Positions 1 to 64,000 of a stretch of DNA of 64,000 nt are shown one piece after another; position 1 is the first letter of the stretch; each line of letters starts with the position of its first letter. The notes beneath the pieces were generated by a model that saw nothing but the letters and a program-made list of their open reading frames with translations, was not told the origin of the DNA and searched no databases. The stretch lies in the sequence record PP400781, one strand, 5' to 3'. This stretch comes from Escherichia phage FL20. Both the position numbers and the translations under genes were made by a program.

Positions 1-411
1 TTCGAGTTCCATCATGATGGTACTTTCTATTCTCCGGGTAATGGTAACTTTAACGATGTTTATATTCGTTCTGATGACCGTCTTAAGATTAATAAAGAAG
101 AGTTAGAAAACGGAGCACTTGAAAAAGTATGCCGTCTGAAAGTTTATACTTACGATAAAGTTAAGTCTATTAAAGATCGTAGTGTGATTAAACGTGAAGC
201 TGGTATTATTGCTCAGGATCTTGAAAAAGAATTGCCGGAAGCTGTATCGAAAGTTGAAGTTGATGGATCTGACGTACTGACAATTTCTAACTCGGCAGTG
301 AATGCTCTTTTAATTAAGGCTATTCAGGAAATGAGTGAAGAAATTAAAGAATTGAAAACTCCTTTCTTTACTAAAATTGCTCGCAAAATTAGTAAATATT
401 TTAAATTCTAA
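1..411 (+). CDS. 37: Long tail fibre distal subunit gp37, C-terminal fragment (5' end outside window)
   Basis: Frame 1 is open from nt 1 to TAA at 409-411. Translation (FEFHHDGTFYSPGNG...SDDRLKINKEELENGALEKV...GIIAQDLEKELPEAV) resembles the C-terminal intramolecular chaperone domain of T-even fibre proteins; lies directly upstream of gp38. Confidence 0.75.
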   Translation, partial: FEFHHDGTFYSPGNGNFNDVYIRSDDRLKINKEELENGALEKVCRLKVYTYDKVKSIKDRSVIKREAGIIAQDLEKELPEAVSKVEVDGSDVLTISNSAVNALLIKAIQEMSEEIKELKTPFFTKIARKISKYFKF

Positions 412-448
412 CAACAAGGGGGCAACGCCCCCCTTTGGAGTATAAATT

Positions 449-1228
449 ATGGCAGTAGTTGGTGTTCCTGGTTGGATTGGAAGTTCAGCCGCAAATGAAA
501 CAGGGCAACGATGGATGAGTCAAGCGGCTGGTCAATTAAGATTGGGTGTTCCTTGCTGGATGAGTCAATTTGCAGGTCGCTCGCGAGAAATTATTCATAC
601 ACTTGGTGCAGACCATAACTTCAATGGTCAGTGGTTCCGTGATAGATGCTTTGAAGCAGGTAGTACACCTATAGTGTTTAATATCACTGGAGATTTAGTA
701 TCATATTCTAAAGATGTTCCTTTATTCTTTATGTACGGAGATACACCGAATGAATATGTTCAGTTGAATATACACGGCGTAACGATGTATGGACGTGGCG
801 GTAATGGCGGTAGCAATGGTCCTGGATCAGCCGGGGGGCATTGTATTCAAAATGATATTGGTGGGAGACTAAGAATTAATAATGGAGGTGCTATCGCTGG
901 CGGCGGTGGCGGTGGCGGTGGCGGTAACAGGGGTCGACTAGTATTTGGTGGTGGCGGTGGTCGCCCATTCGGTGCTGGTGGGTCTTCCTCGAATATGGGT
1001 TCTGGTGCAACCGCTGGCACTATTTACGCTCCGGGTCAAGGATCTGTTGGTTCGGGGTCTCTTAGTGCATATACAGGCGGTGCGGGCGGTAACGTTGGTG
1101 CTGCTGGAGGAAGATGTAATACTCACGGTAACGGTACAGAATATAACGGCGGAGCTGCTGGTTATGCTGTTATAGGGTCTGCTCCAACGTGGCAAAATCG
1201 CGGAGCTATTTACGGACCGGCTGTTTAG
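449..1228 (+). CDS. 38: Tail fibre adhesin gp38, T2/T6 type with glycine-rich motifs
   Basis: 259 aa; conserved N-terminus ([13 protein letters not shown]...[53 protein letters not shown]) then poly-Gly blocks separating short variable segments, as in T2-type gp38; position after gp37. Confidence 0.85.
895..930 (+). repeat. GGC/GGT codon microsatellite encoding a poly-glycine run in gp38
   Basis: Sequence gctggcggcggtggcggtggcggtggcggtaac read directly; encodes GGGGGGGGG. Confidence 0.7.
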
Positions 1229-1291
1229 ACGCAATTATAAAAAGAATTAAGGAAACTCCCACGGAAGGGAACTACTAAGGAGAAAACGGCT

Positions 1292-1531
1292 ATGGTCTAT
1301 AATATCGTCATTGGTGCTTTGTCTAATTTCGGAATGAAACTATTGTCAAAGTTAATTAGTGAAAAGATGCTCACTAAAATTTTCTTCTATTGCGCTCGTC
1401 GTCTTGCGGCTTATACCAACACGCCAATTGATGATCGTTTTGTGGAAGAACTTTATAAGGAGTTTAATAAAGATCAGTCAGAAGATAGCAACGAGCAAAA
1501 TAAAAATAGTGATAGTCAAGTACCTAAATAA
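1292..1531 (+). CDS. Hypothetical small protein between 38 and t
   Basis: 79-aa ORF with AAGGAG RBS 7 nt upstream of ATG; acidic C-terminus; no recognised homolog. Confidence 0.4.
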   Translation: MVYNIVIGALSNFGMKLLSKLISEKMLTKIFFYCARRLAAYTNTPIDDRFVEELYKEFNKDQSEDSNEQNKNSDSQVPK

Positions 1532-1564
1532 GAGTACACTGTCATAGTTATCTTAGGGCATTAT

Positions 1565-2221
1565 ATGCAAGTTTCTGAAAAAGGGAAAGACTTTTCTATC
1601 TCAAATGTCCTGCGCGCTATTTTCACAACTAAAAGCACGGAGTTGCTCGTACTTCGTGTTTTTGCTGCCGTCGTGTTGTCCATATTAGCATTTGTCGTTT
1701 ATAGTAAAAACGAGTTATTTGCCTTGTATAAAGAGACTCGTTATGAGACTTATGCTCACGTTCTCCAGGTAGAGAAAGACCGCAATTTTGATAATGCAGC
1801 ACAGGAGCAGTTACAGATAGTTCATGTGTCGGCTGATGCCGATTTTTCTGCTGTTTTTAGTTTTCGTCCGAAAAACCTAAACTATTTTGTTGATTTGGTG
1901 GCATATGAAGGAAAGCTACCGCATACAATCGATGAAAAAAATTTAGGCGGATTCCCTATCAATAAAACGAGTGAAGAATATCGTAGGCATCTTTTAGGTA
2001 AATCCTATTTTACCGATAAAGATTTCCAGTATATTCCATCAAGAGAAAAGAAATTAGAGAGTATCGATATAGGGTTTATGTATTCTTGTCCTATATTCAA
2101 TCTCGATAATGTCTATTCTGGTAGTATCTCCATTGCATGGAAGAATAAACCGGATATTGACATTGAGAATTTAGATACTCTTTGCAATCAATCTGCCAGA
2201 ATCCTCGGAAGGATTAGATAA
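1565..2221 (+). CDS. t: Holin t (lysis inhibition-sensitive holin)
   Basis: 218 aa, same length as T4 T; conserved blocks (YKETRYETY, LEQLQIVHVSADADFSAVFSFRPKNLNYFVDLVAYEGKLP, MYSCPIFNLDNVYSG, ARILGR); single N-terminal TM segment. Confidence 0.9.
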   Translation: MQVSEKGKDFSISNVLRAIFTTKSTELLVLRVFAAVVLSILAFVVYSKNELFALYKETRYETYAHVLQVEKDRNFDNAAQEQLQIVHVSADADFSAVFSFRPKNLNYFVDLVAYEGKLPHTIDEKNLGGFPINKTSEEYRRHLLGKSYFTDKDFQYIPSREKKLESIDIGFMYSCPIFNLDNVYSGSISIAWKNKPDIDIENLDTLCNQSARILGRIR

Positions 2222-2225
2222 CTTA

Positions 2226-2262
2226 AAGGGGAAGCCTTTCGGCCTCCCCCTTCTTTTTATTG
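2226..2262 (+). terminator. Rho-independent terminator after t
   Basis: GC-rich hairpin ggggaagcc-tttc-ggcctcccc (one mismatch) followed by cttcttttta T-run. Confidence 0.6.
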
Positions 2263-2505
2263 GCGCATAGAAGCCCCTGAATCACATTTTGACGCTGTAT
2301 GATGAAAACATGTAGCGTACCAGTCATCGGCTTGTTTGTCTTCGTCAGAAAACGCGTAATTTCGTTGTATGCCGTTTTCTACTTTGACCAGTGCAATAGC
2401 TGTTTCTGGAAGATCAATCAATCGGACAAAATCACCATCTTCCCACTCTACACGAGCAATATCATAGCCCATCTCAAAGTATACAATCGCTTGTTCTAAT
2501 TTCAT
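2257..2505 (-). CDS. Hypothetical protein (position of asiA in T4 but no recognisable similarity)
   Basis: 82-aa ORF, first minus-strand gene after t; does not resemble the remembered AsiA sequence. Confidence 0.4.
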   Translation of the reverse strand: MKLEQAIVYFEMGYDIARVEWEDGDFVRLIDLPETAIALVKVENGIQRNYAFSDEDKQADDWYATCFHHTASKCDSGASMRQ

Positions 2506-2831
2506 TCTGGAAACTTCCCGTAAACATTCTCTGCCAGCTTACGTGCATCTTTTACAATATCTTTCATGTAATGACTATAATTTTTAGCTAGATCAATGAT
2601 ACAATCAACAAAGAAGTAATAGCGTCGCAGTGCTACCAGCTCAACATCTTCAAGATGACCATTTTCTCCAATCGCTGAAATATGTTTAAATTCCTTTCGG
2701 ATCGCGTCCATCGCTACATTAACTTCTTTTATAATATCTTTCGTATTATATGCACCTCGACTAATCAAAATTTTGGTTAGGTCTTCTGCTTTTTCGTGAA
2801 AGTTGTCAATTTCAAACTCGATCATAATCAC
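2502..2831 (-). CDS. Hypothetical protein, paralog of 2940..3272
   Basis: 109 aa; C-terminal ...KLAENVYGKFPE matches ...RIMTENIFGKF of the neighbouring ORF. Confidence 0.5.
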   Translation of the reverse strand: MIMIEFEIDNFHEKAEDLTKILISRGAYNTKDIIKEVNVAMDAIRKEFKHISAIGENGHLEDVELVALRRYYFFVDCIIDLAKNYSHYMKDIVKDARKLAENVYGKFPE

Positions 2832-2939
2832 CTCTCATAGTTTCACGCTGTTGTTTCAACATTTTTTCGTGGTTTGCTAATTCTATACCTTGTAATAGCA
2901 TAACCAGTGCAATTTTCAATGATTCATCATCTTTCATAA

Positions 2940-3272
2940 TCAAAATTTACCGAAAATATTCTCTGTCATAATTCTTGCTTCGTCGATTATTTTCGTCATG
3001 TTCATGGTGTAGTTATGATCATTTAGTGCCTTAATGACAACGAGCAAGGAATCTAAAAACACTCGATACCGTGTATATTCTACGCTATTTGTGAATACCG
3101 ATGTTTTCTCTACTTTATCGATCAGATAGCCTAAAGCCGATAGCGCCTCGTTTACTTCCCTTGTTACTTTATCGGCGCTAAACAACACCGGATAAAGACG
3201 CGGTGTGATTAACCGCGCTGCCTCTTTCAATTCGGTCGCTTTCCATGATTCATATTTGTCATAATTAAACAT
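2940..3272 (-). CDS. Hypothetical protein, paralog of 2502..2831
   Basis: 110 aa; shared C-terminal motif with the adjacent ORF. Confidence 0.5.
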   Translation of the reverse strand: MFNYDKYESWKATELKEAARLITPRLYPVLFSADKVTREVNEALSALGYLIDKVEKTSVFTNSVEYTRYRVFLDSLLVVIKALNDHNYTMNMTKIIDEARIMTENIFGKF

Positions 3273-3284
3273 TGTATAATGTCC

Positions 3285-3617
3285 TTACAGATGAAAACCT
3301 GTTACAATCACCGCATCGATCATACCGCTAGGAATAAACGGTTCACCCTCTTTTATTTCAACTTTGAATTGATGCCATTTCGCTAATACTTCTTCCGGTA
3401 CACCCAGCGATTCGGCGTCTGCTTTGGTGTCATCTGTCACCCATTCCGGCTTCATGAGAGCATAGTTTACATAGTCCATTTCTGGTGTCATGTCATCAAT
3501 GTTAATATATTTGCAGTTGACGCGTTTCAGAATTTCAAATTCTTTATTATCAACCTGTACCATGTATAATTCAGTAGTTTCTGGAATCAGTTCCCACACA
3601 ATCAGTACATTTTTCAT
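3285..3617 (-). CDS. Hypothetical protein
   Basis: 110-aa ORF tightly packed in the minus-strand array. Confidence 0.45.
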   Translation of the reverse strand: MKNVLIVWELIPETTELYMVQVDNKEFEILKRVNCKYINIDDMTPEMDYVNYALMKPEWVTDDTKADAESLGVPEEVLAKWHQFKVEIKEGEPFIPSGMIDAVIVTGFHL

Positions 3618-3625
3618 AGTTCACC

Positions 3626-3994
3626 TCACTTAACAAAGATTTTCTTTAATGCTTTCAGGATCGTTGCTTCCGGCGCTTCTTCCGGTGGAGGAAGCAATTC
3701 TACCACTTCCTCTTCCAACTCGATATAGTCTACCAGATATTCTACATAGAATGCAAGTGCTTCCATGAAATTAGATGCTACATCCGATTCACCACACGCG
3801 CCTACATGCATTGTATAAACATCACTGCGATCAAGTTTGTGAATACTCCCCAGATAGTTCCGGTTATACCAGACTTCCCACACTTTCAGCTTTCCGGTTT
3901 TGGTTGATGTTTTATAATCGGTTTCGTAATGATGCAATTGACGTTGCAAATCATTGATAATAACACATTTTTCGTAATTGTTTTGAATTTCCAT
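3626..3994 (-). CDS. Hypothetical protein
   Basis: 122-aa ORF; acidic C-terminal tail (EEEVVELLPPPEEAPE). Confidence 0.45.
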   Translation of the reverse strand: MEIQNNYEKCVIINDLQRQLHHYETDYKTSTKTGKLKVWEVWYNRNYLGSIHKLDRSDVYTMHVGACGESDVASNFMEALAFYVEYLVDYIELEEEVVELLPPPEEAPEATILKALKKIFVK

Positions 3995-4004
3995 GATGTA
4001 ATCC

Positions 4005-4196
4005 TCACTTATCGTTAAGAAGTTCTAAAACTTTCTGTCGTACTTTGTCAATATTAGTTGATTCAAAAACTGTACGGTATCCCCAGCTTTGACCGTATGA
4101 TCGCGAGCAATCCCCATATCCCCATTGTTCAACCTGATAGTATTCAAGGAATGGGTGCTGCCGAACTATGATACCATCGCGATTAAAAATTACCAT
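4005..4196 (-). CDS. Hypothetical small protein
   Basis: 63-aa ORF in array. Confidence 0.35.
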   Translation of the reverse strand: MVIFNRDGIIVRQHPFLEYYQVEQWGYGDCSRSYGQSWGYRTVFESTNIDKVRQKVLELLNDK

Positions 4197-4219
4197 AATA
4201 TAATCCTCACGTCAACAAC

Positions 4220-4507
4220 TTATTTTCTGTTGTGGTCACGATATGTTTTAAAATATCCCTCGTACCACGGTAAAACATCTGGATTTTTACCACTATACAG
4301 ACCTTTAACCATCATGTCAATAAGGCCATCTGGTGTTTGATAGTTTCCAGCTTTTATAAGCTCTCTGATTAAAATCTCTCTGTATATGTCTTTAGGATCT
4401 TCGTAATCAACTTGTATTGTGGTTGTGGTCTCATTCAATTTGGTTTCTGGAGTATCTCGCATCGCCTTCCACCAATCTTTTGTAATCTTCATGTTATTGA
4501 ATTGCAT
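4220..4507 (-). CDS. Hypothetical protein
   Basis: 95-aa ORF in array. Confidence 0.4.
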   Translation of the reverse strand: MQFNNMKITKDWWKAMRDTPETKLNETTTTIQVDYEDPKDIYREILIRELIKAGNYQTPDGLIDMMVKGLYSGKNPDVLPWYEGYFKTYRDHNRK

Positions 4508-4518
4508 AATTTAACCTC

Positions 4519-5277
4519 TTACTTGCAAACGTATTGATCTACATCAATTGCGCCACCGAATGTAGGATGACGTTTTTCAAATCGAATAGTTCCGTCGTTT
4601 GGTTCGAAAACGGAGTATTCATATAGATCTTTCTTGCCAACATTCTTATAAAACCCGCCTTTCGTCATAACGGTTTCTTGTACGTTTGCTTTGTGTACGT
4701 TGTATTCGTCAATGTATACAAAATCAACCATCTTCCCATTTTTAATGGTTACTTTAAGATCTCCTGGTTGATTTCCATATTTGGCATACAGTGGCGCTTC
4801 TTTAATTTTTGTGGAAATTCCATCTTTCATACTCCACTCATAACGAACGGTGCATTGATAGGTAAAAGTTTCGACCTTCGGTTCTTCCACCACTTTTTCT
4901 TCCTGTTTCGGTTGTTCTTCTTCAACCTTCACAGAAGTCTCTGAATCGCTTTCTGACGCGGTTTCTTCTTTAGGTAATACATTCATCAAATTTTGGATTT
5001 GAGCGTTGTATACAGCCTCCAGTGGCTGGATCTGCCCGATATTGATCATTGTATCACGAACAGTTTTATTCCAGTTGAGTTGCTCTTGTTTAAGAGACGG
5101 ATCAATCTTAACAGCCTTAACATATACTTCATGAAGTTTCGAATCCAGTGCGGAGATTGACTCATTAGCACAAATAAACTTCTCTGATTTGGTAGTGGCT
5201 TTAGCGCAATCAAAGGACGCAGCATTAGCACCGAAAGCAGTAGCGGAAAGAACGATAGCAGCGATAATGTTTTTCAT
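4519..5277 (-). CDS. Secreted protein with LprI/DUF1311-like N-terminal domain (lysozyme-inhibitor-like)
   Basis: 252 aa; signal peptide MKNIIAAIVLSATAFGANA; then C-x10-C ... LDSKLHEVY ... QLNWNK pattern typical of DUF1311; Glu/Lys-rich linker; own promoter at about 5312-5340. Confidence 0.55.
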   Translation of the reverse strand: MKNIIAAIVLSATAFGANAASFDCAKATTKSEKFICANESISALDSKLHEVYVKAVKIDPSLKQEQLNWNKTVRDTMINIGQIQPLEAVYNAQIQNLMNVLPKEETASESDSETSVKVEEEQPKQEEKVVEEPKVETFTYQCTVRYEWSMKDGISTKIKEAPLYAKYGNQPGDLKVTIKNGKMVDFVYIDEYNVHKANVQETVMTKGGFYKNVGKKDLYEYSVFEPNDGTIRFEKRHPTFGGAIDVDQYVCK

Positions 5278-5311
5278 AATATATTCCTCAATGTTTTGTC
5301 TTGATGGGAGT

Positions 5312-5340
5312 ATCTTACTACTCCCTTAATCCGGTGTCAA
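5312..5340 (-). promoter_or_regulatory. Sigma70-type early promoter with dyad spacer
   Basis: Minus strand reads TTGACA-ccggattaagggagtag-TAAGAT; inverted repeat gggagta/tactccc spans the spacer and -10. Confidence 0.55.
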
Positions 5341-5346
5341 CTATTT

Positions 5347-5502
5347 TTAAATTTCTTCTACAGTAAAGTCTTCAATGTTATTGTGCTCGGAGAACGTTGC
5401 CAGACCAGCATTCCATGCATCATCCTCAGAGAAGAATACACCGTAACGTTCATATCCTTTAGCGCCTTCAAATTTAACCATTAATTTGTGAGTATGTTTC
5501 AT
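5347..5502 (-). CDS. Hypothetical small protein (51 aa)
   Basis: ATG at 5500-5502 preceded by AAGGAGAATCAAA leader; the longer track ORF 5347..5565 would run through its own promoter. Confidence 0.4.
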   Translation of the reverse strand: MKHTHKLMVKFEGAKGYERYGVFFSEDDAWNAGLATFSEHNNIEDFTVEEI

Positions 5503-5533
5503 TTTGATTCTCCTTCGTTGTCTTGATGAGTTC

Positions 5534-5562
5534 ATTGTAGGGGATCGGCGATCCCCTGTCAA
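5534..5562 (-). promoter_or_regulatory. Sigma70-type early promoter with GATC-containing palindromic spacer
   Basis: TTGACA-ggggatcgccgatcccc-TACAAT on minus strand. Confidence 0.55.
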
Positions 5563-5572
5563 CAACTATTTT

Positions 5573-5785
5573 TTAATTTTTACCCGCTCGTGCATTAATA
5601 AGCATTTTCTGAATAGCCATGATCTGGCTTACTGCTTCTTCTTTACGTTCTTGCGTGATAACGTGACCAGATTCCGCAAACTCTCCAGCAACTTCTTCTA
5701 CGATCTCGCGAACTTGAGAACGTCCAAAGATGCGGTTTCCTTCGTAGCTCATAAATTCTGTTACTACTTGCTCGATAGATTTCAT
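5573..5785 (-). CDS. Hypothetical small protein (70 aa)
   Basis: ATG at 5783-5785 with AGGAGAATCAC RBS; track ORF extends upstream through the promoter. Confidence 0.45.
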   Translation of the reverse strand: MKSIEQVVTEFMSYEGNRIFGRSQVREIVEEVAGEFAESGHVITQERKEEAVSQIMAIQKMLINARAGKN

Positions 5786-5814
5786 GTGATTCTCCTTTCG
5801 TTTGGTATGGGAGT

Positions 5815-5843
5815 ATAATACTACTCCCATGCCTTTACGTCAA
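5815..5843 (-). promoter_or_regulatory. Sigma70-type early promoter with dyad spacer
   Basis: TTGACG-17-TATTAT; gggagta/tactccc inverted repeat over the -10. Confidence 0.5.
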
Positions 5844-5846
5844 CAA

Positions 5847-6008
5847 CTATTTTAAATTATTTTCGACCTTCACCCATTCCGCGTATTCTTGCGCGGCTAC
5901 TTTCGGATTTAGTCCGTCTTCGTACATTGCATCAAGTAATTCTTTGTCGGTGGGCTTATACCCTAGATAAGCCTCCACCTGATTTTTCCAAATTTTATAC
6001 CAGTTCAT
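5847..6008 (-). CDS. Hypothetical small protein (53 aa)
   Basis: Internal ATG at 6006-6008 just after the stop of the upstream ORF. Confidence 0.35.
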   Translation of the reverse strand: MNWYKIWKNQVEAYLGYKPTDKELLDAMYEDGLNPKVAAQEYAEWVKVENNLK

Positions 6009-6012
6009 ATTA

Positions 6013-6216
6013 TCACCAGTCAAGAGCGCGTGTCTCTGCGTCTTCCCATGCTTGGTCCATAACAGCCTTGAAAACATATTCTAAAGTATCATCTTTAGAG
6101 AATCCGAAGACCTTAGACGGGATATCTTCAATTGCTACTCCAGCAACTTCTGCATTACGCGCTTGGCAATAATGCAACTCTAAGTTATCGAGATAGCGAC
6201 CGCCTAATTTCTCCAT
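6013..6216 (-). CDS. Hypothetical small protein
   Basis: 67-aa ORF; promoter TTGACT-17-CATAAT at about 6318-6344 upstream. Confidence 0.4.
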   Translation of the reverse strand: MEKLGGRYLDNLELHYCQARNAEVAGVAIEDIPSKVFGFSKDDTLEYVFKAVMDQAWEDAETRALDW

Positions 6217-6356
6217 ATCATCCCAGCATTCCAGTAACCTACTTTATTTGCAATTGCTAACACTTTGCTGTTTTCGTTGCACATCTTTGATTCTCCTTTT
6301 GTTTGGTGTGTGTGTATTATGCAATGTTGGATTCTGTAAGTCAACAACTTTTTAAA

Positions 6357-6384
6357 ATAAAAAAGCCGACCACACGGATCGGCT
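6357..6384 (-). terminator. Rho-independent terminator
   Basis: Minus strand: agccgatccgtgtggtcggct hairpin followed by tttttatttt. Confidence 0.6.
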
Positions 6385-6394
6385 TAATAATCAG

Positions 6395-6790
6395 TTACTT
6401 ACTAAATTTCTTTTTGGCTTCGTCTACCGCATGAGATGCCAGTACCGCAGCCGCATGTGCACTTTTATCTGTGTTGCAGAGAACGCCCAGATAAACATCA
6501 CGCCAAAGTTTAATCATCTCGTAGATCATATCAATATCATTTTCTTGTTTGTTGGCGATGCTATTCGTCGTTATCTGGTAAGGTAACGGCTTGATCTGTA
6601 CTGGTTCCGCCATCGGGCTAATCGGTTTCGGATCAGTCATAATAGGTGCTGTTGTGGGTGGTGTTTTCCATACACCATTATTCCACGGTTTAATCGTTGT
6701 GTCGTAAAGTTTATAAGGATTTTTGTCTGGGTCAACCATCCATGCATGATGAGTACCCAAACCATTTGAAGTGATGCGTCGTTCAGTCAT
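6395..6790 (-). CDS. Hypothetical protein
   Basis: 131-aa ORF; Pro/Thr-rich middle. Confidence 0.45.
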   Translation of the reverse strand: MTERRITSNGLGTHHAWMVDPDKNPYKLYDTTIKPWNNGVWKTPPTTAPIMTDPKPISPMAEPVQIKPLPYQITTNSIANKQENDIDMIYEMIKLWRDVYLGVLCNTDKSAHAAAVLASHAVDEAKKKFSK

Positions 6791-6793
6791 AAT

Positions 6794-6997
6794 TTATTTC
6801 CTCTCTGAAAATTCTTTCATCAAGCTGTCGATCTTTGCTCTGTGTTCTGGTGTGTTTGTCATCTCTGCTAATTTGCTCAGAGATTCACTGGTGATCCGGT
6901 TGGATTCTTCCAGTGTTTCAACGACAATTGGCACAATCTTTTTATTGTTGTACAGAAATGCAATATAACCGCCTTCTGGATATTCTTTCATAATCAA
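6794..6997 (-). CDS. Hypothetical small protein
   Basis: 67-aa ORF; start overlaps the gp52 stop. Confidence 0.4.
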   Translation of the reverse strand: MIMKEYPEGGYIAFLYNNKKIVPIVVETLEESNRITSESLSKLAEMTNTPEHRAKIDSLMKEFSERK

Positions 6998-8340
6998 CCC
7001 TTCTTAAGTTCTTTAAGATCTTTCTTATATTCCTTCATTGCGGTCGTCTTTGTCCAATACTCATATTCACTATGATGTTTATCGGCATCTTTGACCAGTC
7101 GATCATACTCTTCTTGAGTAACGCTATACAATGGCATAGAAACTAGCTTATCGGCGTATGGACGCAGTTTTTCATGTCCATTGATGGATTGCATTACCTC
7201 GGCCTTTTTCTTTCCCTGTAGCTCGATTTCGCCCTTAATTACGCGATCGATAAATTCGGCTTTAGCCATTGCATAATTGTATGCTTCCAGCGTTTCCGCT
7301 TGCATCAATTCAATGCGTTTATCGACATACACTAATCGGATTTCGACGAATCGACGGATCAGATCGCTCGCTTTCTCGAATACTTCTACTAAACCACGTT
7401 CATTAACCACTACGATATTCTGGGCTACTAACTGCGTTAGTTTAAAATCCTTCATGATTTGCTCATGTCGAGCGGATTCATCTTCGCTTTTGAAATAATC
7501 GCGTTTCAGTGTTACTTCAAATCTGAATCCATCCTTAGAGCAACGGTCATTATATGAGACAATCAGATCTTTTTCTTCCAGTGCATCCAGTACCGCTACA
7601 TATTCTTCACGGTCGAACTTATAAGGAACTTCTGATATTGTCAGTTTAGTCTTGCCGTTTAGTTCATATGTACCCTCAAGAATCACACCATCGCGATCAT
7701 CTCGCGGGATAACTTTACCCGTGAATTTCGGGAATTGAACATTAGGTTCTTTATCCAGTTTTCCGGCAAGTGCTAGCTCTGTGCATTCAATGAGGCTTTC
7801 CAGTGAATGCGGTAAAATGTCAGTTTTATACCCTGAAGCAATACCACTAATACCATTAGCCAATACCATTGGCACAACTGGCAAGTAGAACGCTGGCGGG
7901 ATGTGTTCCAGATCTTCGTGCTTAGGTGCGCAATTCATATCTTTATAGATTTTAAAGAAGTTTTCATGCACACGAGCAAAGATATAACGTGCCGCTCCTG
8001 CTTTCTGGACTAAACGAGATCCGAAGTTACCTTGACCGTCAAGCAGTGGAGTATTATTGCTCCATGTATTCGCCATGAGTGATCCGGCTTCTACGGCATT
8101 AGTTTCGCCGTGGTGATACCCCAATTCAGCAACACCAGATCCAATATCTGCCATCTTACGGAATTTCTTACGGTCGCCTTTACTCTTTTGCAAAGCACAT
8201 TCCATAACAAAGCGTTGCACTGGTTTAAGCCCATCCACTAATTGAGGAATCCCGCGTTCCTCGGCAGAATAGATCGCATATTCCTTAGCTTCATTATGTA
8301 CAATGCTTTCAAGGCTGCGGTAAGTAACTGATTTATTCAT
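6994..8340 (-). CDS. 52: DNA topoisomerase II medium subunit gp52 (GyrA-like)
   Basis: GLKPVQRF, DGQGNFGS, ARYIFAR, YLPVVP motifs collinear with T4 gp52; ATG at 8338-8340 with GAGGTGA RBS (track start 8355 is GTG). Confidence 0.9.
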   Translation of the reverse strand: MNKSVTYRSLESIVHNEAKEYAIYSAEERGIPQLVDGLKPVQRFVMECALQKSKGDRKKFRKMADIGSGVAELGYHHGETNAVEAGSLMANTWSNNTPLLDGQGNFGSRLVQKAGAARYIFARVHENFFKIYKDMNCAPKHEDLEHIPPAFYLPVVPMVLANGISGIASGYKTDILPHSLESLIECTELALAGKLDKEPNVQFPKFTGKVIPRDDRDGVILEGTYELNGKTKLTISEVPYKFDREEYVAVLDALEEKDLIVSYNDRCSKDGFRFEVTLKRDYFKSEDESARHEQIMKDFKLTQLVAQNIVVVNERGLVEVFEKASDLIRRFVEIRLVYVDKRIELMQAETLEAYNYAMAKAEFIDRVIKGEIELQGKKKAEVMQSINGHEKLRPYADKLVSMPLYSVTQEEYDRLVKDADKHHSEYEYWTKTTAMKEYKKDLKELKKG

Positions 8341-8347
8341 CTTCACC

Positions 8348-8710
8348 TCATACACGCTTACAAATCACATTCTTTACTTTATCAGATTTATCAGCCCAAT
8401 CCAATAGCCATTTTAACGGAAGGATTGACACAATAAACGGGGCAGCAATCAAAGCAAACATGATACACCTGATAATCAGGAAAACGCAAGTGACAAAACT
8501 AGCGATAGTGATCCCGACAAAACAAAATACCATAGAAAACAGAGTAATGATATAGAAAGGCCAGAATACCCACTCCCGCATCTTAACGCCTTTGTATTCT
8601 CTGAATTGCTTAAAATCTACAAACAACTCTCGGATAGACGCGTACAGGACCGAAAAATCATCTTTCATTGCTCTGAATGAGCAATCTTCTATTTTAGAAT
8701 GACCTAGCAT
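8348..8710 (-). CDS. Hypothetical membrane protein
   Basis: 120-aa ORF with two or three hydrophobic helices (WVFWPFYIITLFSMVFCFVGITIASFV...). Confidence 0.45.
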   Translation of the reverse strand: MLGHSKIEDCSFRAMKDDFSVLYASIRELFVDFKQFREYKGVKMREWVFWPFYIITLFSMVFCFVGITIASFVTCVFLIIRCIMFALIAAPFIVSILPLKWLLDWADKSDKVKNVICKRV

Positions 8711-8712
8711 TA

Positions 8713-9006
8713 TTAACCGCCTTTAACCATTGATACAGGAATTGTTTTCTGATTTGTGTATAAGTGGCCTACTTCAATTTTTTCTTGAATCACCACGACG
8801 TTACAATATCCACTGTCTTTAAGTTTTCTGATAATGACTCGCTTTTGTTCGTCGGTGATAGGATTGACTGTTCTCACCAATTCACCGCAAATAATAGCAC
8901 CATCTTTACAATTACCAGTAACTTTCATGCTACGACCGTGAACAACAACCACGTCACCGTAAATCACATTTTCGTCGTCGTATTTGGTAATAACCGTGAC
9001 CGTCAT
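8713..9006 (-). CDS. Hypothetical protein
   Basis: 97-aa ORF. Confidence 0.4.
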   Translation of the reverse strand: MTVTVITKYDDENVIYGDVVVVHGRSMKVTGNCKDGAIICGELVRTVNPITDEQKRVIIRKLKDSGYCNVVVIQEKIEVGHLYTNQKTIPVSMVKGG

Positions 9007-9051
9007 AATGTATTCCCTCTAAGAAAGGCCGCGCAAAGCGGCCTATGTTGA

Positions 9052-9384
9052 TTATTGTTCTACAGTATAACCGTTGTTTTCAAGCCATGCAATAACAATC
9101 TTTTCGCCAATTTCATCGAGCATTTCATCAGCGCCATATTCTTTAATGAAAGTCGATGGATCATTATTGCTTACTACGTGCTGGATCACAACATGTTCAG
9201 GAATTGCGTCTAGTAGTTCGCTATGATCATACTCATTAACGATATCTTCAACACTAACATTATTAACCAAATCAACATCATCCATAGTCACAGTAACGCG
9301 ACCGGACGGACGCAATGAATATTGGCTACTTTCAACTTCAACATGTGCACTTTCGCAAGTAACTTTCATATCAACCATAATCAA
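9052..9384 (-). CDS. Hypothetical acidic protein
   Basis: 110 aa, strongly Asp/Glu-rich. Confidence 0.45.
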   Translation of the reverse strand: MIMVDMKVTCESAHVEVESSQYSLRPSGRVTVTMDDVDLVNNVSVEDIVNEYDHSELLDAIPEHVVIQHVVSNNDPSTFIKEYGADEMLDEIGEKIVIAWLENNGYTVEQ

Positions 9385-9392
9385 TTCCTCTG

Positions 9393-10385
9393 TTAGTAAT
9401 GGCTAAAACCTTCGGTCACATCTTCAACCACATAGTAACGATGACAGCGCATTTTGGCATTTGCATAATCTTTCGGGATACTTACAACGTGACGCGGATC
9501 AACTTTGCATTTAATGATTCGGCCTCGTCCACCGCCATAGTGCGGAATATAGTGTTTCGCTGCAACGTGGAGGCCATTAGAGCAAGTGCGATCATCATCT
9601 GGGTCCACGTCTTTACGCTTCATTTTAACCGTGCGACCTGGGCTATTATCAAACGTATGCGTAAAGAAATCTTTATAATCAACATCAACACGTTTCCATG
9701 CATAGAAACAACCATCTTCCACGATCTCAATGTCGTTGTGCTCTAAGAAGTCAAATAGACGATCTACGGCCTTACGGCTAGGGTTTTTCTTGCACTTCTC
9801 AAAGAAGTTAAGATAGTGCGTATATGGCTTATTCTCTTTAATCGACTCCACAACTCGACGAGTCAGATTATTATCAAGAACAATATTATGATAATACACA
9901 ATACCATTTTCGATACGGAAAGCGCCGTGATAATATACTTCAACCGCTTTCTTAATGTCAATCAGCGTAATAGCTTTGATGAAATCATTATGTTTAATCG
10001 CTTCCAGTGCTTCCTTAAAGTTAACATGTGATGGATCAGCAGTATAAACAATGTCACCACATGTAATAGTAATAAACTTAGTTGAGGCTATGGCTACGAT
10101 TTTTGAGGAAGTAGTTACGGGCTTTTTTGCGCGTTCACCGCCTTTTCCTTTACTGGTTTTACGGCGTGCTTTACGTTTTTCTAGTGCCTTGCGACCTTCC
10201 GCTACTGCGTCTTTCTGAATCAGTAATACACGGGAGGCAGTGCGACGAGATACACCAAATGCTGCCGCAAGTGCTTCGCGGGTAGTAAACTTACCTTCGC
10301 CCCACTGTTTAGCCAGTTTGATTTGTTTCGCAGAATCCAGACATTGAACGTTACGGTCAGAGACGGTGATTTTTGCTTTAGTCAT
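9393..10385 (-). CDS. rIIB: rIIB membrane-associated lysis-inhibition protein
   Basis: Collinear with T4 rIIB (SRLFDFL, DGYFYAWK, TFDNSPG, CSRGLHV, VKVHPRDVVSIP, YEVVEDVTE equivalents); ATG at 10383-10385 preferred because the first ATG abuts the RBS. Confidence 0.85.
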   Translation of the reverse strand: MTKAKITVSDRNVQCLDSAKQIKLAKQWGEGKFTTREALAAAFGVSRRTASRVLLIQKDAVAEGRKALEKRKARRKTSKGKGGERAKKPVTTSSKIVAIASTKFITITCGDIVYTADPSHVNFKEALEAIKHNDFIKAITLIDIKKAVEVYYHGAFRIENGIVYYHNIVLDNNLTRRVVESIKENKPYTHYLNFFEKCKKNPSRKAVDRLFDFLEHNDIEIVEDGCFYAWKRVDVDYKDFFTHTFDNSPGRTVKMKRKDVDPDDDRTCSNGLHVAAKHYIPHYGGGRGRIIKCKVDPRHVVSIPKDYANAKMRCHRYYVVEDVTEGFSHY

Positions 10386-10447
10386 AGTATTCATTCCTCT
10401 ATTAGTTGGGCGACTATTGCCGCCCGATTCACATCATTATACCAGAA

Positions 10448-10579
10448 TTATTTTGCTTCGACAACCTTGCGGATTGTGCGGTCTGATACATTATAGATTC
10501 GTGCCAGTTCGCCTTTAGTCAAACCGCGAGCGTATTGTTTACGGATGGTTTCTTTCTGGATGGCGGTCAGTTTAGTCAT
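10448..10579 (-). CDS. Small HTH peptide (43 aa) between rIIA and rIIB
   Basis: Not in the ORF track (under 60 aa). GAGGTGA RBS; translation MTKLTAIQKETIRKQYARGLTKGELARIYNVSDRTIRKVVEAK is a helix-turn-helix resembling the N-terminus of rIIB. Confidence 0.5.
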   Translation of the reverse strand: MTKLTAIQKETIRKQYARGLTKGELARIYNVSDRTIRKVVEAK

Positions 10580-10590
10580 AATATCACCTC

Positions 10591-12705
10591 TTAAAATTTA
10601 ACATTCTTAACCAGTTTCATAAAGTCTTGTGCGCGTTTGTCATTATGCAGAATACGATACCAGTTATCGACAATATCATACAGTAACGGGCTATTCTCTT
10701 TAAACTTCGCACAAACTGCTTTAATTCGTTCGTTTGCTACCGTGAATTTTTCATCACTAATCTTTTTAGTTTCTTCGTCCATAATCCAACGAGTACGAAG
10801 GAGTAACTTGGAAACCTCTTTATTATAATGACGACCGTACAGTCTGTCAATAAATTCTGGAACACAGCGTTCTAGTTCATCGTCATGAAACAACATAGTG
10901 ATCACACCCAGATATTCGCCATACCCCAGATGATTGGTCTTAACCTTCTTAGCCAGACCAGCCAGCTTACCGCGAACAAATTCTAGCGCACATTCCAATT
11001 GTTCGTCAACGAGATATTTTTGTGTCTCGTTTCGAGTAATAATATACTTTGTTACCCCGAAGTAGTCAAGCGCCGTGTGTAATGTATTTTCACTATGGAT
11101 CGATTTACGACTACGGCTTTCGAATGCATCACCTACGCGGAACATGTGCAAGCCTGATAACTCGCGAATCTCTGCCGCTTTCATGTGATGGCTGGTTTTA
11201 TGCCAACTGTCACCAATCTTTTCCATGATATACACGTTAGGCAGCTTAGGAGTCGCTTCACGTTGTGTACGTGTACGCTCGGTCTTCTCCGGTTTAACTG
11301 CTTTAGCACGCAGATCATCGGCCTCAGAAACTTTAATCACGGTCATTTCAGAATCATCATAATACTGTTTGATGTACTCGAAAGTTTCCATATGTTTTTC
11401 GTTGCGCTGACGGAACACCAGTACCTTTTTATTGATGCCGTATTCCTGGACCATACCGTTAAGAGTCAGTGCGCGTAGTTTCGGTTTATCGGTATCATCA
11501 ATAAGACACATAATATCTTCTTTATGCATCCATACAAAATGCGTAATGTTGTATTGACTGCTAACGAAAGCAGGGCGCAATTTACTGATTGTGTGACGAG
11601 TACGATACAGAGTATACACCTGACCTTCTACGTCATTAGGCGAATCTTTACCCGCATTCACAAACTTATTATAGATTGCTACCGGATCATCCCACTGCCC
11701 GGTCTTACCCATCTTGCTAATAATATTGCGTTGAGTCGATGAATACTCGCTCATAAATTGCGCAAGTTTACGCTCTGTTTTAATGTTGGCGATCTTCTCT
11801 TTGACCTTTTCCAACATCATTTCATTGATTTCTGCAATGCGTTTTTCGATGTTCGCTTTAGTCTCAATTGACAAGTGAACTTCTTCACGCGATGGCATCA
11901 GGTCCAGATCACCCAACTCAAAATTAATGTAAATGGTCTGGTGCTGGCGGTTTACAGCTTCTAACCATGTTCCGCGAACATATTCATACGGGATCGGATA
12001 CTGGATCTTACCCATGATTGCATATACTACATAGGAATCGTTATCACGCCCATTACAAACATAATAATTATCAAAGCTAGGGAAATAATTAATTTCGATT
12101 GCATTGATATTAGGTTTGTGTTCCCCAAAATGACGCAGTACAAATTGCGCTTCTCGATGCCATGTCTGAATATCTTTTTCTTTCACCGGAATAGTGATTT
12201 TCAGACCATTGTCTTCATAGGTCGGTTCGTCGAAAATCTGCACCATTTTCGGCATAGAGTTTTGCACAAATGCCGTAAAGCCATAAGCGCGACCATTGTA
12301 ATAGTTTACGATTGTAAAGGTGTCAGTGTAGCTATAAGCAGATTTCGCACCTAAACCAAAAGACCCGATATAGTCATTAGTCTGGTCTTTTGTTGATTCA
12401 AAGTAAACCGTAAACAGTTGTTCTAATTCTTTCTTAGACGGAATACCAGTACCATAATCACGCACAGAAAAATACGGTTCGATTGCAGTCGGTAAATGAA
12501 TATCAAACGGACGATCTAAGGTTCCGGCTTCTTTGTGAGTGTCGGTAGCATTGCACGAATACTCACGGACGCAAGCACGCTCACAATATTGATAAGTGTT
12601 CTTAGAAAGCACCATAAAAGCCTTGCTACTTGCTTTCAGTGAAAAATCAACCGCACCGCTCAGGTCACTGCCAAATACTTCTTCATTATCAATATGCATT
12701 TTCAT
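10591..12705 (-). CDS. rIIA: rIIA protein (GHKL-ATPase-like)
   Basis: 704 aa; N-terminal ATPase-like motifs (GSFGLGAKSAYSY); size and position as T4 rIIA; ATG with GAGGA RBS. Confidence 0.9.
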   Translation of the reverse strand: MKMHIDNEEVFGSDLSGAVDFSLKASSKAFMVLSKNTYQYCERACVREYSCNATDTHKEAGTLDRPFDIHLPTAIEPYFSVRDYGTGIPSKKELEQLFTVYFESTKDQTNDYIGSFGLGAKSAYSYTDTFTIVNYYNGRAYGFTAFVQNSMPKMVQIFDEPTYEDNGLKITIPVKEKDIQTWHREAQFVLRHFGEHKPNINAIEINYFPSFDNYYVCNGRDNDSYVVYAIMGKIQYPIPYEYVRGTWLEAVNRQHQTIYINFELGDLDLMPSREEVHLSIETKANIEKRIAEINEMMLEKVKEKIANIKTERKLAQFMSEYSSTQRNIISKMGKTGQWDDPVAIYNKFVNAGKDSPNDVEGQVYTLYRTRHTISKLRPAFVSSQYNITHFVWMHKEDIMCLIDDTDKPKLRALTLNGMVQEYGINKKVLVFRQRNEKHMETFEYIKQYYDDSEMTVIKVSEADDLRAKAVKPEKTERTRTQREATPKLPNVYIMEKIGDSWHKTSHHMKAAEIRELSGLHMFRVGDAFESRSRKSIHSENTLHTALDYFGVTKYIITRNETQKYLVDEQLECALEFVRGKLAGLAKKVKTNHLGYGEYLGVITMLFHDDELERCVPEFIDRLYGRHYNKEVSKLLLRTRWIMDEETKKISDEKFTVANERIKAVCAKFKENSPLLYDIVDNWYRILHNDKRAQDFMKLVKNVKF

Positions 12706-12719
12706 AATATAATCCTCAC

Positions 12720-12977
12720 TTAATTAAAATCTTCTTTGTCCATCTCTGCGTAGATTACATCCCACGCCCATAAATCAATAAACGCATTATATGTCACGGT
12801 GCAATCGTTGTCAATCACTTCTTTCGCATATTTCTTGATGTTTTCGTAGGAAACTTGCGGGTCAATTTTGTGTTTACGAAGGTGCGCATATTCATATCTC
12901 AGACATTTCATAAACAGGTCCATCGATTTCTTTTCTCGATGACACTTGGCGATCATAAAATCAAAACTTCGACTCAT
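12720..12977 (-). CDS. Hypothetical protein (rIIA.1 position)
   Basis: 85-aa ORF immediately upstream of rIIA. Confidence 0.45.
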   Translation of the reverse strand: MSRSFDFMIAKCHREKKSMDLFMKCLRYEYAHLRKHKIDPQVSYENIKKYAKEVIDNDCTVTYNAFIDLWAWDVIYAEMDKEDFN

Positions 12978-12988
12978 TTTTCTACTCC

Positions 12989-13183
12989 TTATACATTTTC
13001 AATTACCCATTGCAGATGGGCTTCTGCGTCAACCAGTTCAGCGCGGCTTTTCTCTAAGCACTTGCTGTATTCTTTACGTTCCCACTCGGCAATTTCGTTT
13101 TTCAGGACTTCTTCATAGTAAGCAATTACGCCTTTCAGGTCTGAAACTTTACGGCTTGCCAATTCGATGTAATGGTTACGCAT
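12989..13183 (-). CDS. Hypothetical small protein
   Basis: 64-aa ORF. Confidence 0.4.
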   Translation of the reverse strand: MRNHYIELASRKVSDLKGVIAYYEEVLKNEIAEWERKEYSKCLEKSRAELVDAEAHLQWVIENV

Positions 13184-13379
13184 TTTGATTCTCCTTTGTT
13201 ACTAGATAACGAATTTGGTCTTGCATTGCGATCAGTTCCCAGCGTGCTACTTTCATCATGGAAACTGACTCTTTGAACATAATATTAGCTTTTTCCTTCT
13301 CCCCTGTCAAGTAGATTTCTGCAATTTTTTCACAAAATTTTTGAGTTTCTTCATTCTTAAACGGTTTCATATAAGTCAA
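13176..13379 (-). CDS. Hypothetical small protein
   Basis: 67-aa ORF with promoter TTGACA-17-CATAAT upstream (about 13401-13429). Confidence 0.4.
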   Translation of the reverse strand: MTYMKPFKNEETQKFCEKIAEIYLTGEKEKANIMFKESVSMMKVARWELIAMQDQIRYLVTKENQNA

Positions 13380-13436
13380 CCTTTTGTTTTCGATGGGGAC
13401 ATTATGATATATCCCCGATCCAGTGTCAACAGATTT

Positions 13437-13736
13437 TTAATCTTTTTTCAATGCATCCATTACTCGCTCTGCGATCAGTTCTCGTAAGCACTGATAACCA
13501 TGATATTTGATGGCAATGTCACGCAGATCATTAACCAGTTCCCGTACTTCATGGTCTTTCAGATCGTCTCTGTATTTCGATTTAACCGTGTCTTTAGGTG
13601 GATTGTGGATAACCTGAAAACCTTGTTCTGCAATCACTGCGGCTTCTCGCTGGCGTTCATGTTGTACTGTATTTTTGATCAGGTCTACTTCCATGAACTT
13701 TGTCATACTCATCATCATGTTATTCTTTTTGCTCAT
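13437..13736 (-). CDS. Hypothetical protein (99 aa)
   Basis: ATG at 13734-13736 with GAGGA RBS; the track N-terminal extension overlaps the promoter at 13771-13798 and the gp39 3' end. Confidence 0.45.
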   Translation of the reverse strand: MSKKNNMMMSMTKFMEVDLIKNTVQHERQREAAVIAEQGFQVIHNPPKDTVKSKYRDDLKDHEVRELVNDLRDIAIKYHGYQCLRELIAERVMDALKKD

Positions 13737-13770
13737 TATTAAATCCTCATAAACGAAAAGGGAGACTCCC

Positions 13771-13798
13771 ATTATAGAGAATCTCCCTTGTATGTCAA
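13771..13798 (-). promoter_or_regulatory. Sigma70-type early promoter
   Basis: TTGACA-16-TATAAT followed by palindrome gggagtctccc. Confidence 0.5.
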
Positions 13799-13801
13799 GT
13801 G

Positions 13802-15625
13802 TTATGATTGCATCCAAATTTTGCGGCGGTCTGAATCTTCGCTATAGAGCAAATCGAATAGCTCTTTATAGTTTTCCGGTAACGTGATGATTTCCATTAC
13901 AGGATCGTTGATCACGCGATGATAATCTGATTCTGTAAGAGATGCTAACCCTTTGATATATCGAATGCTATAACCTTTGATATTATCTCGGTCGTTCTCG
14001 AAATCTTCTAGGTCATAATACCATCGAACATCATCACCTTTCTTTGGTTCCGCAATGATAATAGGTGTTTTGATAAACCGGATTCGTCCATCTTCGAACA
14101 ATTCAGGCCAACGTGCAAAGAAAGAGATCAGACTAGGTTTAATAGACCCGATCCCGTCAGTATCAGCGTCTGTCATAATCGCAATATTTTTGTATTGCAT
14201 AACTTCCAATGCATCAACACCAAATTGCAAACCAGTGATCGCCATGATGTTAAAAATTTCGGCGTTCTTAACGATCTTTGCCTCCGGTTGTTCCCACGTT
14301 GTAAGAGTTTTGCCTCGCAACGGGAAACCTCCATGTAAATCTGGATCACGTACAGAGACCAGATAGTTGATCGCGGAATCACCTTCCGTCAAAAACAGGG
14401 TAGTTTCTGCGTCAGTTCCAATAAGGTTAGCTTTAACGTGTTTTGCTACCTTAGCCCGTTTCGCTGCTTTGGCTGCCTTAGTCGCTGCCGCTTTATCTGC
14501 TGCCTCTTTGCGTGCCAGGACTACAGCAATAATAGGCATGATAATGTTTTCTTTCTTCGCAATGACTTTAGCCAGCTTTTTAAAATCAAGATCAATATGA
14601 CGCTTGATATCACCAGTTGGATTAGTCAATCGTTCTTTTGTCTGTGAATCAAAACGAAGGTTAGGCAATTCACGAACAATAAGAATACAGGTCAATCCAG
14701 ACTTAACCGCAGCTTTAGTAACATCAACCTTATGTTCTTTCTTGATTCGTTTTACAATCTCTTCACAAAGATCATCTGTCACGTAGTCTACGTGTGTTCC
14801 CCCGTTTTTGGTAAACAGACCATTAGCAAAGGATACTGATTTAAAACCTTCTCCCTCGACCGCAGGAACTAGGGCAAGTGAAAAGTTTTTATCTTCAATG
14901 ACAAACGGATCATCATTGTATAGTTTAGCATAATCCTTGAACTTACTAACAATACGTTTACCATTAAACTTAAACGTGATCTTAGGAAAGATTACGCTCA
15001 ATGATTGCAGACGATCATGAACAATATCTAAAACAGAGTTGTCCATCATATAACCTTCGAAGTGGTCGAAGTCTGGACAAAATGTAACCTTCGTTCCCTT
15101 CAATTTTGATGGTTTTGATGACCATGTGATATTTTCAGCCCCGTTTGTGCATTGAACGGTCATTTCTGTTTCACCGTCACAGGTCACACCAGTAAACCAA
15201 TCGCTAAAGAAATTTGACAACGACGACCCCACACCGTTCATCCCTTGCGTTAATCGATTGGTATCATCAAAGTTAGACCCTGCTTTTGTTCGTGTCCATG
15301 CGGCTACAGGTTGCGGAATCTGCGTACCCTCTGGGGTAGTAACCATATGTTGAGGAATACCGCGACCATTGTCTGTTACCGTAACAATATTGTTTTGGAT
15401 ATCGACGCTAATCACATTGGCAAATTCAAAATTAGTGCGAATCGCCTCGTCTACAGAGTTGTCGATGATCTCATCAATGATTTTAACCAGTCCTGGAACA
15501 TATGAAATTTTTGTCCATTTACCGAACAGGAAACGTTGGTGTTCTTCGTAAGTTGTTGATCCTATATACATTCCTGCACGCTTAAGGACATGTTCACGAT
15601 CAGATAAAATGCGAAACTCACTCAT
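13802..15625 (-). CDS. 39: DNA topoisomerase II large subunit gp39 (GyrB-like), uninterrupted 39+60 fusion
   Basis: 607 aa; GHKL ATPase N-terminus (DNGRGIP) and TOPRIM region (EGDSA) in one ORF; T4 splits this into gp39 and gp60. Confidence 0.9.
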   Translation of the reverse strand: MSEFRILSDREHVLKRAGMYIGSTTYEEHQRFLFGKWTKISYVPGLVKIIDEIIDNSVDEAIRTNFEFANVISVDIQNNIVTVTDNGRGIPQHMVTTPEGTQIPQPVAAWTRTKAGSNFDDTNRLTQGMNGVGSSLSNFFSDWFTGVTCDGETEMTVQCTNGAENITWSSKPSKLKGTKVTFCPDFDHFEGYMMDNSVLDIVHDRLQSLSVIFPKITFKFNGKRIVSKFKDYAKLYNDDPFVIEDKNFSLALVPAVEGEGFKSVSFANGLFTKNGGTHVDYVTDDLCEEIVKRIKKEHKVDVTKAAVKSGLTCILIVRELPNLRFDSQTKERLTNPTGDIKRHIDLDFKKLAKVIAKKENIIMPIIAVVLARKEAADKAAATKAAKAAKRAKVAKHVKANLIGTDAETTLFLTEGDSAINYLVSVRDPDLHGGFPLRGKTLTTWEQPEAKIVKNAEIFNIMAITGLQFGVDALEVMQYKNIAIMTDADTDGIGSIKPSLISFFARWPELFEDGRIRFIKTPIIIAEPKKGDDVRWYYDLEDFENDRDNIKGYSIRYIKGLASLTESDYHRVINDPVMEIITLPENYKELFDLLYSEDSDRRKIWMQS

Positions 15626-15724
15626 TATTAAACCTCTTCATAACATAACCATAACTTACTGCAACCGCCACAAAGACGGCTGCAACAATCATATTAAAAA
15701 TTGAGTGATTGTCAAGTATATGAC

Positions 15725-15898
15725 TCATGACACGCGCACATTTTTATCGTAATACCCGCCATTAATACCGCGCGGGGCAGTTAATCCCTGTTTGCATTCT
15801 TTACCACATTCAGGGCATTCTGCCTTTTCACGTTCGGAAATTTTGCGGATTTTCTGAAATTGACCGTGTTCTTCACAAGAATAATCGTATAATGGCAT
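15725..15898 (-). CDS. Zinc-ribbon protein (FmdB-like CxxC...CPxCG)
   Basis: Internal ATG at 15896-15898; MPLYDYSCEEHGQFQ...CPECGKECKQG. Confidence 0.45.
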   Translation of the reverse strand: MPLYDYSCEEHGQFQKIRKISEREKAECPECGKECKQGLTAPRGINGGYYDKNVRVS

Positions 15899-15899
15899 A

Positions 15900-16568
15900 T
15901 TATCCCCTTTGTTTCTTAACTGAATTTGGATCTGGATTTTCTGGTAGGTCTTCCAGACCCATAGCATAACGTTGTGCATAGATTAGCATAAGAATATCGC
16001 GAGCGCAATCATGAATTGCGTCATGCGCGATAAATCCGTCTAGCGTACCCATTGGTAACGGGCATTCACACATCCCGCGATGCATCAATGTACGCTCAAT
16101 GGCGGTGCGAACATCTCGGATATTCCAGAATCGCACAGGTTCAAGGCTGAACGTCTCTCGTGTATAGTGTGCACGGCGGATCATATCAACTAGTAACGGA
16201 ATATCAAACGCATTACCGCGTGACCACATTACGGATTTAACCGGATCTACTCCTACGGCTTCACAGAATGCGTTAAAACGCGCTAAACCTTCTTTAGTTG
16301 ATACTTCCGTACCATTTGTGATTAATTGCTTTCTCATGCCTTCTGAGGCGGTATTCTTCCACCATTCAACCACACCATGATCAAACACCCTTACACCTTT
16401 CTGGGAAGGAATATCAAATTTTACCAGAAAGGAATTGTCAACCAGTTCTTTAAATGTAGGTGGATTGTGCGGATCTTCTTTAAATCCGATTGCCGCCATA
16501 TTGATAACCGCCCCATCAGGCGGATAACCTAAACTTTCAAAGTCAATCATTAAATCCACTGGAAGCAT
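15900..16568 (-). CDS. dexA: Exonuclease A (DexA)
   Basis: 222 aa from ATG 16566-16568 (GGAGG RBS); blocks IDFE, EWWKN, FDIPLL, FWNIRDVRT, CPLPMGTLDGFIAHDAIHDCARDILM, YAMGLED match T4 DexA. Confidence 0.85.
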   Translation of the reverse strand: MLPVDLMIDFESLGYPPDGAVINMAAIGFKEDPHNPPTFKELVDNSFLVKFDIPSQKGVRVFDHGVVEWWKNTASEGMRKQLITNGTEVSTKEGLARFNAFCEAVGVDPVKSVMWSRGNAFDIPLLVDMIRRAHYTRETFSLEPVRFWNIRDVRTAIERTLMHRGMCECPLPMGTLDGFIAHDAIHDCARDILMLIYAQRYAMGLEDLPENPDPNSVKKQRG

Positions 16569-16569
16569 T

Positions 16570-16794
16570 TTAAATATCCTCCGCGATATGCCGGAACAAC
16601 TCCAGATCGTTTTTATCCAGAATGAAACCGCTACAATCAATAATCCCGTTACCGTAATTATCGGTTAACAGTCGTTCCGTTGCCATGTATGCGCGTACTT
16701 TGTTGTTAAAATTCATTACATGTTGTGTATAGTCACAATGAATCTTTTGACGGTTCCACGCGACAATTGATTGTAGATGTATTACATTAGCCAT
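16570..16794 (-). CDS. Hypothetical small protein
   Basis: 74-aa ORF from internal ATG. Confidence 0.35.
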   Translation of the reverse strand: MANVIHLQSIVAWNRQKIHCDYTQHVMNFNNKVRAYMATERLLTDNYGNGIIDCSGFILDKNDLELFRHIAEDI

Positions 16795-16991
16795 ATTATT
16801 AATAACAACCATATCAAAACCCTCGCTTAGTGAAATATTCGATCATTTTATTGATACATTCAGCTTCACTGTCGCCGGATACGTTCCATCCATAATGACC
16901 CCAACTAAAACACATGGTAACAGTTCCATTGTGACGGCGTACCGTCACATCGTCAAATTCTGGGATACTTCGCATAATCATAATAATTTCC

Positions 16992-18383
16992 TCAAATATA
17001 GTCTACTCGATACCGCGCACGGGTAACACCAACATATAATAACTGCATTGCCAATTCAAAGTCAACATTGTCTGTACACATGCAAGGAGTATACAGGAAC
17101 ACGCGGTCTACGCTGATCCCTTGTGACTTATGAATGGTGCAAGCTGGTAATGCTTTTACATTCAAGAACATACGCTTCATCGTCCAGAAGGAATCCCAAT
17201 CTGGTTTAAATTTTGGATTCTCTTTCTTCATTTCGCGATATTGTCCGGCGACCGTATTCAGATAGATAGAGAAAATGTTCTTCTGACGTTGTTCTGTCAG
17301 AATGTTGATTTCTACTAAATCTGGTTTATCTGTAGTGATTCCGACTGCATCTAAACCGACTTTCTGATTTAGGATTTCTTTGTCTTCGTCATCATCGACG
17401 CTTTCCACTTTCAGAGTATAGCCTAAAACTGGTTGCGGATCTACCCCCGTGCAACGTAATGTAAATTCGCGCGGGATGACCTCTTTAACTCGGATCATCT
17501 CACCATTGTTAAAAATAACATTGGGGATCTTCTTCCCGCGTTCATCTCGCAGATATTCGATCAATGGTTCCTGAGTAACCAGAATTTCATCTACAATCAC
17601 TGGTTCATCGGTGTTATAAACGCGCTTACGTACAATTTCATTGAGTTTTTCGACGCTCTTGTTAGTGTAAGCCAGAATACGGTTTTCTAGAAGGTCTTCC
17701 GGCGTTTTAACGGTTTCGAAATAATGCTTCATAAACTCCGGCAGAGTTGAGCTATGGAATACACCCTCGTTACCGCACTGCTTTTCGAATACCCATTTAC
17801 CATTACGGACAGCGGTCGCCACATCAATTATTGGCGCATTAGATCGTTTAATCTCTGTAAGTTCTACATTCTGAAACCTTTCATCGGTGAAGAAAGGAGA
17901 GATCGACGTTGCGCCGCTCGGATCAACTGGTCGTAACTGGTACAGATCACCCACGGCAATAATAACAATTCGACCGTTGATACTCTTCATGAGAATATCA
18001 AATAGTTTCTTATCGACCATACTCGCTTCATCAACAATGATGATCTGAACATCATCTAGCTTAGGAGTATCTTTTTGCTCAAATACTTGAGTATCTTCAT
18101 AGTTGGTCGGGTTTAGTCGCAGTAGTGCATGTAAAGTAAATGCTTGACGACCTACCGCTTTACTCAAAACTTTTTTAGCCTGGTGGGTAGGCGTTGCCAA
18201 AACCACACCAGTTACACCACGGCGGACCATTTCCTGAACAATGAATTTCATCATTGCGGTTTTACCAGTACCCGCCGCACCACGGACAGTTGTATGCTTC
18301 TTTTGTTCAATGCGTTTCATTAGAACATCAAAAGCATGTTTTTGCCCGTCTGTTAACATATCGAAAGTTAATACTCTGCTCAT
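16992..18383 (-). CDS. dda: Dda DNA helicase (SF1B)
   Basis: 463 aa; GAAGTGKT Walker A; SPFFT, ELTEIKRSNAPIIDVATAVRNGKW, ALPACTIHKSQG, LYVGVTRAR collinear with T4 Dda. Confidence 0.9.
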   Translation of the reverse strand: MSRVLTFDMLTDGQKHAFDVLMKRIEQKKHTTVRGAAGTGKTAMMKFIVQEMVRRGVTGVVLATPTHQAKKVLSKAVGRQAFTLHALLRLNPTNYEDTQVFEQKDTPKLDDVQIIIVDEASMVDKKLFDILMKSINGRIVIIAVGDLYQLRPVDPSGATSISPFFTDERFQNVELTEIKRSNAPIIDVATAVRNGKWVFEKQCGNEGVFHSSTLPEFMKHYFETVKTPEDLLENRILAYTNKSVEKLNEIVRKRVYNTDEPVIVDEILVTQEPLIEYLRDERGKKIPNVIFNNGEMIRVKEVIPREFTLRCTGVDPQPVLGYTLKVESVDDDEDKEILNQKVGLDAVGITTDKPDLVEINILTEQRQKNIFSIYLNTVAGQYREMKKENPKFKPDWDSFWTMKRMFLNVKALPACTIHKSQGISVDRVFLYTPCMCTDNVDFELAMQLLYVGVTRARYRVDYI

Positions 18384-18697
18384 TATCCTAAAATCCTCAC
18401 CTTGCGAACACAGATAGTATTGAGTTCTCGCCGTACCCGTTCTTTTTCATATTCAGGAATTTTATATTCGATACCATCCCGAACAATTTCAGAAGACCGG
18501 ATTATGCCAAATTTTCGTTTAGGTACAACCTTGTATTTCGGTTCACCCGCCAATAGACTCTCACAATAATCTATCTGATCACACATTGACGCTAACGCAG
18601 CATCATGTGTTTCGCAAGTTAGGACGCGACCTTTCGCGTCCACTGAGTATTGAAAGAATCCGTCTTTATCACGATAACATACAGCAAATACATGCAT
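18383..18697 (-). CDS. Hypothetical protein
   Basis: 104-aa ORF with start/stop overlaps to both neighbours. Confidence 0.45.
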   Translation of the reverse strand: MHVFAVCYRDKDGFFQYSVDAKGRVLTCETHDAALASMCDQIDYCESLLAGEPKYKVVPKRKFGIIRSSEIVRDGIEYKIPEYEKERVRRELNTICVRKVRILG

Positions 18698-19452
18698 TAT
18701 AAACCTACCTTCGCTTTCATCAATTCAATCCACGACGCATCAATCGGAAGCCCGTATTTCACGCGTTCTTTTTGTGCTGGCGTTAAGTTCTCATACTTAG
18801 AAAGAGATTCAATCAAAACGCTGGTATATTTTAGCACGATTTCGGTATTGTTTGCAATAGCCTTAAGTTTTTCTTCTTTCTTGTTGATTTCGCTAAGGGC
18901 TTGCTTGAGATCTGCAATTTTCTGATAACGTTCTTCCATACGGAAGAGAGTATTTTTAATCGCTCGCTCGGCTGCCTCTGCTTTCTCCGGTTCGTTGTGC
19001 TTTTTGTGGCGCTCGATTGCTAATTTCTTTTCTTCGATTGCCATTTCCTGATTTTTGATGCGATTCTCGTTAAGTTCGATCCACTCGATGTACTTCGCAC
19101 GTAGGGCAATTTCATCATCAGAAAGTTTACCGTTAGTTCCTAGTTCCTGGATCTCTTTAAGAGATTCGATAGTGTGATTGCCACGGAAAGAATTGTATTT
19201 CAGTTTAACCGGAATTACATTGCCATCAACATATCCCAGATTGCAATCAATGCGCTCTAAGGAGAGTCCGTCATCACCTTCACCGAAAGCCTCACCTGAA
19301 TAGGCACAATGAGTCTGGCGGTAAATGTTACGAACAGTGACTAAGCTCATAGAGAAGTCTTTGTTGCGACGTGAAGCACCAGCCATGATAGAGTTCAGCC
19401 GGAAAACAACCAACGCCAATTCTTCGTTAGATTTAAAAGCAAACAGTTTCAT
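18697..19452 (-). CDS. Hypothetical protein with coiled-coil C-terminal half
   Basis: 251 aa; N-terminal region with CAYSGEAFGEGDDGLSLERIDCNLGY; size and position between dda and 56 would fit T4 srd but sequence identity not verified. Confidence 0.4.
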   Translation of the reverse strand: MKLFAFKSNEELALVVFRLNSIMAGASRRNKDFSMSLVTVRNIYRQTHCAYSGEAFGEGDDGLSLERIDCNLGYVDGNVIPVKLKYNSFRGNHTIESLKEIQELGTNGKLSDDEIALRAKYIEWIELNENRIKNQEMAIEEKKLAIERHKKHNEPEKAEAAERAIKNTLFRMEERYQKIADLKQALSEINKKEEKLKAIANNTEIVLKYTSVLIESLSKYENLTPAQKERVKYGLPIDASWIELMKAKVGL

Positions 19453-19481
19453 AATTGATTCTCCTTAGTTGGCATGTGTGT

Positions 19482-19510
19482 ATTATTGTCTATCTGGTTT
19501 GTGCTGTCAA
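19482..19510 (-). promoter_or_regulatory. Sigma70-type early promoter
   Basis: TTGACA followed at about 17-19 nt by TAATAC/AATAAT, upstream of the AGGAGAATCAA leader. Confidence 0.45.
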
Positions 19511-19513
19511 CAC

Positions 19514-20017
19514 TTAAATTAAAGAAAATTTGTAAATCTCTATCAGATCGCCGTTACACGCGTAAACTTCCTCGATCTCATCAAGGATCATGGTCGTCCC
19601 TGTCTTGTATATACACTCGCGCTCATCTGCCAACATAGCATACAAAGACAGTCGAGTAGTCGGATTGTCATACTCTTTAGACACCACTCGGTCAATAGCA
19701 TGTTCGTAATAATTCATGCAAGGTTTGGTAGGTTTTATTGCAATAATCTTTCCTGTTGCATAAACATCGGTTGCAAAGTCCTCTGCTGTTGATTGCAGTG
19801 GCGTAAAGCTCATAGGACGCTCTACAACGAAAGAATCACCTACAATTAAGGTATCCAGCTTACGGCCTTCTCTTTTGCTCACACCGCGATACAAGGCTTC
19901 ATGATGCACTAACCGTTCAGTCTTTTCAATCAATCCATTAAGGATCGACATATCGATATTTTCTTTAGAGTTCATCACTTCATCAATGATGTTAAGTTCT
20001 TCTGGTGTAAATTGCAT
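19514..20017 (-). CDS. Hypothetical protein (167 aa)
   Basis: ATG at 20015-20017 with GGAGG RBS; the track's earlier ATG lies inside a TTGACA-17-TATTAT promoter. Confidence 0.45.
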   Translation of the reverse strand: MQFTPEELNIIDEVMNSKENIDMSILNGLIEKTERLVHHEALYRGVSKREGRKLDTLIVGDSFVVERPMSFTPLQSTAEDFATDVYATGKIIAIKPTKPCMNYYEHAIDRVVSKEYDNPTTRLSLYAMLADERECIYKTGTTMILDEIEEVYACNGDLIEIYKFSLI

Positions 20018-20085
20018 AATAAAAAGCCTCCAATCTTTCGACGGGAGGCATAATAAAACCATGATAGAGTATTGTCAACTAATTT

Positions 20086-20604
20086 TTAGTAGCCGCGTTC
20101 TTGACGGGCGAAGTTTTCAGCATTTTTCAGATAGTACAGAATAAAGAGTTCTTTAGCGTCAATACCCAGCGGGATCATCTTTGACAGAATGAAGTGGATA
20201 GCGTCCACAAATTCAAATTTCACTTCAAGCTGATCTTCCGGTGACAGTTCAGAGAATTTACGCGCTCGCGCTTCCCCGTGGTTCTTTTTCCACATTTTCC
20301 AGATTGCACTTGCATCTTTACCGTTGGACATTCCACCCAGCGATGTGTAAAGCTCTCGTGTTTCGTCTGCGATAGCGTCATCCATCCGTTGCATCCAATC
20401 CAGCATTTCACCGCAAGTCTCTAGCTTCGTTGGATTTGGGACCCAATCAAATTTTTCGGATAGTGCAACCTGCAAACCAGTTTGCATTTCGAGCATCACC
20501 TGAAACGGATCTTTACCTTCTGCAATCGCGTGATGATATGCGGCGATAGCCGCGTTAATATCTTTTTCGTTAACCAGACCAGCACAAGAATTAAATTCTG
20601 ACAT
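20086..20604 (-). CDS. 56: dCTP pyrophosphatase gp56
   Basis: 172 aa; blocks DPFQVMLEMQ, KLETCGE, SPEDQLEVKFEFVDAIHFIL, FILYYLKNAENFARQERGY match T4 gp56; GAGGTGA RBS. Confidence 0.85.
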   Translation of the reverse strand: MSEFNSCAGLVNEKDINAAIAAYHHAIAEGKDPFQVMLEMQTGLQVALSEKFDWVPNPTKLETCGEMLDWMQRMDDAIADETRELYTSLGGMSNGKDASAIWKMWKKNHGEARARKFSELSPEDQLEVKFEFVDAIHFILSKMIPLGIDAKELFILYYLKNAENFARQERGY

Positions 20605-20618
20605 ATTCACCTCATTAA

Positions 20619-21647
20619 TTAAAATTTACAATATTTCATAAACCGCATTTTAGCCATCAGACCTTGTACGGTGTTCTCTTTGATATATTCCATGATCTGG
20701 TCGCGTGTAGCGCCCTCGTCCTGAATCATGGCGTTAACGTCTTTAGAATGCCACGGGCAACGGTCCCACAAAACAATCTTTTCCCCTGCATTGATAAACT
20801 TTTCCAGTCGGTGCATTGTATCGGCAGACCGTGGTTCCGCATCAAGTACAAACACTCGCTGATCAGGGAAAGGAATTTCATCTAATCCCAAAGTACCGCC
20901 AGTAATTGCACACCCGTTATCAATAAACAATGAATCGATCGGACCTTCTAAGAAATACACTGGTTTACTCGGATCGGCGCGTTCAAGACCATAGACCTTA
21001 CTCGCTAACTCATGAGTTTTAATCGTCATATATTTGGTCTTTCCGTAATCCTTTCTCAATGCTCGCCCCTGAATGGATTCTATCTTGTTCTCGCGGTTAA
21101 AGATAGGAATCACTAAACGCGGTTCAGGTTGTGGATTCTTGAAAGTATCAGCCTTAATGTGATTTGCTACCTTTTGCCATTCTCTCGTGAAATACAGAAG
21201 ATCCCATTTATCGTGAGGAATACAGCGATCACTGACATACTTTATTATAGGATGATTAGCCGGAAGAGTATCTAATCTCTCGCAGAAAGGCAATGTTTGC
21301 ACTTTCTTAATCTCCGGCTTTTCTACCTTTTTCAGTGGCTTGAACGTGGTGTTCTTGTGGTCGCCTTGTTCCTTCCGTCGTTCCATAAGCCATTCCCTGA
21401 ATAGGTCCGGCTTATACTGTTTGAGAAATTCACCTAACGGCTGATTGTAGTTACAGTTGAAACACGATGCGCGTAACGAGTCTTTATAAGTGTAGATTCT
21501 GAAACGCGCCATTGTGCTATTCTTTTTGGAATCTCCGCAGATCGGACATGAGCATACCAATGTAAATGATTGAGTGTGTAGGCGTTTAAAGTTTCTCTCA
21601 CCATATATCGCCTTCTCTGCAATCTCACAATCTGCGTAGTATATCAT
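20619..21647 (-). CDS. 61: DNA primase gp61
   Basis: 342 aa (same as T4); zinc ribbon CPICGDSKK...CFNCNY; TOPRIM region EPRLVIPIFN, LEGPIDSLFIDNGCAITGG, SKDVNAMI, IMEYIKENTVQGLMAKMR. Confidence 0.9.
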   Translation of the reverse strand: MIYYADCEIAEKAIYGERNFKRLHTQSFTLVCSCPICGDSKKNSTMARFRIYTYKDSLRASCFNCNYNQPLGEFLKQYKPDLFREWLMERRKEQGDHKNTTFKPLKKVEKPEIKKVQTLPFCERLDTLPANHPIIKYVSDRCIPHDKWDLLYFTREWQKVANHIKADTFKNPQPEPRLVIPIFNRENKIESIQGRALRKDYGKTKYMTIKTHELASKVYGLERADPSKPVYFLEGPIDSLFIDNGCAITGGTLGLDEIPFPDQRVFVLDAEPRSADTMHRLEKFINAGEKIVLWDRCPWHSKDVNAMIQDEGATRDQIMEYIKENTVQGLMAKMRFMKYCKF

Positions 21648-21651
21648 AATA

Positions 21652-22206
21652 TCACCTCTCTTTATATCGTGATGTTCTGGTCTGACTCTTCCATATTCTT
21701 CTTATGGTTATCGTGTGCACTCCGTATATTATAGCAAGTTCTTTTACAGACGCAACACCCTGTTTAGACCTGATCTCTTCTACTTGATGGTCAGTTAACT
21801 TTGCGTTTCCGTGTGTTTCTCCATAGTTTTTGTTCAATCCTTCTTCTTTAGCGTGTATAAGATTTTCTCTTTGTGTTGTCCACTCAAGGCCATACAGATC
21901 AAAATCCTTTTTATCACCAAATTTGTGATTTACTACAGGGTAGTTGTTTGGATTTGGTATAAATGCTTCTGCTAATGCCCTATGAATATAAACGCCGACG
22001 GTCTTTGGCTTGCCCGACTTTGTTCTGTTGGCGTAATCTCTTATATTACAAGAGACATAACCTTTTGTTATTTTAGTTGATCTGACCTTGCCAGTGGCTT
22101 TATTTCTTAGTTTACCATAAGAACTAATTTCATATTCTGGATACGATACGCCCATATAAACAAGGTCTTTCCATTCTTCTGGATGTTCATCACAATACCG
22201 TTTCAT
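21652..22206 (-). mobile_element. HNH homing endonuclease gene (free-standing)
   Basis: 184 aa; EISSYGKLRN (N-terminal homing-endonuclease-type motif), HNH core VNHKFGDKKDFDLYGLEWTTQRENL, C-terminal HTH; inserted between 61 and the 61.x-type small genes. Confidence 0.7.
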
Positions 22207-22221
22207 GATGTTATTAACCTC

Positions 22222-22425
22222 TTATAGCTCAAATTTCATGAAAGTTCCTACACTTTCATTTTCATTCTCTCCGTTTTCATCTAAGCCAAATTTATAGACA
22301 CTACCATCTGGCGATGTGTAAGAGAATACACGAAAACGGCCTACCGGGTCAAGTTCCATGAACTCATATTCTTTTCCTGCTTCAAACAGTGCATATGTGC
22401 TTTTAAGACATTTCATCGTAATCAT
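22222..22425 (-). CDS. Hypothetical small protein
   Basis: 67-aa ORF. Confidence 0.4.
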   Translation of the reverse strand: MITMKCLKSTYALFEAGKEYEFMELDPVGRFRVFSYTSPDGSVYKFGLDENGENENESVGTFMKFEL

Positions 22426-22745
22426 TTAAGCGCCACCGACAACAGAATGAGAACTACACCAACATACATTGTGATCTCGGATAACTTTTCTGTTTTTGTT
22501 TTGTGTCCAGATAATCCGAAAACAACAACACCGATAATAGCGGACAGCAAGCCAACGATAAACATGATGATACTAAGCACCGTCTTTCTCCTTTTTGCGT
22601 TTTTCTTTACCCGCTACACTAGGTCCACGATTGGTAATAGATCCGCTCGTTTCCCCTGCTGCGATCTTCTCAGGATTGCCGCCAGCATCGCCAGCGGTCA
22701 TATCTTCTTTGAGTTTATTTTCTTCAACAAACTGTTTAAATCCAA

Positions 22746-23123
22746 TCATAGAATAATCTCTTTCAGTAAGTCAACAATCTGGTCTTTCGTCAGTTTATCC
22801 TGATTCTCTACAATCTTGATAACACAAGCATTAACATCTTTTCGAGTCACGCGGGAGATCGTTTTAATACGATGAAACGGTTCGTAGAAATATACTGCTT
22901 CATTATAGAGCGCAGCAATTTTTCGACGCATTTGATCTTTATCTGACAAGAAAACAAGTGCTGTTTTATGACCTTCGACACCCGCCACGTTATATAGTTC
23001 AGCAACACCCCAGCGACCTTCCGGTTCAATCATTCCGGCGTGTTTACCGTCGATAAAAATAAGAATATCTCCGTTGAATGCGGTTTTGAATGCTACATCT
23101 TCCGGCGTAATCATATTTTTCAT
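22746..23123 (-). CDS. Hypothetical protein
   Basis: 125-aa ORF. Confidence 0.45.
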   Translation of the reverse strand: MKNMITPEDVAFKTAFNGDILIFIDGKHAGMIEPEGRWGVAELYNVAGVEGHKTALVFLSDKDQMRRKIAALYNEAVYFYEPFHRIKTISRVTRKDVNACVIKIVENQDKLTKDQIVDLLKEIIL

Positions 23124-23153
23124 AATATAGTCTCCTTAGAGTTTCATTATAGA

Positions 23154-23789
23154 TCAAGCGAACGTAGAAAGCAAATGTTTTGTTTCTTTCAGTTGTCGTT
23201 CAAGATCTTTGCGTTTCTCTTTAAGTTGCATTTTAGCATTATTTCGCTCTCTTGTAACCTCTTTATCAATGCTCTTATTCCAATTATCAATATCAGAATA
23301 AGTTGGCATACCCAATTCTAAACCTAATGCGGTTGGATACAGGGTAACAGTCCATAAACCGCCAATCTTCTTAAACAGGTCTGGGTGTAATGTACTACCT
23401 ACATCTTCCGGTGTCAACTCTTTTTCTTCTTTCAGTGGTGGGGTCTCGTCATATGGTTCCAGTGCATTTACTTTAATATCAGATACCTCATCAAAGAATC
23501 CGCGTACATCCGCAGGAAATACGCAAGCAATTTCCCAACCGTGATCACGCAGAGAAGTAATATTTTTCACCCCCCCACCATGTGTGATGATTGATGTGAC
23601 ATTGCCATCAAGGTCCACCGAATTTACGAGAAATGGCTTATCGTCTGTCAGATCATTATAAAACTGTGCTTCGGCTGTAGTCATCTCCAGAAACAGATCT
23701 CGGATCGGACGACCATCAGGTGCGTTACCTTCCTTGAGAGTATAAAAACGACTTACGATCCATTTTGGCGGTAAAGCATTAGCAATCAT
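23154..23789 (-). CDS. Hypothetical protein (61.x region)
   Basis: 211-aa ORF immediately upstream of 41; Lys/Glu-rich C-terminal coiled coil. Confidence 0.45.
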   Translation of the reverse strand: MIANALPPKWIVSRFYTLKEGNAPDGRPIRDLFLEMTTAEAQFYNDLTDDKPFLVNSVDLDGNVTSIITHGGGVKNITSLRDHGWEIACVFPADVRGFFDEVSDIKVNALEPYDETPPLKEEKELTPEDVGSTLHPDLFKKIGGLWTVTLYPTALGLELGMPTYSDIDNWNKSIDKEVTRERNNAKMQLKEKRKDLERQLKETKHLLSTFA

Positions 23790-23839
23790 GTTATATCTCC
23801 TATCAAATCATTCACCAGCGCCCCGCAGGGCGCATTTTA

Positions 23840-25252
23840 TTAGAAAGTCATGTTATTTGCTAGCTCGTCGAGTTTTTCTCGTTTCTCGGCTTGCTGTGCG
23901 CTTTGTGGTTTAACTTGTGCATTCTCCTGATCTGCGATCTGGTTTGGTACTTCATACCAACGCTGATTTCCTTTTTTCACACCAACGTTAAACCGTGAAT
24001 AGTAGTTCTTATCACCGTAACGAGATTTAATCTGCTTCATGAGTTGGACGCCCATTTTAGCCAGGTCTTCGGTTTCGATAACACCCAACATAAAATCTGC
24101 TGTAGCCGGAAGACCTGCTGATTCAGCGGTATCACTCATGTTAAGGTCGGAAGCATCCCAACCCGCGCGGGTAGTCTGTGCTGCAGTCCAACCAACAACA
24201 TCCCACTTAACAAAAAATCCTCGCAGTTCTTCCGCAATCGCCTTAACTAGTGTGTAACTATTTTCAGAGTATACACGCAAGCGAGACGATGCGCAAATCC
24301 CCAGATAGTCAACAATCACAACATCAGGTTTAAACTGTTTCTTGAGTCGCAATTCATTCATTAACGCTTCAAAGTGATTGGAGTTTGCGCCACCAGTCGG
24401 ATACTGCTTGATCATCAATTTTCCAACCGGACGATCTCCGATCTTCTTATTCTTAACACGCTTCATGCGTGCGGAATATTCCGCAAAAGAAACATTACCA
24501 TTATCCAATTCATCTAATGTAATGTCAAGCAAGTTTGCGTCGATACGTTTGGCTACGACATGCTCTGCCATCTCCATTGAGATATACAATACATCATAAC
24601 CACATTCCATATAATCCGCAGCAAGAGAACATAATCCAAGCGATTTACCAACATTTACACCAGCCAACAACACATTTAGCGTTTTTCTTTCCGCACCTCC
24701 TTTCGTGATTTTATTCAACATCGGCAGCTTAAACGGGATCTTATTCGCCTTAGTCTGATATAGCAAGAATCGTTTTTCAAAGTCATTAAACCAGTCATGA
24801 CCTACATCAGAATCAAACGTAATGGATAGTGCTTCCTGCATGATCTCAGGAATAGCACCCTCACTCGGCAATTTCTTATTCTGTTTCTCTTTTGGTAGTT
24901 GTGCGTTCGCCTGAATCTCTAGCGCCCGTGACATTGCATTATACATGGCACGGTCACGAATAAATTTTTCGGTTTCCTTCATTAACCAATCAAGGTCTTC
25001 CGGTGTATTCTCCAGCGAATCGAGAAGAGTTTTAGCCCCTTCATATGTTGTCTGATTGCCTCTCTCCTTGTCTAAAGCAATCTGTAATGCAGTTGGCGTA
25101 GGAATATTGGAATATTCGTCTACGTGCTTTTTAATCAGCTTATAAATCAGTTTTTCTTCGTCTTCGGTGAAGTAGTCCGCTTTAAGGTGAGGCCATACAT
25201 TCGTAAAGAATGCGCCATTGTAAATCAACTGTGAAAAGATGGTTTTAATCAT
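23840..25252 (-). CDS. 41: Replicative DNA helicase gp41 (DnaB-like)
   Basis: 470 aa; Walker A LLAGVNVGKSLGLCSLAADY; blocks YISMEMAE, KQYPTGGA, VIVDYLGIC, ESAGLPATADFMLGVIETE, IKSRYGDKN collinear with T4 gp41. Confidence 0.9.
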   Translation of the reverse strand: MIKTIFSQLIYNGAFFTNVWPHLKADYFTEDEEKLIYKLIKKHVDEYSNIPTPTALQIALDKERGNQTTYEGAKTLLDSLENTPEDLDWLMKETEKFIRDRAMYNAMSRALEIQANAQLPKEKQNKKLPSEGAIPEIMQEALSITFDSDVGHDWFNDFEKRFLLYQTKANKIPFKLPMLNKITKGGAERKTLNVLLAGVNVGKSLGLCSLAADYMECGYDVLYISMEMAEHVVAKRIDANLLDITLDELDNGNVSFAEYSARMKRVKNKKIGDRPVGKLMIKQYPTGGANSNHFEALMNELRLKKQFKPDVVIVDYLGICASSRLRVYSENSYTLVKAIAEELRGFFVKWDVVGWTAAQTTRAGWDASDLNMSDTAESAGLPATADFMLGVIETEDLAKMGVQLMKQIKSRYGDKNYYSRFNVGVKKGNQRWYEVPNQIADQENAQVKPQSAQQAEKREKLDELANNMTF

Positions 25253-25566
25253 ACATAGCCCCCAACTACACGCATAACAAAGGTCTTGAGTTTATACCAG
25301 AAAGTTTCTTTTTTCAACTTTTCTTCTGCTTCTTTGATCTGCGCGGTTAACGCCTTAATGACGTGTGGATATACCACATCACGATCTGACGGCGTGGAGT
25401 AGTCGACCACAATACCTTTAGTGTCTGGATCGTATTCAACATTATGAATATAGACAATATGATGTTCTCCCTCTTCATCAACAATTATCAGTTCCTGGAT
25501 AACTGTCTTCATTGCTTCTTGAATCAAGCTGTGTGCTTCTTCTAAACTTGTTGGTTTCTTATCCAT
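25249..25566 (-). CDS. Hypothetical protein at gene 40 position
   Basis: 105 aa; between 41 and uvsX as T4 gene 40; hydrophobic C-terminus; identity to gp40 not verified. Confidence 0.35.
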   Translation of the reverse strand: MDKKPTSLEEAHSLIQEAMKTVIQELIIVDEEGEHHIVYIHNVEYDPDTKGIVVDYSTPSDRDVVYPHVIKALTAQIKEAEEKLKKETFWYKLKTFVMRVVGGYV

Positions 25567-25621
25567 AATATAATCCTCTCTAGATATGAAAAAGGGGCAC
25601 GTAGCCCCTTTACTACCATTG

Positions 25622-26692
25622 TTATGCTAACATATCTTCGATTTCTTTGTCAACTGCTTCGTCGCTGATCACTTGCCCCAGCTTATAATGATCGTTGATT
25701 GCTTCGTTAAACTTATCGTTTGTCAGAAGCGGTTTCCAGAACTCAATGCTATTGGTTTCTTTAGCACGGAACTTGCGTTCTTCGGTTTCCATCTCTCCGG
25801 TCTCAGTATTCAGGATTGAACGAGAATACCAGCCGTTTGACGGTTTCACTACCCAACCTAACTCTACAGCCAACTCCAGCAAACCGGAATAAGGATCGAT
25901 GCCACCGCTAAATGTTACGCTAATCGGGAACTTAGATTTTTCTTTAACGGTTCGTGATTTTTCCGCATTCAGGATAAAATCATAACCAGTAATTTCGGTT
26001 CCTTCTTTCTGCTGACGACGACCAATAATGAAAACTTCATTGGCTGAATACATCGCGCCCGTACCGCCGGACATAACGGTCTTACTAAACATTTCTTGTG
26101 TTTCGTAAGTGTGGTTAATAGCGATGCACGGGATATCATTCATAGTCAGATATGGCGTCACCATACGGAACAAGCCTTTAAGTGCTTTAGCTCGCGTCAT
26201 ATCCTGTGCAGATTTCTCATTAATCGCGTCTTCAACTTCTTTTTTACTTGCTAAGTTACCGATTGAGTCAATAAAGATGATCACTTTATCTTCACGGGTA
26301 ATTTGCTCAAGCTGGTTCATGATTTCAAATTTAAGTTCTTCGATGTTCTTGATTGGAACATGCACCACGCGATCAGGGTCTACACCCATAGACTCCAGAT
26401 ATGCGGAAGTAATACCAAACTCAGAATCAAAGAACAAGCACGCCGCATCAGGATTCTGTTTCATGTATGCACTAACGCAAGTTAATCCCATGTTTGATTT
26501 AAAGTGCTTAGACGGACCAGCAAAGAAAATCAGACCAGATTGAAAGCCTTTTTTAAGATCACCTGAAAACGCAATATTCAGCATCGGGATCTTAGTGCGA
26601 GTATTTGTTTTTTCGTTAAAGAAGCTGGATTTAGACAGTACCGCAGTAGTTTTCAGGGTAGAGTTCTTTTTCAGTTTTTCCAGTACAGACAT
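25622..26692 (-). CDS. uvsX: UvsX recombinase (RecA-like)
   Basis: 356 aa; Walker A GPSKHFKSN; blocks CLFFDSEFGIT, DSIGNLASKKEVEDAINEK, DMTRAKALKGLFRMVTPY, IPCIAINHTYETQEMFSKTVMSGGTG, GGIDPYSGLLELAVELG match T4 UvsX (C-terminal tail shorter). Confidence 0.9.
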   Translation of the reverse strand: MSVLEKLKKNSTLKTTAVLSKSSFFNEKTNTRTKIPMLNIAFSGDLKKGFQSGLIFFAGPSKHFKSNMGLTCVSAYMKQNPDAACLFFDSEFGITSAYLESMGVDPDRVVHVPIKNIEELKFEIMNQLEQITREDKVIIFIDSIGNLASKKEVEDAINEKSAQDMTRAKALKGLFRMVTPYLTMNDIPCIAINHTYETQEMFSKTVMSGGTGAMYSANEVFIIGRRQQKEGTEITGYDFILNAEKSRTVKEKSKFPISVTFSGGIDPYSGLLELAVELGWVVKPSNGWYSRSILNTETGEMETEERKFRAKETNSIEFWKPLLTNDKFNEAINDHYKLGQVISDEAVDKEIEDMLA

Positions 26693-26703
26693 TATTAATA
26701 CCT

Positions 26704-26931
26704 CTATTCAGTTAATCCGTAATACTTTAATTGCTTCATTGTTATTCGATCTTTGTAGTGCTCTTGAATTAACTTTTTCATCGCATCAACATCGATCGTC
26801 ACAAATACTTCGTTGCTGTGATTTCCGTGAACTTTCTTGAAATGCTCTATGCCTTCCTCACGTCCACGTTTAATCTTTTCAATGTCTCTCATAATATATT
26901 TCTCACATTGGCGGGTATCGTCACCCAACAC
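26704..26931 (-). CDS. Hypothetical small soluble protein (not imm-like)
   Basis: 75 aa, charged, no TM segments; the only ORF between uvsX and 43. Confidence 0.4.
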   Translation of the reverse strand: MLGDDTRQCEKYIMRDIEKIKRGREEGIEHFKKVHGNHSNEVFVTIDVDAMKKLIQEHYKDRITMKQLKYYGLTE

Positions 26932-26953
26932 CCGCCATTATACACACTTTATC

Positions 26954-29632
26954 TTAAATGTCAAACAGGTCAGTCAGAGAAGCAACTTTTTCATATTGCA
27001 GCTTTGCAGCCGTGGTAATGTTCTCCAGTGGTTTGACGAAAGTCTTATTAAACAACAAAGGCCAGTCTAACCACTTTAACACCTCTGATTCAATTTCTGG
27101 AGGAATACGAGTACCGGACAACCAACCAAAACAGATTTCTCCAAACGGATTTCGGTCTTTCAGCGGTACAATCATAACCTTCTCGCCCTCACGAATCGGA
27201 TCTAGTCCGAATTTTCGAGCATTACGATTATAACACAATACACTCTTAACCGCATACGGACAACCCTTAATCGGATACCCGTTTGAATCGCTGTATTTCT
27301 GTAGGTTGTTTGCAGATGATACCGCAGCAACATCAAGATAGTCAAGTTTTCTAAATTCTTGCTCAAAAATACCGTAGTATTCCTGCAATGACTCTTCACC
27401 TTCCTGCAACATACGGCGAATACATTCTTTCAGTGATTTCTGACATGCTTTAGGGGTGGAGCTACGTTGCGTTTCCAAGCCCATGATTTTTAGCTTAGGT
27501 TCAGCAAAGCGCGTTCCTTCCATATCCCAAACATTAAGAGCATAACGCTTTTTACCAGTCCAGAATCCACCGATACCAGCAGATTTCAACGGGGGACCAG
27601 CAATTGCCTCACGGTCCATAAACATCAAGTGCTCATAGTTGTTCATGTACTCGCATAACTCGCGATATCCCTTGTCGATAATAGGTTCCATTCGATGTTT
27701 ACCGAAATTATCAAGGAAGTCAACAAGTTTTTCGGTATCGTCGAAACGATCTTCCCCGCCAACCTTATCAACAACATTGTTAACCAGCACATAAACGGAG
27801 TCAGTATCACAATAACGAACATATGCAAAATCGGTTGTTCCGCAAAGCTCGTTTAAGTATTCGTTAATCTTACGCTCAATCCATTGAATTGCAAGCTGAC
27901 CGAACAGTGTGATCGCACTAGCGTTACGGAGATCATAAAAACGGAATTTAGGATTCCCCAACGCACCATAAAGGGAGTTGATCAAAACTTTTCGAGAAAG
28001 CTGGTTTGTATTGCACAAGATCGACTCGTCTTTACATTCTTCCAGCAATTTCTCTAAGGCATCTTTACTTAATTCAGAAAGCATCGATTTAAACGCTTCA
28101 TCAAAGTCGTGACGCACTTCAACGCTATAGCTAATGGTTCCCCCATAAACATGATTTTCATCGTGTAGAATCGCTTTACAGAGTTCAGCATTGCGATCAC
28201 ATGCCAACATCATATTTTTGTACTGCTTGCGCTGATCAAATACCTTTTTAATCTCAATCGGTACGATACCGTGAATATCTTTTCTATACATCCATCCGTT
28301 AGGCGAGCAAGAATACTCATCACTCGGACGTGGTGCAGTTTTATTGATATACTCGTGCATCGGTGCAGCATCAAAAGACCCAGCGATTGTTTCAGGCGAA
28401 ATATTAACCTGTCGAATAATAGATGGATACAGACTTGTTAAGTCAAAGCTCATCATCCAACGGTAAGCATTTGGCACAGGTTCTTTTACGAATGCGCCCG
28501 GATAAGTCTGCTTAGGCTGTATCTTATTTTCCGGTACTACTTTACCCTCAGCTTTCAGAGATCCGAAGATAATAGCATCCCATACTTTCATCGGGTTATA
28601 AACATGGTTAAATTTAATCTTTGCATAGAAACATAGGCTATACACCAGATCAATAAAGCCACGCTTTTTATCAATCGCCAGCACACGGTCAACGTCGCCG
28701 ATGTTATAATCGATGTAAAGTTGATGATTGTCATCACGCAATTTCTTTAACGGACCATCATAATCAACCTTACCGATTCCTGTCTCATATTCAGCAACAT
28801 AATCTAACGCATATGTTGGTTGAGTCGTAAAGCTAAATTTCTTGTACAGGTCAATATAATCAAGGCTTTCGATCCCCATGATCGTAAATGCTTCACGCTC
28901 GTTGCCAAAATCATCCTGTGAGATTCTGGATTTAATCTTACCGCACGGGCTTAGACGGTTAGCGGTTCTACTTCCGAACTTATTACTGATACGTTTAATG
29001 ATATATGGAATATCGAATGTTTCTGTGTTCCAGCCAGTGAAACCAACGGGTCGGTTTTCCTCAAAGAATCGGATGTATTCTAACAGCAATTCATCTTCTG
29101 TGTCATAGACGTTATAAACAACGCGCTCTACAATATCAGGTCGAAGAATAGACTTGCTTGCTTCCCAGATTTCACCGTTTTTTCCTTTCAAGTCAAATAC
29201 AAAGAAACGATCATGTACGGAATCATAATGCGTAATTGCATCGATAGGATATTTCGCTTCTTCTGGTTTAGGAAATTCCGGTGCAGTGACCTCGATATCA
29301 ACCCATGCTACACGGATTTTATTTCGGTCATATCGAATCTCGCCTTTATACGTATCAGACAGATAGGAGATGATAAAATCATCCATCCCTAGTGCCTCTT
29401 GCCCCATTTCTCCCATCTTTTTACGCCATTTGTTGGCCTCGTTCATAGATGGGAATTTTTTAGCAATGCAAGGCTTGCCGTAGATATCTTTATAATTCGT
29501 AACCATACCAGGCGCGGCATGATGAAATAAAGTTGGTGTATATTCAACGTAACGCTCTTGTTCTTGTCCAGCATCATCAATATAACGCTCGTAGATCTTA
29601 TCACCTACTCGCTCACATGACAGAAAATACAT
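26954..29632 (-). CDS. 43: DNA polymerase gp43 (family B)
   Basis: 892 aa from ATG 29630-29632 (GGAG RBS); exo motifs (DIE, YNIGDVD), pol motifs SFDLTSLYPSIIRQ, KVLINSLYGALG, YCDTDSVY, KKRYALNVWDMEG collinear with T4 gp43. Confidence 0.95.
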   Translation of the reverse strand: MYFLSCERVGDKIYERYIDDAGQEQERYVEYTPTLFHHAAPGMVTNYKDIYGKPCIAKKFPSMNEANKWRKKMGEMGQEALGMDDFIISYLSDTYKGEIRYDRNKIRVAWVDIEVTAPEFPKPEEAKYPIDAITHYDSVHDRFFVFDLKGKNGEIWEASKSILRPDIVERVVYNVYDTEDELLLEYIRFFEENRPVGFTGWNTETFDIPYIIKRISNKFGSRTANRLSPCGKIKSRISQDDFGNEREAFTIMGIESLDYIDLYKKFSFTTQPTYALDYVAEYETGIGKVDYDGPLKKLRDDNHQLYIDYNIGDVDRVLAIDKKRGFIDLVYSLCFYAKIKFNHVYNPMKVWDAIIFGSLKAEGKVVPENKIQPKQTYPGAFVKEPVPNAYRWMMSFDLTSLYPSIIRQVNISPETIAGSFDAAPMHEYINKTAPRPSDEYSCSPNGWMYRKDIHGIVPIEIKKVFDQRKQYKNMMLACDRNAELCKAILHDENHVYGGTISYSVEVRHDFDEAFKSMLSELSKDALEKLLEECKDESILCNTNQLSRKVLINSLYGALGNPKFRFYDLRNASAITLFGQLAIQWIERKINEYLNELCGTTDFAYVRYCDTDSVYVLVNNVVDKVGGEDRFDDTEKLVDFLDNFGKHRMEPIIDKGYRELCEYMNNYEHLMFMDREAIAGPPLKSAGIGGFWTGKKRYALNVWDMEGTRFAEPKLKIMGLETQRSSTPKACQKSLKECIRRMLQEGEESLQEYYGIFEQEFRKLDYLDVAAVSSANNLQKYSDSNGYPIKGCPYAVKSVLCYNRNARKFGLDPIREGEKVMIVPLKDRNPFGEICFGWLSGTRIPPEIESEVLKWLDWPLLFNKTFVKPLENITTAAKLQYEKVASLTDLFDI

Positions 29633-29664
29633 AATATAAACTCCTTCACTTACGAAAGACACTC

Positions 29665-29693
29665 ATTATAGGGGAATCGACTTAGTTTGTCAA
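29665..29693 (-). promoter_or_regulatory. Sigma70-type promoter upstream of gene 43
   Basis: TTGACA-aactaagtcgattcccc-TATAAT about 30 nt upstream of the 43 start. Confidence 0.5.
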
Positions 29694-29714
29694 TACCCCT
29701 ATCCCATCAGTATC

Positions 29715-30077
29715 TTATCGCCCGATCTGATATTTCTCGATCAGCGTCCACTCTTCTTTCTGTTTGAAAGACAGTACACGGAAATTATTAACTTCGGTAG
29801 TTTCAAAATCACTATCAATCAGGGTACACAGATTCCACTGCGCCAGAAGTTTTGCAATGTTATTACGGCGTAATTCATCTTCCCACGTCATTTTAACACT
29901 ACGACCATCTAATTTCAACAACTCCTTGAAATGAACGATGTAATAGCGCCCTTTCTTCTGGAGAATATGACAAGACTGATACAGCGTCTTGTCTCGATTG
30001 TTGGCAATGCCGCAGCGGGTTAAAGTTTCCTTAATTTTAAGGAAGTTTTCAGGACTAATCAAATTAATTTCAATCAT
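29715..30077 (-). CDS. regA: Translational repressor RegA
   Basis: 120 aa; near-identical blocks LTRCGIANNRDKTLYQSCHILQKKGRYYIVHFKE and NFRVLSFKQK as in T4 RegA. Confidence 0.9.
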   Translation of the reverse strand: MIEINLISPENFLKIKETLTRCGIANNRDKTLYQSCHILQKKGRYYIVHFKELLKLDGRSVKMTWEDELRRNNIAKLLAQWNLCTLIDSDFETTEVNNFRVLSFKQKEEWTLIEKYQIGR

Positions 30078-30078
30078 T

Positions 30079-30657
30079 TTACCACCTTTCTATAATCTTT
30101 TTAAGTCGTTTCCTTTCTGTCTGATTCTTAGTAACACCCGCCAAAAGTTCATCGGTCGCATACGGTTTAATGTGCTTCAATAACTTGTCCATATATCCCT
30201 TTTCATTAGCCAAATCGAGATAAAACCGGGCGTCATCCATATTTACACAATATGCTTTCGCCACTGCCATTAAAACCAATTTTTGGTCCAATTCTTCTGT
30301 TAGTTTAGCCCATTTACCGTATCGTTTCCCCTTAGAAATACTCTGTAAGAGATAATCAAAATGCATTTGATCTGGGAGGCCATGACCGATTAAATTCATC
30401 ACATACGCGCTATATAGGCAATCTGCGTGCTGGGAAAGAGCGGTGTTAATCCATCTCTGGTTATATGCAGAATTGTTTCCCACATTAACGCGCTGTTTAT
30501 CTAAGGTGATATGATCCATCAGAGCAAATAATGCATTGTCGGTTTTCTCGGTGAATGTATCCGCTAATTCAGACACCTTTTCCCAATCACGAGATCGCCA
30601 TGCAATTTCATGCTCGTTTAATTGTGTATCATCTTCACCGAAAAATTGACCTAACAT
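30079..30657 (-). CDS. 62: Clamp-loader subunit gp62
   Basis: 192 aa; QLNEHEIAW, YAMNLIGHGL, HFDYLLQ, KRYGKWAKL match T4 gp62; start overlaps gp44 stop. Confidence 0.85.
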   Translation of the reverse strand: MLGQFFGEDDTQLNEHEIAWRSRDWEKVSELADTFTEKTDNALFALMDHITLDKQRVNVGNNSAYNQRWINTALSQHADCLYSAYVMNLIGHGLPDQMHFDYLLQSISKGKRYGKWAKLTEELDQKLVLMAVAKAYCVNMDDARFYLDLANEKGYMDKLLKHIKPYATDELLAGVTKNQTERKRLKKIIERW

Positions 30658-31631
30658 TATACGAACTCCAATTCAACCATTAATTGCATTAACAAAAAGA
30701 CAATGTGAATCTCTTTATCAGCCGCGTGTGCAAACATCTGATTATTTTCACCGATAATCTCGGTCAGACGGATAATCGACGCTGGCTTAACTTGAGTATA
30801 CAACTCATTATAAAGTTTCTTGACAAATTGAGCGTATGTATTGGTATATCGCGGTGCAAGTTTACGCACATTAGCAAACTGTTTAGTTTTAAGTGCTTCC
30901 ACCACATCGGTTACTTCGGTATTGCTACTTTCGATAACCATGCTCAATACGCCAGCATCAATTTTACCATGTTTAGCGTAGCGGTCCAAAAGTTTCATTA
31001 CGCGTCGGAAGTCTGGGAAGTTCTGCTTAACCAGTTCCGCTAATACGCGCATTTCTTCTACTGGCACACCTTCTTTATCAAGAATTGCTTTACACCGGAC
31101 GATCATTTCTTTCATCATGCGAAGCTGATCATCTTTAGTCGGAGATCCAAACGTGATGGGATCAAATCGAGATCGTAACGCTGGTATAATACCTTCTAGA
31201 TCGTTTGCTGTGATAATGAATGTCACATTGTTTGAGTATGCCTCAGAGAAACTACGCAAGTGTCTTTGAGCATCAGCTAACCCCGCTCGGTCATACTCAT
31301 CGATAATAACAACTTTGCCTTTTTCTCGTTTTTCTTCATCGAGTGATACACTCTGCGCAAAGCGTGTAATCTCATCACGAATAAAATCAATCTTACAATC
31401 TGCACCGTTAACAAACAGATAATCAACACCAACATCTTCGCAAAGCGCCTTAGCAACGGTTGTTTTACCAGTACCCGGCGATGGGCTATGCAGAATCATT
31501 GAAGGGATTCGGCCTTGCTTAACAATCTGCGCGAAGATCTTTTTATCTGCTTCCGGCAGAATACATTCAGAAATTGATTTCGGACGGTATTTCTGTTCCC
31601 ACTGAAACTCATTTTCATTAACACTCAGCAT
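30657..31631 (-). CDS. 44: Clamp-loader ATPase gp44 (AAA+)
   Basis: 324 aa from ATG 31629-31631 (GAGGTGA RBS); EQKYRP, HSPSPGTGKTTVAKAL, VIIDEYDR, QRHLRSF, NFPDFRR match T4 gp44. Confidence 0.9.
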   Translation of the reverse strand: MLSVNENEFQWEQKYRPKSISECILPEADKKIFAQIVKQGRIPSMILHSPSPGTGKTTVAKALCEDVGVDYLFVNGADCKIDFIRDEITRFAQSVSLDEEKREKGKVVIIDEYDRAGLADAQRHLRSFSEAYSNNVTFIITANDLEGIIPALRSRFDPITFGSPTKDDQLRMMKEMIVRCKAILDKEGVPVEEMRVLAELVKQNFPDFRRVMKLLDRYAKHGKIDAGVLSMVIESSNTEVTDVVEALKTKQFANVRKLAPRYTNTYAQFVKKLYNELYTQVKPASIIRLTEIIGENNQMFAHAADKEIHIVFLLMQLMVELEFV

Positions 31632-31696
31632 ATAATCACCTCTCACAAATTACATCATTAAAACGGGGAGTATTTACACTCCCCACAAACATTATA

Positions 31697-32383
31697 TTAG
31701 TCGGTGTAGCTGGAGTCAAGGTCACACGCGATCATGTAAGATACGGTTTCACTTGCCAGCCATACAGCCTTACGGCGAGTGAAGCTCAGTTTGTAATCGC
31801 CGAAGTCGGTAGCAACCAGTTTCATGTTATCTTTACGAATAAAGAAATGGAAGTCTGCGGTTCCGGCATATTCGCCCATGTCAAGACAAAACATCTCATT
31901 CGGATTATTTTTGTCAATCTCTTCCCAACCTTTGATCATCAGACGACCATCAATCGGTAGAAATTCAAGGCGATCCACTTTAAGCTGATTGCTCATTTTC
32001 ATAAGCTGTTTCAGATCGTCGTTGCTCAGTTCGTAATCTACATCGCTTGCGGGTGGAGTAACTCGGCCTTTCGGTGATACGATAGCAGCAGCACTAGCAC
32101 CAGGATAATTAATTTTCAGACGATCATTAGACACACGAATGTTTCCGGTGCGGTCATCAACCGTAATATCTGCTTCATCGCCTACCAGATTCAGAATACC
32201 CAGGAAAGAGTTAAGATCATAGATCCCGATTTCGTGTTCCAGTTCTTGATTCAGAGTCGCTTCACCATATACAACGTTTGTCATGTTTTTGGTGATTAGG
32301 ACGTTTCCTTTTTTCAGGATGATACCTGGGTTAATAGCGGAAAAGTTTTTCAGGGTAGCAATGGTTTCTTTAGTCAGTTTCAT
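31697..32383 (-). CDS. 45: Sliding clamp gp45
   Basis: 228 aa from ATG 32381-32383 (same length as T4 gp45); N-terminus MKLTKETIATLKNFSAINPGI matches T4. Confidence 0.9.
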   Translation of the reverse strand: MKLTKETIATLKNFSAINPGIILKKGNVLITKNMTNVVYGEATLNQELEHEIGIYDLNSFLGILNLVGDEADITVDDRTGNIRVSNDRLKINYPGASAAAIVSPKGRVTPPASDVDYELSNDDLKQLMKMSNQLKVDRLEFLPIDGRLMIKGWEEIDKNNPNEMFCLDMGEYAGTADFHFFIRKDNMKLVATDFGDYKLSFTRRKAVWLASETVSYMIACDLDSSYTD

Positions 32384-32413
32384 CAAATCACCTTTATCAT
32401 GTTAATCAATTAA

Positions 32414-32812
32414 TTACGGGTTTACTTCGTGCTCATTTTGAATCTTTAGCATTCTTTCGATAAATTTTTTCTCGGCTTCCTTGTCGGATGAGTGAGTATA
32501 CTTCAATCCAATGTAAGCTGTCAAGTATTGTTGCAGAGCATAGACAGTAACAGGATTCTTTGCGGTCTTTTTGCCGTCGAGATATACCAGATCACCACGA
32601 ACATCAAACGCAAGTTTACGACGAATCACATCATCAACAAATTTATCTAGAACAAAATACCACTCAATACACTCTATCCCGTGACGGTAGTTCATTACAT
32701 CATTATCTTTGATATAGTCAAACGGAATATGACATAATTTACTATTTTGTAGGATGAATAGCATTTGTTCTTTTAAGCTCATACGTTTCATTCTATCACT
32801 TCCCATCAGCAA
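32414..32812 (-). CDS. Hypothetical protein (between 46 and 45)
   Basis: 132-aa ORF; one of two ORFs at the rpbA/45.2 position. Confidence 0.4.
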   Translation of the reverse strand: MLMGSDRMKRMSLKEQMLFILQNSKLCHIPFDYIKDNDVMNYRHGIECIEWYFVLDKFVDDVIRRKLAFDVRGDLVYLDGKKTAKNPVTVYALQQYLTAYIGLKYTHSSDKEAEKKFIERMLKIQNEHEVNP

Positions 32813-33188
32813 TTGCGATTAGACGAGTTACTACTACGCTAGCGGCTTCAATCAGCAGTTCATCAGTATCAATCTGATAACCCTTTTCGAGAATATCTTT
32901 ACCTCGAATAGTTTTAGCGCCTTTAGCAATTGAATCATCGTAATACTTGCGCATTGCCGCGATCCATTCTTTTTGCACCATATCATCAATATGCGCGTAC
33001 AGTTCAAAGCGTGCTTGCTGCGGGATAACCTTCATTTTAGCTTTCTCGCTTTCCGGCATTTGTAGTACCCACGCTTTACGGATCTTGTTCATTGCTCGGT
33101 CAAATTCGAGACTGGTTTTCTTGTTCTGAATGTCTGCTACAGTAATTTTAGCCAGGTTTGCGGAAGTAGTCATAATATTAATCTCCAA
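32796..33188 (-). CDS. Hypothetical protein, possible RpbA by synteny
   Basis: 130 aa, similar in size to T4 RpbA (about 129 aa) and in the expected position; sequence identity not verified. Confidence 0.4.
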   Translation of the reverse strand: MEINIMTTSANLAKITVADIQNKKTSLEFDRAMNKIRKAWVLQMPESEKAKMKVIPQQARFELYAHIDDMVQKEWIAAMRKYYDDSIAKGAKTIRGKDILEKGYQIDTDELLIEAASVVVTRLIAIADGK

Positions 33189-33203
33189 AATAAAATCAGT
33201 ATA

Positions 33204-33434
33204 TCACGTTCTAAAGTTTGTTGCAACCCCAGCATCAGGGTAATCAAGTTTATCAAAGTTTGGGACCAGCATAAACTCATGATGACGACAAGACAACATT
33301 TTTGTTATGTCTTCATCGCTGTATATGCTGTTTTTCATATCCCCCATACTAACTACATATTCTTCACCGGAATATAGATTGATTAAGGTATACAATTCTA
33401 ACTCCGGCTGCGTTACTCTGTCAAATGTTAACAT
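33204..33434 (-). CDS. Hypothetical small protein
   Basis: 76-aa ORF directly downstream of 46. Confidence 0.4.
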   Translation of the reverse strand: MLTFDRVTQPELELYTLINLYSGEEYVVSMGDMKNSIYSDEDITKMLSCRHHEFMLVPNFDKLDYPDAGVATNFRT

Positions 33435-35103
33435 TCATTTCAGTGAATCGCCCACGTTTAACCATCTTGAGATGACGGCTAAAATCATCAGGGTTATGGT
33501 CACGATGGCTGATAATATACACGTTATCATCTAACTTGTCAATGATGGAATCAAGTGCTTTTACGCCTTGAACGTCCGTAGCCCCATCATAAATTTCGTC
33601 GAGTACCAACAAAGAAATGTTAGTACCAGATACTTTACCAGCAACATCACGCCATGTAAAGAGCATCGCAAGGTCAATACGTGCTTTTTCGCCTTGACTG
33701 AACGATGTATACGAAAACGATTCACGCCCCCGTGATTTGATTGTTTCGTTAAACTCTTCATCTAGCGTAAAGATATAATCCGCTTCCATGATATCAAGAT
33801 AATACGCAATCCGATCATTGAAATATGGAATATATTTCTTGACGATAGACGCCTTAACACCGGAATCCTTCAACATTTCTGTTACAAATCCACGGTGATA
33901 TTTTTCAAGAACTAGCTTTGATTTTTCATTAGTAATCTCTACCAGTTCGTGTTCCAGTTTAGCAAGTTCTTCGGAATTGTCAACCCTTTCTTTTTGTAAT
34001 TCCTGAATTGCTTTCTGGATCTGTTTAGCCCGACCTACAGATGCCGTTAAATTCGCTCTCTGTGACTCTATAGCGCGTTTAATTTCCAAGACCTTAGTTT
34101 GTGCTGTCTGGAAAGAATTGGCTTTCTCTGCGTATTCTACGCGTTTCTCGTCAATAAGAGACAGTTTATGTTCGGCTTGTGCTTTTTGTTCGCGTACAGC
34201 CTGATCATTACCCTGAATGATCGGTTGTGTGCACGTAGGACAGATCCCGCCTTTCTCGTGCATATGGATAACACGGTCAAAGTTCTGGATCTGCGCACCA
34301 ATCTGTGCGATAGCAGTATTAATTTTAGCCAATGCTGCGCTAGGATCTTCCGGCATAACAACAGACAATAGCTCATCGGTCAAGCGCGTTTCTTCGGCTT
34401 TAAACGCTTTAGCTGATTCTACTTCTTTCTCGTACATATTCTGCAAACGCTGTAGATTCTCGGCACTCGCCTTGCTAGCGTCTTCTATGTACTTTTTATG
34501 AGTGTTGATTTGTTGCTGAACGTGATTAGCTTTCATTTCCTGCATTTGGATATTCTGGGTAATCTCGCGCACATACGCTTTATTCAGTTTATCCATTTCG
34601 CCTAGCGTAGCAATATCAAGCAAATCCTCGACCAGTTTACGGCGACCCGCTGCCGGAAGACTCATAAACGGAACATAACCAGCAGTTCCTAAAACAACGA
34701 TCTGTTTAAAGCTGGCTAGGTTCATGCCTATGATACCTTCAAAATATTCCTGAAAGTCTTTGGTGCTTGCGCTCTCGTCGATCTTTTGTCCGTCGCGATG
34801 CACTTCGAATACTTCCGGCTTTTGTCCACGTTTAATATAAAATTCTTTCCCGTCCAGTTCAAACCAGACTTCGACTAACAGTTTCTTTTTGTTGACGCTG
34901 TTAATCAATTGGCCTTTCTTGATACTACGAAACGGTTTACCGAACAACACAAAGCAAAGCGCCTCGATCATTGTTGATTTACCAGCACCGTTAACACCAG
35001 TGATTAGTGTCTTTTTGAATCCGTCTAGCTGAATCTCTACAGGTTCAGCACCCACGCTCATTATATTTTGATAGCGCAAGGTTTTAAAATTTAACTTTGC
35101 CAT
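33421..35103 (-). CDS. 46: Recombination endonuclease subunit gp46 (Rad50/SbcC-like)
   Basis: 560 aa from ATG 35101-35103 (same as T4 gp46); Walker A GVNGAGKST, long coiled-coil with CPTC zinc hook, signature FSQGEKARIDLA, Walker B LLVLDEIYDG. Confidence 0.9.
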   Translation of the reverse strand: MAKLNFKTLRYQNIMSVGAEPVEIQLDGFKKTLITGVNGAGKSTMIEALCFVLFGKPFRSIKKGQLINSVNKKKLLVEVWFELDGKEFYIKRGQKPEVFEVHRDGQKIDESASTKDFQEYFEGIIGMNLASFKQIVVLGTAGYVPFMSLPAAGRRKLVEDLLDIATLGEMDKLNKAYVREITQNIQMQEMKANHVQQQINTHKKYIEDASKASAENLQRLQNMYEKEVESAKAFKAEETRLTDELLSVVMPEDPSAALAKINTAIAQIGAQIQNFDRVIHMHEKGGICPTCTQPIIQGNDQAVREQKAQAEHKLSLIDEKRVEYAEKANSFQTAQTKVLEIKRAIESQRANLTASVGRAKQIQKAIQELQKERVDNSEELAKLEHELVEITNEKSKLVLEKYHRGFVTEMLKDSGVKASIVKKYIPYFNDRIAYYLDIMEADYIFTLDEEFNETIKSRGRESFSYTSFSQGEKARIDLAMLFTWRDVAGKVSGTNISLLVLDEIYDGATDVQGVKALDSIIDKLDDNVYIISHRDHNPDDFSRHLKMVKRGRFTEMNVNI

Positions 35104-35347
35104 TAATCCACTCCGCAATCACACATTCCATAATATTAAATGCTAACACATCTTCATCAATGTTGTAAACACTTGCCGCCTTCACTTTAACTAATGTGTC
35201 TCTGCGATCTGGCAACATGATCACATAATCCAGTGTCGCAGGATCATATGTCATAAAGGGATCAACATAAATCCCTTTATTCAATGCCAGATATTCGCGA
35301 AGACCTTCTATAACCCTGTGTCTAAGGTAGGTCATCGATAGAATCAT
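35084..35347 (-). CDS. Hypothetical protein
   Basis: 87-aa ORF. Confidence 0.4.
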   Translation of the reverse strand: MILSMTYLRHRVIEGLREYLALNKGIYVDPFMTYDPATLDYVIMLPDRRDTLVKVKAASVYNIDEDVLAFNIMECVIAEWINGKVKF

Positions 35348-35940
35348 TTTAGTTTATGTTCCTCTAAAAATTCTTCAATTTCACCTTGCAGGTCTTCCGC
35401 TTGCTGTTCCAGAATATCGCGAAATTCACCTACAGTCAAGCGGTAATCACATTTCACCAGTCGATGCGGGAGAATATACCCTTTATACATTGTCTCTGAC
35501 GCTTCCAGGAATACCCCACTATGCATGACAGAGATCCAACCTGTTAACGTCAATGGAGTATTCGGAAAATAATACTTGCTGGATTGTTTCCACTGTACGA
35601 AAGCACCATATACAATCGGATTATATTCACCAACCACACTCTTAATAATGGATTCTACTTTGTCTTTTACAAAGTCGCCAATGTCCATAGTTACCATCAA
35701 ATCCTGTGGATGAATCACTTTAAGGTAACGACGATAACCGTCATCATACCACATCTTAACCACTGGCTGACCCCACATTTTAGCAATACTCGCTTTCAGA
35801 TAGCCATAGATCGGATTCTTGCAATGTGATTGTTTTAGTGTGTATGTGTGCACCAATTTAATAAAATGTTCCATTACCAACAAATCAGAATCAGCCGCGA
35901 CCATAGTCGTATTCATAATATGTTCCTCGTTCAATCTCAT
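35344..35940 (-). CDS. Hypothetical protein
   Basis: 198-aa ORF between 47 and 46. Confidence 0.45.
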   Translation of the reverse strand: MRLNEEHIMNTTMVAADSDLLVMEHFIKLVHTYTLKQSHCKNPIYGYLKASIAKMWGQPVVKMWYDDGYRRYLKVIHPQDLMVTMDIGDFVKDKVESIIKSVVGEYNPIVYGAFVQWKQSSKYYFPNTPLTLTGWISVMHSGVFLEASETMYKGYILPHRLVKCDYRLTVGEFRDILEQQAEDLQGEIEEFLEEHKLK

Positions 35941-36208
35941 ATTGTTTCAGGTCTTCTAAAAGTTCATCCACTGCTTGTTTCAGTACATGACGCAGCGTAA
36001 AGTAATAGCTTTCATCAAATTCTATTTCCGCGCGAGGAATAGAGCGAAACTTACACTTAACGGTAGTATCAGTGAGTCGCTTTTCGACCATCATCCGAAC
36101 TTCTTCATGCTCTTTGGAATACCATACATCAACGGAGATCCCCTTACGTCGAGCAAACATAGGCAATGCCTCATTAAATTCCATTACCTTTTGTGCAAGT
36201 GTTTTCAT
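35891..36208 (-). CDS. Hypothetical protein
   Basis: 105-aa ORF. Confidence 0.4.
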   Translation of the reverse strand: MKTLAQKVMEFNEALPMFARRKGISVDVWYSKEHEEVRMMVEKRLTDTTVKCKFRSIPRAEIEFDESYYFTLRHVLKQAVDELLEDLKQYEIERGTYYEYDYGRG

Positions 36209-36456
36209 CGTACAGACCCCATAGATCCACGCGCAATAACATTCTGGGTAATATCAGCAACCTTACGGGATACGATGTTTGTTAGCCCCTCTTTGGTGAT
36301 ATTTTCACGATCAAATGGGATTTCGTCATGAGTCCACAAACCATAGTTAGATCGAAATGATAGCATATACTGACCATCTCGCACAACCTCAAATACATGG
36401 ATCTTAGTGAATTTCGATAAACCTTCGTTGATTTCTTTCAATGCATTAGTAATCAT
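36205..36456 (-). CDS. Hypothetical small protein (83 aa)
   Basis: ATG at 36454-36456 with GGAGG RBS (track start is TTG). Confidence 0.4.
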   Translation of the reverse strand: MITNALKEINEGLSKFTKIHVFEVVRDGQYMLSFRSNYGLWTHDEIPFDRENITKEGLTNIVSRKVADITQNVIARGSMGSVR

Positions 36457-36482
36457 AACAACCTCCAATCAATTTTTAGAGA

Positions 36483-36510
36483 GTATAACGGGGATTTCTC
36501 CCCGCGTCAA
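36483..36510 (-). promoter_or_regulatory. Sigma70-type early promoter with dyad spacer
   Basis: TTGACG-cggggagaaatccccg-TTATAC. Confidence 0.5.
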
Positions 36511-37536
36511 CTAACTTTTTGCGCTATTTACCTCGGCTAAAAGTTCATCAGAAATACGCTTGACCGCCGCAAGTTCTTCCGGTTCTAGGTTTTGTTCTTC
36601 CAGATATTCATATACCATCTGAATAGTGCTTTTAACTTCAATAACACCTGTTTCCTGTGATGCGCTACTCTCCAGTTTATGGACCACTTTTAGCTTGTGT
36701 ACAACGGCCTCTAACGCGCTTTCTAACTTAGTTAACCCATTATCAGCAACCGTTGCAATAAGACGCACACTAAGCCCCTTAAAGCGTTCTACATCGATTT
36801 TATCATCTGACGGGTAAGTGATACGCACATGATAAGTTTTGTCATTCTGGATAAACTCTTTTTTGTGTGTATCGGTATCGAATACCCAAAACCCACGCGG
36901 ATCGTTTTCGTCACCCGCCGTTAGTGTGTATGGTGTACCGATATACGTTACATTACCGCCATCGCTGATAGTATGAAAATGACCGGAAAACACTTCACGG
37001 TATTTCTTGAGGAAGTCCGCGCTATAACCTTCGGATTTTAGCCCTTTATAGAAATAGTAACCGGACAATTCCCAATGGCCTACACAATATTCGCTGAATG
37101 AGTTTTGAATAAACTCTAAAATCTCTGATTTATTGTCATCACAAAACCACGGGAACAGATCAAATGATACACCATCAAAGGTAACTGTTTCCGGTTTATC
37201 GATAACCTTAATGCAATCATACTGGCTTAACACTTCACGCGGTGCGTTAGGCTGGATCTTGTTTCGTTTAAACATATCATGGTTCCCGACCGTGATATAA
37301 CAAGTAATTCCAGCCTCTTCCAGTAATGGGATGACCTTAGTACGGTTAAATTTCATGGTTTCATGGGTAATTGCTTTTCGGCAATCAAACCAATCCCCTG
37401 TTTGAATCCATGTCTTAATATTATGCTCTTTGGAGTATTCAACCGCCTTCTTGATGGTATCAAGAATATACTCATGCACCCACGGATCATCGCCACCGAT
37501 ACCAGTATGCAGATCACCTAAAAGCAAAATTTTCAT
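36511..37536 (-). CDS. 47: Recombination endonuclease subunit gp47 (Mre11/SbcD-like)
   Basis: 341 aa; phosphoesterase motifs GDLH, GDWFD, GNHD, GHWE, GHFH; collinear with T4 gp47. Confidence 0.9.
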   Translation of the reverse strand: MKILLLGDLHTGIGGDDPWVHEYILDTIKKAVEYSKEHNIKTWIQTGDWFDCRKAITHETMKFNRTKVIPLLEEAGITCYITVGNHDMFKRNKIQPNAPREVLSQYDCIKVIDKPETVTFDGVSFDLFPWFCDDNKSEILEFIQNSFSEYCVGHWELSGYYFYKGLKSEGYSADFLKKYREVFSGHFHTISDGGNVTYIGTPYTLTAGDENDPRGFWVFDTDTHKKEFIQNDKTYHVRITYPSDDKIDVERFKGLSVRLIATVADNGLTKLESALEAVVHKLKVVHKLESSASQETGVIEVKSTIQMVYEYLEEQNLEPEELAAVKRISDELLAEVNSAKS

Positions 37537-37626
37537 AGTCTCTTCCTCTCTTCGTTTTCGATGCTCTCACTATATCACAGAAAAATAAAAAGGGAAACCC
37601 CTTTCAGAGTCTCCCTTATAAAGCCA

Positions 37627-37914
37627 TTACAGCATACTTAATACCGTTTGCCGTGTACTAATCCACATAGCAGAAAGCAGTTCTGGCGTGTGTGGCTGTT
37701 TGTAGATATCACGTAACTTTCCGATAGCGTAGATATACGCATCACGGTTATCATCGATGATAGCTTGTTCAGCCCACCGCTTAAGGCGTGCAATCTCTCG
37801 CGAGTTCTTACGCAAGATCTTTTCCGCTTTCTTAGCGGCTTTAGCCTCTAGTTCTGCTTGTACTTTGTCTACTTCATTCACTGCAATCTGGTCATGCTGT
37901 TCATTGCAAGTCAT
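37627..37914 (-). CDS. Hypothetical protein
   Basis: 95-aa ORF between 55 and 47. Confidence 0.4.
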   Translation of the reverse strand: MTCNEQHDQIAVNEVDKVQAELEAKAAKKAEKILRKNSREIARLKRWAEQAIIDDNRDAYIYAIGKLRDIYKQPHTPELLSAMWISTRQTVLSML

Positions 37915-37915
37915 A

Positions 37916-38149
37916 TTATTTTACCTCTGGGATATAATCAATTATTAAAGAAAATTCATCTTCTGATACATTATAGCTATGTGAGATTGTACCCGTAAAG
38001 ACCTCAAGATCCGGTGATTTGATATTGCACGGATCGATAATCACCGGAACGCCGCAATCTCTCAAAAATAATTTGGCGAAATACGGCACAAGGTCAGTTT
38101 CAAACTCTGCTTCTTCCAGCAAACGGGAAATGTTAATTTTCAATCTCAT
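37916..38149 (-). CDS. Hypothetical small protein
   Basis: 77-aa ORF overlapping the 3' end of 55. Confidence 0.4.
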
Positions 38150-38666
38150 AAAATTGGTCCAAGCTAGGCAATTCCTCGGTCAATACATCTTCAACCTTTG
38201 GCGCTTTCGGTTTATTGACCGATTCCTCGTAGTTGTTGATTTTATCGTAAATGTCCTGTATGAATGCCTCATCAGCAATCTGGCACATATCAGCGTCGCG
38301 TTCGTCATATACATGATGCACAAAATATTTGTATTTTGCGGCTGTCGCTGTTCTCTCTTTTTTAATGCGCTGTACAAAAGCATTAAAGCACGCTTGCGTG
38401 ATGTAAGCATGAGGATTTTTATACTTTGTCTCGTCAAAATTAATCAAACCCTTGACCGCCGCTTCGATTCCGTCGTCGATCATTTCTTCGCGCCATGTTT
38501 GACTATAACCAGAAAAGTTAAAACGACGTGATAGATTTTTAGAGATTTGCATAATTGCTAGGCCGATTTGATCGCTCATTGGAACTTGCCGACCTTCTGC
38601 TGCAATTTGTTGTTTCCAACGGCAAATTTCTTCGTAAAGCTCTTTATTGTTTACATAATCAGACAC
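38133..38666 (-). CDS. 55: Late-transcription sigma factor gp55
   Basis: 177 aa; [23 protein letters not shown], near-identical block [37 protein letters not shown] as in T4 gp55; start appears to be GTG. Confidence 0.85.
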
Positions 38667-38706
38667 TTCGCACCCTCGCTATTATTTAGGAAATAACCCT
38701 TTCGGG

Positions 38707-40176
38707 CTATTCCCCATTGCCATTATACTTTCTTTGCTTAGTTATCCACACTCTAACCATCTCTACAGATTCGCCGTCAGACGGATCAAGAGTTTTTCCT
38801 TTTTTCTTCATGCGGTACTTAAATCCGTTAAATCTTGCATTCTCTTGCTCGTTAAAGTCGAACATCTTTTTAAATGATTTTCGCCCTTTACGCTCACCAC
38901 ATTCTAGCGGAATCATTCGGTCTGTTATTACATTGGCATTAGGTAGAAACGTTTTTAGATAATCCACCAACGCCCAATCAGGAACATATAGATTAACATT
39001 CTCCTTGCTCTCGTTGTCTCTCAGGTTACAACGCAAACATAATTGAAATGCTGGTTCCAGATAATCAGACACATGACGCGCTTTCAAAAACTCGTTTGTC
39101 GGGAGATCACAACTATTAGCAAGACCTTTTAAAATATCAATCTCCCATCGTTGAGGGTTAAAGCTGAACATCACAGCAACATTTTTATGATGAATGTAAG
39201 AGTTAAGACCATAAGATCCGTAAGGTATCCGCTCACCAATACCATTTGTACACGCTTCTCGGTCCCGATTCACGGTATAAATGAAGTCATCGCCACATTC
39301 ATTTTTAACCATATCAACAAGACGTTCAAAGGTATTGTTTGTTTCTGACTGGTGACGCGACCATCGTTCAGAGTCCGTCATAAGGATGATATTAACTCTA
39401 TCTGTATTTTTATACTCTTTGAAATATAGTCTGGATTCTAGCGCACTCGGAACAAAATCGCAATTTGCATAGTATCGTAGATACTTCCCACTATATGTAT
39501 CAAAGAGATTTGCACATGCTATCGTAACCTTTTTAAAGTCTCCCCACGTACCGTGTTTGTTATCGTTCAAGAAAACAATTTTCGACCCATTCTTCCGGTG
39601 TCCTTCGTTATGTTTTACCATAACGTTGATTTTCTTCTCTAATAACGCCTCATAAAGCCCTCTAAGAGAAGAATCGATCATATCAGTACCATCCTTCGCA
39701 CTTTCTATCTTTTCTTTGATAGCGGCCTTCTCAGAGTCTTTTAGAACTAAGTTCTGTAGGCATTCCGATTCGTCGGCGATTGGTTCGCAATGCTTCGTGA
39801 TAAGTTCAAGATTAGACTTAAACGGATACTCATTAAATTCAACCAGTTGAGGAACTTCATCAATGTAAAGAGCATAATCACCAAACATTTTTGAACGTTC
39901 CATATTAGATAACGCTGTATGTGTAATGAATATCACATCAGCACCGTCTTTAACTGATTGCATTATCGACGCTTGCACTGTCTTAAGGCTTCTTAGTCTT
40001 GTGCTATCAATCAAGACAGCACGACCGCCCATTCTTTTAAACTTATTGTAAGATTGTTCACTTAAAACACGAGATGGCGAAGCAATAACCGCTTTTTCTT
40101 TTGTCTCTAGGACGTGGGAAAGTATAGCATCAGTTTTCCCCGCCGCTGGCAATGCGATTAATGTTTCAATCTTCAT
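38707..40176 (-). CDS. SF2-helicase-like P-loop NTPase of unknown function (not in T4 core set)
   Basis: 489 aa; Walker A ALPAAGKT at residues 9-16, motif Ia-like IASPSRVLSEQ, Ib-like VIFITHTAL, Walker B/DExx-like LYIDEVPQL; C-terminal 350 aa without recognised motifs; start overlaps stop of upstream ORF (TAATG). Confidence 0.55.
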   Translation of the reverse strand: MKIETLIALPAAGKTDAILSHVLETKEKAVIASPSRVLSEQSYNKFKRMGGRAVLIDSTRLRSLKTVQASIMQSVKDGADVIFITHTALSNMERSKMFGDYALYIDEVPQLVEFNEYPFKSNLELITKHCEPIADESECLQNLVLKDSEKAAIKEKIESAKDGTDMIDSSLRGLYEALLEKKINVMVKHNEGHRKNGSKIVFLNDNKHGTWGDFKKVTIACANLFDTYSGKYLRYYANCDFVPSALESRLYFKEYKNTDRVNIILMTDSERWSRHQSETNNTFERLVDMVKNECGDDFIYTVNRDREACTNGIGERIPYGSYGLNSYIHHKNVAVMFSFNPQRWEIDILKGLANSCDLPTNEFLKARHVSDYLEPAFQLCLRCNLRDNESKENVNLYVPDWALVDYLKTFLPNANVITDRMIPLECGERKGRKSFKKMFDFNEQENARFNGFKYRMKKKGKTLDPSDGESVEMVRVWITKQRKYNGNGE

Positions 40177-40463
40177 TAGAAACCCTTACGTCGTGCTTTC
40201 TGGCATTTCTTGATCATTTTATCAGAAATTTCGCGCTTAGGTGCAATCTCTTTCACACCGAAAGCACTAATGCCAAATTCAGAGAGAATATATTCAACCA
40301 ACAATTCACGCACACGCGCTTTACCGATATTCACGCCGTTATTTTTCAGATATGTCTGGCCTTCGACTTGCATCAGATCTAAATCCGCGTCGGTAATATT
40401 GATTTCTTCCATGCGCCCAAATCGAGAATAAACCATGTGTGCGATTGCATTGTGTACTAACAT
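40176..40463 (-). CDS. Hypothetical protein coupled to the P-loop gene
   Basis: About 95 aa from ATG at roughly 40461-40463 with GAGGAA RBS; stop overlaps downstream start. Confidence 0.4.
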   Translation of the reverse strand: MLVHNAIAHMVYSRFGRMEEINITDADLDLMQVEGQTYLKNNGVNIGKARVRELLVEYILSEFGISAFGVKEIAPKREISDKMIKKCQKARRKGF

Positions 40464-40486
40464 AATATATTCCTCACTCAAGAATT

Positions 40487-40643
40487 ACTTAATGATACTT
40501 ACTTTACCAGATCCGTGACAATGAGCGCAACACCCATCACCACGCAATCCTGTTCCGTTACAGTGTTTACACTTCTTCAACGGTAAAGCCATTATAGCAA
40601 ATAAAGCAATAATGAACACCGAAACTAAATTCTCAATAATCAT
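40487..40643 (-). CDS. Micro-protein with TM helix and DnaJ-type double CxxCxGxG zinc finger (52 aa)
   Basis: Not in the ORF track. Translation MIIENLVSVFIIALFAIMALPLKKCKHCNGTGLRGDGCCAHCHGSGKVSIIK read from the minus strand. Confidence 0.4.
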
Positions 40644-40902
40644 AAATCGCCCTCAGTTCTTTATAGCCTCCAATGTGCTCGTTGTCAATGAATATCTGGG
40701 GGTATACAAACCGGAGGCTCTTTGAGTTTAGCCTCCCCGCCAGTTCTTCAATCATATCACGGTCGGGAATAATGTCAACCCCGACCTGCTTGAATACTGG
40801 TTTAAGTGTATACGGAATACCCAGATCATCCAGTAGCTTCATTGCACTAATACAACCATAACAATGATAAGCCTCTTTCGGTATACCGTATATCTCGATC
40901 AT
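40633..40902 (-). CDS. nrdH: Glutaredoxin-like protein (NrdH-like)
   Basis: 89 aa; CYGC redox motif near N-terminus and YPQIFIDNEHIGGYKEL glutaredoxin signature; located next to nrdG as T4 nrdH. Confidence 0.55.
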   Translation of the reverse strand: MIEIYGIPKEAYHCYGCISAMKLLDDLGIPYTLKPVFKQVGVDIIPDRDMIEELAGRLNSKSLRFVYPQIFIDNEHIGGYKELRAIYDY

Positions 40903-41399
40903 TTCTCAGCCTTTAATCTTTCTAGTTCTTCTTCCAGTTCCTTGATCCGTTGGTCACGTTCAAAGTCACGCTGTAACTTAGTGGCGAATACTCGTTTAAA
41001 CTGATTGTAATCATCGATTTTAAACACTTCTTCTTCGCCATAGCGACGCACAGAAACTTCGTAGTTATTGAAGAATTGTTGCATCATTGCTTCGGATGAT
41101 AGCTCTGCTGATACCACTTTAAAATATTGATCTTCTGTAGGCGAAAACCAATTACAAGCATAAAGATAAACCTTTTCATTGTCTGGACACTGGTAAGCCT
41201 TACCATCGATTTCAATCACAGAAACATACTCAGGTATACTAGATGAATCAATAGCTAAGACTTTAAACGCACGGTCCCCGATAAACTCGGAGATCACACG
41301 ATTCGCATCACTGGTTGCAAATGCTTTACGCGCTTGTTCGTTTTTCCACTGATAGGTCATACCAACAACAAACATATTACCAACCTCGCTCTTTACCAA
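40899..41399 (-). CDS. WEVGK-module family protein (1 module plus coiled-coil tail)
   Basis: 166 aa; GMTYQWKNEQARKAF ... FKVLAIDS ... IEIDGKAY module and C-terminal RIKELEEELERLKAEK; paralog of seven neighbouring genes. Confidence 0.5.
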   Translation of the reverse strand: MVKSEVGNMFVVGMTYQWKNEQARKAFATSDANRVISEFIGDRAFKVLAIDSSSIPEYVSVIEIDGKAYQCPDNEKVYLYACNWFSPTEDQYFKVVSAELSSEAMMQQFFNNYEVSVRRYGEEEVFKIDDYNQFKRVFATKLQRDFERDQRIKELEEELERLKAEK

Positions 41400-42201
41400 T
41401 CAAAAATTCAACTTCACGACGTTTAATGTCTTCTTGAAGGTCTTTAATCTTCTGGCGATCTTGCATGATTTCATCCATCTTGTCAAGTGCCGCAATGAAA
41501 TCATCGAAACGTTCAAAGGTTTTACCTTCATTTGCTTCGCCAAATTTAACCATTGTCAGGCCGTAACGACTACTAAACAGACGTTTCAACTGTCCAACGA
41601 TCTTAGAATCAGTGGTTATAACTTCCAATTCTTCTACTTCACGAAAGAATTTTCTATCAGAATCAATAAACCAGCTAGTTCCTTTATGGTCTCTATCTTC
41701 GGTTGCGCTCATTAGAGTATGGTCTTTACCATCAATTTCAATTACATCAATTTGCCCACATGGACGAACATTTTTAACAGTAAAAGGTCTATAATTTATT
41801 GCTCGTGCAATAACATAATTAAGGTTAGATACGTTTTCAGCATAATGGCAGAAGTCGGTCATAGCATTCACATCTTTCCAAGTATAAGTTTTACCAACTT
41901 CCCATTTCTGGGGAACTTCTTCAACTTCACGAAAGAATTTTCTATCAAATGGACTAAAGAAATATGTTGCAGTCCAAATGTCTTTTCCTGTAGCAGTTTT
42001 CGCCGTATGATAAACACCGTCTAGCTCTATTGCATTAATCCAACCGTTACCCTCGATCTCGATGATGGTAAATGGCTTGTCACCAATAGCTGCACTAATA
42101 TCGCTGTTAAGTGGAGAAAGAACACCTTCTCCGTTAGTAATAAACTCAGTTTTAGCGTTTTCATCTTTCCAGGTGTAAGTTTTACCAATTTCCCATTTCA
42201 T
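41377..42201 (-). CDS. WEVGK-module family protein (2 tandem modules plus tail)
   Basis: 274 aa; module 1 starts MKWEIGKTYTWKDENAKTEF, module 2 starts QKWEVGKTYTWKDVNAMTDF; each ends with DRKFFREVEE. Confidence 0.55.
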   Translation of the reverse strand: MKWEIGKTYTWKDENAKTEFITNGEGVLSPLNSDISAAIGDKPFTIIEIEGNGWINAIELDGVYHTAKTATGKDIWTATYFFSPFDRKFFREVEEVPQKWEVGKTYTWKDVNAMTDFCHYAENVSNLNYVIARAINYRPFTVKNVRPCGQIDVIEIDGKDHTLMSATEDRDHKGTSWFIDSDRKFFREVEELEVITTDSKIVGQLKRLFSSRYGLTMVKFGEANEGKTFERFDDFIAALDKMDEIMQDRQKIKDLQEDIKRREVEFLIGKERGW

Positions 42202-42213
42202 AATATATTCCCC

Positions 42214-42714
42214 TTAACCGATTTTATCAAGTTCGTTTAATGCTTTCTCTGCTTCCTGTATAGCTTGCACTCTTTCCGGCATTTTGTCAAGAAAATCTTT
42301 CAACTCTTCAAAACTGGAGATATGACGCAAGGCATTAGCACCGATAGCCGCATGTGATTTGCATTCAAAGCGAATTTTATAATTATCCATCGCCAATTTG
42401 AGAAGGTCTATTAGATCATATTCATGACCAGGCAATAAAACTTCTTTGAAGCACGCTCGGTCGCCATCGGAAAACCATATATTATCACCAACATCGATAG
42501 AACTAATATAATCCCCTTCGTGATTATAGATTGAACGTACATTACCCCAACGGTCTACCGTAGCGACAGTAAATGGTTTATCTAGATATGTAAACACACC
42601 ATCAATATTAGGTTTTTGTTCGTAACGCCAACAATCACGCAAAATGCGCTTTTCGTCCTCACCAACCAACTTATATGTCTTCCCTTCTTCCCATTTCATA
42701 ATATCATCTCTCAT
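42214..42714 (-). CDS. WEVGK-module family protein (1 module plus tail)
   Basis: 166 aa; MKWEEGKTYKL ... DGDRACFKEV; helical tail. Confidence 0.5.
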   Translation of the reverse strand: MRDDIMKWEEGKTYKLVGEDEKRILRDCWRYEQKPNIDGVFTYLDKPFTVATVDRWGNVRSIYNHEGDYISSIDVGDNIWFSDGDRACFKEVLLPGHEYDLIDLLKLAMDNYKIRFECKSHAAIGANALRHISSFEELKDFLDKMPERVQAIQEAEKALNELDKIG

Positions 42715-43240
42715 TTTTGATACGTGATTCTAATTGGATCATACGGTCGCGCGTTTGCTTGTATTCGCGGATAGCACCGATCCGGCTAGGCATACCATCC
42801 AGTACGCTCTTAATACCTTCTATGGTAGTAATTTTGGCAATGCTATTATGTAACCCCATCTTATCGATCAACTGAATGTCGTAGGCTTCCATAAGCAGAC
42901 CCAGACGTTCTAAAGTTAGGTCTTCTTCTTTTTCTTCCGATTCTGGAATCTTAGGTTCAATAGTAACTTCGGTAAAGAAACGACGCTCACCCGACCAAAA
43001 CCACACACCGGAACAGCCAATAGGGGATTCTTTTAACGTCATAGAGTCGAAATTACTACCAATAATAGTAATTTCTCTAACATCACCATCATCGTCAAGG
43101 TCTTCTACCCTAAACGGGCGACCAGCCAACAAGTCAACAATACATCTGTTAATAGACGACGAAAATTTAGTCAGTTCGGCTTTCGACGCTTCGCATTCAA
43201 TCTTGTAAGTTTTACCAACTTCCCATTCCATAATAATCAC
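42704..43240 (-). CDS. WEVGK-module family protein (1 module plus tail)
   Basis: 178 aa; MEWEVGKTYKI ... SGERRFFTEV; helical tail. Confidence 0.5.
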   Translation of the reverse strand: MIIMEWEVGKTYKIECEASKAELTKFSSSINRCIVDLLAGRPFRVEDLDDDGDVREITIIGSNFDSMTLKESPIGCSGVWFWSGERRFFTEVTIEPKIPESEEKEEDLTLERLGLLMEAYDIQLIDKMGLHNSIAKITTIEGIKSVLDGMPSRIGAIREYKQTRDRMIQLESRIKNER

Positions 43241-43241
43241 C

Positions 43242-43745
43242 TCAAATAATTTTCACTGGAATACTATTAACAATCTTGTATTGTACTTGATTGTCAGACC
43301 CCCGCCACGGCTTCTTCGTTGGCATATCTTTAATATAACGCCCATCGATGAACATGTCAACTGATTCTACAATTTTTCTTTGCTCATCATTCAATTGGTC
43401 AAGGGTATAACCAGACCATAGCCAAATATCTTTATTTGGCATCCATGATTTTACTTCATCGATGATCCGCTGTACACCCTTTAAATTGCGTTTATACAAT
43501 GGATCGCCACCTAAGAATGTTAGCCCCTGAATAAAATCAGGTCTAAGCAGATCCAGAATCAATCCCATTGTATCATCGGTGAATGGTTCCCCGTTCTTAG
43601 GATTGAGTAGGCTAGCATTAAAGCAACCATCACATGCGTGTGAACATCCGGTAACGTAAAGGGAGACTCTCACTCCCTCACCGTTCACCATATCACAATC
43701 TTTAATATCGGCATAGCGTAGCTTGCCGTATGTATCAGAACTCAT
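43242..43745 (-). CDS. nrdG: Anaerobic ribonucleotide reductase activating protein NrdG (radical SAM)
   Basis: 167 aa from ATG 43743-43745; DCDMVNGEGVRVSLYVTGCSHACDGCFN matches the NrdG CxxxCxxC-type cluster region; GGDP motif. Confidence 0.85.
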   Translation of the reverse strand: MSSDTYGKLRYADIKDCDMVNGEGVRVSLYVTGCSHACDGCFNASLLNPKNGEPFTDDTMGLILDLLRPDFIQGLTFLGGDPLYKRNLKGVQRIIDEVKSWMPNKDIWLWSGYTLDQLNDEQRKIVESVDMFIDGRYIKDMPTKKPWRGSDNQVQYKIVNSIPVKII

Positions 43746-43887
43746 ATTCAATTACCCCGAACTCGTTTACAATCTGCGCTTTATAGTAACCACCGCGAGA
43801 TGCTAATAGATAAGCTGGGCTTAGGTATTCGTATTCACGGATTTCTACTTGTGCGTTTTCAGTTTCCCAAATCAGTAAAGTCCACAT
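43735..43887 (-). CDS. Hypothetical micro-protein (50 aa)
   Basis: ATG at 43885-43887 with AGGAGAATCAAAT leader; the track extension runs through the promoter. Confidence 0.35.
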   Translation of the reverse strand: MWTLLIWETENAQVEIREYEYLSPAYLLASRGGYYKAQIVNEFGVIEYEF

Positions 43888-43930
43888 ATTTGATTCTCCT
43901 GTAAAGTTGTATCTCGTCTTGATGAATATA

Positions 43931-43958
43931 GTATAGGGGATCGCGAGATCCCCGTCAA
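43931..43958 (-). promoter_or_regulatory. Sigma70-type early promoter with GATC palindromic spacer
   Basis: TTGAC(G)-gggatctcgcgatcccc-TATACT. Confidence 0.5.
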
Positions 43959-43962
43959 GCAT

Positions 43963-44511
43963 TTATTTTAAATTTTTTCGAATGTATTCAGACCATTCCT
44001 TCCCTGTCATTTCGGACCCATTCTGGAAACTGAAATATTCATACGGCATCGAGTCAAGATAAAACAGGATCATACATCGCGCCATATAATACCAATCACG
44101 ATTAAAGTAAACTACGTTATCGCCAGTACCATCAGCACCTTTATCATAACCATCGCGGGTACGGGCGACCCATTGAATAGTATCATTTTTCTCACGGATC
44201 GTAACAGGTTCCCAATATCCAGCACATCCAGCATGACCACACGAACAAGTCAGGAAATATTGACCTTTTGCTTTGTTGTCATCCCATTCACGATGGATTG
44301 GTTCGATCTCGTGAAACAGTGCTAAGCAATCATGATTATGCAACACTGGCTTACCATCAATCAATGCATGGAATGTATACAAACGACCAGTAGACAAATA
44401 GATATCCTCACGCTCAACCAGTTCAATAGCAATCTTTTTAGCTCGTTCTTTGTGTCGTTGTGCTTTACGCTTACGGTTTAATGATTTCATATTCACCTCA
44501 CACATTATCAA
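43963..44511 (-). CDS. Hypothetical protein (Cys/His-containing)
   Basis: 182-aa ORF between nrdD and nrdG; contains CSCGHAGCAGYW. Confidence 0.45.
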   Translation of the reverse strand: MIMCEVNMKSLNRKRKAQRHKERAKKIAIELVEREDIYLSTGRLYTFHALIDGKPVLHNHDCLALFHEIEPIHREWDDNKAKGQYFLTCSCGHAGCAGYWEPVTIREKNDTIQWVARTRDGYDKGADGTGDNVVYFNRDWYYMARCMILFYLDSMPYEYFSFQNGSEMTGKEWSEYIRKNLK

Positions 44512-45053
44512 AGGTCGCGATATAGTACATTATGAAAATGAGAACTTGCATTACCAATATTGTAGATAATAAATTCTTCATCCGGCGCTTGCGCTACAAA
44601 TTGAGTATGAGCAACCGCCACAACCTTAAAAATACGATCCGTGATCTTGTGTTTAATTTCGGCTCCTACTTCCATAGGAACATATTCATGTGTTTCTGTT
44701 TCAGTCGCAAAACAGCCATCTTCTTCATAAGCACGAACAAATCGATCGCAATCAGTACGCTTAACAAATTCAAGAGTATACAATTCTCGTGAATTGTCGG
44801 TATAGACTAATACAGAATTATTCTGATAGCGAATCACATACAGGTTATTATCATCGTCAATTACGCAAAAGCTACGGATTTGTGTTCCTTCGCCTTTACT
44901 CCAGCAGATATTAACCACAGTTCCTCTAATAAAAAAACTTTCCTTTAAATTAAAACTAGCCAATGTGCTAGCGTGCATTTTAACAACAACACCATCGCCA
45001 ATTTCCAGTTTACGAAGTTTAACTTCTTTGTTCAGTACACAAAACATCATCAT
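44508..45053 (-). CDS. Hypothetical protein
   Basis: 181-aa ORF; promoter TTGACA-16-TATAAT at about 45084-45110. Confidence 0.45.
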   Translation of the reverse strand: MMMFCVLNKEVKLRKLEIGDGVVVKMHASTLASFNLKESFFIRGTVVNICWSKGEGTQIRSFCVIDDDNNLYVIRYQNNSVLVYTDNSRELYTLEFVKRTDCDRFVRAYEEDGCFATETETHEYVPMEVGAEIKHKITDRIFKVVAVAHTQFVAQAPDEEFIIYNIGNASSHFHNVLYRDL

Positions 45054-45121
45054 GTTGTCCTCTCGTTGTTTTCGATGTGAGCATTATACATTAGCTAATC
45101 ATGTTGTCAACACCCCAAAAC

Positions 45122-45148
45122 GAAAAAGCCGACCCTTTCGGATCGGCT
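45122..45148 (-). terminator. Rho-independent terminator downstream of nrdD
   Basis: Minus strand: agccgatccgaaagggtcggct hairpin then tttttcg; same hairpin module as at 57735-57762. Confidence 0.55.
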
Positions 45149-45153
45149 GAAAT

Positions 45154-47016
45154 TTACATGTGCTTAACGCGGTTTACCATCTCGGAGTGTTTCCCGTGGT
45201 TAAATGGACGCAGATCAACAGATCCAAGATATCCACTAACGCGACGGATAACATTCATCTTTTCCAGATTGTCATTGCCGCAATCAGGACAAACAAAACC
45301 AGACTCGGTTGCTCTCATTTCCTTAGTAGATCCGCATACATGACATACATCAGAAGGAGTATTAACACCGAAGTAGTGCAATTTATCCATTGCATAGTCT
45401 ACTACAGTTTCAAGACCTTTCAGGTTGTTTTTCATGTCTGGGAACTCAACATAAGAGATCATGCCACCGGACGCCAGCCAGTGATAATCTTTCTCAAAGT
45501 CGATTTTCTCAAATGGAGTGACTTTACGGTCTACGTCAAGGTGGAATGAGTTGGTGTACCAGTCTTTATCGGTAGCACCCTTAACAATACCAAATTTCTC
45601 TCTGTCCAGTCGATTAAATCGATAGCAAAGACTCTCGGCTGGCGTACCGTAAAGACTAAACCCAAGTCCGGTTTCGTCCTTCCATTTTTCAGTATAATGA
45701 CGCAAGATCTTAAGAATATGTTTACCGTATCGCTGCGCATCTTCCGAATCAAACGGATGAACACCAAACAGGACGCTCAATACCTCATGTAAACCAATAT
45801 ATCCAAGAGAGATACTAGCGCGACCATCTTTCAACACTTCCAAAATTTCATCGTTTTGATGAATACGGAAAAACGCACCTTCGGTATACAGCACCGGGGC
45901 AACATTGGCTTTAGCCCCTTTTAAAGCGTCTACGCGACTCATGAGCGCATCAAAGCAAATAGGCATACGATTAGCTAGCTCTTGTTCGAATAGCTCAATT
46001 CTGCGCATTACAGACGCTTTACCAGCACGACGAGCGGCAATAAGGGCAATACGCGGAAGATTCAGAGTCACAACACCTAAGTTATTACGTCCGTCTAATA
46101 CTTCTTCGCCTTTCTCATTATGCCACACACCCAGGAAGCTACGACAACCCATCGGGCTAACCGGAACACTAGATCCAGTGATACTACGGTTATTCTTCGC
46201 AGAGATATAATCAGGGTAAAGACGCTTACTAGAACATTCCAATGCAAGTTGCTTAATGTCGTAGTTCGGATCTTCCGGTTTAAGGTTTAATCCTTCTTCT
46301 AAGAACATCACCAGCTTAGGAAACACCGGAGTGATACCATCTTTACCTAAACCTTTAGTTCGAACGTTCAGGATCGCTTTCTGAATCAGTTTTTCTTCCC
46401 AGCTAGTACCCATACCAAAGGTTAAAGTCACAAAAGGAGTTTGACCGTTGGTGGAGAACAAAGTGTTGATTTCATATTCCAACGCTTGATACCCGTCTAA
46501 CGTTTCTTTTTCTGTCTTCTCTTGTGCATAGAGAGTATCAGCTTTGATTCCGTAGGTTTCGGCATCAGCAAGGTGTTTATGATATGTTTTCTTAACATAC
46601 GGTGCTAACACCTGATCGATGTTTGCAATTGTGGTCCCGCCATATTGATGACTTGCCACCTGTGCGATAATTTGAGCGGTTACAGCACAAGCAACGCCGA
46701 TTGATTTCGGACTTTCGATTTGTGCGCTACCCAATTTAAAACCATTCTCTAGCATGTCTTTAAGATTAACAAGACAGCAGTTAGTAAACGGCATAGCGGG
46801 TGCATAATCCATATCATGATAATGAATATCACCGTCTACATGCGCTTTATAGATGTGCTCAGGTAACACGGTTTTAGCAATCTGTTTAGACACAGCACCA
46901 GCAATCAGATCTCGACGTGTCGGGAATGTTCGCGCGTCTTTGTTCGCGTTCTCTTTGCTTACTTCGTTTTCTTTACCCGTTGCGATCTCTGTAATGTCTT
47001 TGATTAGTTTTTCCAT
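45154..47016 (-). CDS. nrdD: Anaerobic ribonucleoside-triphosphate reductase NrdD (class III, glycyl radical), intron-free
   Basis: 620 aa; long identical blocks with T4 NrdD (FTNCCLV, SHQYGGTT, NGQTPFVT, GSSVPVSPMGCRSFL, GVVTLNLPRIAL, TPAE, LCYRF, glycyl radical motif RRVSGYLG); single continuous ORF. Confidence 0.95.
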   Translation of the reverse strand: MEKLIKDITEIATGKENEVSKENANKDARTFPTRRDLIAGAVSKQIAKTVLPEHIYKAHVDGDIHYHDMDYAPAMPFTNCCLVNLKDMLENGFKLGSAQIESPKSIGVACAVTAQIIAQVASHQYGGTTIANIDQVLAPYVKKTYHKHLADAETYGIKADTLYAQEKTEKETLDGYQALEYEINTLFSTNGQTPFVTLTFGMGTSWEEKLIQKAILNVRTKGLGKDGITPVFPKLVMFLEEGLNLKPEDPNYDIKQLALECSSKRLYPDYISAKNNRSITGSSVPVSPMGCRSFLGVWHNEKGEEVLDGRNNLGVVTLNLPRIALIAARRAGKASVMRRIELFEQELANRMPICFDALMSRVDALKGAKANVAPVLYTEGAFFRIHQNDEILEVLKDGRASISLGYIGLHEVLSVLFGVHPFDSEDAQRYGKHILKILRHYTEKWKDETGLGFSLYGTPAESLCYRFNRLDREKFGIVKGATDKDWYTNSFHLDVDRKVTPFEKIDFEKDYHWLASGGMISYVEFPDMKNNLKGLETVVDYAMDKLHYFGVNTPSDVCHVCGSTKEMRATESGFVCPDCGNDNLEKMNVIRRVSGYLGSVDLRPFNHGKHSEMVNRVKHM

Positions 47017-47032
47017 TGTATCACCTATGAAA

Positions 47033-47052
47033 AAGCGGGATTTCTCCCGCTC
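47033..47052 (-). terminator. Hairpin terminator immediately upstream of the nrdD RBS
   Basis: Minus strand: gcgggagaaatcccgc followed by tttttcat, then AGGTGA RBS. Confidence 0.5.
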
Positions 47053-47060
47053 GTTGATAG

Positions 47061-47555
47061 TTATTTTACCAGTTCTGCTAATTCTTTTTCCGCCGCTTCC
47101 AGTTCAGCTTTCAGTTGTTTGATCTCTTGTCGCTTCTTATTAGCGGCTTCCTGCTTACTATTTCGGATAACCTGATCTAGATACAACTCCCAATCCTGAA
47201 TATTTTTGATAATGTAGCCGTCAACGTTCAGAGCTTTAATATTAAGAACTTCTTCCAGCTTACTTAAAGAACGTTGTGTTTCGGGGAAGAAATAGTCATA
47301 TTCACCTCGGTCAAACCAGTATCTTATGCCAGCTTTATCTAAACGACGATGCAATTCATAAAAATCTTTACCATCTTCGACGATGAGTTTGTCTACATCG
47401 CCATTACAGTTAACAGAGACTTTGAATCTAATATTATCAACCCCACCAAAAACATCAATAAGGATAGTTCCGATCGTGTTATCCGCGCTTCCAGTATCCA
47501 TAAAAGATTCTAGTTTTTCTTGATTAGTAACGTACCAAACATCTTGTTTCCACAT
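47061..47555 (-). CDS. WEVGK-module family protein (divergent module plus coiled-coil tail)
   Basis: 164 aa; C-terminal heptad tail KRQEIKQLKAELEAAEKELAELVK. Confidence 0.45.
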   Translation of the reverse strand: MWKQDVWYVTNQEKLESFMDTGSADNTIGTILIDVFGGVDNIRFKVSVNCNGDVDKLIVEDGKDFYELHRRLDKAGIRYWFDRGEYDYFFPETQRSLSKLEEVLNIKALNVDGYIIKNIQDWELYLDQVIRNSKQEAANKKRQEIKQLKAELEAAEKELAELVK

Positions 47556-47584
47556 AATATAATCCTCTCGTTGTTAAGTGGGAG

Positions 47585-47613
47585 TATTATAGCATACTCC
47601 CTTCGCATGTCAA
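47585..47613 (-). promoter_or_regulatory. Sigma70-type early promoter with dyad spacer
   Basis: TTGACA-tgcgaagggagtatgc-TATAAT; arms gggagtat/atactccc. Confidence 0.55.
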
Positions 47614-48788
47614 GCACTAACTTTTTTCTTTACTGCTTTCACCTTCTGGCGAATTGCTCGAATCTCTTCGATCTCTTTTTCAGTCTCTTTAACAATTTCT
47701 TTGCGATTCTGAATATCTGTATCTAGATTCTCATCGAGTTTAGGCAGCATGTCGATCAAGAACTTTTTAAGATCTTTCAGGTTTCGGATAACAGCACCTT
47801 CACCCATTACCGCCACGCCTACACCATCCGGCAGACCACCAAACAGTTTAACCAGTTCAGACAGATGATCATGATCTTCTAGTGCTTCTTCCGGTTCAGA
47901 TGGCAGTTCAACAAAGTAATAACGTTCATCATTGCTGATCAGGTGATACCAGCAAAGCCCGAAAGATTTCGGTGTATATTCTACACCATCAATTTCAACC
48001 GCGTCAACACTTCCATAATCATCTACTTTAGTTACCTTAAATCCTTGTCCCAGCTTTTGAACAATTTCAACAACATGACTTGATACAGTTTCAGCGGTAA
48101 ACCAATATGGCAAATTATGCTGATTTGGCTTGTAGCGTTCACCTACTTTAAATCTCTGACCAGCCGCTTGCATAGCATGAAATTGTTGTTTCGTGATTTC
48201 CGCGAAGTATTCAAATTCGCCACCATCAAACACACAAGCCCATTGATCACAAAAACGATCTGCCTTAACAGTTTCACCTTTCGCGGTGATCATGGTAGCT
48301 GATCCATGCAATTCTTCTTCAACTAAAAAGCCATATTCGACAAAATCAACAAGTTTCATGGCTTCTTTGTGCTCTGGATCATGCTCTCCCCAGAATCGCT
48401 TAAATTCTTGCAAACCTTCTGGGGTAAACGAATAACATTTACCTTTTTCAAAGTAAGTCGGCATTGCATCCTCTTTCTTGTTCATCGCTTCGTATGCCTC
48501 TTTTGAGATACGTTTAAAGAATTTACGCTCATCGTGCATAATCATAGTAGCCCAATAATAAACGATATCCTCAGCGGAATAAACTACATCTCCAGCTTCA
48601 ATAGTAATAACATGACCGTGGTCATCTTTTTCTAATACTTTAAAGCCCTTTTCTACGATTTCAGCAACCCGAATATGACCACGGCGCGAAGCATCGGTCA
48701 GAATAATTGAATAGCGAGAAAAGTCTAGAAACTCATCTTTACCGCCTTCACGGAATGCATAGTAATGACCTTCAAAGAATTTAGCCAT
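47610..48788 (-). CDS. WEVGK-module family protein (3 tandem modules plus tail)
   Basis: 392 aa; three repeats each with a G(E/K)xY core, an IEAGD/VEIDG box and an ERKFF/ERYYF box; Lys/Glu coiled-coil tail. Confidence 0.5.
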   Translation of the reverse strand: MAKFFEGHYYAFREGGKDEFLDFSRYSIILTDASRRGHIRVAEIVEKGFKVLEKDDHGHVITIEAGDVVYSAEDIVYYWATMIMHDERKFFKRISKEAYEAMNKKEDAMPTYFEKGKCYSFTPEGLQEFKRFWGEHDPEHKEAMKLVDFVEYGFLVEEELHGSATMITAKGETVKADRFCDQWACVFDGGEFEYFAEITKQQFHAMQAAGQRFKVGERYKPNQHNLPYWFTAETVSSHVVEIVQKLGQGFKVTKVDDYGSVDAVEIDGVEYTPKSFGLCWYHLISNDERYYFVELPSEPEEALEDHDHLSELVKLFGGLPDGVGVAVMGEGAVIRNLKDLKKFLIDMLPKLDENLDTDIQNRKEIVKETEKEIEEIRAIRQKVKAVKKKVSA

Positions 48789-48819
48789 AATATAATCCTC
48801 TCGTTGTTTAGACGGGAGT

Positions 48820-48848
48820 ATCTTACTACTCCCGTTTCATCATGTCAA
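48820..48848 (-). promoter_or_regulatory. Sigma70-type early promoter with dyad spacer
   Basis: TTGACA-17-TAAGAT; gggagta/tactccc inverted repeat. Confidence 0.55.
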
Positions 48849-49429
48849 GCGTTAAATGACTTTTGGATCTCTTTCAGTTCAGCTACTTTATCGGCGCTGA
48901 ATTTAGCGTAGGCATCATGTCGAATAATTTCACTTTCAAGAAAGGTTTCCAGCCGAGATCTATTTTCAATAAGGAACTCTTTCAGGTCTTCCGCGTTCTT
49001 GATAAAGATTTTATTGTCGGTAATGTCATCTTCAATCGCAAAGGAGATAGAGCGAACTTTACCAAACAAGTTAATCAGATCTTCCAGAGATTCTTCTTTC
49101 TTAACTGGTTTCATTTCTTCAAACTGCTTTTTAGTGATGCGTTTAAAGTATTTGCGCTCGCTTGCATCAATCATGATTGACGCACCCTCATAATCATGAG
49201 TTTCTACCAAATACACTTTACCCATAACATTAACCGTAAGAACTTTAAAGCCCCTGTGAAGCACACCATACAGGAACTTGTTATGTTGTGGGTAGCGTTT
49301 AACAAATTCCTCTGCGGACTCAGCATTACGGAAAGTGTAATAACGACCTCGTTCAAAAACAGCATCATTTGAAGACTTAGACGGATACAATTTATACGTT
49401 TTCTGTACCATAATATAATCCTCTATCAT
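48845..49429 (-). CDS. WEVGK-module family protein (1 module plus tail)
   Basis: 194 aa (true start possibly the internal ATG about 18 nt in); QKTYKL ... SERKYFKRI ... Confidence 0.45.
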   Translation of the reverse strand: MIEDYIMVQKTYKLYPSKSSNDAVFERGRYYTFRNAESAEEFVKRYPQHNKFLYGVLHRGFKVLTVNVMGKVYLVETHDYEGASIMIDASERKYFKRITKKQFEEMKPVKKEESLEDLINLFGKVRSISFAIEDDITDNKIFIKNAEDLKEFLIENRSRLETFLESEIIRHDAYAKFSADKVAELKEIQKSFNA

Positions 49430-49698
49430 TTCACTAATTGAACAGCACGGAACAGAATGCGCTCACACGGAAGCAGCATAAATTCCCAACGCGGATCAAA
49501 GTCTTTAGCGGTGTATGTTTTCCCATCAACCGAGATTTCACTTACATAACCAACAGGTGACACTTTAAGAACAGTAAACCCATTCTTGATGACTTCGTAG
49601 GTATCTTTCACCCCTTCGTATTCATCATCTAAGAAGTCTTTATGTGCTTGCTCAGATTTAAAAACATAGGCCACACCGGATTTAAACATCTTACGCAT
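49426..49698 (-). CDS. WEVGK-module family protein, short (90 aa)
   Basis: ATG at 49696-49698 with AGGAGAATCAACA leader; KSGVAYVFKSEQAHKDF ... ISVDGKTYTAKDFD. Confidence 0.45.
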   Translation of the reverse strand: MRKMFKSGVAYVFKSEQAHKDFLDDEYEGVKDTYEVIKNGFTVLKVSPVGYVSEISVDGKTYTAKDFDPRWEFMLLPCERILFRAVQLVK

Positions 49699-49730
49699 TG
49701 TTGATTCTCCTTCTTGATTAGATGGGAGTA

Positions 49731-49758
49731 TTTTACTACTCCCATTTCTTATTGTCAA
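49731..49758 (-). promoter_or_regulatory. Sigma70-type early promoter with dyad spacer
   Basis: TTGACA-17-TAAAAT; gggagta/tactccc. Confidence 0.5.
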
Positions 49759-49761
49759 CTA

Positions 49762-50235
49762 CTATCTTAATCTTTGTATAAATTGTTTCTTATACTTCTT
49801 CGTGATCTCTTCTCTTGTATCCGCGTCACAGTAATCGAAACCTTCTGCGTCCATAATAGCAACCATCTCCGCGCGTGTCAAGCGTGAAAATCGTTTTACT
49901 TTATCAACAGCATATTGAGGATGTAAATGATTGTTGGTGTAGTCTCCTTTGATGTAATTAACATAGTTTGTAGCCCAAACAACGAAATCAGCACCTAAAG
50001 CACCAACACCAAACCGTTTAAAGTCTCCGGTCAACGATCCTTCTAGGCGGTTGCAACACGAATGAAGCAATCCCCTTACGCGGCCTTGCCCTTTCCCATC
50101 TAGATCGTGATCGTGGTCAAGATGGTTTTTGCTCATATCCTCAAAAAGTGGCAATTGACAAAGGGGGCAAATGCCCCCCTGTTTTTCGAATAGTTCTTGT
50201 TTGTACTCTTTAGCACTCTTAGCAGTCAGTAACAT
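49762..50235 (-). CDS. 49: Endonuclease VII gp49 (Holliday-junction resolvase)
   Basis: 157 aa from ATG 50233-50235 (same length as T4); CPLCQ zinc motif, HLDHDHDL, RGLLHSCCN, FSRL match T4 EndoVII. Confidence 0.9.
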   Translation of the reverse strand: MLLTAKSAKEYKQELFEKQGGICPLCQLPLFEDMSKNHLDHDHDLDGKGQGRVRGLLHSCCNRLEGSLTGDFKRFGVGALGADFVVWATNYVNYIKGDYTNNHLHPQYAVDKVKRFSRLTRAEMVAIMDAEGFDYCDADTREEITKKYKKQFIQRLR

Positions 50236-50259
50236 AAATTCACCCTCCAAAGAAGGTAT

Positions 50260-50541
50260 TTAACCATTAATCTTGTTTTTGACTACAAAGGATCGGAACT
50301 CATCAAAGCCACCGATATAATCACCATTATAGAAAATCTGCGGCAGGGTGGCAATAACTTCTACCCCTGCGCGATCCTGAATATCGGCAATGATAGAATC
50401 AATCTTTACCGGACGACCGTTTTCGTCCACACCATCATTAACCGGAATGTAGATGTAAGGGATCTTACGCGCTTCACAAAGGCGCTTTGCATTCTGGCAA
50501 TACTTACAGTTGTAACCTTCAAAACCAAAAATTTCTACCAT
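50260..50541 (-). CDS. nrdC: Glutaredoxin/thioredoxin NrdC
   Basis: 93 aa from ATG 50539-50541; CKYCQNAKRL active site as in T4 NrdC; GGFDEF glutaredoxin motif. Confidence 0.8.
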   Translation of the reverse strand: MVEIFGFEGYNCKYCQNAKRLCEARKIPYIYIPVNDGVDENGRPVKIDSIIADIQDRAGVEVIATLPQIFYNGDYIGGFDEFRSFVVKNKING

Positions 50542-50549
50542 ATTATACC

Positions 50550-51362
50550 TCAATCTACGTTAGTTACATAAACTTCTTGCGTATCAGAAGACTTACCACC
50601 TGAACGATCTAGGCAATAGGTCTTATTCAACAGGACGCAGTTTAAATCATTCCGCTTGATAAAGTCAAGGAGATGATCATTTACCTTTCCCTTATGATGT
50701 GTGACATTACTGATACCAAACTGAAAACCACGCGCCATAATCGATTCTACCCACTGATAGAATTTAATCTCTTCCTCGTCACTCCAGAACTTATTGTATT
50801 CCGCAGAAGTGATAAGGTACGGCGGGTCCAAATAAACGAAATCACCTGGCAAGATCTCGATCTCGTCATAACGACCAGACGTAAAACTGATTCGACCGTC
50901 TTTGTTTTCTTCCTTAAAATTCAGGACGCGCTCTACCGCGTTTTCGTTAAAAGTCCGTCGGCCAAAATTAGCATTAAATTCTCCCTTCCTGTTATGGCGG
51001 TTAATGTTGCTAAAACTGTGCTGAATCAGAACAAACAGAGATAGCGGATCTGGATTCTCATTATACTTCTTACGGAATGTCATGTAAGCGTCTTTATCAT
51101 CACGAGACAAACCATTTTCGGCAATAATACGCTTGATCGTAGAAACCGGATCAGGACACTCGTCAATCGCTTTGTACGCGTCAATTAAGCGGTGATCATA
51201 GTCATTAGCCAGCACATCCCCTTCGACGTACAGAGACACGCTCAAGCCGCCACAGAAGGCATCAACAAAGCGGTTATAGTGCTTAGGGAAATACTTACTA
51301 ACACCCGGCAATAACTTTTCCTTATTGCCAGTATAGGGAATTAAACCTAATGCTTTCTTCAT
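50550..51362 (-). CDS. dam: DNA adenine methyltransferase Dam (N6-A, GATC)
   Basis: 270 aa; YTGNK, NRFVDAFCGGLSVSL (SAM binding), DPPYLIT catalytic motif, ADYNKFWS-like block; collinear with T4 Dam. Confidence 0.85.
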   Translation of the reverse strand: MKKALGLIPYTGNKEKLLPGVSKYFPKHYNRFVDAFCGGLSVSLYVEGDVLANDYDHRLIDAYKAIDECPDPVSTIKRIIAENGLSRDDKDAYMTFRKKYNENPDPLSLFVLIQHSFSNINRHNRKGEFNANFGRRTFNENAVERVLNFKEENKDGRISFTSGRYDEIEILPGDFVYLDPPYLITSAEYNKFWSDEEEIKFYQWVESIMARGFQFGISNVTHHKGKVNDHLLDFIKRNDLNCVLLNKTYCLDRSGGKSSDTQEVYVTNVD

Positions 51363-51793
51363 TATCCCTTCCTCAAATAAGTTCGCTCAATCTCTACCAG
51401 TTCGAAAAATTCATCCCAATCACACGGAAAGTTGCAGTTTCCAAAATGGTCCTCTTTGTAAAGTTCTTTACCGGATGGCAGCTTAATATCTGTTACGCTG
51501 TAGTATCCGCAACAATCGCAATCACCCTCTGTATATTCTGTTTTAGTAGGAATATCCATCATTGCCAGATACAAAGGTACATCGTCTTGCTCAAAGTTCA
51601 TGTAACCTTCATGGTCGAATGAAACAAAGTTATCATCGCCACCGAAAGGGATATAATGGTCATAATCGGTTACAGGTTGACCGTGTAATTCCCATTCTAC
51701 ATTTTTAACATTACCACTAAACTTTATACCCATAATTTCAACAAGAAAATGAGTATCGTCAATGTAAATCTTACTAGGGGTTGGATAAACCAT
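51362..51793 (-). CDS. Hypothetical protein (Cys-rich)
   Basis: 143-aa ORF; CDCCG...C...C cluster. Confidence 0.4.
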   Translation of the reverse strand: MVYPTPSKIYIDDTHFLVEIMGIKFSGNVKNVEWELHGQPVTDYDHYIPFGGDDNFVSFDHEGYMNFEQDDVPLYLAMMDIPTKTEYTEGDCDCCGYYSVTDIKLPSGKELYKEDHFGNCNFPCDWDEFFELVEIERTYLRKG

Positions 51794-51803
51794 TATATAA
51801 TCC

Positions 51804-52100
51804 TCATATCTCAGAGAATAGAATCTCTGTTAGCTTCACTGACTGCTCTCTGAATGTTAGCGTATACTCGAAAGGAAAGTCAACACCTAATTTCAGAAGA
51901 GAATAGCCTACCGCCTCTTTATGCTTATCGGTTAGGGCGATCCTAACCAATTCCCGTTGAATCTCTTTAGGAGGTGAATGGATAGTAACACGGGTATCAT
52001 GCAATGTCCAGTCACCATTTCGAATTAAGATTAACGGTTTATCATCATTGAAGATCACCGACCCCTTTCCGGTCGGTGAATGTTTTATATTAATCATCAA
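51804..52100 (-). CDS. Hypothetical protein
   Basis: 98-aa ORF. Confidence 0.4.
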   Translation of the reverse strand: MMINIKHSPTGKGSVIFNDDKPLILIRNGDWTLHDTRVTIHSPPKEIQRELVRIALTDKHKEAVGYSLLKLGVDFPFEYTLTFREQSVKLTEILFSEI

Positions 52101-52311
52101 ATTCTAAGAAATATTCTGGAACGATATAACCGTTAAAGTCATTGCACTTATAAAAATGTGGTGCATTTAATGCTGGATGAGCATTAGTAAAGAGTTTACC
52201 CTCTAGAAACAGAATGTAATTAATCGGTCTAATACCGACAGAATCAGGGTCTAAACCTTTTTCTTTCAGTTCAGCCAGCGTTAAAACTCGTCCAGATCTT
52301 AACTTAGCCAT
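52090..52311 (-). CDS. Hypothetical small protein
   Basis: 73-aa ORF. Confidence 0.35.
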   Translation of the reverse strand: MAKLRSGRVLTLAELKEKGLDPDSVGIRPINYILFLEGKLFTNAHPALNAPHFYKCNDFNGYIVPEYFLEFDD

Positions 52312-52597
52312 GATTTACCCCCAATTCATCAAGATTATGTCGCAGCATTTCAGAGTATTTTTCTACTTCCTTAATCTTAGTGTGGATCTCCAAGATCTCA
52401 TCTTCACTATCAGATAGTTTAATGGCAATCGCGAGCGTGCTTTTACCAGCTTTCATAGTCTCTTTCCGTTCAACCAATAGATCCGCGTGTTTCAATAGCA
52501 ATTCTTCACGTCGAACATAAGCGACGGTCAAAGCCTCATCAGCGATTTCTAAAGCATTTTCAGCGACACCAACAACCATTTTACGAGTAGACAGCAT
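52304..52597 (-). CDS. Hypothetical protein
   Basis: 97-aa ORF. Confidence 0.4.
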   Translation of the reverse strand: MLSTRKMVVGVAENALEIADEALTVAYVRREELLLKHADLLVERKETMKAGKSTLAIAIKLSDSEDEILEIHTKIKEVEKYSEMLRHNLDELGVNHG

Positions 52598-52611
52598 AAA
52601 TTCACCTCACA

Positions 52612-52920
52612 TTATTTCACGTTAACGCCGTCATCAATCCAGCCGACGCTATTTGGTTTAACAGTTTTACCATAGGATGCATACTTAATCAAGCATGGTT
52701 TAACATCATTATCAAATCTTCCTAAACGTACTCCCAAATCAGGAATATCCATGTATGCGGCTTTATATCCCCATGTGCCATATTCAGAATCAATCTCAAC
52801 CGGACGGCCTTTAAAAGCATACACTACACCGTGACGGTCAACGATAACATAGCAATAGCAAGCCGGAAGATACACAGTTTCGCCGTAAACTTTAACTGGA
52901 GTAGCAGAAGAGATAAACAT
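52612..52920 (-). CDS. Hypothetical protein (102 aa)
   Basis: ATG at 52918-52920 with GAGGA RBS; promoter TTGACA-17-TATAAT at about 52955-52984. Confidence 0.4.
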   Translation of the reverse strand: MFISSATPVKVYGETVYLPACYCYVIVDRHGVVYAFKGRPVEIDSEYGTWGYKAAYMDIPDLGVRLGRFDNDVKPCLIKYASYGKTVKPNSVGWIDDGVNVK

Positions 52921-52989
52921 AATATAATCCTCACATCGTTCATTTGATGCGGTCATTATATGATAACCGCATTTTCATGTCAACAGTTT

Positions 52990-53412
52990 TTAAAAATCTT
53001 CTTCCGGTTTATATCGACCGTCATCGACTGGTTTTGGACTGAATCCTTTATGCGTGCGCGGCTTCGCTTCCGGTTTACCAGCAATCATCAAACCAAAACA
53101 TTTCATTCCCTTATAACACATAACAATATCAACCACGGTCCACGTTATAGGCCATACGATTGCAGCAATACAAAATGCTCCTGTATCGACCTCTTTGGTG
53201 TCCTTGTCGAATCTGGCGTACAAGCAGAATACTAGATACGAGATCATTGCACCAGTAGTCCAGATATAAAGCACATTAACAATATCTTGTGTTGTCACAT
53301 TATCCTCCTTACATGTCTTGCAGTGCATAAAAGCATTTTTCTTCATAGTCATAGAAAATGTCAAAGTATGCTTTTTCCACATACTCGCCATTAATCCAAG
53401 CGGCAGTAACAA
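52990..53412 (-). CDS. Hypothetical membrane protein
   Basis: 140-aa ORF with three or four predicted TM helices. Confidence 0.45.
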   Translation of the reverse strand: MLLPLGLMASMWKKHTLTFSMTMKKNAFMHCKTCKEDNVTTQDIVNVLYIWTTGAMISYLVFCLYARFDKDTKEVDTGAFCIAAIVWPITWTVVDIVMCYKGMKCFGLMIAGKPEAKPRTHKGFSPKPVDDGRYKPEEDF

Positions 53413-53587
53413 TCAGAGTGGTCCAGTTAGATCCGCTCTCAACGGTAAAGGTTTTAATACCCAGCTTCGCTGCCAAGTCGAACGCAAACCGGACGCAACC
53501 ACGGCAGGAAGTGATATTGGAAGTTTTGATTTTAAAGCCACCGCGAGTTTTAGAAATTTCTACTTTAGCGAAAGACAGGTTGCTCAT
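53309..53587 (-). CDS. Hypothetical protein
   Basis: 92-aa ORF with AGGAGAATCAAAATG leader; partly overlaps the previous ORF in another frame, so one of the two starts is uncertain. Confidence 0.4.
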   Translation of the reverse strand: MSNLSFAKVEISKTRGGFKIKTSNITSCRGCVRFAFDLAAKLGIKTFTVESGSNWTTLIVTAAWINGEYVEKAYFDIFYDYEEKCFYALQDM

Positions 53588-53629
53588 TTTGATTCTCCTT
53601 AAGAAAGTGTGTTTCGTTTTGATGTGTGT

Positions 53630-53658
53630 AGTATAGGGGATACGTGATCCCCTGTCAA
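53630..53658 (-). promoter_or_regulatory. Sigma70-type early promoter with dyad spacer
   Basis: TTGACA-ggggatcacgtatcccc-CTATAC. Confidence 0.5.
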
Positions 53659-53666
53659 CAACTTTT

Positions 53667-53996
53667 TTATGATTTTAGTGAATTAACCACTACATCAAAA
53701 TGATGTACAGAGTACACCTTATTAAACACATATTCATCGTGTTTAGGAATAGCCCCTAATCGCTCTATTTCGCTCGCTGACACGATAAACCGTTTATCAG
53801 GTGCATTTACCTTATATGCTTCAACAACGCACGGAAAACGCGTTTTAGAGAGTTCGGGATAGTTTTCTGACTCCATCAGGACAATGAATACCCTATTACA
53901 TTGATTGTAGAATCCGGTTTTTGATTTCATCAAGTTTTCTTCTCTGTGAAATTCGTGCAATCTTCCTTTCATGATTTCGTTGGTTCTTGTCTTCAC
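53667..53996 (-). CDS. Hypothetical protein
   Basis: ORF of up to 109 aa; true start probably internal. Confidence 0.35.
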   Translation of the reverse strand: MKTRTNEIMKGRLHEFHREENLMKSKTGFYNQCNRVFIVLMESENYPELSKTRFPCVVEAYKVNAPDKRFIVSASEIERLGAIPKHDEYVFNKVYSVHHFDVVVNSLKS

Positions 53997-54237
53997 AGTT
54001 TACCCACTCAACAAGGTCTTTACCTAACTCGAAAGCCCATTCTCGGTCCTGCTTTACGTTTTGTAGGTATGGACTTTCCGACACTCGACGAAGTGATGTT
54101 GTCGCAACAAGAATGATCCCAGGAATGTTCGGATGTTCCTTTCCATATACAATAGGACGCGAGTCACTATCAATACCTTGTAAGAAGGTGTATCCTGAAT
54201 CACTTAGGATCATATACATTTTCATTTCATCCATCAC
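53896..54237 (-). CDS. Hypothetical protein
   Basis: 113-aa ORF. Confidence 0.35.
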   Translation of the reverse strand: MMDEMKMYMILSDSGYTFLQGIDSDSRPIVYGKEHPNIPGIILVATTSLRRVSESPYLQNVKQDREWAFELGKDLVEWVNCEDKNQRNHERKIARISQRRKLDEIKNRILQSM

Positions 54238-54491
54238 AGTTTCCTCAACCAGTTATTAAAGCGAGTAAACAATGATGATTTTCGTGCTTCTTTTACTTTA
54301 TGTGCACGTAAACCACTGAAACACCATTCATAATCATCACTGAAACATGATTCAACAGGAACACCCGCATTTCGTAGTTCTCTGGTCTTTATCATGAATC
54401 CTTGACATAAGGGGCGACCTTCAACAATGATAGGAAGTTTAACTTTTTCCATGAAAGTATACCCAGCACGGTCAATAATTTCAATCTTCAT
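54234..54491 (-). CDS. Small paralog family member A
   Basis: 85 aa; MKIEIIDRAGYTFMEKVKLPIIVEGRP ... resembles 54510..54713 and 56188..56463. Confidence 0.45.
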   Translation of the reverse strand: MKIEIIDRAGYTFMEKVKLPIIVEGRPLCQGFMIKTRELRNAGVPVESCFSDDYEWCFSGLRAHKVKEARKSSLFTRFNNWLRKL

Positions 54492-54509
54492 AATATAATC
54501 CTCAATTGA

Positions 54510-54713
54510 TTACACTTCCCAGGCTTCTTTGCTAAGAAAACACCATTTATACTCAGGAGAATAACCTTTAATCGGTACTCCCGCTTTTTGTAATTCCTGC
54601 GTTTCAACAACATAATCATGCCCATATGGTCGGCCTTCCACGATGATAGGAAGTTTAACACCTTTCATGAAAGAATATCCACCATCGTCAAAAATTTCAA
54701 TTTTAATTTTCAT
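54510..54713 (-). CDS. Small paralog family member B
   Basis: 67 aa; MKIKIEIFDDGGYSFMKGVKLPIIVEGRP ... Confidence 0.45.
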   Translation of the reverse strand: MKIKIEIFDDGGYSFMKGVKLPIIVEGRPYGHDYVVETQELQKAGVPIKGYSPEYKWCFLSKEAWEV

Positions 54714-54736
54714 TTTACATTATCTCCATAGTTCTT

Positions 54737-54958
54737 TCAATCAATATCAATTTCACCAGCACGAACATCTAGGATAAGATGCGGTAGGTGTATGCAATTT
54801 TCCCAACCAATGCGCTTCATTTCTTCTACGGTAACGTAAGCCCACCCGTTCGCTGTAATAAAGTCTACTTCAACCTTGAGAGGAAAGCAAGACTTTTCTA
54901 TGTCTTCGAATCCGATAATGTGTTTTGTCGTTGAATATGGAATATATCCGGTGATCAT
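54737..54958 (-). CDS. Hypothetical small protein
   Basis: 73-aa ORF. Confidence 0.4.
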   Translation of the reverse strand: MITGYIPYSTTKHIIGFEDIEKSCFPLKVEVDFITANGWAYVTVEEMKRIGWENCIHLPHLILDVRAGEIDID

Positions 54959-55389
54959 TTTGTGATCTCCTTATACTCAACACACCATAAGCGGGTAGCC
55001 CATGATAAACGCTCATAACGCTGGCAGAAATCGGACCATAGATATTGTGTACCGTCTTGCATGGTTGAAATATGCGTTTTCTCACCTACTTTCACGAAAG
55101 AAGTATTCGATTTTGTGATCTCGACCGGAGTATATCCGAAAGCTGGTTCCAAGTCAACATCTGAACTAAATGCTAATTTAACAGAATTTGTTTTTCTGAC
55201 CGCTGTCCGGTTTCCTTCTGGGTATAGCACAGCAGGGTTAGCGCCTAAGCGGATAAACTCAGTGTTTTTAATAAACAGAATATCATGATAACCGTCATAT
55301 TCCGACACTTCCATAGTAACAGGAAAATCGACATGTGCTAAACCTGGTAGATCTCGCATATCATGAAAGGTCGCCATCAACTTTTTCAT
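54955..55389 (-). CDS. Hypothetical protein
   Basis: 144-aa ORF; its C-terminal third is duplicated in 55453..55644. Confidence 0.4.
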   Translation of the reverse strand: MKKLMATFHDMRDLPGLAHVDFPVTMEVSEYDGYHDILFIKNTEFIRLGANPAVLYPEGNRTAVRKTNSVKLAFSSDVDLEPAFGYTPVEITKSNTSFVKVGEKTHISTMQDGTQYLWSDFCQRYERLSWATRLWCVEYKEITK

Positions 55390-55452
55390 TCTATATTCCT
55401 CACTCTTCTGTAATTACTTCATATTCAATTTTCCATACATCAATCGCCCAGC

Positions 55453-55644
55453 TTAAAAGCTCATACGATTTACAGAAAGATGACCAAATATACTGTTTCC
55501 GTGCATCGTTGTTATGTGTGTATGCTCACCAACTTCAACGAAAGACATATTTGACTTTGTGATAACTATAGGAATGCGACCGAAAGGTGGCGGTATTACT
55601 GATTCGTTGGTCTTCATTCTATATTCCTCACTCTTCTGTTTCAT
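55453..55644 (-). CDS. Hypothetical small protein, partial duplicate of the 54955..55389 C-terminus
   Basis: 63 aa; VITKSNMSFVEVGEHTHITTM versus VEITKSNTSFVKVGEKTHISTM. Confidence 0.35.
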   Translation of the reverse strand: MKQKSEEYRMKTNESVIPPPFGRIPIVITKSNMSFVEVGEHTHITTMHGNSIFGHLSVNRMSF

Positions 55645-55864
55645 TTCTTTTATATGGTACTATAACAGGATTAATACAGCAAGCACCAATTACGTTATGA
55701 GCACCACAATTTAAGCATTTATAATCATGGAACTTATTAAGGAATCGCCCGAACTCATAACCGACTAACGCCGCGTGTACTTGAGTCTCGATCTCATCCA
55801 TATCAGCCAATGTTTTAACCTTCATAATATAATCCTCAAATACTGGTTTTGCGAAGATGGTCAT
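55628..55864 (-). CDS. Hypothetical small protein (Cys-containing)
   Basis: 78-aa ORF. Confidence 0.35.
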   Translation of the reverse strand: MTIFAKPVFEDYIMKVKTLADMDEIETQVHAALVGYEFGRFLNKFHDYKCLNCGAHNVIGACCINPVIVPYKRNETEE

Positions 55865-56126
55865 TACATGCTTTTAATGCATCAGTCGAGGTGTCATAGC
55901 GAGTATTATCATAGCACCAGTAACCATCTGTCAACTGATAAATTAATCCATCCTTTTTAGCTTCGATGAAAGACAATTCTTTGAAAGTTTCTACTTTCTT
56001 TGCTGATACTCCACGGTCACGGCGTTTATAGAGTTTAGCTAAAACGCGTTCAGCTTGTTCCTCTTTATCGCCAGACAGATCCCAGATGACGTTTCTGATA
56101 TGCTTGATTAATTGTTCAGTGGTCAT
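55836..56126 (-). CDS. Hypothetical protein
   Basis: 96-aa ORF with AGGAGAATCAAAT leader. Confidence 0.4.
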   Translation of the reverse strand: MTTEQLIKHIRNVIWDLSGDKEEQAERVLAKLYKRRDRGVSAKKVETFKELSFIEAKKDGLIYQLTDGYWCYDNTRYDTSTDALKACNDHLRKTSI

Positions 56127-56156
56127 ATTTGATTCTCCTTAGTTGGTATGGTTATC

Positions 56157-56184
56157 ATTATACGGGGATTTCTCCCCGTGTCAA
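56157..56184 (-). promoter_or_regulatory. Sigma70-type early promoter with dyad spacer
   Basis: TTGACA-cggggagaaatccccg-TATAAT. Confidence 0.55.
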
Positions 56185-56187
56185 CAA

Positions 56188-56463
56188 TTAAATGATCTCT
56201 GCTTCACCGTTAAGGAAGAAAGACCATGTTTTGTTAGGATAACGAAGCGCCCATGATTCAGCAGTTTTAACACCAGCTTCGAACAATTGACGGCTGGTTA
56301 CTTTAGCCATACCATCTTCGATGGCAACGTTTTCAATAATCATCGGGTACTTAGCGCCACGCATGAAACCGAAGCCAGCGGAAGATTTGATGATTTTAAC
56401 AGTTGCCATTTTTGATTCTCCTAGAAAGTGTCGTGTTTCGATGGGTGTATTATGCAATAACAC
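56188..56463 (-). CDS. Small paralog family member C
   Basis: Internal start MATVKIIKSSAGFGFMRGAKYPMIIEN...; AGGAGAATCAAAA leader. Confidence 0.4.
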   Translation of the reverse strand: MLLHNTPIETRHFLGESKMATVKIIKSSAGFGFMRGAKYPMIIENVAIEDGMAKVTSRQLFEAGVKTAESWALRYPNKTWSFFLNGEAEII

Positions 56464-56495
56464 CGGATCGCTGTCAACACTTTCTAAGAAAAATT

Positions 56496-56780
56496 TTAAA
56501 TTAATCGAATATAACCAAGAATTTCAGCGCCTTTAGCCAGTCCTAAAACTTCCCATTCAAGGTCGCCGTAGTCATAATTTGCAACCATCAACTGACCATT
56601 TTTCATGCAGCAATCATGAGAGAAAATTTGCCCCGCATAAACTACGATAGTAATAAACTTTCCTGATTCTGGCGGTGTGGAAGACAAAGCGACCATATGA
56701 CCATTCAGCTTAGTAACCAGTGATGGAACAATAAAATTCGGGCTTACCTTAATACCGTTAAATTCGTTTGTGTCTTTCAT
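56496..56780 (-). CDS. Hypothetical protein
   Basis: 94-aa ORF. Confidence 0.4.
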   Translation of the reverse strand: MKDTNEFNGIKVSPNFIVPSLVTKLNGHMVALSSTPPESGKFITIVVYAGQIFSHDCCMKNGQLMVANYDYGDLEWEVLGLAKGAEILGYIRLI

Positions 56781-57127
56781 GCCAGACCTCGCAAAACACT
56801 AATAGCATAATCATGCTGGTTATTCATAATATCAATTGCATTGTGATAACGAGCTAAACCATCAAGGATAAATTCTTGTTTATCCTGTTTCAGTTTGGTA
56901 TCACGCGCAGCCATAAGAGCATCAAGAACAGGTCCAAAGTGATTATCTAATTCATCTTCGGTTGCAATGTTTCCTATTGCCTCGTCGATCCGTGATTCTA
57001 ATGCTTGCTTTTCGTTGATCACTTGCTGGGTATATTCCAACACATCAAGAATATCGCGGGTAACGTCGCCATGATAAGGTATTCCCGCATGAAGATGATC
57101 AATTAATCGCTGAATATCAATGTTCAT
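56777..57127 (-). CDS. Hypothetical protein
   Basis: 116-aa ORF. Confidence 0.4.
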   Translation of the reverse strand: MNIDIQRLIDHLHAGIPYHGDVTRDILDVLEYTQQVINEKQALESRIDEAIGNIATEDELDNHFGPVLDALMAARDTKLKQDKQEFILDGLARYHNAIDIMNNQHDYAISVLRGLA

Positions 57128-57462
57128 TTGTAACCCTCCTCTGAAAGCACATCCCAGATCGTTGAGTCAAGGTGCATTAAATTCCACATAATAGAGTCAT
57201 AACTACCGAAGCCAGAAGTAAAAATTACATCACACTGGCGATAGGTCTTATGAAAATCGGTGGCTGTCTCTGCATCAATCGGCATATCGTCACCTGAAAG
57301 CACCAGACATTTAAGAATCATAACTCTGTTAGCCGTTGGCGCTTGCTTAGTCTTTTCAGCATATTTTTCGATGATCCGTTTTGCCTTTTCTTCTTTGATA
57401 CGTCCAGACCAAATCCGGTTTCGGTATTGATTCATAATAATTTCAATCACATCATTTTGCAT
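57124..57462 (-). CDS. Hypothetical protein
   Basis: 112-aa ORF. Confidence 0.4.
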   Translation of the reverse strand: MQNDVIEIIMNQYRNRIWSGRIKEEKAKRIIEKYAEKTKQAPTANRVMILKCLVLSGDDMPIDAETATDFHKTYRQCDVIFTSGFGSYDSIMWNLMHLDSTIWDVLSEEGYK

Positions 57463-57661
57463 TCTTCACGGTCTCCATAATTGTTTTGTAAGCCAGCTTA
57501 AGATGATCACCGAAAAACTTTGCAGTGTTACCCTTCTGATCGCGGAGCATGGTTTCTACGATCTCATCGGCAGTAACAATTTCTCCTTTCTTTGCTGCAT
57601 GTTCTACCATATACTTCAAAGTTTCTTCGGAAGCAAGTGCTGCGGCTACTGGATTAATCAT
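57452..57661 (-). CDS. Hypothetical small protein
   Basis: 69-aa ORF; promoter TTGACA-17-CATAAT at about 57691-57719 and AGGAGAATCAAA leader. Confidence 0.4.
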   Translation of the reverse strand: MINPVAAALASEETLKYMVEHAAKKGEIVTADEIVETMLRDQKGNTAKFFGDHLKLAYKTIMETVKNAK

Positions 57662-57734
57662 TTTGATTCTCCTTTGTTGTCGATGTGTGCATTATGCTAT
57701 ACCCTATTCCGGTTGTCAACACCTAAAAACGAAA

Positions 57735-57762
57735 AAGCCACCCTTTCGGATGGCTTTTTGAT
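57735..57762. terminator. Bidirectional rho-independent terminator hairpin
   Basis: agccaccctttcggatggct flanked by A-run on the 5' side and T-run on the 3' side, so either strand reads hairpin followed by U-tract. Confidence 0.55.
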
Positions 57763-57989
57763 TATATTTTATTCACGTCCATTTGTATAGTAGTGTTTGA
57801 ATCGACCTTTGCTAAACTAGTTAAACATAGTAACCAATTCACCATCCCTTTCCAATGATAACACTTCCTCGTCTTAGACGGGTCTTCTGATTCGGCAGTA
57901 ATTGAACACGCGAAAGTATGAGGAAGCCAAATAGTTGTGTTGATGCTAGTATTCTTTTACTTCTGGTATGTATCCAAATGTGACTAACA

Positions 57990-58388
57990 TTAAGCCAATC
58001 GAGTGAGTTTATAAATTGTTTTAAAGCATAGAGCTTTGATATCGTCTAAAACGCTCTGTAACGAGCTATCAACATCATTATAAATCTCACTAGCCATTTG
58101 CGTTAACTCTTGCAAATAGGCAATTTCGCTCATCTCCTTGCGGACGACCAACGTTGGCTGATAACGACCAGTGATCCCAATATTGGTTTCAGTGAAATCA
58201 TCAACCAATTCTTGCATTTCAAGATAGAACTCTTCTAGAGCCTTATGTTTTGCATAAGATCCAGGACCAGTTACTCCAAAATGCGCAGAATGCATATAAG
58301 TAACACTCATCAGACATTCACCGATAAAGCGGTCAACTTTATTAGCTTTCCCCTCTTCGGACGTCTTTCGAAAATCACTGAATTTCAT
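57990..58388 (-). CDS. Hypothetical protein (132 aa)
   Basis: ATG at 58386-58388 with GGAGAAT RBS; followed by about 230 nt with no ORF. Confidence 0.4.
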   Translation of the reverse strand: MKFSDFRKTSEEGKANKVDRFIGECLMSVTYMHSAHFGVTGPGSYAKHKALEEFYLEMQELVDDFTETNIGITGRYQPTLVVRKEMSEIAYLQELTQMASEIYNDVDSSLQSVLDDIKALCFKTIYKLTRLA

Positions 58389-58677
58389 GTTCTCTATTCT
58401 CCATATTATGCAACATAACAAACTGTTGTGCGGCATATTCCCCCATAATAAAACACTGCTTAGAATCCATACATTTACTACGAGCATACATCTTCATAAT
58501 ATGGGCATGAAATTTCTGGCTGGTTTCAATGGAAGGAGATATTTTGTTTACATATACTATCATTGCACCGTCGAAATAATCAGTAAAGTCACCAGTTGGA
58601 TCATATTGATCAGCACTGACACTTCCGACCGCAGTCAAGCATATTGCCGCTGTTAGAGTTTTACGAATAAATGACAT
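58375..58677 (-). CDS. Secreted/periplasmic small protein
   Basis: 100 aa; signal peptide MSFIRKTLTAAICLTAVGSVSA. Confidence 0.45.
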   Translation of the reverse strand: MSFIRKTLTAAICLTAVGSVSADQYDPTGDFTDYFDGAMIVYVNKISPSIETSQKFHAHIMKMYARSKCMDSKQCFIMGEYAAQQFVMLHNMENREHEIQ

Positions 58678-58745
58678 AAGTCATTCCCCCAGATTAAAAA
58701 TATTCAGTTATATTTATAATCTGGGGCTTTATTTATGATTAACTC

Positions 58746-59342
58746 TTATTTGGTAGTACCGTCAATAAAATGTTTACGACACACAGAGACATATTTATCC
58801 TCTGCACCAACTTCTATTTGAGCACCATCGCGAATAACATTACCCTCTTTATCTACACGAAGGACCATTGTTGCTTTCTTGCCACAATGACAAATACCCT
58901 TCATTTCGACCAGTTTATCAGCAAATGCCATTAATGCCGCAGATCCTTCAAATAGATTGCCCTGAAAGTCGGTGCGAAGGCCATAGCACAGTACAGGGAT
59001 ATTTGCATCATCAACAAGCGCACACAAGCCTAAAACATGCTCTTTAGTCATAAATTGGGCTTCATCTACAAATACAGCATCAGGACGCCATCGATCCGGT
59101 CTACGCTTACCTAATGATTCACGATAAACCAAGTCGAAAAGGTCATCCGATTTAGTGAAGGTGATCGCTGGAGCACTTAGGCCAATTCGGGAAACAACTT
59201 CACTTTCTGAATCTCGATTATCAATCGCTGGCTTAAGAATTAATGCTCGCATATCACGTTCGGTATAGTTATAAGCACTTTGTAACAGAGAAGTTGATTT
59301 GCCAGCGTTCATAGATGCATAGTAGAAATATAGTTGCGCCAT
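58746..59342 (-). CDS. tk: Thymidine kinase
   Basis: 198 aa; P-loop ASMNAGKST, VFVDEAQF, C-terminal zinc ribbon CHCGKKAT...VCRKHF; collinear with T4 Tk. Confidence 0.9.
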   Translation of the reverse strand: MAQLYFYYASMNAGKSTSLLQSAYNYTERDMRALILKPAIDNRDSESEVVSRIGLSAPAITFTKSDDLFDLVYRESLGKRRPDRWRPDAVFVDEAQFMTKEHVLGLCALVDDANIPVLCYGLRTDFQGNLFEGSAALMAFADKLVEMKGICHCGKKATMVLRVDKEGNVIRDGAQIEVGAEDKYVSVCRKHFIDGTTK

Positions 59343-59635
59343 TAATTAATCTCCAAAAATCCAGCAAGACCTAAACCGATATAAGTCCAGATACAAAGGA
59401 AAAAGAAACAAACACCCATAGCAAAGATAAATCCGCGTAGTGTCTTTGGATAACCTACCCAATATTCCCGACCATCTTCTAACCGGATCAGCTTATTTCC
59501 TTGAGAGTCTATATCAATTACAACATGTTTATTTCTGGATTGTAACAGATATTGCTTGACAATCTCAATACCCGCCATAATAACAATAACGAAATTGAAA
59601 GTCCACATAACAAGGTTAATGGTAGTCTCAAGCAT
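59342..59635 (-). CDS. Hypothetical membrane protein
   Basis: 97 aa with two or three TM helices. Confidence 0.4.
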   Translation of the reverse strand: MLETTINLVMWTFNFVIVIMAGIEIVKQYLLQSRNKHVVIDIDSQGNKLIRLEDGREYWVGYPKTLRGFIFAMGVCFFFLCIWTYIGLGLAGFLEIN

Positions 59636-59870
59636 TTTCTATCACCTCCACCCAATCAGGTGTTTCCTGAAAGACTCCTTCGCCTTCATGATGGTCGCAA
59701 CCTTTATTGCTGCAATACATCCACCAATCCCACATTCCCCACGGTAAACGCTGCATATCGTCGTTACAGCAAGTGAAGATGATAGGCCAACCACATCTAA
59801 AACATCGGCAGTTTTCTTTCATGTGAGCGGTATTAGGCTTCTTCATAGATGACTCCAATATAATCGACAT
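59628..59870 (-). CDS. Cys/His-rich small protein (putative zinc-binding)
   Basis: 80 aa; CRCFRC...CC...C...C...H. Confidence 0.4.
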   Translation of the reverse strand: MSIILESSMKKPNTAHMKENCRCFRCGWPIIFTCCNDDMQRLPWGMWDWWMYCSNKGCDHHEGEGVFQETPDWVEVIENA

Positions 59871-60073
59871 TTACATTTAGGGCAATGCGGTTCTTTAATA
59901 TAATACCCGTCTGTCTTTGGAACACTAACAGGAGCGGTTTTTATATTGTATTCGGTGAAACAACGAAAACAAGTTACGTTTTCTACAGACTGACGTTTCA
60001 CCCAATCACCGGAATATAGATCATTTTTATTTGTCATATTCAACCACCACAATGTTAATGTCTGGAGTAGCAA
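59843..60073 (-). CDS. Cys-rich small protein (putative zinc ribbon)
   Basis: 76 aa; CFRCF...CPKCKC. Confidence 0.4.
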   Translation of the reverse strand: MLLQTLTLWWLNMTNKNDLYSGDWVKRQSVENVTCFRCFTEYNIKTAPVSVPKTDGYYIKEPHCPKCKCRLYWSHL

Positions 60074-60482
60074 TATTAATGATCTCTTCTACACATTCCC
60101 ACTCAAGGCCACCGATACCGCAACCGATTTTAGGAATATAGAAAGGCTGTGTAGCACCTTCAAAAACATCATTGAGAGTCTCAAATCCTTTCAGGATAGC
60201 ACCATATTCAGCATTTGGACCCGGTCGGAATTGGGTATAGAGATTCACCCCGCACCAGTTATAACCATTAACTTGATGCGTCCAGACACTAAACCCACCC
60301 AGCTTTTCGACCTTACCGCGAGAAGTTTGCTTGTCAATCTCTAACGCTTGCGGGAACTCTTTCGCGATCTTTGCAGCAATACCAGCGCCCATAGTATGAA
60401 AACAATTACAACCATGAATTAAATGACCGTTTCCTTGTTTAAACAGGGCGATGAGATCGCCCTTTACAGTATCAATAATCAT
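60027..60482 (-). CDS. Macro-domain-like protein (ADP-ribose binding/processing fold)
   Basis: 151 aa; N-terminal HGCNCFHTMGAGIAAKI (position of the macro-domain NAAN-GGGV loop) and C-terminal IPKIGCGIGG (position of the phosphate-binding glycine loop). Confidence 0.45.
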   Translation of the reverse strand: MIIDTVKGDLIALFKQGNGHLIHGCNCFHTMGAGIAAKIAKEFPQALEIDKQTSRGKVEKLGGFSVWTHQVNGYNWCGVNLYTQFRPGPNAEYGAILKGFETLNDVFEGATQPFYIPKIGCGIGGLEWECVEEIINIATPDINIVVVEYDK

Positions 60483-60497
60483 AATATAAACCTCTCA

Positions 60498-60857
60498 TTA
60501 GTCACGGGAAGACAACCCAGCCATAAAACGGCTTAACAGTGTGTCGCGATAAGCAAAGCATAATTGCTTATCAGGGGCAGTATCACACAGGTTACGTTTT
60601 GTTTTAGCAAAGCTGGCAATACTCAGATCCCACGCTCGATTTTTTCGTTTTTCGTCTCGACCTTGTTTGTATGCTTCATCAAGTTCGAGCGCGATAAAAT
60701 CACTACACATGTTATCATCATCACAGAAAGTTTTAATGATCTTTTTGTTGATCTCAAATCCTTTGTATTCGAACTTTGGATAAGGGCGCTCATTACTAGC
60801 AAGCGCACCAGCAGAGAACATCATAGCAATCATAGCAATTATTGTCAACTTTTTCAT
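60498..60857 (-). CDS. Secreted/periplasmic protein with 4 Cys
   Basis: 119 aa; signal peptide MKKLTIIAMIAMMFSAGALA. Confidence 0.45.
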   Translation of the reverse strand: MKKLTIIAMIAMMFSAGALASNERPYPKFEYKGFEINKKIIKTFCDDDNMCSDFIALELDEAYKQGRDEKRKNRAWDLSIASFAKTKRNLCDTAPDKQLCFAYRDTLLSRFMAGLSSRD

Positions 60858-60864
60858 ATATTCC

Positions 60865-61455
60865 TCAATAGCGTTTAGTCTTAAGAATGCCTTTACTCTT
60901 TAGATGGTTAGCCTTTTTTAGTACGTCATCAGCATAACCTAATCCGGCTTTATAGTTCCATCCAGCATTGTAAGAAGCTAGCGCGAGTCGGATATTACCG
61001 TTTCGAACATCCAGCCAGTATGCTAACTCATCCATCGCGTAGAATGCAGAAACCTCGCGATTCATGATAAAGTTGATAGTCTGGCGATCACTCATTTTAA
61101 CACCGCGCTTTGCATTTTTCGCTTTCACCGTTTTAAGGTAATTTTGAAATAATCCATAAGCATGATGATTTTTCTTTGGTGCTAAGTTTGCACCCGCGCT
61201 TGATTCTTGCCATGCGATACCCGCCAGGATGTGACCTAAACCCTTTCCGTTATAGCGAATATTCGGATGGTACTTTTTCAACTTACCGCTTTTCTCGAAT
61301 TGCTCGCCGTATTGATAGGCGAAATGTAAATTATCTAGTTGGTGTGCTGTAAAGTTGTCTATCGGCGCTTTTTTGATCGGTGCGCTAGTCGATGCGTGTG
61401 TAGCACCAACGGCTAGTGACAGACTCAATACTATCGCTTTTAGAACTTTTAACAT
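60865..61455 (-). CDS. Secreted lytic-transglycosylase-like (SLT domain) protein
   Basis: ATG at 61453-61455 with AGGAG RBS; signal peptide; catalytic-type E-S motif (WQESSAG), GLFQ and AYNAG signature motifs. Confidence 0.5.
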   Translation of the reverse strand: MLKVLKAIVLSLSLAVGATHASTSAPIKKAPIDNFTAHQLDNLHFAYQYGEQFEKSGKLKKYHPNIRYNGKGLGHILAGIAWQESSAGANLAPKKNHHAYGLFQNYLKTVKAKNAKRGVKMSDRQTINFIMNREVSAFYAMDELAYWLDVRNGNIRLALASYNAGWNYKAGLGYADDVLKKANHLKSKGILKTKRY

Positions 61456-61540
61456 TAATTTCTCCTGTTTGGCTTGACTTTCTGATTCCATAATATAGCC
61501 CTATCACCAGAAAGTCAAGCATTAATTTAACCAATTTCCA

Positions 61541-61963
61541 TTATTGGTCTACCTTCAAAACAACCGCCGACATTTTACCCGCCAGTCGTTTTGGATTCTC
61601 TATAATCATTCGGCAGCATAGACCGTGATATGGCTTACCCTCTTCGATTAGATCTACTGTCATCCCGATCCACATGTTACCGTCAGTAATTTCTAATCGA
61701 TTAGGTCGGTCTTCCATTTTCAGGAAGTCGAAGATCTCCGGCAAACGAGTTTCTATCTTATTGAATAGTTCCATTGTCTTATGTTCATCGATATGACGAT
61801 CGGTTAGACGGTCGATCATATGCGGACTAAAGCGAATGAAAATATACTCACCGTAACCATCATTCAAGCACTTTTCTTTGATCTGCGCATTGGTTTTGCG
61901 CATTTCGGTTTCGAAGAATCTACGCAGCTTACTACGGCGAACATGTACGTTAATTGTTTCCAT
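61541..61963 (-). CDS. regB: Endoribonuclease RegB
   Basis: 140 aa from ATG 61961-61963; RRSKLRRFFETE, RLEITDGNMW, CRMIIENPKRLAGK match T4 RegB. Confidence 0.85.
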   Translation of the reverse strand: METINVHVRRSKLRRFFETEMRKTNAQIKEKCLNDGYGEYIFIRFSPHMIDRLTDRHIDEHKTMELFNKIETRLPEIFDFLKMEDRPNRLEITDGNMWIGMTVDLIEEGKPYHGLCCRMIIENPKRLAGKMSAVVLKVDQ

Positions 61964-61967
61964 TTTA

Positions 61968-62303
61968 TTATCCTTTCTTAAACAAATTGCGAAGCCAGTA
62001 TACAAACGGGATTTCTTTAAACTTGAACTTGTCAATAGTTAATTCTTTAGTAGCAAGATGAATACCATAAGCATCATGTGTAACTATATGCCATTTTCTA
62101 TAGTCCAAATGTGAACAACCGTCTGGATCTAGGTTAATAAGAGTTTCTCGCTCACTAGGATTATTTTTCCACAATTTTGTAATAGGATCGCACATAATTC
62201 GACCTAGCGTACCATGAATAATCTCACAACGGTAAAGTTTTCCAGCAGTGAGATAGGCGCACCCGTCATAGTCGGTATAAACAAACACTTCTTTAACACT
62301 CAT
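61968..62303 (-). CDS. Hypothetical protein (111 aa)
   Basis: ATG at 62301-62303 with AAAGGAG RBS. Confidence 0.4.
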   Translation of the reverse strand: MSVKEVFVYTDYDGCAYLTAGKLYRCEIIHGTLGRIMCDPITKLWKNNPSERETLINLDPDGCSHLDYRKWHIVTHDAYGIHLATKELTIDKFKFKEIPFVYWLRNLFKKG

Positions 62304-62334
62304 TTTAATACTCCTTTGTTGTTTCGATGGGGGT

Positions 62335-62363
62335 ATATTACTACCCCCGATCATGTGTGTCAA
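62335..62363 (-). promoter_or_regulatory. Sigma70-type early promoter with dyad spacer
   Basis: TTGACA-cacatgatcgggggtag-TAATAT; arms gggggta/taccccc. Confidence 0.5.
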
Positions 62364-62624
62364 CTACTTTTTCAAGATTTTTTTGATTGCATTCCAAAGA
62401 CCTTTATTTCCAGGTTGTTTTGGTTCTTCGATCAGTGTCCATGTTCGACCGTCTAAGTGTGCACAATTTTTAAGGCAAATAAAAATCTGATGTCCATTAT
62501 CAGCACGGATATAACCACTATTCGCAAATCTTTCATGTGGTGTATATTCATACAGTGTATTAGGTGTAATATACTTGCGGTTACTATAAGGTGTCATCAC
62601 ATACATCATGGTACTAACTCCCAA
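62364..62624 (-). CDS. Hypothetical small protein, paralog of 62606..62800
   Basis: 86 aa; shared core GYI..D.G..I.I.L..CAHLDGRTW.LIEEP. Confidence 0.4.
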   Translation of the reverse strand: MGVSTMMYVMTPYSNRKYITPNTLYEYTPHERFANSGYIRADNGHQIFICLKNCAHLDGRTWTLIEEPKQPGNKGLWNAIKKILKK

Positions 62625-62800
62625 CGGTCACCGCGAAGATGAGCACATCCACCATCAAGAAGGATCGTAATACGAACACCCGCATCATCTTCAATATACC
62701 CGATAGTCGGTGGATGTTCGTCGTCTCGTGTCGGGTTAAAATCATACATCTTTCCAGGCGTAATATCTTGTCCTTTATTGCTATTGGTATAAACTTGCAT
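62606..62800 (-). CDS. Hypothetical small protein, paralog of 62364..62624
   Basis: 64 aa; GYIEDDAGVRITILLDGGCAHLRGDRWELV. Confidence 0.4.
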   Translation of the reverse strand: MQVYTNSNKGQDITPGKMYDFNPTRDDEHPPTIGYIEDDAGVRITILLDGGCAHLRGDRWELVP

Positions 62801-62821
62801 TTTCTTAATCTCCTATATTAA

Positions 62822-63520
62822 CTAACCACGGGTATAGTGTTCCAGAACAACTGTCAGATGAATATATTCTAATAGATCTTTCCAAAAGTCAACATCTGGT
62901 TCTTCCGGCATACCGTTTTTCTTTGCCTCTTCACGCGCGAGTTTAACACGCTCGTAGAGATCTTTCAATTCTTCCCGCACATTATCAAAGGTTCTTTCTC
63001 CTAACTTACACGCTAAAATAGAAGAACGTCGCGCGAGCGGGAATTGTAGATCACCTGTCTGATAGATTTCAAGTAGCTGATAACCAACACGCAGAGCATG
63101 AGAAAGATCTTTCCAGTTACTGAAATACTTTTCAGATTTGGCTACCTGCTTTTTGAGATAGCCAGACAAACCCCACATACCAACATGATAGAATTTATCT
63201 CGATGTGTTCGGATGTATTCCCATTCTCTGGAGGATTCAATCAACATGTTACTAGGAGCGTGCACCATGTCAATAGCGCCGATATCGCCTTTACATGCCA
63301 GATTGATAAACCGTTTTAGACTGAACATATTAACGTCAATATCGTCTTTGGTGTTCTTGATACCTTGACCGCTAGTGCTTTGGTCATAGTGTTCTTTCAT
63401 CGATCCTAAGATAATTTCTTTCGCAGTCGGAACAAAGATACCACGATAATCTTTATCTGAATTTTCAGTATCAAGGCCGTACAAGTGAGATCCGAAGACC
63501 ATTTTAACCATTGTATGCAT
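62822..63520 (-). CDS. Predicted nucleotidyltransferase-fold protein
   Basis: 232 aa; N-terminal MVFGSHLYGLDTENSDKDYRGIFVP fits the minimal NTase signature hG[GS]...[DE]h[DE]h. Confidence 0.45.
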   Translation of the reverse strand: MHTMVKMVFGSHLYGLDTENSDKDYRGIFVPTAKEIILGSMKEHYDQSTSGQGIKNTKDDIDVNMFSLKRFINLACKGDIGAIDMVHAPSNMLIESSREWEYIRTHRDKFYHVGMWGLSGYLKKQVAKSEKYFSNWKDLSHALRVGYQLLEIYQTGDLQFPLARRSSILACKLGERTFDNVREELKDLYERVKLAREEAKKNGMPEEPDVDFWKDLLEYIHLTVVLEHYTRG

Positions 63521-63538
63521 AATTAAACCCTCAGTTGA

Positions 63539-64000
63539 TTAAACGTATTCAGCAACAACATTATGTTTAAAATTACCGCTCCTTTTTGGATTTGGATTTT
63601 TCAATCGACTATGTATTAAATTTTTGTTGTATCCGGTTGCTTTAGACGCTTCGCCAATACTTTGATAAACAACACCATTAACACGAATCGGACGAGACTT
63701 ATTAAACAGTTGATTCAATCCGGCATCATATGCATGGTTTTGGTTTTCTTGCCTCGTTGCGATCTCAAGATTCCAAACACAATTACAAGATTTTACCCCA
63801 CTTTTATGATTAATTTCAAGACCTTCACAATCACCTATAAAGTGTTCAGCAACTAGTCTATGAATATAGCGATATTTCTTACTTTCCCCATCATGCAAGC
63901 ATACATTATAATAACCATCACCAGCGCGTTTAGGTCGGAGTAGTTTACCTTTAACACGTTTTATAGTAGGGAACTCACCAAATTGATTTCTCTGGATAAA
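63539..64000 (-). mobile_element. HNH homing endonuclease gene, 5' end beyond window
   Basis: The frame stays open upstream of the track ATG to the window edge (...RPKRAGDGYYNVCLHDGESKKYRYIHRLVAEHFIG...EINHKSGVKSCNCVWNLEIATRQENQNH); HNH core plus C-terminal NUMOD-like HTH. Confidence 0.65.

Follow-up and report, generated by a model that had tools for sequence, protein, structure and literature searches.

The window, that is, the whole 64,000-nt stretch of DNA analysed here, comes from Escherichia phage FL20 (sequence record PP400781) and contains two predicted free-standing homing endonuclease genes, hereafter HE1, which adjoins the DNA primase gene 61, and HE2, which is cut by the window end (Table 1). 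Between positions 20000 and 24000 the window is 96-97% identical to the Krischvirus Escherichia phages RB49, Phi1, ECD7, KMB43 and others, and the gene order is the one annotated in RB49, namely modB, 56, 61, ORF017c, ORF018c, 61.1, dc1, dc2 and 41, so the phage is T4-related and RB49-like and is not a strict T-even phage. An earlier interpretation made from the letters alone (the sequence-only reading) had described the two endonuclease genes as mobile insertions typical of T-even genomes. Both are indeed sporadic insertions, and it is the assignment to the T-even phages that has to give way to an RB49-like one (Krischvirus). A 251-aa ORF with an HNH-like motif (18697-19452) was considered as a third endonuclease gene and rejected, since it corresponds to the conserved Srd anti-sigma factor.

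Table 1 Positions in the window of the genes, protein domains and sequence elements discussed in the text.
Feature	Position	Strand	Basis
Gene 61, DNA primase, 342 aa, probable target gene	20619..21647	-	about 97% nucleotide identity and annotation in RB49/ECD7
Gene 61 codons 1-61, co-converted (recoded) tract, covers the Zn-ribbon	21465..21647	-	divergence from RB49
Insertion relative to RB49-type genomes, 565 nt, between the Shine-Dalgarno sequence and the gene 61 ATG	21647..22211	-	574 nt versus 9 nt
HE1, free-standing I-HmuI-like homing endonuclease gene (predicted), 184 aa	21652..22206	-	intact ORF, ATG start, TGA stop
GAGAGG within the HE1 3' end (last codons), 7 nt ahead of the ATG of gene 61	21655..21660	-	sequence
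HE1 C-terminal three-helix (HTH-like) DNA-binding domain, aa 139-172	21691..21792	-	model helices 139-147, 154-161, 165-172
HE1 HNH (beta-beta-alpha-metal) core, aa 72-118, motif VVNHKFGDKKDFDLYGLEWTTQRENLIH	21853..21993	-	alignment, 349 cores, model
HE1 NUMOD4/N-terminal beta-sheet DNA-binding domain, aa 10-56	22039..22179	-	PF07463; model strands 12-73
HE1 first 59 nt, 100% identical to the ECD7-type gene, followed by a recombination joint	22148..22206	-	nucleotide alignment
GAGG, former Shine-Dalgarno sequence of gene 61, at present 11 nt ahead of the HE1 start codon	22218..22221	-	sequence compared with RB49
RB49 ORF017c homologue, flank upstream of HE1	22222..22425	-	sequence comparison
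nrdC.11 nucleotidyltransferase, downstream flank of HE2	62822..63520	-	
HE2, predicted HNH_3 homing endonuclease gene of 197 aa, truncated by the window end to its 3' 153 codons	63539..64000	-	

In RB49, 9 nt (GAGGTTAAT) separate the stop codon of ORF017c from the gene 61 ATG, whereas in the window the same interval is 574 nt long. The comparison of flanks with endonuclease-less relatives, which the sequence-only reading had proposed as a check, bears out the insertion. Neither RB49 nor Phi1 has the 565-nt insert, and the same holds for most of the other Krischvirus genomes; 25 further endonuclease-less records listed have an uninterrupted span of about 3.4 kb across the site, and the 9-nt gap is present in all six endonuclease-less records inspected (RB49, Phi1, AV108, JK32, G2248 and JEP8). 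In the endonuclease-less relatives inspected at the junction, the Shine-Dalgarno sequence directly precedes gene 61.

The stop codon of HE1 lies 4 nt before the gene 61 ATG at 21647. HE1 probably uses the old gene 61 GAGG as its ribosome-binding site, and the GAGAGG is a candidate replacement Shine-Dalgarno sequence for gene 61; the positions of the two motifs suggest that the cassette takes the former ribosome-binding site of gene 61 and brings a substitute for it. A scan for promoters and terminators in the region 21300-22900 gave three promoter-like sites, with 4.0 expected, and no terminators, so nothing in the sequence indicates that HE1 is an independent transcription unit. The lack of a promoter or terminator signal above background fits the organization of the mob genes of T4, which are promoter-less cassettes (PMC2988022). 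The T4 genes encoding MobA-MobE resemble HE1 in being promoter-less HNH cassettes located in the gaps beside essential genes of nucleotide metabolism or replication, although for T4, unlike the window phage, no endonuclease is given beside gene 61 (Table 1 in PMC2988022).

HE1 forms an ORF of its own between two genes, located neither in an intron nor in an intein, and it is intact exactly where the sequence-only reading had placed an HNH gene next to gene 61. Its product is identical to the protein XAO15175.1, deposited in GenBank as "HNH homing endonuclease" of Escherichia phage FL20, and the exact protein was found on 36 contigs; the best protein match in the phage collection searched reached 55.7%. 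The PHROG profile phrog_59 ("HNH endonuclease") matches residues 9-177 with an E value of 1.1e-31, and the Pfam profile NUMOD4 (PF07463) gives 31 bits against a cutoff of 23.4 (E 3e-7), while NCBIfam profiles gave no match to either HE1 or HE2. The sole PDB sequence match below E 1e-3 was I-HmuI (1u3e), with an E value of 8e-4. Together with the fold match described next, these scores put the homology to HNH homing endonucleases well outside chance.

I-HmuI (PDB 1U3E) is an intron-encoded HNH nicking homing endonuclease of Bacillus phage SPO1. It was also the sole significant Foldseek match in the PDB (E 1.5e-7, probability 1.00, 183 columns) when the search was made with an AlphaFold2 model of HE1 built with 34 homologues, which has a mean pLDDT of 88.7 and values of 93-97 in blocks across residues 81-110, a predicted model of this kind being blind to the effect of point substitutions. 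In the model, a beta sheet at the N-terminus is followed by a beta-beta-alpha unit, made up of strands 91-94 and 107-110 and helix 112-121, and the C-terminus is formed by three helices. HE1 and I-HmuI have in common the N-terminal beta-sheet NUMOD4 domain, the beta-beta-alpha-metal HNH core and the C-terminal helix-turn-helix, and differ in that I-HmuI is intron-encoded and HE1 free-standing, the sequence identity being 22%. The C-terminal domain of I-HmuI aligned with the HE1 C-terminus in the full-length Foldseek match, and the same part of HE1 is matched by phrog_517 ("HTH DNA binding protein", E 9e-4) and, below threshold, by the HTH profiles DUF7769 (E 0.0011), HTH_DeoR and AbiEi_4. By these profile and fold matches HE1 is an ordinary free-standing homing endonuclease and a new member of a known family, with a predicted nuclease activity.

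In HNH enzymes the His acts as the general base and an Asn or His on the alpha helix binds the metal (general description in PMC5304195). HE1 has both residues, as His94 and Asn115, and its motif reads VVNHKFGDKKDFDLYGLEW, with relatives reading, for example, HKDGNKQNYDLYNLEW. In the 34-sequence alignment the column of His94, which aligns with the DH of I-HmuI, is invariant, that of Asn93 is invariant or nearly so, and that of Asn115 is at least 90% conserved, with N found at the latter position in 271 of 349 related cores drawn from the best matches of an exhaustive search. Asn93-His94 and Asn115 correspond to Asp74-His75 and Asn96 in I-HmuI; when the two proteins are aligned, the general-base His and the Asn of the helix coincide, with Asp-His in I-HmuI against Asn-His in HE1.

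The departures from the family motif are found at two other positions, the first of which is structurally the best conserved of the family, as HE1 has neither the I-HmuI-type central structural Asn, which is replaced by Gly106, nor the Asp two residues after the His, which is replaced by Phe96. The central position is at least 90% N in the 34-sequence alignment, and among the same 349 best-matching cores it is N in 348, S in one and G in none. The position of Phe96 is occupied by D or N in 344 of the 349 and by F in two, while many of the cores (93 of 349) have an Asp at H+4. In keeping with these departures, HE1 scores just 15.4 bits (E 0.014) with Pfam HNH_3, the cutoff of which is 24.8; the corresponding scores are 30.0 for the allele of ECD7, 23.6 for that of JSE (just below the cutoff) and 41.3 for HE2. 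All nine sequence variants of the HE1 clade keep the odd motif. The sequence-only reading had named loss of the catalytic residues as the mark of a pseudogene, and on this point the protein gives a divided answer: His94 and Asn115 have been retained and purifying selection acts on the gene (see below), but the central Asn has become Gly and the HNH_3 score is below threshold.

Between the window and L023, the most diverged full-length carrier, HE1 has 22 differences, made up of 19 synonymous changes and the conservative replacements V41I, H140R and V151I, giving a dS of 0.185, a dN of 0.0069 and an omega of 0.037 (binomial P 1e-10); the synonymous changes inside the motif region affect K100, E108 and H118. 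Judging by these values, HE1 is not decaying and is under strong purifying selection. It is most improbable that HE1 is in the degeneration phase of the homing cycle, with the window ORF merely not yet broken. Such decay would be in line with the degenerate motif and with two kinds of variants, namely a 142-aa variant on 23 contigs, in which a +2-nt frameshift removes the C-terminal domain (the two that were inspected belong to SRR18652178 and SRR18652179, which are adjacent runs), and another with a 12-nt in-frame deletion. The excess of synonymous changes, however, refutes decay for the sampled lineages, and the exact protein recurs on the 36 contigs, with the window copy free of stop codons and frameshifts. 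Since the dS of HE1 in the comparison with L023 is close to that of gene 61 (0.208), HE1 has been a long-term resident of the L023 lineage.

Among the carriers, the block consisting of HE1 and gene 61 nt 1-183 shows 1-2 differences versus 12-24 expected from the flanks, with Poisson P values from 1e-5 to 2e-9 (L008, L021, L024 and L026) that assume a uniform substitution rate along the region. This low-diversity island across carrier genomes suggests a recent spread of HE1 and is what homing into diverged backgrounds would produce, and it could also result from hitchhiking or ordinary recombination.

The unusual motif brings up the possible, if rather unlikely, alternative that HE1 is a nuclease-impaired or dead descendant of a homing endonuclease which has been kept as a sequence-specific DNA binder and spreads only by ordinary recombination or in trans by means of another endonuclease; the binder might occupy and protect the gene 61 target, regulate the operon or exclude competitors. 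A central Gly unique among the 349 related cores, the Phe in place of the conserved Asp/Asn, the sub-cutoff HNH_3 score and the persistence of the odd motif throughout the clade all speak for such a protein, the low omega is compatible with it, as it indicates that some function is kept without showing which, and PMC2790892 offers a precedent for a defunct endonuclease mobilised in trans (T4 MobE and I-TevIII). Against it, His94, Asn115 and Asn93 would be of no use to a dead enzyme and have nevertheless been kept, the beta-beta-alpha core is predicted with confidence, and the low-diversity island fits an active drive. Moreover, the role of the central Asn in the HNH motif has been described, and its substitution in other HNH enzymes lowers activity without abolishing it: the N109A mutant of the GVE2 enzyme, changed at the central Asn, loses about 60% of its activity and needs more Mn2+, and the N560 mutants of ColE7 are cited in the same work (PMC5304195).

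HE1 was found in none of the 58 Krischvirus GenBank records. Seven of these records, belonging to six phages (ECD7, Cognac, Whisky, KMB43, TB34 and SAP), hold a different allele at the HE1 site, coding for a 187-aa protein with 56% identity to HE1. Of the carrier contigs inspected in public assemblies, all but L028 have HE1 at this site. HE1 is sporadically present at a locus that is otherwise collinear and conserved. L028/P0042, in which a 152-aa variant is followed by a ribulose-phosphate epimerase gene, is a probable scaffold mis-join and was set aside. The 943-nt metagenomic contig L019/P0003, where the N-terminal 83 aa of HE1 are joined to a different HNH region and C-terminus, with ORF017c upstream and a downstream flank other than gene 61, was considered as a third allele and was not used, being either a possible assembly chimera or a real recombinant.

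The ECD7-type protein (HNH_1 of ECD7, ASJ80111.1) shares with HE1 the ORF017c/gene 61 site, the first 59 nt of the gene, the domain order and a converted 5' end of gene 61, and differs from it in having the canonical motif VNHIDGNKRNHDLYNLEW. Residues 1-20 of HE1 match the ECD7 type, and beyond the first 59 nt the nucleotide identity to the ECD7-type gene is about 46-68%. For residues 82-146, comprising the HNH region and the linker, the nearest relative is the JSE-type endonuclease (ACL78050.1), which is 78% identical to HE1 at the amino acid level and 74% at the nucleotide level over this part and 52% identical to it overall. Unlike HE1, the JSE-type endonuclease belongs to the vs.6/nrdC.11 locus, which is that of HE2, and has a canonical motif (HKDGNKQNYDLYNLEW) and other N- and C-terminal parts. 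By alignment, the HE1 gene is a mosaic with an ECD7-type start and an HNH-linker part closest to the JSE-type endonuclease of the nrdC.11 site. The HE1-like JSE-type gene is present in JSE, 011D4, Whisky and phiS, and in JSE it is located at the HE2 site.

The identity of the window to RB49, calculated per 50 nt, is 94-100% across gene 61 with the exception of positions 21450-21649, where it falls to 68-74%. Within gene 61 there are 57 differences from RB49 in nt 1-183 versus 12, all synonymous, in the other 846 nt. In the first 61 codons 55 of the 61 amino acids are kept and six codons change the amino acid relative to RB49. The flank on the ORF017c side has no diverged tract relative to RB49-type genomes. 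Four other HE1 carriers have exactly this tract, and L025 and L023 differ from it at 1-4 positions, so that the converted flank goes together with HE1 carriage, and co-conversion of the gene 61 5' end with HE1 is well supported by these comparisons.

The conserved degenerate codons of the tract differ from those of RB49 in 35 of 54 cases, and 31.5 ± 3.5 would be expected for independent draws, which points to synonymous saturation and not to anti-correlation. Selection for difference, which a Nei-Gojobori pS above 1 for codons 1-61 would have implied, was rejected, since two-fold sites inflate pS at saturation, and the codon-choice test was used instead. A search for the donor among 50,697 phage records gave no match to the tract at more than 80% nucleotide identity, and the next genus has only 46% amino acid identity in this region of gene 61; the tract therefore appears to derive from a lineage that has not been sampled.

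The gene 61 tracts found with the ECD7-type allele are shorter and less diverged than the HE1 tract, with 13-31 versus 57 differences per 183 nt. They end at about nt 96 in Whisky, at about nt 138 in KMB43 and TB34 and at about nt 183 in ECD7 and Cognac, all of which have the endonuclease. Two phages without an endonuclease also have variant sequence, namely JK32, which carries the variant tract, and AV108, in which it covers nt 60-138 only. As the ECD7-type tracts intersect at nt ~60-96 of gene 61, this interval is the likely cleavage site of the ECD7-type endonuclease. With respect to the ECD7-type allele, all seven carrier records have the variant gene 61, which is shared by only two of the 51 records without the endonuclease (58 records in all; Fisher P 1.2e-7), and the other 49 records have an RB49-type gene 61 allele that is uniform across the region. 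The same pattern of divergence is observed at gene 47, beside RB49's own endonuclease.

These distributions also bear on whether there was an insertion at all. HE1 could instead be ancestral and lost from most of Krischvirus, the divergence of the gene 61 5' end being due to an unrelated recombination with a distant phage, which is very improbable. It is true that presence and absence alone do not strictly polarise the direction of change, and the failure to find a donor of the same tract among the phage records would suit a distant source of that kind. But the two confirmed alleles share the site and the first 59 nt and are otherwise about 56% identical, the inspected endonuclease-less relatives have the 9-nt gap and the 49 records with the RB49-type allele are uniform, the tract is strongly linked to endonuclease carriage, and gene 47 of RB49 repeats the pattern.

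The second HNH gene noted by the sequence-only reading at the window end was confirmed as an ORF matching HNH_3 with an E value of 1.2e-10 over residues 44-87 of the fragment (window positions 63740-63871). The HE2 fragment is 99.3% identical at the amino acid level to the 197-aa "HNH endonuclease" of phage MIZ4, the full-length copy of which matches phrog_59 with an E value of 8e-41. From these matches, HE2 is a canonical HNH_3 member of the I-HmuI-like NUMOD4/HNH_3 family of predicted endonucleases, located in the vs.6/nrdC.11 gap, directly upstream of nrdC.11. Of the 58 relatives, eight carry HE2, and in most the site is empty. T4 mobD, placed at nrdC.11/mobD.1, adjoins nrdC.11 as HE2 does (PMC2988022), and the neighbourhood of HE2 thus appears to be a recurrent landing site. 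The nrdC.11 gene beside HE2 has no converted tract and is essentially identical in carriers and non-carriers. In MIZ4, Phi1 and JSE it is vs.6 that diverges, over its 3' ~250 nt, across the endonuclease from nrdC.11 and beyond window position 64000. The suggestion of the sequence-only reading that neighbouring genes may have been co-converted holds for gene 61; on the HE2 side no converted tract is visible inside the window. Taken as a whole, that reading is supported.

The reading preferred here, to which a probability of roughly 65% is given, is that HE1 is an active, probably nicking, homing endonuclease whose gene, a cassette without a promoter of its own, resides in the 9 nt that separate the ribosome-binding site from the gene 61 start codon. 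Its cleavage, nicking and preferential inheritance we infer from the sequence patterns described above. Most likely, the HE1 protein would in a mixed infection bind the endonuclease-less allele and nick or cut it within the first ~180 nt of gene 61, and in the repair that follows HE1 and the adjoining 5' part of gene 61 would be copied from the carrier. Gene 61 of the carrier itself would be protected from HE1, as proposed here, because these 183 nt are densely recoded, mostly in a synonymous manner. On insertion the cassette would take the old Shine-Dalgarno sequence of gene 61 at a poor spacing and provide a new one for gene 61, owing to which the essential primase would stay expressed.

A bolder version, which is unlikely on the present evidence, treats HE1 as a natural Gly106/Phe96 HNH variant under purifying selection that is either a working enzyme with a re-built active-site loop or a domesticated, cleavage-attenuated binder guarding gene 61 against the ECD7-type endonuclease, the primase 5' end being a long-lived battleground. 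If this were true, rival endonuclease alleles would maintain deeply diverged, synonymously randomised alleles of gene 61 that are absent from the sequenced phage lineages. In general, the locus seems modestly out of the ordinary, on account of the loss of the central Asn under purifying selection and of a tract that is synonymously saturated relative to sequenced relatives.

Under the preferred reading of HE1 as an active homing endonuclease, the locus would be a clean natural case of intronless homing in RB49-like phages, with an exact insertion point and the proposed takeover and replacement of a ribosome-binding site. At the same locus the conversion tracts are graded, and rival endonuclease alleles compete for a single site beside an essential replication gene. 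Homing would also explain the local hyper-divergence in the primase gene, which may otherwise be misleading for phylogenies and recombination analyses of therapeutic-candidate coliphages. Finally, the Asn-to-Gly variant, being under purifying selection, offers a cheap means of testing how much of the H-N-H motif is really required by a working homing endonuclease.

The site directly upstream of gene 47 is occupied in RB49 by ORF040c, a 570-nt gene coding for a putative HNH-AP2 endonuclease, while comparison with RB49 places a clean empty site near position 37537 of the window, which lacks ORF040c. Adjoining the empty site, about 200 nt at the 5' end of gene 47 (37300-37499) show only 82-84% identity to RB49, as against 94-100% in the sequence around them. 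This divergence is the same conversion signature as that in gene 61, where nt 1-183 have diverged from RB49 beside HE1, the free-standing NUMOD4/HNH homing endonuclease gene, but with the roles reversed, the endonuclease being present in RB49 and not in the window.

At E <= 1e-3, the family to which HE1 belongs comprises 77,353 cluster representatives, and many of the best library matches to HE1 (P0043-P0190) are proteins of 300-840 aa in which the NUMOD4-HNH module is matched two to five times in tandem. The 943-nt contig L019 (ENA ERZ27234653) carries ORF017c, the upstream flank of HE1, together with ~250 nt from the 5' end of HE1; the HNH and C-terminal half that follow are AT-rich and unrelated, and the downstream flank is not gene 61. 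L019 represents either an endonuclease with swapped domains from a different context or a chimera created by assembly.

One ORF in the window contains an HNH/EndoVII-like stretch (see the table) and was considered as a mobile endonuclease. This identity was rejected, since the ORF codes for Srd, a conserved anti-sigma factor (RB49 srd; phrog_1400, E 6e-74), its matches to the HNH and endonuclease VII families being weaker. The 3' half of vs.6, which adjoins the site of HE2, the second HNH endonuclease gene, differs strongly among MIZ4, Phi1 and JSE and encodes an RVSGYA-type segment, which may resemble a glycyl-radical motif.

Coordinates of ORFs with endonuclease-type annotation or similarity and of the variable part of vs.6
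Feature	Sequence and position	Strand	Remarks
309-aa ORF	L008 7045-7974; also at the ends of L026 and L027	opposite	weak NUMOD3 match
HNH endonuclease (annotated), 564 nt	TB34 (L012 1-121); AV108 (L013 1-121)		between genes 61 and 56
251-aa ORF	window 18697-19452	-	HNH/EndoVII-like stretch LSLERIDCNLGYVDGNV
vs.6, 3' half	L004 4182-4595; L020 3306-3722; L003 2531-2947		outside the window

The RB49 gene 38 (adhesin/assembly) region, RB49 45367-46143, is missing at the collinear position of the window (56150-56188), the gap amounting to 908 nt, and a copy with 85% identity lies in the opposite orientation at 775-1186; gene 38 therefore seems to have been relocated or replaced.

Some of the relatives carrying HE1 possess an extra 309-aa ORF between gene 56 and modB, an ORF that the window lacks. 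In L008, whose sequence extends over this region, gene 56 shares only 52-68% nucleotide identity with gene 56 of the window, and together the two look like a third endonuclease with a converted neighbor. The annotated HNH endonuclease genes of TB34 and AV108 lie between genes 61 and 56, and therefore both sides of gene 61 can hold endonuclease sites in Krischvirus.

Follow-up and report, generated by a model that had tools for sequence, protein, structure and literature searches.

Gene 56 without gene 42: an RB49-type phage genome segment and the missing T-even hydroxymethylcytosine network

The 64,000-nucleotide stretch of Escherichia phage FL20 DNA analyzed here (sequence record PP400781; "the window" in what follows) encodes a homologue of the T4 gp56 dCTPase/dUTPase and a Dam methyltransferase, but the intervals in which T4 carries the gp42 dCMP hydroxymethylase gene and the two glucosyltransferase genes, a-gt and b-gt, are filled differently. 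Do the genes of hydroxymethylcytosine (hmC) synthesis lie elsewhere in the genome, has the phage adopted a different modification chemistry, or is its cytosine simply not modified? An earlier note on this DNA, made from its sequence, had left the choice between relocation and a different or absent chemistry standing. It is very probable, in our judgment, that the window comes from an RB49-type phage that replicates with ordinary cytosine and has retained gp56, with the hmC network missing. This combination is not new: missing hmC genes together with a retained gp56 are a published, lineage-wide trait of the RB49 group, and the occurrence of gene 56 without gene 42 has been discussed explicitly (PMC8056088, PMC12115623).

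By its sequence, the window belongs to the genome of a Krischvirus, one of the RB49/phi1/JSE-type "pseudo-T-even" phages. A 5-kb stretch (25000-30000) matches 58 phage records, all of them RB49-type Krischvirus coliphages, at 95-99% nucleotide identity (kaaroe 98.7%, RB49 98.3%, JSE 98.2%, SAP and TB34 98.2%). The window as a whole is 97.0% identical to SAP across 97% of its length, and the annotated gene order of JSE is collinear with it on both sides of rIIA. Its G+C content is ~40% (0.38-0.42 along its length) and ARAGORN finds no tRNA genes in it; the genus is described as devoid of tRNA genes, with a G+C content of about 40.5% (PMC7552041; Petrov et al. 2010, Table 2, PMC2993671). Differences between the window and RB49, phi1, JSE, kaaroe, SAP and TB34 are confined to the level of alleles; gene 43 is unsplit in the window and split in JSE.

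Anchor genes and the T4 genes missing between them

Thirty-six proteins taken from the T4 RefSeq record were compared by tblastn with the window and with the complete genome of its relative SAP (165,332 bp). The genes that delimit the relevant intervals are readily recognized, all on the minus strand of the window. The uvsX recombinase gene (25622..26692) is matched by T4 UvsX over 25628-26677 (63% identity, 3e-151) and is collinear with JSE, and the gene 43 DNA polymerase (26954..29662) by T4 gp43 over 26963-29629 (55%, E=0). Gene 47, encoding the Mre11/SbcD-like nuclease subunit (36511..37536), aligns over 36601-37536 (56%, 7e-117) and gene 55, encoding the late sigma factor (38133..38666), over 38145-38660 (61%, 9e-69). 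Gene 52 (6994..8355) and rIIB (9393..10394) are matched over 7018-8319 (50%) and 9405-10352 (44%), respectively.

What lies between these anchors is not what T4 places there. The T4 uvsX-43 interval contains segA, b-gt, 42, imm and imm.1, whereas that of the window contains a single small ORF, and the absence of bgt, 42 and imm that the earlier note had reported for this interval is borne out by tblastn with the T4 proteins and by Pfam. Between genes 47 and 55, T4 has 47.1, a-gt, mobB and a-gt.2 to a-gt.5. The window has only two small ORFs there and no agt, as previously noted, and tblastn and Pfam now allow both to be named. The first (37627..37914, minus strand) is a homologue of a-gt.4 (T4 a-gt.4, 1e-12; Pfam DUF2654, PF10849, 1.3e-22) and is not a glucosyltransferase; the second (37916..38149, minus strand) is a DUF5491-like homologue of a-gt.5 (T4 a-gt.5, 6e-8; phrog_1169; the Pfam match falls under the family cut-off). 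In T4 also, a-gt.4 and a-gt.5 are small proteins adjoining gene 55. The T4 genes 47.1, a-gt, mobB, a-gt.2 and a-gt.3 are replaced by a 90-nt gap that harbors a terminator-like hairpin followed by a T-run (37588..37605, minus strand; three overlapping calls of the terminator scan vs 0.7 expected).

The third interval, from gene 52 to rIIB, holds 52.1, ac, stp, ndd and denB in T4. Its counterpart in the window, 8348..9384, is taken up by three ORFans on the minus strand (8348..8710, 8713..9006 and 9052..9384) that match only function-unassigned PHROGs, have no Pfam match and are not matched by T4 DenB or Ndd in tblastn; the earlier statement that denB and ndd are not recognizable there thus stands.

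The same result is obtained when the window is searched in its entirety. For T4 gp42, b-gt, a-gt, imm, imm.1, denB, ndd, alc, arn and ipI the best tblastn E value in the window is ~0.1; gp42 itself does no better than E=1.1, and the two glucosyltransferases yield nothing below E=0.2 in either the window or the SAP genome. A modification enzyme hidden among the window's ORFs was also considered and rejected: 30 ORFs, including every uncharacterized one of at least 140 aa, were scanned with Pfam, and no glycosyltransferase or thymidylate-synthase-like domain was found among them. (The domains that did come up are those of a DEAD-like helicase, an RlaP-type nucleotidyltransferase, a macro domain, SLT, RegB and Endo VII.)

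The uvsX-43 interval

The uvsX-43 gap is occupied by a compact unit on the minus strand. Reading on from gene 43, there is a predicted sigma-70-type early promoter (26937..26964; TTGACA-16 nt-TATAAT, 12 of 12 consensus matches) that overlaps the gene 43 stop, its TTGACA falling in the last codons of that gene. Directly after it comes a stem-loop (26910..26936; GGCGGGTGTTG...ACCCGCC, 11-bp stem, RNA fold -21.5 kcal/mol), followed by a purine-rich ribosome site (Shine-Dalgarno) and the ATG, at 26892, of a 62-aa ORFan (26704..26892). These are the elements of the PeSL (Arbiol et al. 2010; Comeau et al. 2014): a near-perfect TTGACA-N16/17-TATAAT promoter, a stem-loop formed by a G-run and a C-run, a Shine-Dalgarno sequence and a small ORFan. 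In its sequence, the window copy does not differ in structure from that cassette, and the promoter/stem-loop/ORFan unit at uvsX-43 is a PeSL cassette as Arbiol et al. (2010) define it.

The window contains 32 near-consensus promoters, all on the coding (minus) strand, and the stem-loop downstream of gene 43 is the strongest fold associated with any of them. The combination of promoter and GGCGGG occurs once in the window and not at all in 100 shuffles. A second perfect promoter lies upstream of gene 43 (29693..29665, minus strand) and marks the upstream PeSL copy; PeSLs on both borders of gene 43 have already been described for RB49 and phi1 (Arbiol et al. 2010). Promoter and terminator activity, and mini-circle recombination, have been established experimentally for other PeSLs of RB49 and phi1, and by analogy with that work the window PeSL would be expected to have a regulatory function. 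The gap between gene 47 and the a-gt.4 homologue was also considered as a PeSL site; this was rejected, the gap having only its terminator-like hairpin, without a consensus promoter.

The ORF itself can be read in two ways. Starting from a GTG, it extends over 26704..26931 and encodes 75 aa, the length given in the earlier note, but this GTG lies inside the stem-loop. The start is probably the ATG at 26892, since a 62-aa reading better fits the anatomy of promoter, stem-loop and ribosome site, and since JSE and SAP are annotated with 62 aa. (In a large protein database the ORF is represented by four near-identical clusters, for which gene callers give 73-75 aa.) The description of the product as soluble, on the other hand, holds up: the 62-aa protein is strongly charged, predicted to be helical and without a hydrophobic segment. 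It is present in 58 of 58 Krischvirus records at 95-99% identity, and relatives at ~50% identity occur in unrelated Salmonella and Klebsiella phages and in Dhakavirus. The protein has no Pfam match, and the only PHROG that it matches, phrog_12120 (1.7e-41), carries no functional annotation; a single-sequence AlphaFold model (pLDDT 63.5, pTM 0.34) is too weak for fold comparison. Because it is charged and has no hydrophobic stretch, the 62-aa protein is not an analogue of Imm, and a modification enzyme would have to be larger. In T4 the uvsX-43 gap is a plastic slot, taken up by segA, b-gt, 42 and imm; in the window a single PeSL cassette occupies it.

Absence or relocation, and the state of the cytosine

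About 61% of a ~164-kb genome lies beyond the window, which amounts to some 39% of it; the genomes of T4-like phages are mosaics, and dam, which adjoins gene 56 in T4, sits elsewhere in the window; genes 42, a-gt and b-gt might accordingly be sought beyond the 64 kb. That they are there is, however, scarcely conceivable. With all of the SAP genome as target, gp42, b-gt and a-gt of T4 give only noise, and alc, denB, ndd, arn, ipI and imm likewise have no tblastn match. The sole match of gp42 (E=0.006) lies inside the paralogous td. This 410-aa Krischvirus thymidylate synthase, with its ~125-aa insertion, was weighed as a disguised dCMP hydroxymethylase and rejected: it has a full ThyA profile (Pfam, 1.2e-84) and carries the dUMP-specifying Asn of "GLPFNVASY", where gp42 has Asp in "GFRND". 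SAP has no second gene of the thymidylate synthase family. The search of the rest of the genome that the earlier note had proposed thus turned up cd, when run on this relative, but no gene 42 and no glucosyltransferase gene. Neither gene type is annotated in SAP or TB34, and the absence of these genes from RB49-type genomes is a matter of published record (PMC4041780, PMC8056088, PMC12115623, PMC2993671). For close relatives, 97-98% identical to the window, relocation of the hmC genes is excluded on the basis of their genome sequences; in these phages the genes are absent.

The comparison with T4 shows the T-even hmC network to be missing from the window at the level of recognizable sequence: gp42 and both glucosyltransferases, DenB, Alc and Ndd, and Arn and IPI. 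Of the T4 network (42, 56, 1, a-gt, b-gt, alc, denA, denB, arn, ipI) the window has gp56 in common, along with the flanking replication genes, and the genomes of its relatives keep gene 1, denA, cd, td and frd, all five of which are present in SAP. This is a coherent gene content. Along with gp42 and the glucosyltransferases, the T4 proteins by which cytosine DNA would be harmed or silenced (DenB, Alc and Ndd) are gone, as are Arn and IPI, the counter-defenses that accompany hmC, and enzymes of nucleotide supply stay. Krischvirus either never had the T-even hydroxymethylcytosine network or lost the whole of it long ago.

The literature is consistent with this reading. In Table 4 of Petrov et al. 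(2010; PMC2993671), 42, denB and alc are confined to T-even, JS98, RB69, CC31, Acinetobacter and Aeromonas 44RR-type phages and fall outside the RB49 type, while 56 and denA fall inside it. Yaung et al. (2014) noted that RB49 is without hydroxymethylase and b-gt, and showed that HpaII and NheI digest RB49 DNA (PMC4041780). Nikulin and Zimin (2021) discussed an apparent paradox of the RB49 and RB43 groups, in which DenA and the dCTPase-dUTPase are retained and DNA methyltransferases occur, but no base-modification enzymes (PMC8056088), and a 2025 paper ties the lack of the hmC gene, denB and ndd in Krischvirus to generalized transduction (PMC12115623). HPLC-MS of TB34 DNA revealed canonical nucleosides only (PMC13390438). 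By extension from these relatives, the cytosine of the window phage would be unmodified, and of the chemistries that the earlier note had entertained, an absent one is the one that the digestion of RB49 DNA and the nucleosides of TB34 favor. Krischvirus relatives share with the window the 62-aa ORF at uvsX-43, the a-gt.4/a-gt.5 pair between 47 and 55 and the PeSLs beside gene 43, as well as gp56 and Dam. Phages of the RB43/RB16 type (Pseudotevenvirus) are likewise without 42, gt genes and denB, keep 56 and denA, and perform generalized transduction (PMC8056088, PMC12115623, PMC2993671), but they constitute another genus with little DNA identity, and they have ndd and a reported C5-cytosine methylase (PMC8056088, PMC12115623).

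One report stands apart. In a 2026 paper all cytosines of Krischvirus SAP are said to be replaced by hmC, glucosyl-hmC and gentiobiosyl-hmC, with no pathway found (PMC13390438). HPLC-MS of SAP DNA gave about one third 5-hmdC and two thirds alpha-gentiobiosyl-mdC, and SAP was sensitive to the type IV enzyme BrxU, yet TB34, 99.96% identical to SAP, was unmodified (all PMC13390438). These data, whose authors did not find the genes responsible, and the retention of gp56, gene 1 and denA as parts of the T4 network, are what would speak for a route to hmC and gentiobiosyl-hmC that is independent of gp42 and of the known glucosyltransferases, in which gp56, gene 1 and denA would work with undiscovered enzymes and which might be switchable between near-identical isolates. 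Such a route, which the gene-poor loci would then conceal, is very unlikely. The modification profile of SAP is identical to that of seven T6-like Tequatrovirus phages in the same collection (PMC13390438). The RB49 digests with HpaII and NheI also speak against it, as does the generalized transduction of cytosine DNA by RB49 (PMC8056088, PMC12115623) and the restriction of the thymidylate synthase family to td in SAP.

A genetic cause for the difference between SAP and TB34 was sought by aligning the two genomes, which brought out only differences resembling artifacts. They comprise 64 small differing sites and one indel of ~83 bp. At forty of the sites TB34 lacks one base of a homopolymer, and these deletions break up many TB34 genes; at 14 of the 32 CCSGG sites, TB34 has CCWGG; eight are one-base insertions in TB34, all in GGTCTA/TAGACC; the other two are small changes of other kinds. 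SAP was sequenced by Illumina, and the window sides with SAP at every differing site that it covers. From their sequence context, the differences look like errors of assembly or motif-linked base-calling in TB34 and not like the gain of a pathway; a mix-up of stocks or samples is the likelier origin of the hmC reported for SAP.

With ordinary cytosine as the preferred reading, any protection of the DNA would come from methylation, by Dam and by two further methyltransferase candidates elsewhere in the genome, to which other anti-restriction genes may add. The Dam homologue that the earlier note had listed beside gp56 is confirmed. It is a predicted Dam-type N6-adenine DNA methyltransferase (50550..51362, minus strand), matched by T4 Dam over 50559-51353 (46% identity, full length, 4e-64) and by Pfam MethyltransfD12 (PF02086, 2.3e-30). 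GATC occurs 360 times in the window against 264±14 expected; this over-representation of ~6.9 standard deviations implies that the phage does not avoid the site. The further candidates lie outside the window. One, at 162388..163227 of SAP, has MTS, Eco57I and N6_Mtase domains; the other, at 40621..41337 of SAP, is a weak C5-methyltransferase-like ORF (E=0.033, below the Pfam threshold).

That site-specific methylation, by Dam at GATC and by one or two other enzymes, is the main protection of these phages (a proposal that overlaps with the ordinary-cytosine reading) we consider quite possible, though short of probable. In addition to the genes just named, and to the GATC count, a DNA-cytosine methyltransferase in the RB49 group has been noted by Nikulin and Zimin (2021; PMC8056088), and the association of the TB34 assembly discrepancies with CCSGG and TAGACC gives a hint that these motifs may be methylated in Krischvirus DNA. 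On the other side, HPLC-MS of TB34 shows no detectable modified nucleoside (PMC13390438), although rare site-specific methylation could escape it; the C5-methyltransferase assignment is sub-threshold; and a few methylated motifs protect against their cognate enzymes only.

The state of the cytosine has practical consequences. RB49-type phages serve in phage-therapy cocktails. Their DNA, being unmodified, is open to attack by classical restriction-modification systems and Cas9 and is spared by type IV enzymes, and it enables these phages to perform generalized transduction. Published accounts of these properties date from 1997-2010, and papers of 2014, 2021 and 2025 returned to them.

Gene 56 and its alleles

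Gene 56 (20086..20604, minus strand), whose presence the earlier note had correctly recorded, encodes an all-alpha NTP pyrophosphatase homologous to the T4 dCTPase/dUTPase (49-50% identity to T4 gp56, 1e-50, with the tblastn match over 20089-20604; phrog_173; Pfam dUTPase_2, 24.7 bits vs a cut-off of 22.9). A search of solved structures yields no relative of gp56 at E<=1. Fifty-seven positions do not vary between T4 gp56 and the products of three Krischvirus alleles. They include DE.REL, E...E..D..HF and LY.LKN..N..R...GY, and with them the acidic motifs that characterize all-alpha NTP pyrophosphatases; motifs of catalytic type are thus constant across alleles with only 43-70% identity. All genomes examined have an intact ORF.

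In T4, active gp56 without gp42 blocks the synthesis of cytosine DNA, which requires that gene 56 be inactivated (PMC8056088). Petrov et al. (2010) group gene 56 as quasi-core "auxiliary metabolism", and their Table 4 places it in all phages listed save giant Aeromonas and Vibrio phages (PMC2993671). Gene 56 has been kept because it belongs to a quasi-core set of nucleotide metabolism genes (56, cd, td, frd, gene 1 and nrd) that lies outside the hmC module. In Krischvirus, gp56 may act mainly as dUTPase/dUDPase, keeping uracil out of DNA and supplying dUMP, and any residual dCTPase activity could combine with Cd to convert dCMP to dUMP, feeding thymidylate synthase. Demand for thymidylate would come from a phage of 40% G+C growing in a host of 51% G+C. 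Since an active gp56 prevents cytosine DNA from being made in T4 when gp42 is absent, we infer that the dCTPase activity of Krischvirus gp56 is weak, modest or balanced.

Gene 56 diverges within the genus to an extent that its surroundings do not. The gp56 protein of the window is 70% identical to that of SAP, 58% to that of JSE, 56% to that of T2 and 50% to that of T4; its DNA is 78% identical to SAP and gives no blastn alignment to JSE, whereas the flanks are 93-99% identical. Codon differences between the window and JSE, 59 of them synonymous and 73 non-synonymous, are numerous in both classes, which indicates that the variants are old functional alleles that have been swapped by recombination, and not products of decay. 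Moreover, the Krischvirus alleles (58-70%) are as distant from one another as from T2 (56%), and a clean partition of residues between gp42-plus and gp42-minus phages is therefore not to be expected. It is plausible that endonuclease-driven co-conversion caused this allelic divergence.

Homing endonuclease genes near genes 56 and 61 are polymorphic in the group: in JSE such a gene overlaps the 3' end of 56, and in SAP one separates 56 from 61. In the window, gene 56 has no neighbor of this kind; an HNH gene is found at 21652..22206 instead. In T4, the neighbor of gene 56 is SegF.

Cytosine modification and the SAP/TB34 comparison

The Krischvirus genomes SAP (OZ034687), reported to carry hmC-type cytosines, and TB34 (OX001802), reported to be unmodified, form a pair described as differently modified, yet the differences between them include nothing that would explain hmC in SAP genetically. 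These consist only of 40 homopolymer deletions, all of them in TB34, CCSGG-to-CCWGG changes in TB34 at 14 of 32 sites, insertions in TB34 at 8 of 51 GGTCTA/TAGACC sites, and an indel of ~83 bp near SAP 39.7 kb. The pattern of homopolymer, CCSGG and GGTCTA/TAGACC changes points to artefacts of assembly or base-calling as the source of the differences, with the possible corollary that CCSGG and TAGACC are methylated as motifs in Krischvirus DNA.

Thymidylate synthase is encoded in SAP beyond the window (td; 10691-11923 of the SAP stretch L008). The 410-residue protein is a complete ThyA in which ~125 residues are inserted between two conserved segments, 'WR' and 'DQ..I'; it keeps the dUMP-specific Asn (the position of Asp in the dCMP hydroxymethylase gp42).

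Two candidate DNA methyltransferases other than Dam are encoded in SAP, both beyond the window. One, of 279 residues, lies between genes 8 and 9 (L010:12388-13227) and has MTS, Eco57I and N6_Mtase domains; the other is a 238-residue ORF (L007:40621-41337) with a sub-threshold match to C5-methylase (E=0.033). In the window as a whole GATC is over-represented, with 360 sites observed and 264+/-14 expected. (The expectation comes from 100 dinucleotide-preserving shuffles, none of which reached 360.) This excess accords with the phage methylating its own DNA through Dam, not with avoidance of the site.

Divergence of gene 56

The gene for the dCTPase/dUTPase homologue gp56 constitutes a hyper-divergent island (window 20079-20581) within flanks, compared across 18000-23500, that are 93-99% identical to those of relatives. 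The gp56 protein is 58% identical to that of JSE (another Krischvirus) and 70% identical to that of SAP; no blastn alignment is obtained between gene 56 of the window and that of JSE. Synonymous and non-synonymous differences between alleles are both numerous. Homing-endonuclease genes beside 56 and 61 vary in their presence among genomes, which suggests that gene 56 alleles have been replaced through endonuclease-driven co-conversion. An HNH/NUMOD4 homing-endonuclease gene on the minus strand at 21652-22206 separates gene 61 from the 61.1-like ORFs; at the corresponding position an HNH gene is present in SAP, and JSE is without one.

The uvsX-43 ORF and early promoters

The GTG start that underlies a 75-residue reading of the ORF between uvsX and gene 43 is located inside the stem-loop of the promoter-early stem-loop (PeSL) cassette, at window 26904-26931. 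Automated gene calls in a large protein database likewise choose this GTG, yielding 73-75 residues; the JSE and SAP annotations place the start at the ATG at 26892, yielding 62 residues, and this fits the arrangement of promoter, stem-loop and Shine-Dalgarno sequence. All 32 near-consensus sigma-70 promoters of the whole window (at least 11 of 12 matches) are on the minus strand, which is the one that codes for the early genes. Perfect matches (12/12) number nine, and gene 43 has one such promoter on either side (29693..29665 and 26964..26937).

Other divergent segments and ORFs

Two further segments, 42501-43000 and 47001-47500, are only 82% and 77% identical to SAP, respectively, the remainder of the window being ~97% identical; both lie within ORFs of unassigned function. 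In the interval that separates gene 55 from the 55.2 homologue, where T4 has the small 55.1 alone, the window carries a 489-residue ORF (38707-40176, minus strand) with an N-terminal match to DEAD/DEAH-box helicases (PF00270, 3.4e-6; phrog_2467).

What the first reader, a model, noticed from the sequence alone, without database searches (positions are those of the whole stretch)
38707..40463. 489-aa SF2-helicase-like P-loop protein with a translationally coupled partner, inserted between nrdH and gene 55
T4 has only small 55.x ORFs here. This ORF has an N-terminal RecA-like domain 1 (Walker A ALPAAGKT, motif Ia-like IASPSRVLSEQ, Ib-like VIFITHTAL, DExx-like LYIDEVPQL) but no recognisable helicase domain 2; the C-terminal ~350 aa is unassigned. 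Its start overlaps the stop of an upstream ~95-aa ORF (TAATG), suggesting a two-gene unit. It is not alpha-glucosyltransferase, which would be expected near here in T4. It could be a nucleic-acid-modifying or defence-related ATPase.
Basis: partly seen in the sequence, partly recalled or inferred. Interest (0 to 1): 0.7.

Follow-up and report, generated by a model that had tools for sequence, protein, structure and literature searches.

The report
Extra XPD/DinG-like helicase in RB49-type phages
The 489-residue gene is a complete but very divergent two-domain DNA helicase, kept at the same spot in about 240 T4-like phage genomes and related to helicases that other phages and mobile elements fuse to a primase; it is a real but fairly ordinary uncharacterised accessory helicase, not a new kind of system.

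Summary
The ORF, its motifs and the TAATG overlap are real. They lie on the minus strand: helicase 38707-40176, upstream ORF 40176-40463. The window is a Krischvirus (RB49-like; 100% identical to phage kvi).

- **Active-site residues are conserved.** K14, D106/E107, G323/N325 and a motif VI Q378/R382/R386 are invariant across 140 distant relatives.
- **No iron-sulfur domain** is present.
- **The "partner" is the T4 gp55.2 homologue** (Pfam DUF7570, 42% identity to T4 55.2). It occurs in 1092 phage records against 243 for the helicase. In other genera it is separated from the helicase by 2-5 ORFs, so the two are not an obligate pair.
- **Nothing supports a defence role.** PADLOC gave only one sub-threshold hit.

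About half of the distant relatives examined carry a C-terminal AEP primase-polymerase-like domain. That places the family in DNA replication. RB49-type phages already have gp41, gp61 and Dda, so the likeliest role is an accessory 5'-3' replication/recombination DNA helicase. This is inferred, not shown. Interest is moderate to low.

The parts
38707..40176 (-). 489-aa SF2 helicase gene (orthologue of RB49p044 / RB49ORF044c); the stop codon is 38707-38709
40132..40155 (-). Motif I / Walker A, ALPAAGKT (residues 8-15)
   Evidence: Read from the sequence. G13, K14 and T15 are invariant in 41 orthologues. K14 is invariant in 140 remote relatives.
39844..39870 (-). Motif II / Walker B, LYIDEVPQL (residues 103-111; D106 E107)
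   Evidence: D106 and E107 are invariant in alignments A1 and A2.
39562..39843 (-). Insertion of ~95 aa in RecA1 between motifs II and III (residues ~112-205), made of beta-strands and three helices. It sits where XPD/DinG carry the Arch domain.
38917..39531 (-). RecA-like domain 2 (residues ~216-420) with motif III CAN (221-223), WSR (272-274), YGLN (322-325), motif VI FQLCLRCNLR (377-386; nucleotides 39019-39048) and VPD (398-400)
38710..38889 (-). Basic alpha-helical C-terminal tail (residues 430-489, pI 10.1), a candidate nucleic-acid- or partner-binding element
   Evidence: Helices 435-438, 443-458 and 468-486. pI computed. E445 and W477 are invariant among orthologues. The function is inferred.
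40176..40463 (-). 95-aa upstream gene, homologue of T4 gp55.2 (Pfam DUF7570). Its TAA stop overlaps the helicase ATG by one base.
   Evidence: DUF7570 E 1.1e-28. 41.7% identity to T4/T2 55.2 over 98% of its length. T4 gp55.2 is a topoisomerase I inhibitor (PMC4396842). It is a neighbour, not shown to be a functional partner.
40751..40778 (-). Sigma-70-like promoter candidate (TTGACA, 16-nt spacer, TATGAT, with TG) inside nrdH, pointing towards the 52-aa ORF, 55.2, the helicase and gene 55
   Evidence: Consensus scan, 11 of 12 positions. It is a pattern match only. No TATAAATA late-promoter box lies near the gene.

Best explanation
The gene encodes an active ATP-driven SF2 nucleic-acid translocase/helicase. 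Its architecture is closest to the XPD/Rad3/DinG group: two RecA-like domains, an Arch-position insertion in domain 1, no iron-sulfur domain, and a short basic C-terminal tail. It belongs to a large helicase family specific to viruses and mobile elements. Many of that family's other members are fused to an AEP primase-polymerase and presumably act as helicase-primase replication proteins. The T4-like phage version has no primase domain. It sits in the early/middle replication-recombination gene block immediately upstream of gene 55. The phage already has gp41, gp61 and Dda, so the helicase most likely acts as an additional, accessory DNA helicase. It would load on single-stranded DNA, move 5'->3', and clear or remodel replication or recombination intermediates such as forks, D-loops or R-loops. 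**Shown:** the fold, the conserved catalytic motifs, the conserved synteny, and the primase fusion in relatives. **Inferred:** DNA rather than RNA as substrate, the polarity, and the physiological role.
For: - **Catalytic residues.** K14, D106/E107, G323/N325 and Q378/R382/R386 are invariant in 140 relatives of ~20% identity.
- **Family size.** 1330 representative proteins at E<=1e-3.
- **Synteny.** The position directly upstream of gene 55 is conserved in Krischvirus, Roskildevirus, Muldoonvirus, Nanhuvirus, Tulanevirus and Ishigurovirus. The gene is present in all 58 Krischvirus records matched.
- **Other replication genes.** A Dda homologue is in the window at 16992-18383. RB49 has genes 41, 61, 43 and uvsX.
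- **Literature.** Kazlauskas et al. [quoted passage not shown] CasDinG is a precedent for an XPD-family 5'-3' helicase without an FeS cluster (PMC10450177).
Against: - There is no sequence-level link to XPD/DinG. Pfam DEAD_2 and Helicase_C_2 are not matched at E<=1. Profile searches of PDB sequences hit only generic SF2 domain 1: DEAD-box, reverse gyrase, XPB, PriA, Mfd.
- Residue-level structural alignments were not available, so the Arch equivalence rests on insertion position and aligned length.
- No biochemical or genetic data exist for any member.
- The nearest non-T4-like relatives are short, primase-less forms in bacterial integrative islands. The primase link therefore applies to more distant members (~22% identity).
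- T-even phages do well without the gene, so the role is accessory at most.
Confidence: 0.55

Rival explanations
1. Replication-initiator helicase. It would be a domesticated replicase helicase from a mobile element that recognises and opens an origin, like herpesvirus UL9 or plasmid and mobile-element Rep helicases. It would give RB49-type phages an initiation route that T4 lacks.
For: Relatives are fused to AEP primase plus PriCT, the hallmark of mobile-element replicases. Short-form relatives lie in small bacterial islands between an integrase and a resolvase, or next to integrases. One relative weakly hits Pfam Herpes_ori_bp. The basic C-terminal tail could bind DNA.
Against: No iterons or clear origin-like repeats were found next to the island copies. 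No origin has been mapped near the gene. The T4-like replisome is complete without it. There is no recognisable sequence-specific DNA-binding domain.
Confidence: 0.15
2. Counter-defence or host-takeover ATPase. The helicase would strip or remodel host proteins or nucleic-acid-based immune complexes, or would itself exclude competing elements, rather than serving phage DNA metabolism.
Against: There are no significant PADLOC hits. The gene is conserved at one syntenic site across distant genera at 35-42% identity with every catalytic motif intact. Rapidly turning-over anti-defence genes do not look like this. Family relatives are fused to primases, not to nucleases or sensors.
Confidence: 0.12
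3. Functional two-gene module with gp55.2. The topoisomerase I inhibitor and the helicase would act together, for example the helicase removing R-loops that build up once Topo I is inhibited.
For: The stop and start codons overlap in RB49. The two genes are directly adjacent in RB16, Aeromonas phage 65 and Cronobacter LPCS28. A 55.2 homologue lies upstream within ~1.5 kb in the six loci where it was found by similarity search, and is annotated as adjacent in the seventh, phage 65. DinG-family helicases, including CasDinG, unwind RNA/DNA hybrids (PMC10450177).
Against: 55.2 occurs in 1092 phage records, including T4 and T2, that lack the helicase. In Cronus, PS2 and Aeromonas phage 25, 2-5 other ORFs intervene, and the helicase start then overlaps a different upstream ORF. 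The gene order nrdH-55.2-X-55 is simply the ancestral T4-type order.
Confidence: 0.08
4. RNA helicase of the DEAD-box type, acting on phage or host transcripts.
For: The only Pfam family above threshold is DEAD. The best sequence-profile hits in the PDB are DEAD-box proteins.
Against: Those hits cover only motifs I-II. The DEAD-box signature motifs are absent: there is no Q motif, motif II is DEVP rather than DEAD, motif III is CAN rather than SAT, and motif VI is QLCLRCNLR rather than HRIGRTGR. Whole-protein structural similarity favours XPD/DinG DNA helicases. Relatives are fused to DNA primases.
Confidence: 0.05

Closest known systems
XPD/Rad3/DinG-family SF2 DNA helicases, especially the FeS-less members (type IV CRISPR CasDinG, Finegoldia magna DinG)
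   Different: Much smaller (489 aa against 550-740). It lacks even a vestigial FeS domain, since there is no Cys and no extra length between motifs Ia and II. Pfam DEAD_2 and Helicase_C_2 are not matched. Identity is 9-16%. Polarity and substrate are untested.
Virus/plasmid-specific putative helicase family noted by Kazlauskas et al. 2018 (pVOG1685/pVOG9714; PMC5862659)
   Same: [quoted passage not shown] Here a family containing T4-like phage proteins is likewise linked to AEP/PriCT fusions. One relative has a faint YonV_C (SPbeta) Pfam hit.
   Different: Identity with pVOG1685 could not be checked; the supplements held contain no matching names. In the relatives found here the helicase is N-terminal and the primase C-terminal, whereas that paper describes C-terminal helicase domains.
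T4 accessory helicases Dda (SF1B, 5'-3') and UvsW (SF2, 3'-5')
   Different: Not orthologous to either. Dda is present as well, at window 16992-18383 with 46% identity to T4 Dda. So this is an additional helicase, not a replacement.
T4 gp55.2, an inhibitor of E. coli topoisomerase I (for the upstream 95-aa ORF)
   Same: Pfam DUF7570 at E 1e-28. 41.7% identity over 98% of its length. Same position relative to nrdH and gene 55.
   Different: In T4 it is followed by 55.1, not by a helicase. Activity of the RB49-type protein is untested.

Membership tests
Superfamily 2 helicases | Walker A (motif I) GxGKT and Walker B (motif II) DExx | tested here: met
   AAGKT at residues 11-15 and DEVP at 106-109. 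K14, D106 and E107 are invariant in alignments A1 and A2. Pfam DEAD scores 27.3 bits against a cut-off of 26.
Superfamily 2 helicases | Two tandem RecA-like domains with a motif VI arginine finger in domain 2 | tested here: met
   The AF2 model (pLDDT 88) aligns to full two-domain helicases over 240-369 residues. Q378, R382 and R386 are invariant in 140 relatives.
XPD/Rad3/DinG family | 4Fe-4S cluster domain (four Cys) inserted in RecA1 between motifs Ia and II | tested here: not met
   There is no Cys between residues 42 and 103; the cysteines are at 130, 139, 221, 239, 294, 309, 356, 380, 383 and 426. Only C130 and C380 are invariant among orthologues. The Ia-II spacing of ~65 aa leaves no room for the domain. 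Some accepted members (CasDinG) also lack a functional cluster.
XPD/Rad3/DinG family | Arch domain inserted in RecA1 between motifs II and III | tested here: inconclusive
XPD/Rad3/DinG family | Sequence signature (Pfam DEAD_2 PF06733 / Helicase_C_2 PF13307) | tested here: not met
   Neither was reported at E<=1 for the protein, nor among 58 relatives at E<=0.01. PDB profile searches give only generic SF2 domain-1 hits.
XPD/Rad3/DinG family | 5'->3' translocation on single-stranded DNA | not testable with these tools
   Requires polarity assays with 5'- and 3'-tailed substrates.
DEAD-box RNA helicases | Q motif, D-E-A-D, S-A-T and HRxGRxGR motifs | tested here: not met
   Motif II is DEVP, motif III is CAN and motif VI is QLCLRCNLR. 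There is no upstream Q motif, because the protein starts 7 residues before Walker A.
Helicase-primase (SF2 helicase + AEP PrimPol + PriCT) replication proteins of phages and mobile elements | AEP primase-polymerase domain in the same polypeptide | tested here: not met
   The protein ends at residue 489 with only a 60-aa basic tail. An HMM of the relatives' AEP extension finds nothing in the six-frame translation of the window or of RB49 1-50 kb. The helicase module itself is homologous to theirs.
Known anti-phage defence proteins (PADLOC) | Significant match to a defence-system protein model | tested here: not met
   The only hit is E 0.0089, 13.6 bits, to an unrelated DRT accessory model over 60 residues.
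T4 gp55.2 / DUF7570 (upstream ORF) | Pfam DUF7570 above threshold and homology to T4 55.2 at the syntenic position | tested here: met
   99.5 bits against a cut-off of 27. 41.7% identity to T4 55.2, E 1e-16 in local tblastn. Same gene order as T4. Topo I inhibition was not tested.

The most novel reading that the evidence does not exclude
The helicase is a domesticated replicase helicase from a mobile element. It would give RB49-type, RB43-type and Aeromonas T4-like phages a replication-initiation or fork-restart route that classical T4 lacks. It might work with the adjacent Topo I inhibitor gp55.2, for example in R-loop or supercoil-driven origin opening. If so, the textbook T4 replication scheme would be incomplete for a large part of the Straboviridae.
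Probability: 0.12. Interest if true: 0.6.

Novelty: new member of a known kind. Interest (0 to 1): 0.35.

Why it matters
T4 is the reference system for phage DNA replication and recombination, and its helicases (gp41, Dda, UvsW) are textbook enzymes. A further conserved helicase in Krischvirus, Pseudotevenvirus and the Aeromonas, Cronobacter, Proteus and Serratia T4-like phages has never been characterised. These results assign the 'hypothetical protein' in about 240 genomes a fold, catalytic residues and a plausible pathway. They flag a likely annotation error ('DNA primase'). They also link the protein to a large, unstudied family of helicase-primases in mobile elements. The value lies in better annotation and a clear experimental target, not in a new biological principle.

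Tried and rejected
- **PDB by sequence.** Searches with the protein alone and with the orthologue profile found nothing useful. The broad-family profile found only generic SF2 domain 1.
- **NCBIfam and PADLOC.** No meaningful hits.
- **AlphaFold-database fold search.** The library was not available.
- **Substitute for alpha-glucosyltransferase or a DNA-modification enzyme.** Rejected. The fold is a helicase, and Erwinia phage Cronus has both a-gt and this gene.
- **Replacement for Dda.** Rejected. Dda is in the window, and RB49 also has genes 41, 61 and uvsX.
- **Split helicase-primase, with a separate AEP primase gene nearby.** Rejected for the window and RB49 1-50 kb. The rest of the genome was not scanned.
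- **Origin-like iterons beside the bacterial-island copies.** Nothing convincing.
- **Remnant or pseudogene in T4's 55-55.2 region.** None.
- **Late gene.** No TATAAATA box nearby.
- **Literature on this protein.** Searches by accession, PHROG id, RB49 plus helicase, YonV, and Straboviridae plus DinG found only the 2006 listing of RB49ORF044c with a weak DEAD hit (PMC1524935) and the 2018 family-level remark (PMC5862659).

Full report
**What is there.** The window is a Krischvirus (RB49-like T4-related phage). The 3-kb region around the finding is 100% identical to Escherichia phage kvi and 99.3% identical to RB49. The finding's ORF lies on the minus strand at 38707..40176 and encodes 489 aa. 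The upstream ORF (40176..40463, 95 aa) ends ...TTCTAATG, so its stop codon shares one base with the helicase start codon. Gene 55 (38133..38666) follows the helicase. A 52-aa ORF and nrdH (40633..40902) precede the 95-aa ORF. In T4 the same interval holds only 55.1 to 55.6, and T4's syntenic DNA has no trace of the helicase.

**It is a complete helicase, not half of one.** An alignment of 41 orthologues (32-74% identity to the window protein) gave an AlphaFold2 model with mean pLDDT 88.3 and pTM 0.76.
- Every other SF2 helicase (Snf2, HsdR, SecA, DEAD-box, Mfd, UvsW) scores 14.5 or less, mostly with 260 or fewer residues aligned.
- An exhaustive profile search found 1330 representative relatives.
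- Across 140 of them, at about 20% identity, the invariant residues are K14 (Walker A), D106/E107 (Walker B), G323/N325 (an HGLN motif) and Q378/R382/R386 (a classical motif VI). A222 (motif III, G-A-N), S273 and D400 are nearly invariant.

The protein therefore has RecA domain 2 and the full catalytic apparatus. Selection has preserved it as an NTPase.

About 115 residues separate motif II from motif III, which is where XPD/DinG carry the Arch domain. This probably explains the extra aligned length. The Ia-II interval is short and has no cysteine, so there is no iron-sulfur domain. The last 60 residues form a basic helical tail with pI 10.1.

At the sequence level only generic SF2 domain 1 is recognisable. 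Pfam DEAD scores 27.3 bits against a cut-off of 26, and the PDB profile hits are DEAD-box, reverse gyrase, XPB, PriA and Mfd. Pfam DEAD_2 and Helicase_C_2 are not matched. I therefore describe it as XPD/DinG-like in architecture and do not file it as a member of that family.

**The 'partner'.** The upstream ORF is Pfam DUF7570 (E 1e-28) and is 41.7% identical to T4/T2 gp55.2 over 98% of its length. T4 gp55.2 is an inhibitor of E. coli topoisomerase I (PMC4396842).
- It is found in 1092 phage records against 243 for the helicase. These include all the T-even phages that lack the helicase.
- Among seven genera examined, 55.2 is directly adjacent in RB49, RB16, Aeromonas phage 65 and Cronobacter LPCS28. 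It is separated by five ORFs in Erwinia Cronus, three in Serratia PS2 and two in Aeromonas phage 25, one of them DprA-like.
- In each case the helicase start overlaps the end of whichever ORF is upstream.

The overlap is thus normal T4-type operon packing on the ancestral order nrdH-55.2-X-55. It is not evidence for a dedicated two-gene unit.

**Context and distribution.**
- The gene sits directly upstream of gene 55 in every genus examined except the rearranged RB16. It is present in all 58 Krischvirus records matched. It is 35-42% identical in Aeromonas, Cronobacter, Enterobacter, Citrobacter, Klebsiella, Serratia, Proteus, Morganella and Erwinia T4-like phages.
- It lies in the leftward early/middle block with genes 46, 47, 55 and nrdH/G/D. 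There is no late-promoter box nearby, and a strong sigma-70-like promoter candidate lies just upstream inside nrdH.
- It does not replace a-gt, because Cronus has both.
- It does not replace Dda, which is present at 16992-18383 with 46% identity to T4 Dda. RB49 also has genes 41, 61, 43 and uvsX.

It is an extra helicase.

**What the wider family says.**
- Among the top 140 representatives, 74 are below 650 aa (almost all 450-550 aa) and, like this one, lack the C-terminal extension. The other 66 are 650 aa or longer, mostly 750-850 aa.
- The C-terminal extension of the long forms (median ~340 aa in the 24 extracted) has the conserved motifs WLDxDGGD, NSxS...NRYRVxIP, HGxDxSK and FYLPC.
- Three of 58 long forms hit PriCT_1 or PriCT_2.

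Those relatives are helicase-primase fusions found in phage-like contigs. Short forms also occur in small bacterial islands next to integrases and resolvases. This ties the family to DNA replication of viruses and mobile elements. A primase-coupled helicase is expected to travel 5'->3' on the lagging-strand template, which agrees with the XPD/DinG resemblance; this last step is inference.

Kazlauskas et al. [quoted passage not shown] Nolan et al. 2006 listed RB49ORF044c with a weak DEAD hit (PMC1524935). One recent genome annotates the orthologue as 'DNA primase'. This is probably annotation transfer from fused relatives, because the T4-like proteins have no AEP domain and none is encoded in the window or in RB49 1-50 kb.

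**Most likely mechanism.** I commit to an ATP-driven accessory DNA helicase of the replication/recombination apparatus, moving 5'->3' on ssDNA and remodelling forks, D-loops or R-loops (confidence 0.55). The rivals are:
- an origin-opening initiator inherited from a mobile-element replicase (0.15);
- a counter-defence or host-takeover motor (0.12);
- a true functional pair with gp55.2 (0.08);
- an RNA helicase (0.05).

No defence-family similarity was found. Nothing was found in the literature on any member's activity.

**Verdict.** The feature is real and under clear purifying selection. It is a new, uncharacterised member of a known kind, useful for annotation and a reasonable experimental target. 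It is not a new type of system. Interest is 0.35.

Noticed in passing
window 40899..43240 (minus strand): Four tandem paralogous ORFs lie between nrdH and nrdG: 40899-41399, 41377-42201 (itself an internal duplication), 42214-42714 and 42704-43240. Pairwise identity is 26-33%, E 1e-5 to 1e-15. All are 'hypothetical' in RB49. This is a locally expanded gene family of unknown function.
   Followed up: partly
window 40485..40643 (minus strand): A 52-aa ORF with an N-terminal hydrophobic helix followed by two DnaJ-type CxxCxGxG zinc-finger repeats (CKHCNGTG...CAHCHGSG). It gives weak DnaJ central-domain hits and matches phrog_3931 (unknown function). It looks like a membrane-anchored mini zinc-finger protein.
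   Followed up: partly
window 40751..40778 (minus strand), inside nrdH: A near-consensus sigma-70 promoter (TTGACA, 16-nt spacer, TG-TATGAT; 11 of 12 positions) points at the 52-aa ORF, 55.2, the helicase and gene 55. It is a candidate internal early promoter and is not annotated in RB49.
   Followed up: no
window 37537..37626; RB49 locus L001 2983-3537: RB49 carries an HNH/AP2 homing-endonuclease gene between gene 47 and a-gt.4. The window phage and phage W115 lack it and have only a 90-nt spacer there. This is a presence/absence polymorphism of a mobile endonuclease within the genus.
   Followed up: no
Locus L017 2501-3928 (Klebsiella phage phi1_146010): The orthologue of this helicase is annotated 'DNA primase'. 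This is probably mis-transferred from primase-fused relatives, since the T4-like proteins have no primase domain.
   Followed up: partly
Loci L007 (Neptuniibacter sp.) 5867-11274 and L014 872-11285: Short-form relatives of the helicase sit in small bacterial islands with the same layout: a DUF6538-type integrase, the helicase, about 1 kb without a called gene, then a serine resolvase. This may be an uncharacterised integrative element family. No clear iterons were found in the gap.
   Followed up: partly
Locus L004 3429-4004 (Aeromonas phage 25): In the Aeromonas 25/44RR group, a DprA-like recombination-mediator gene lies immediately upstream of the helicase, overlapping its start. This is a possible hint of a recombination role.
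   Followed up: no
whole window: There is only one TATAAATA late-promoter box in 64 kb (at 58711, minus strand), against 5.7 expected by chance. This is consistent with the window being almost entirely early/middle genes.
   Followed up: no
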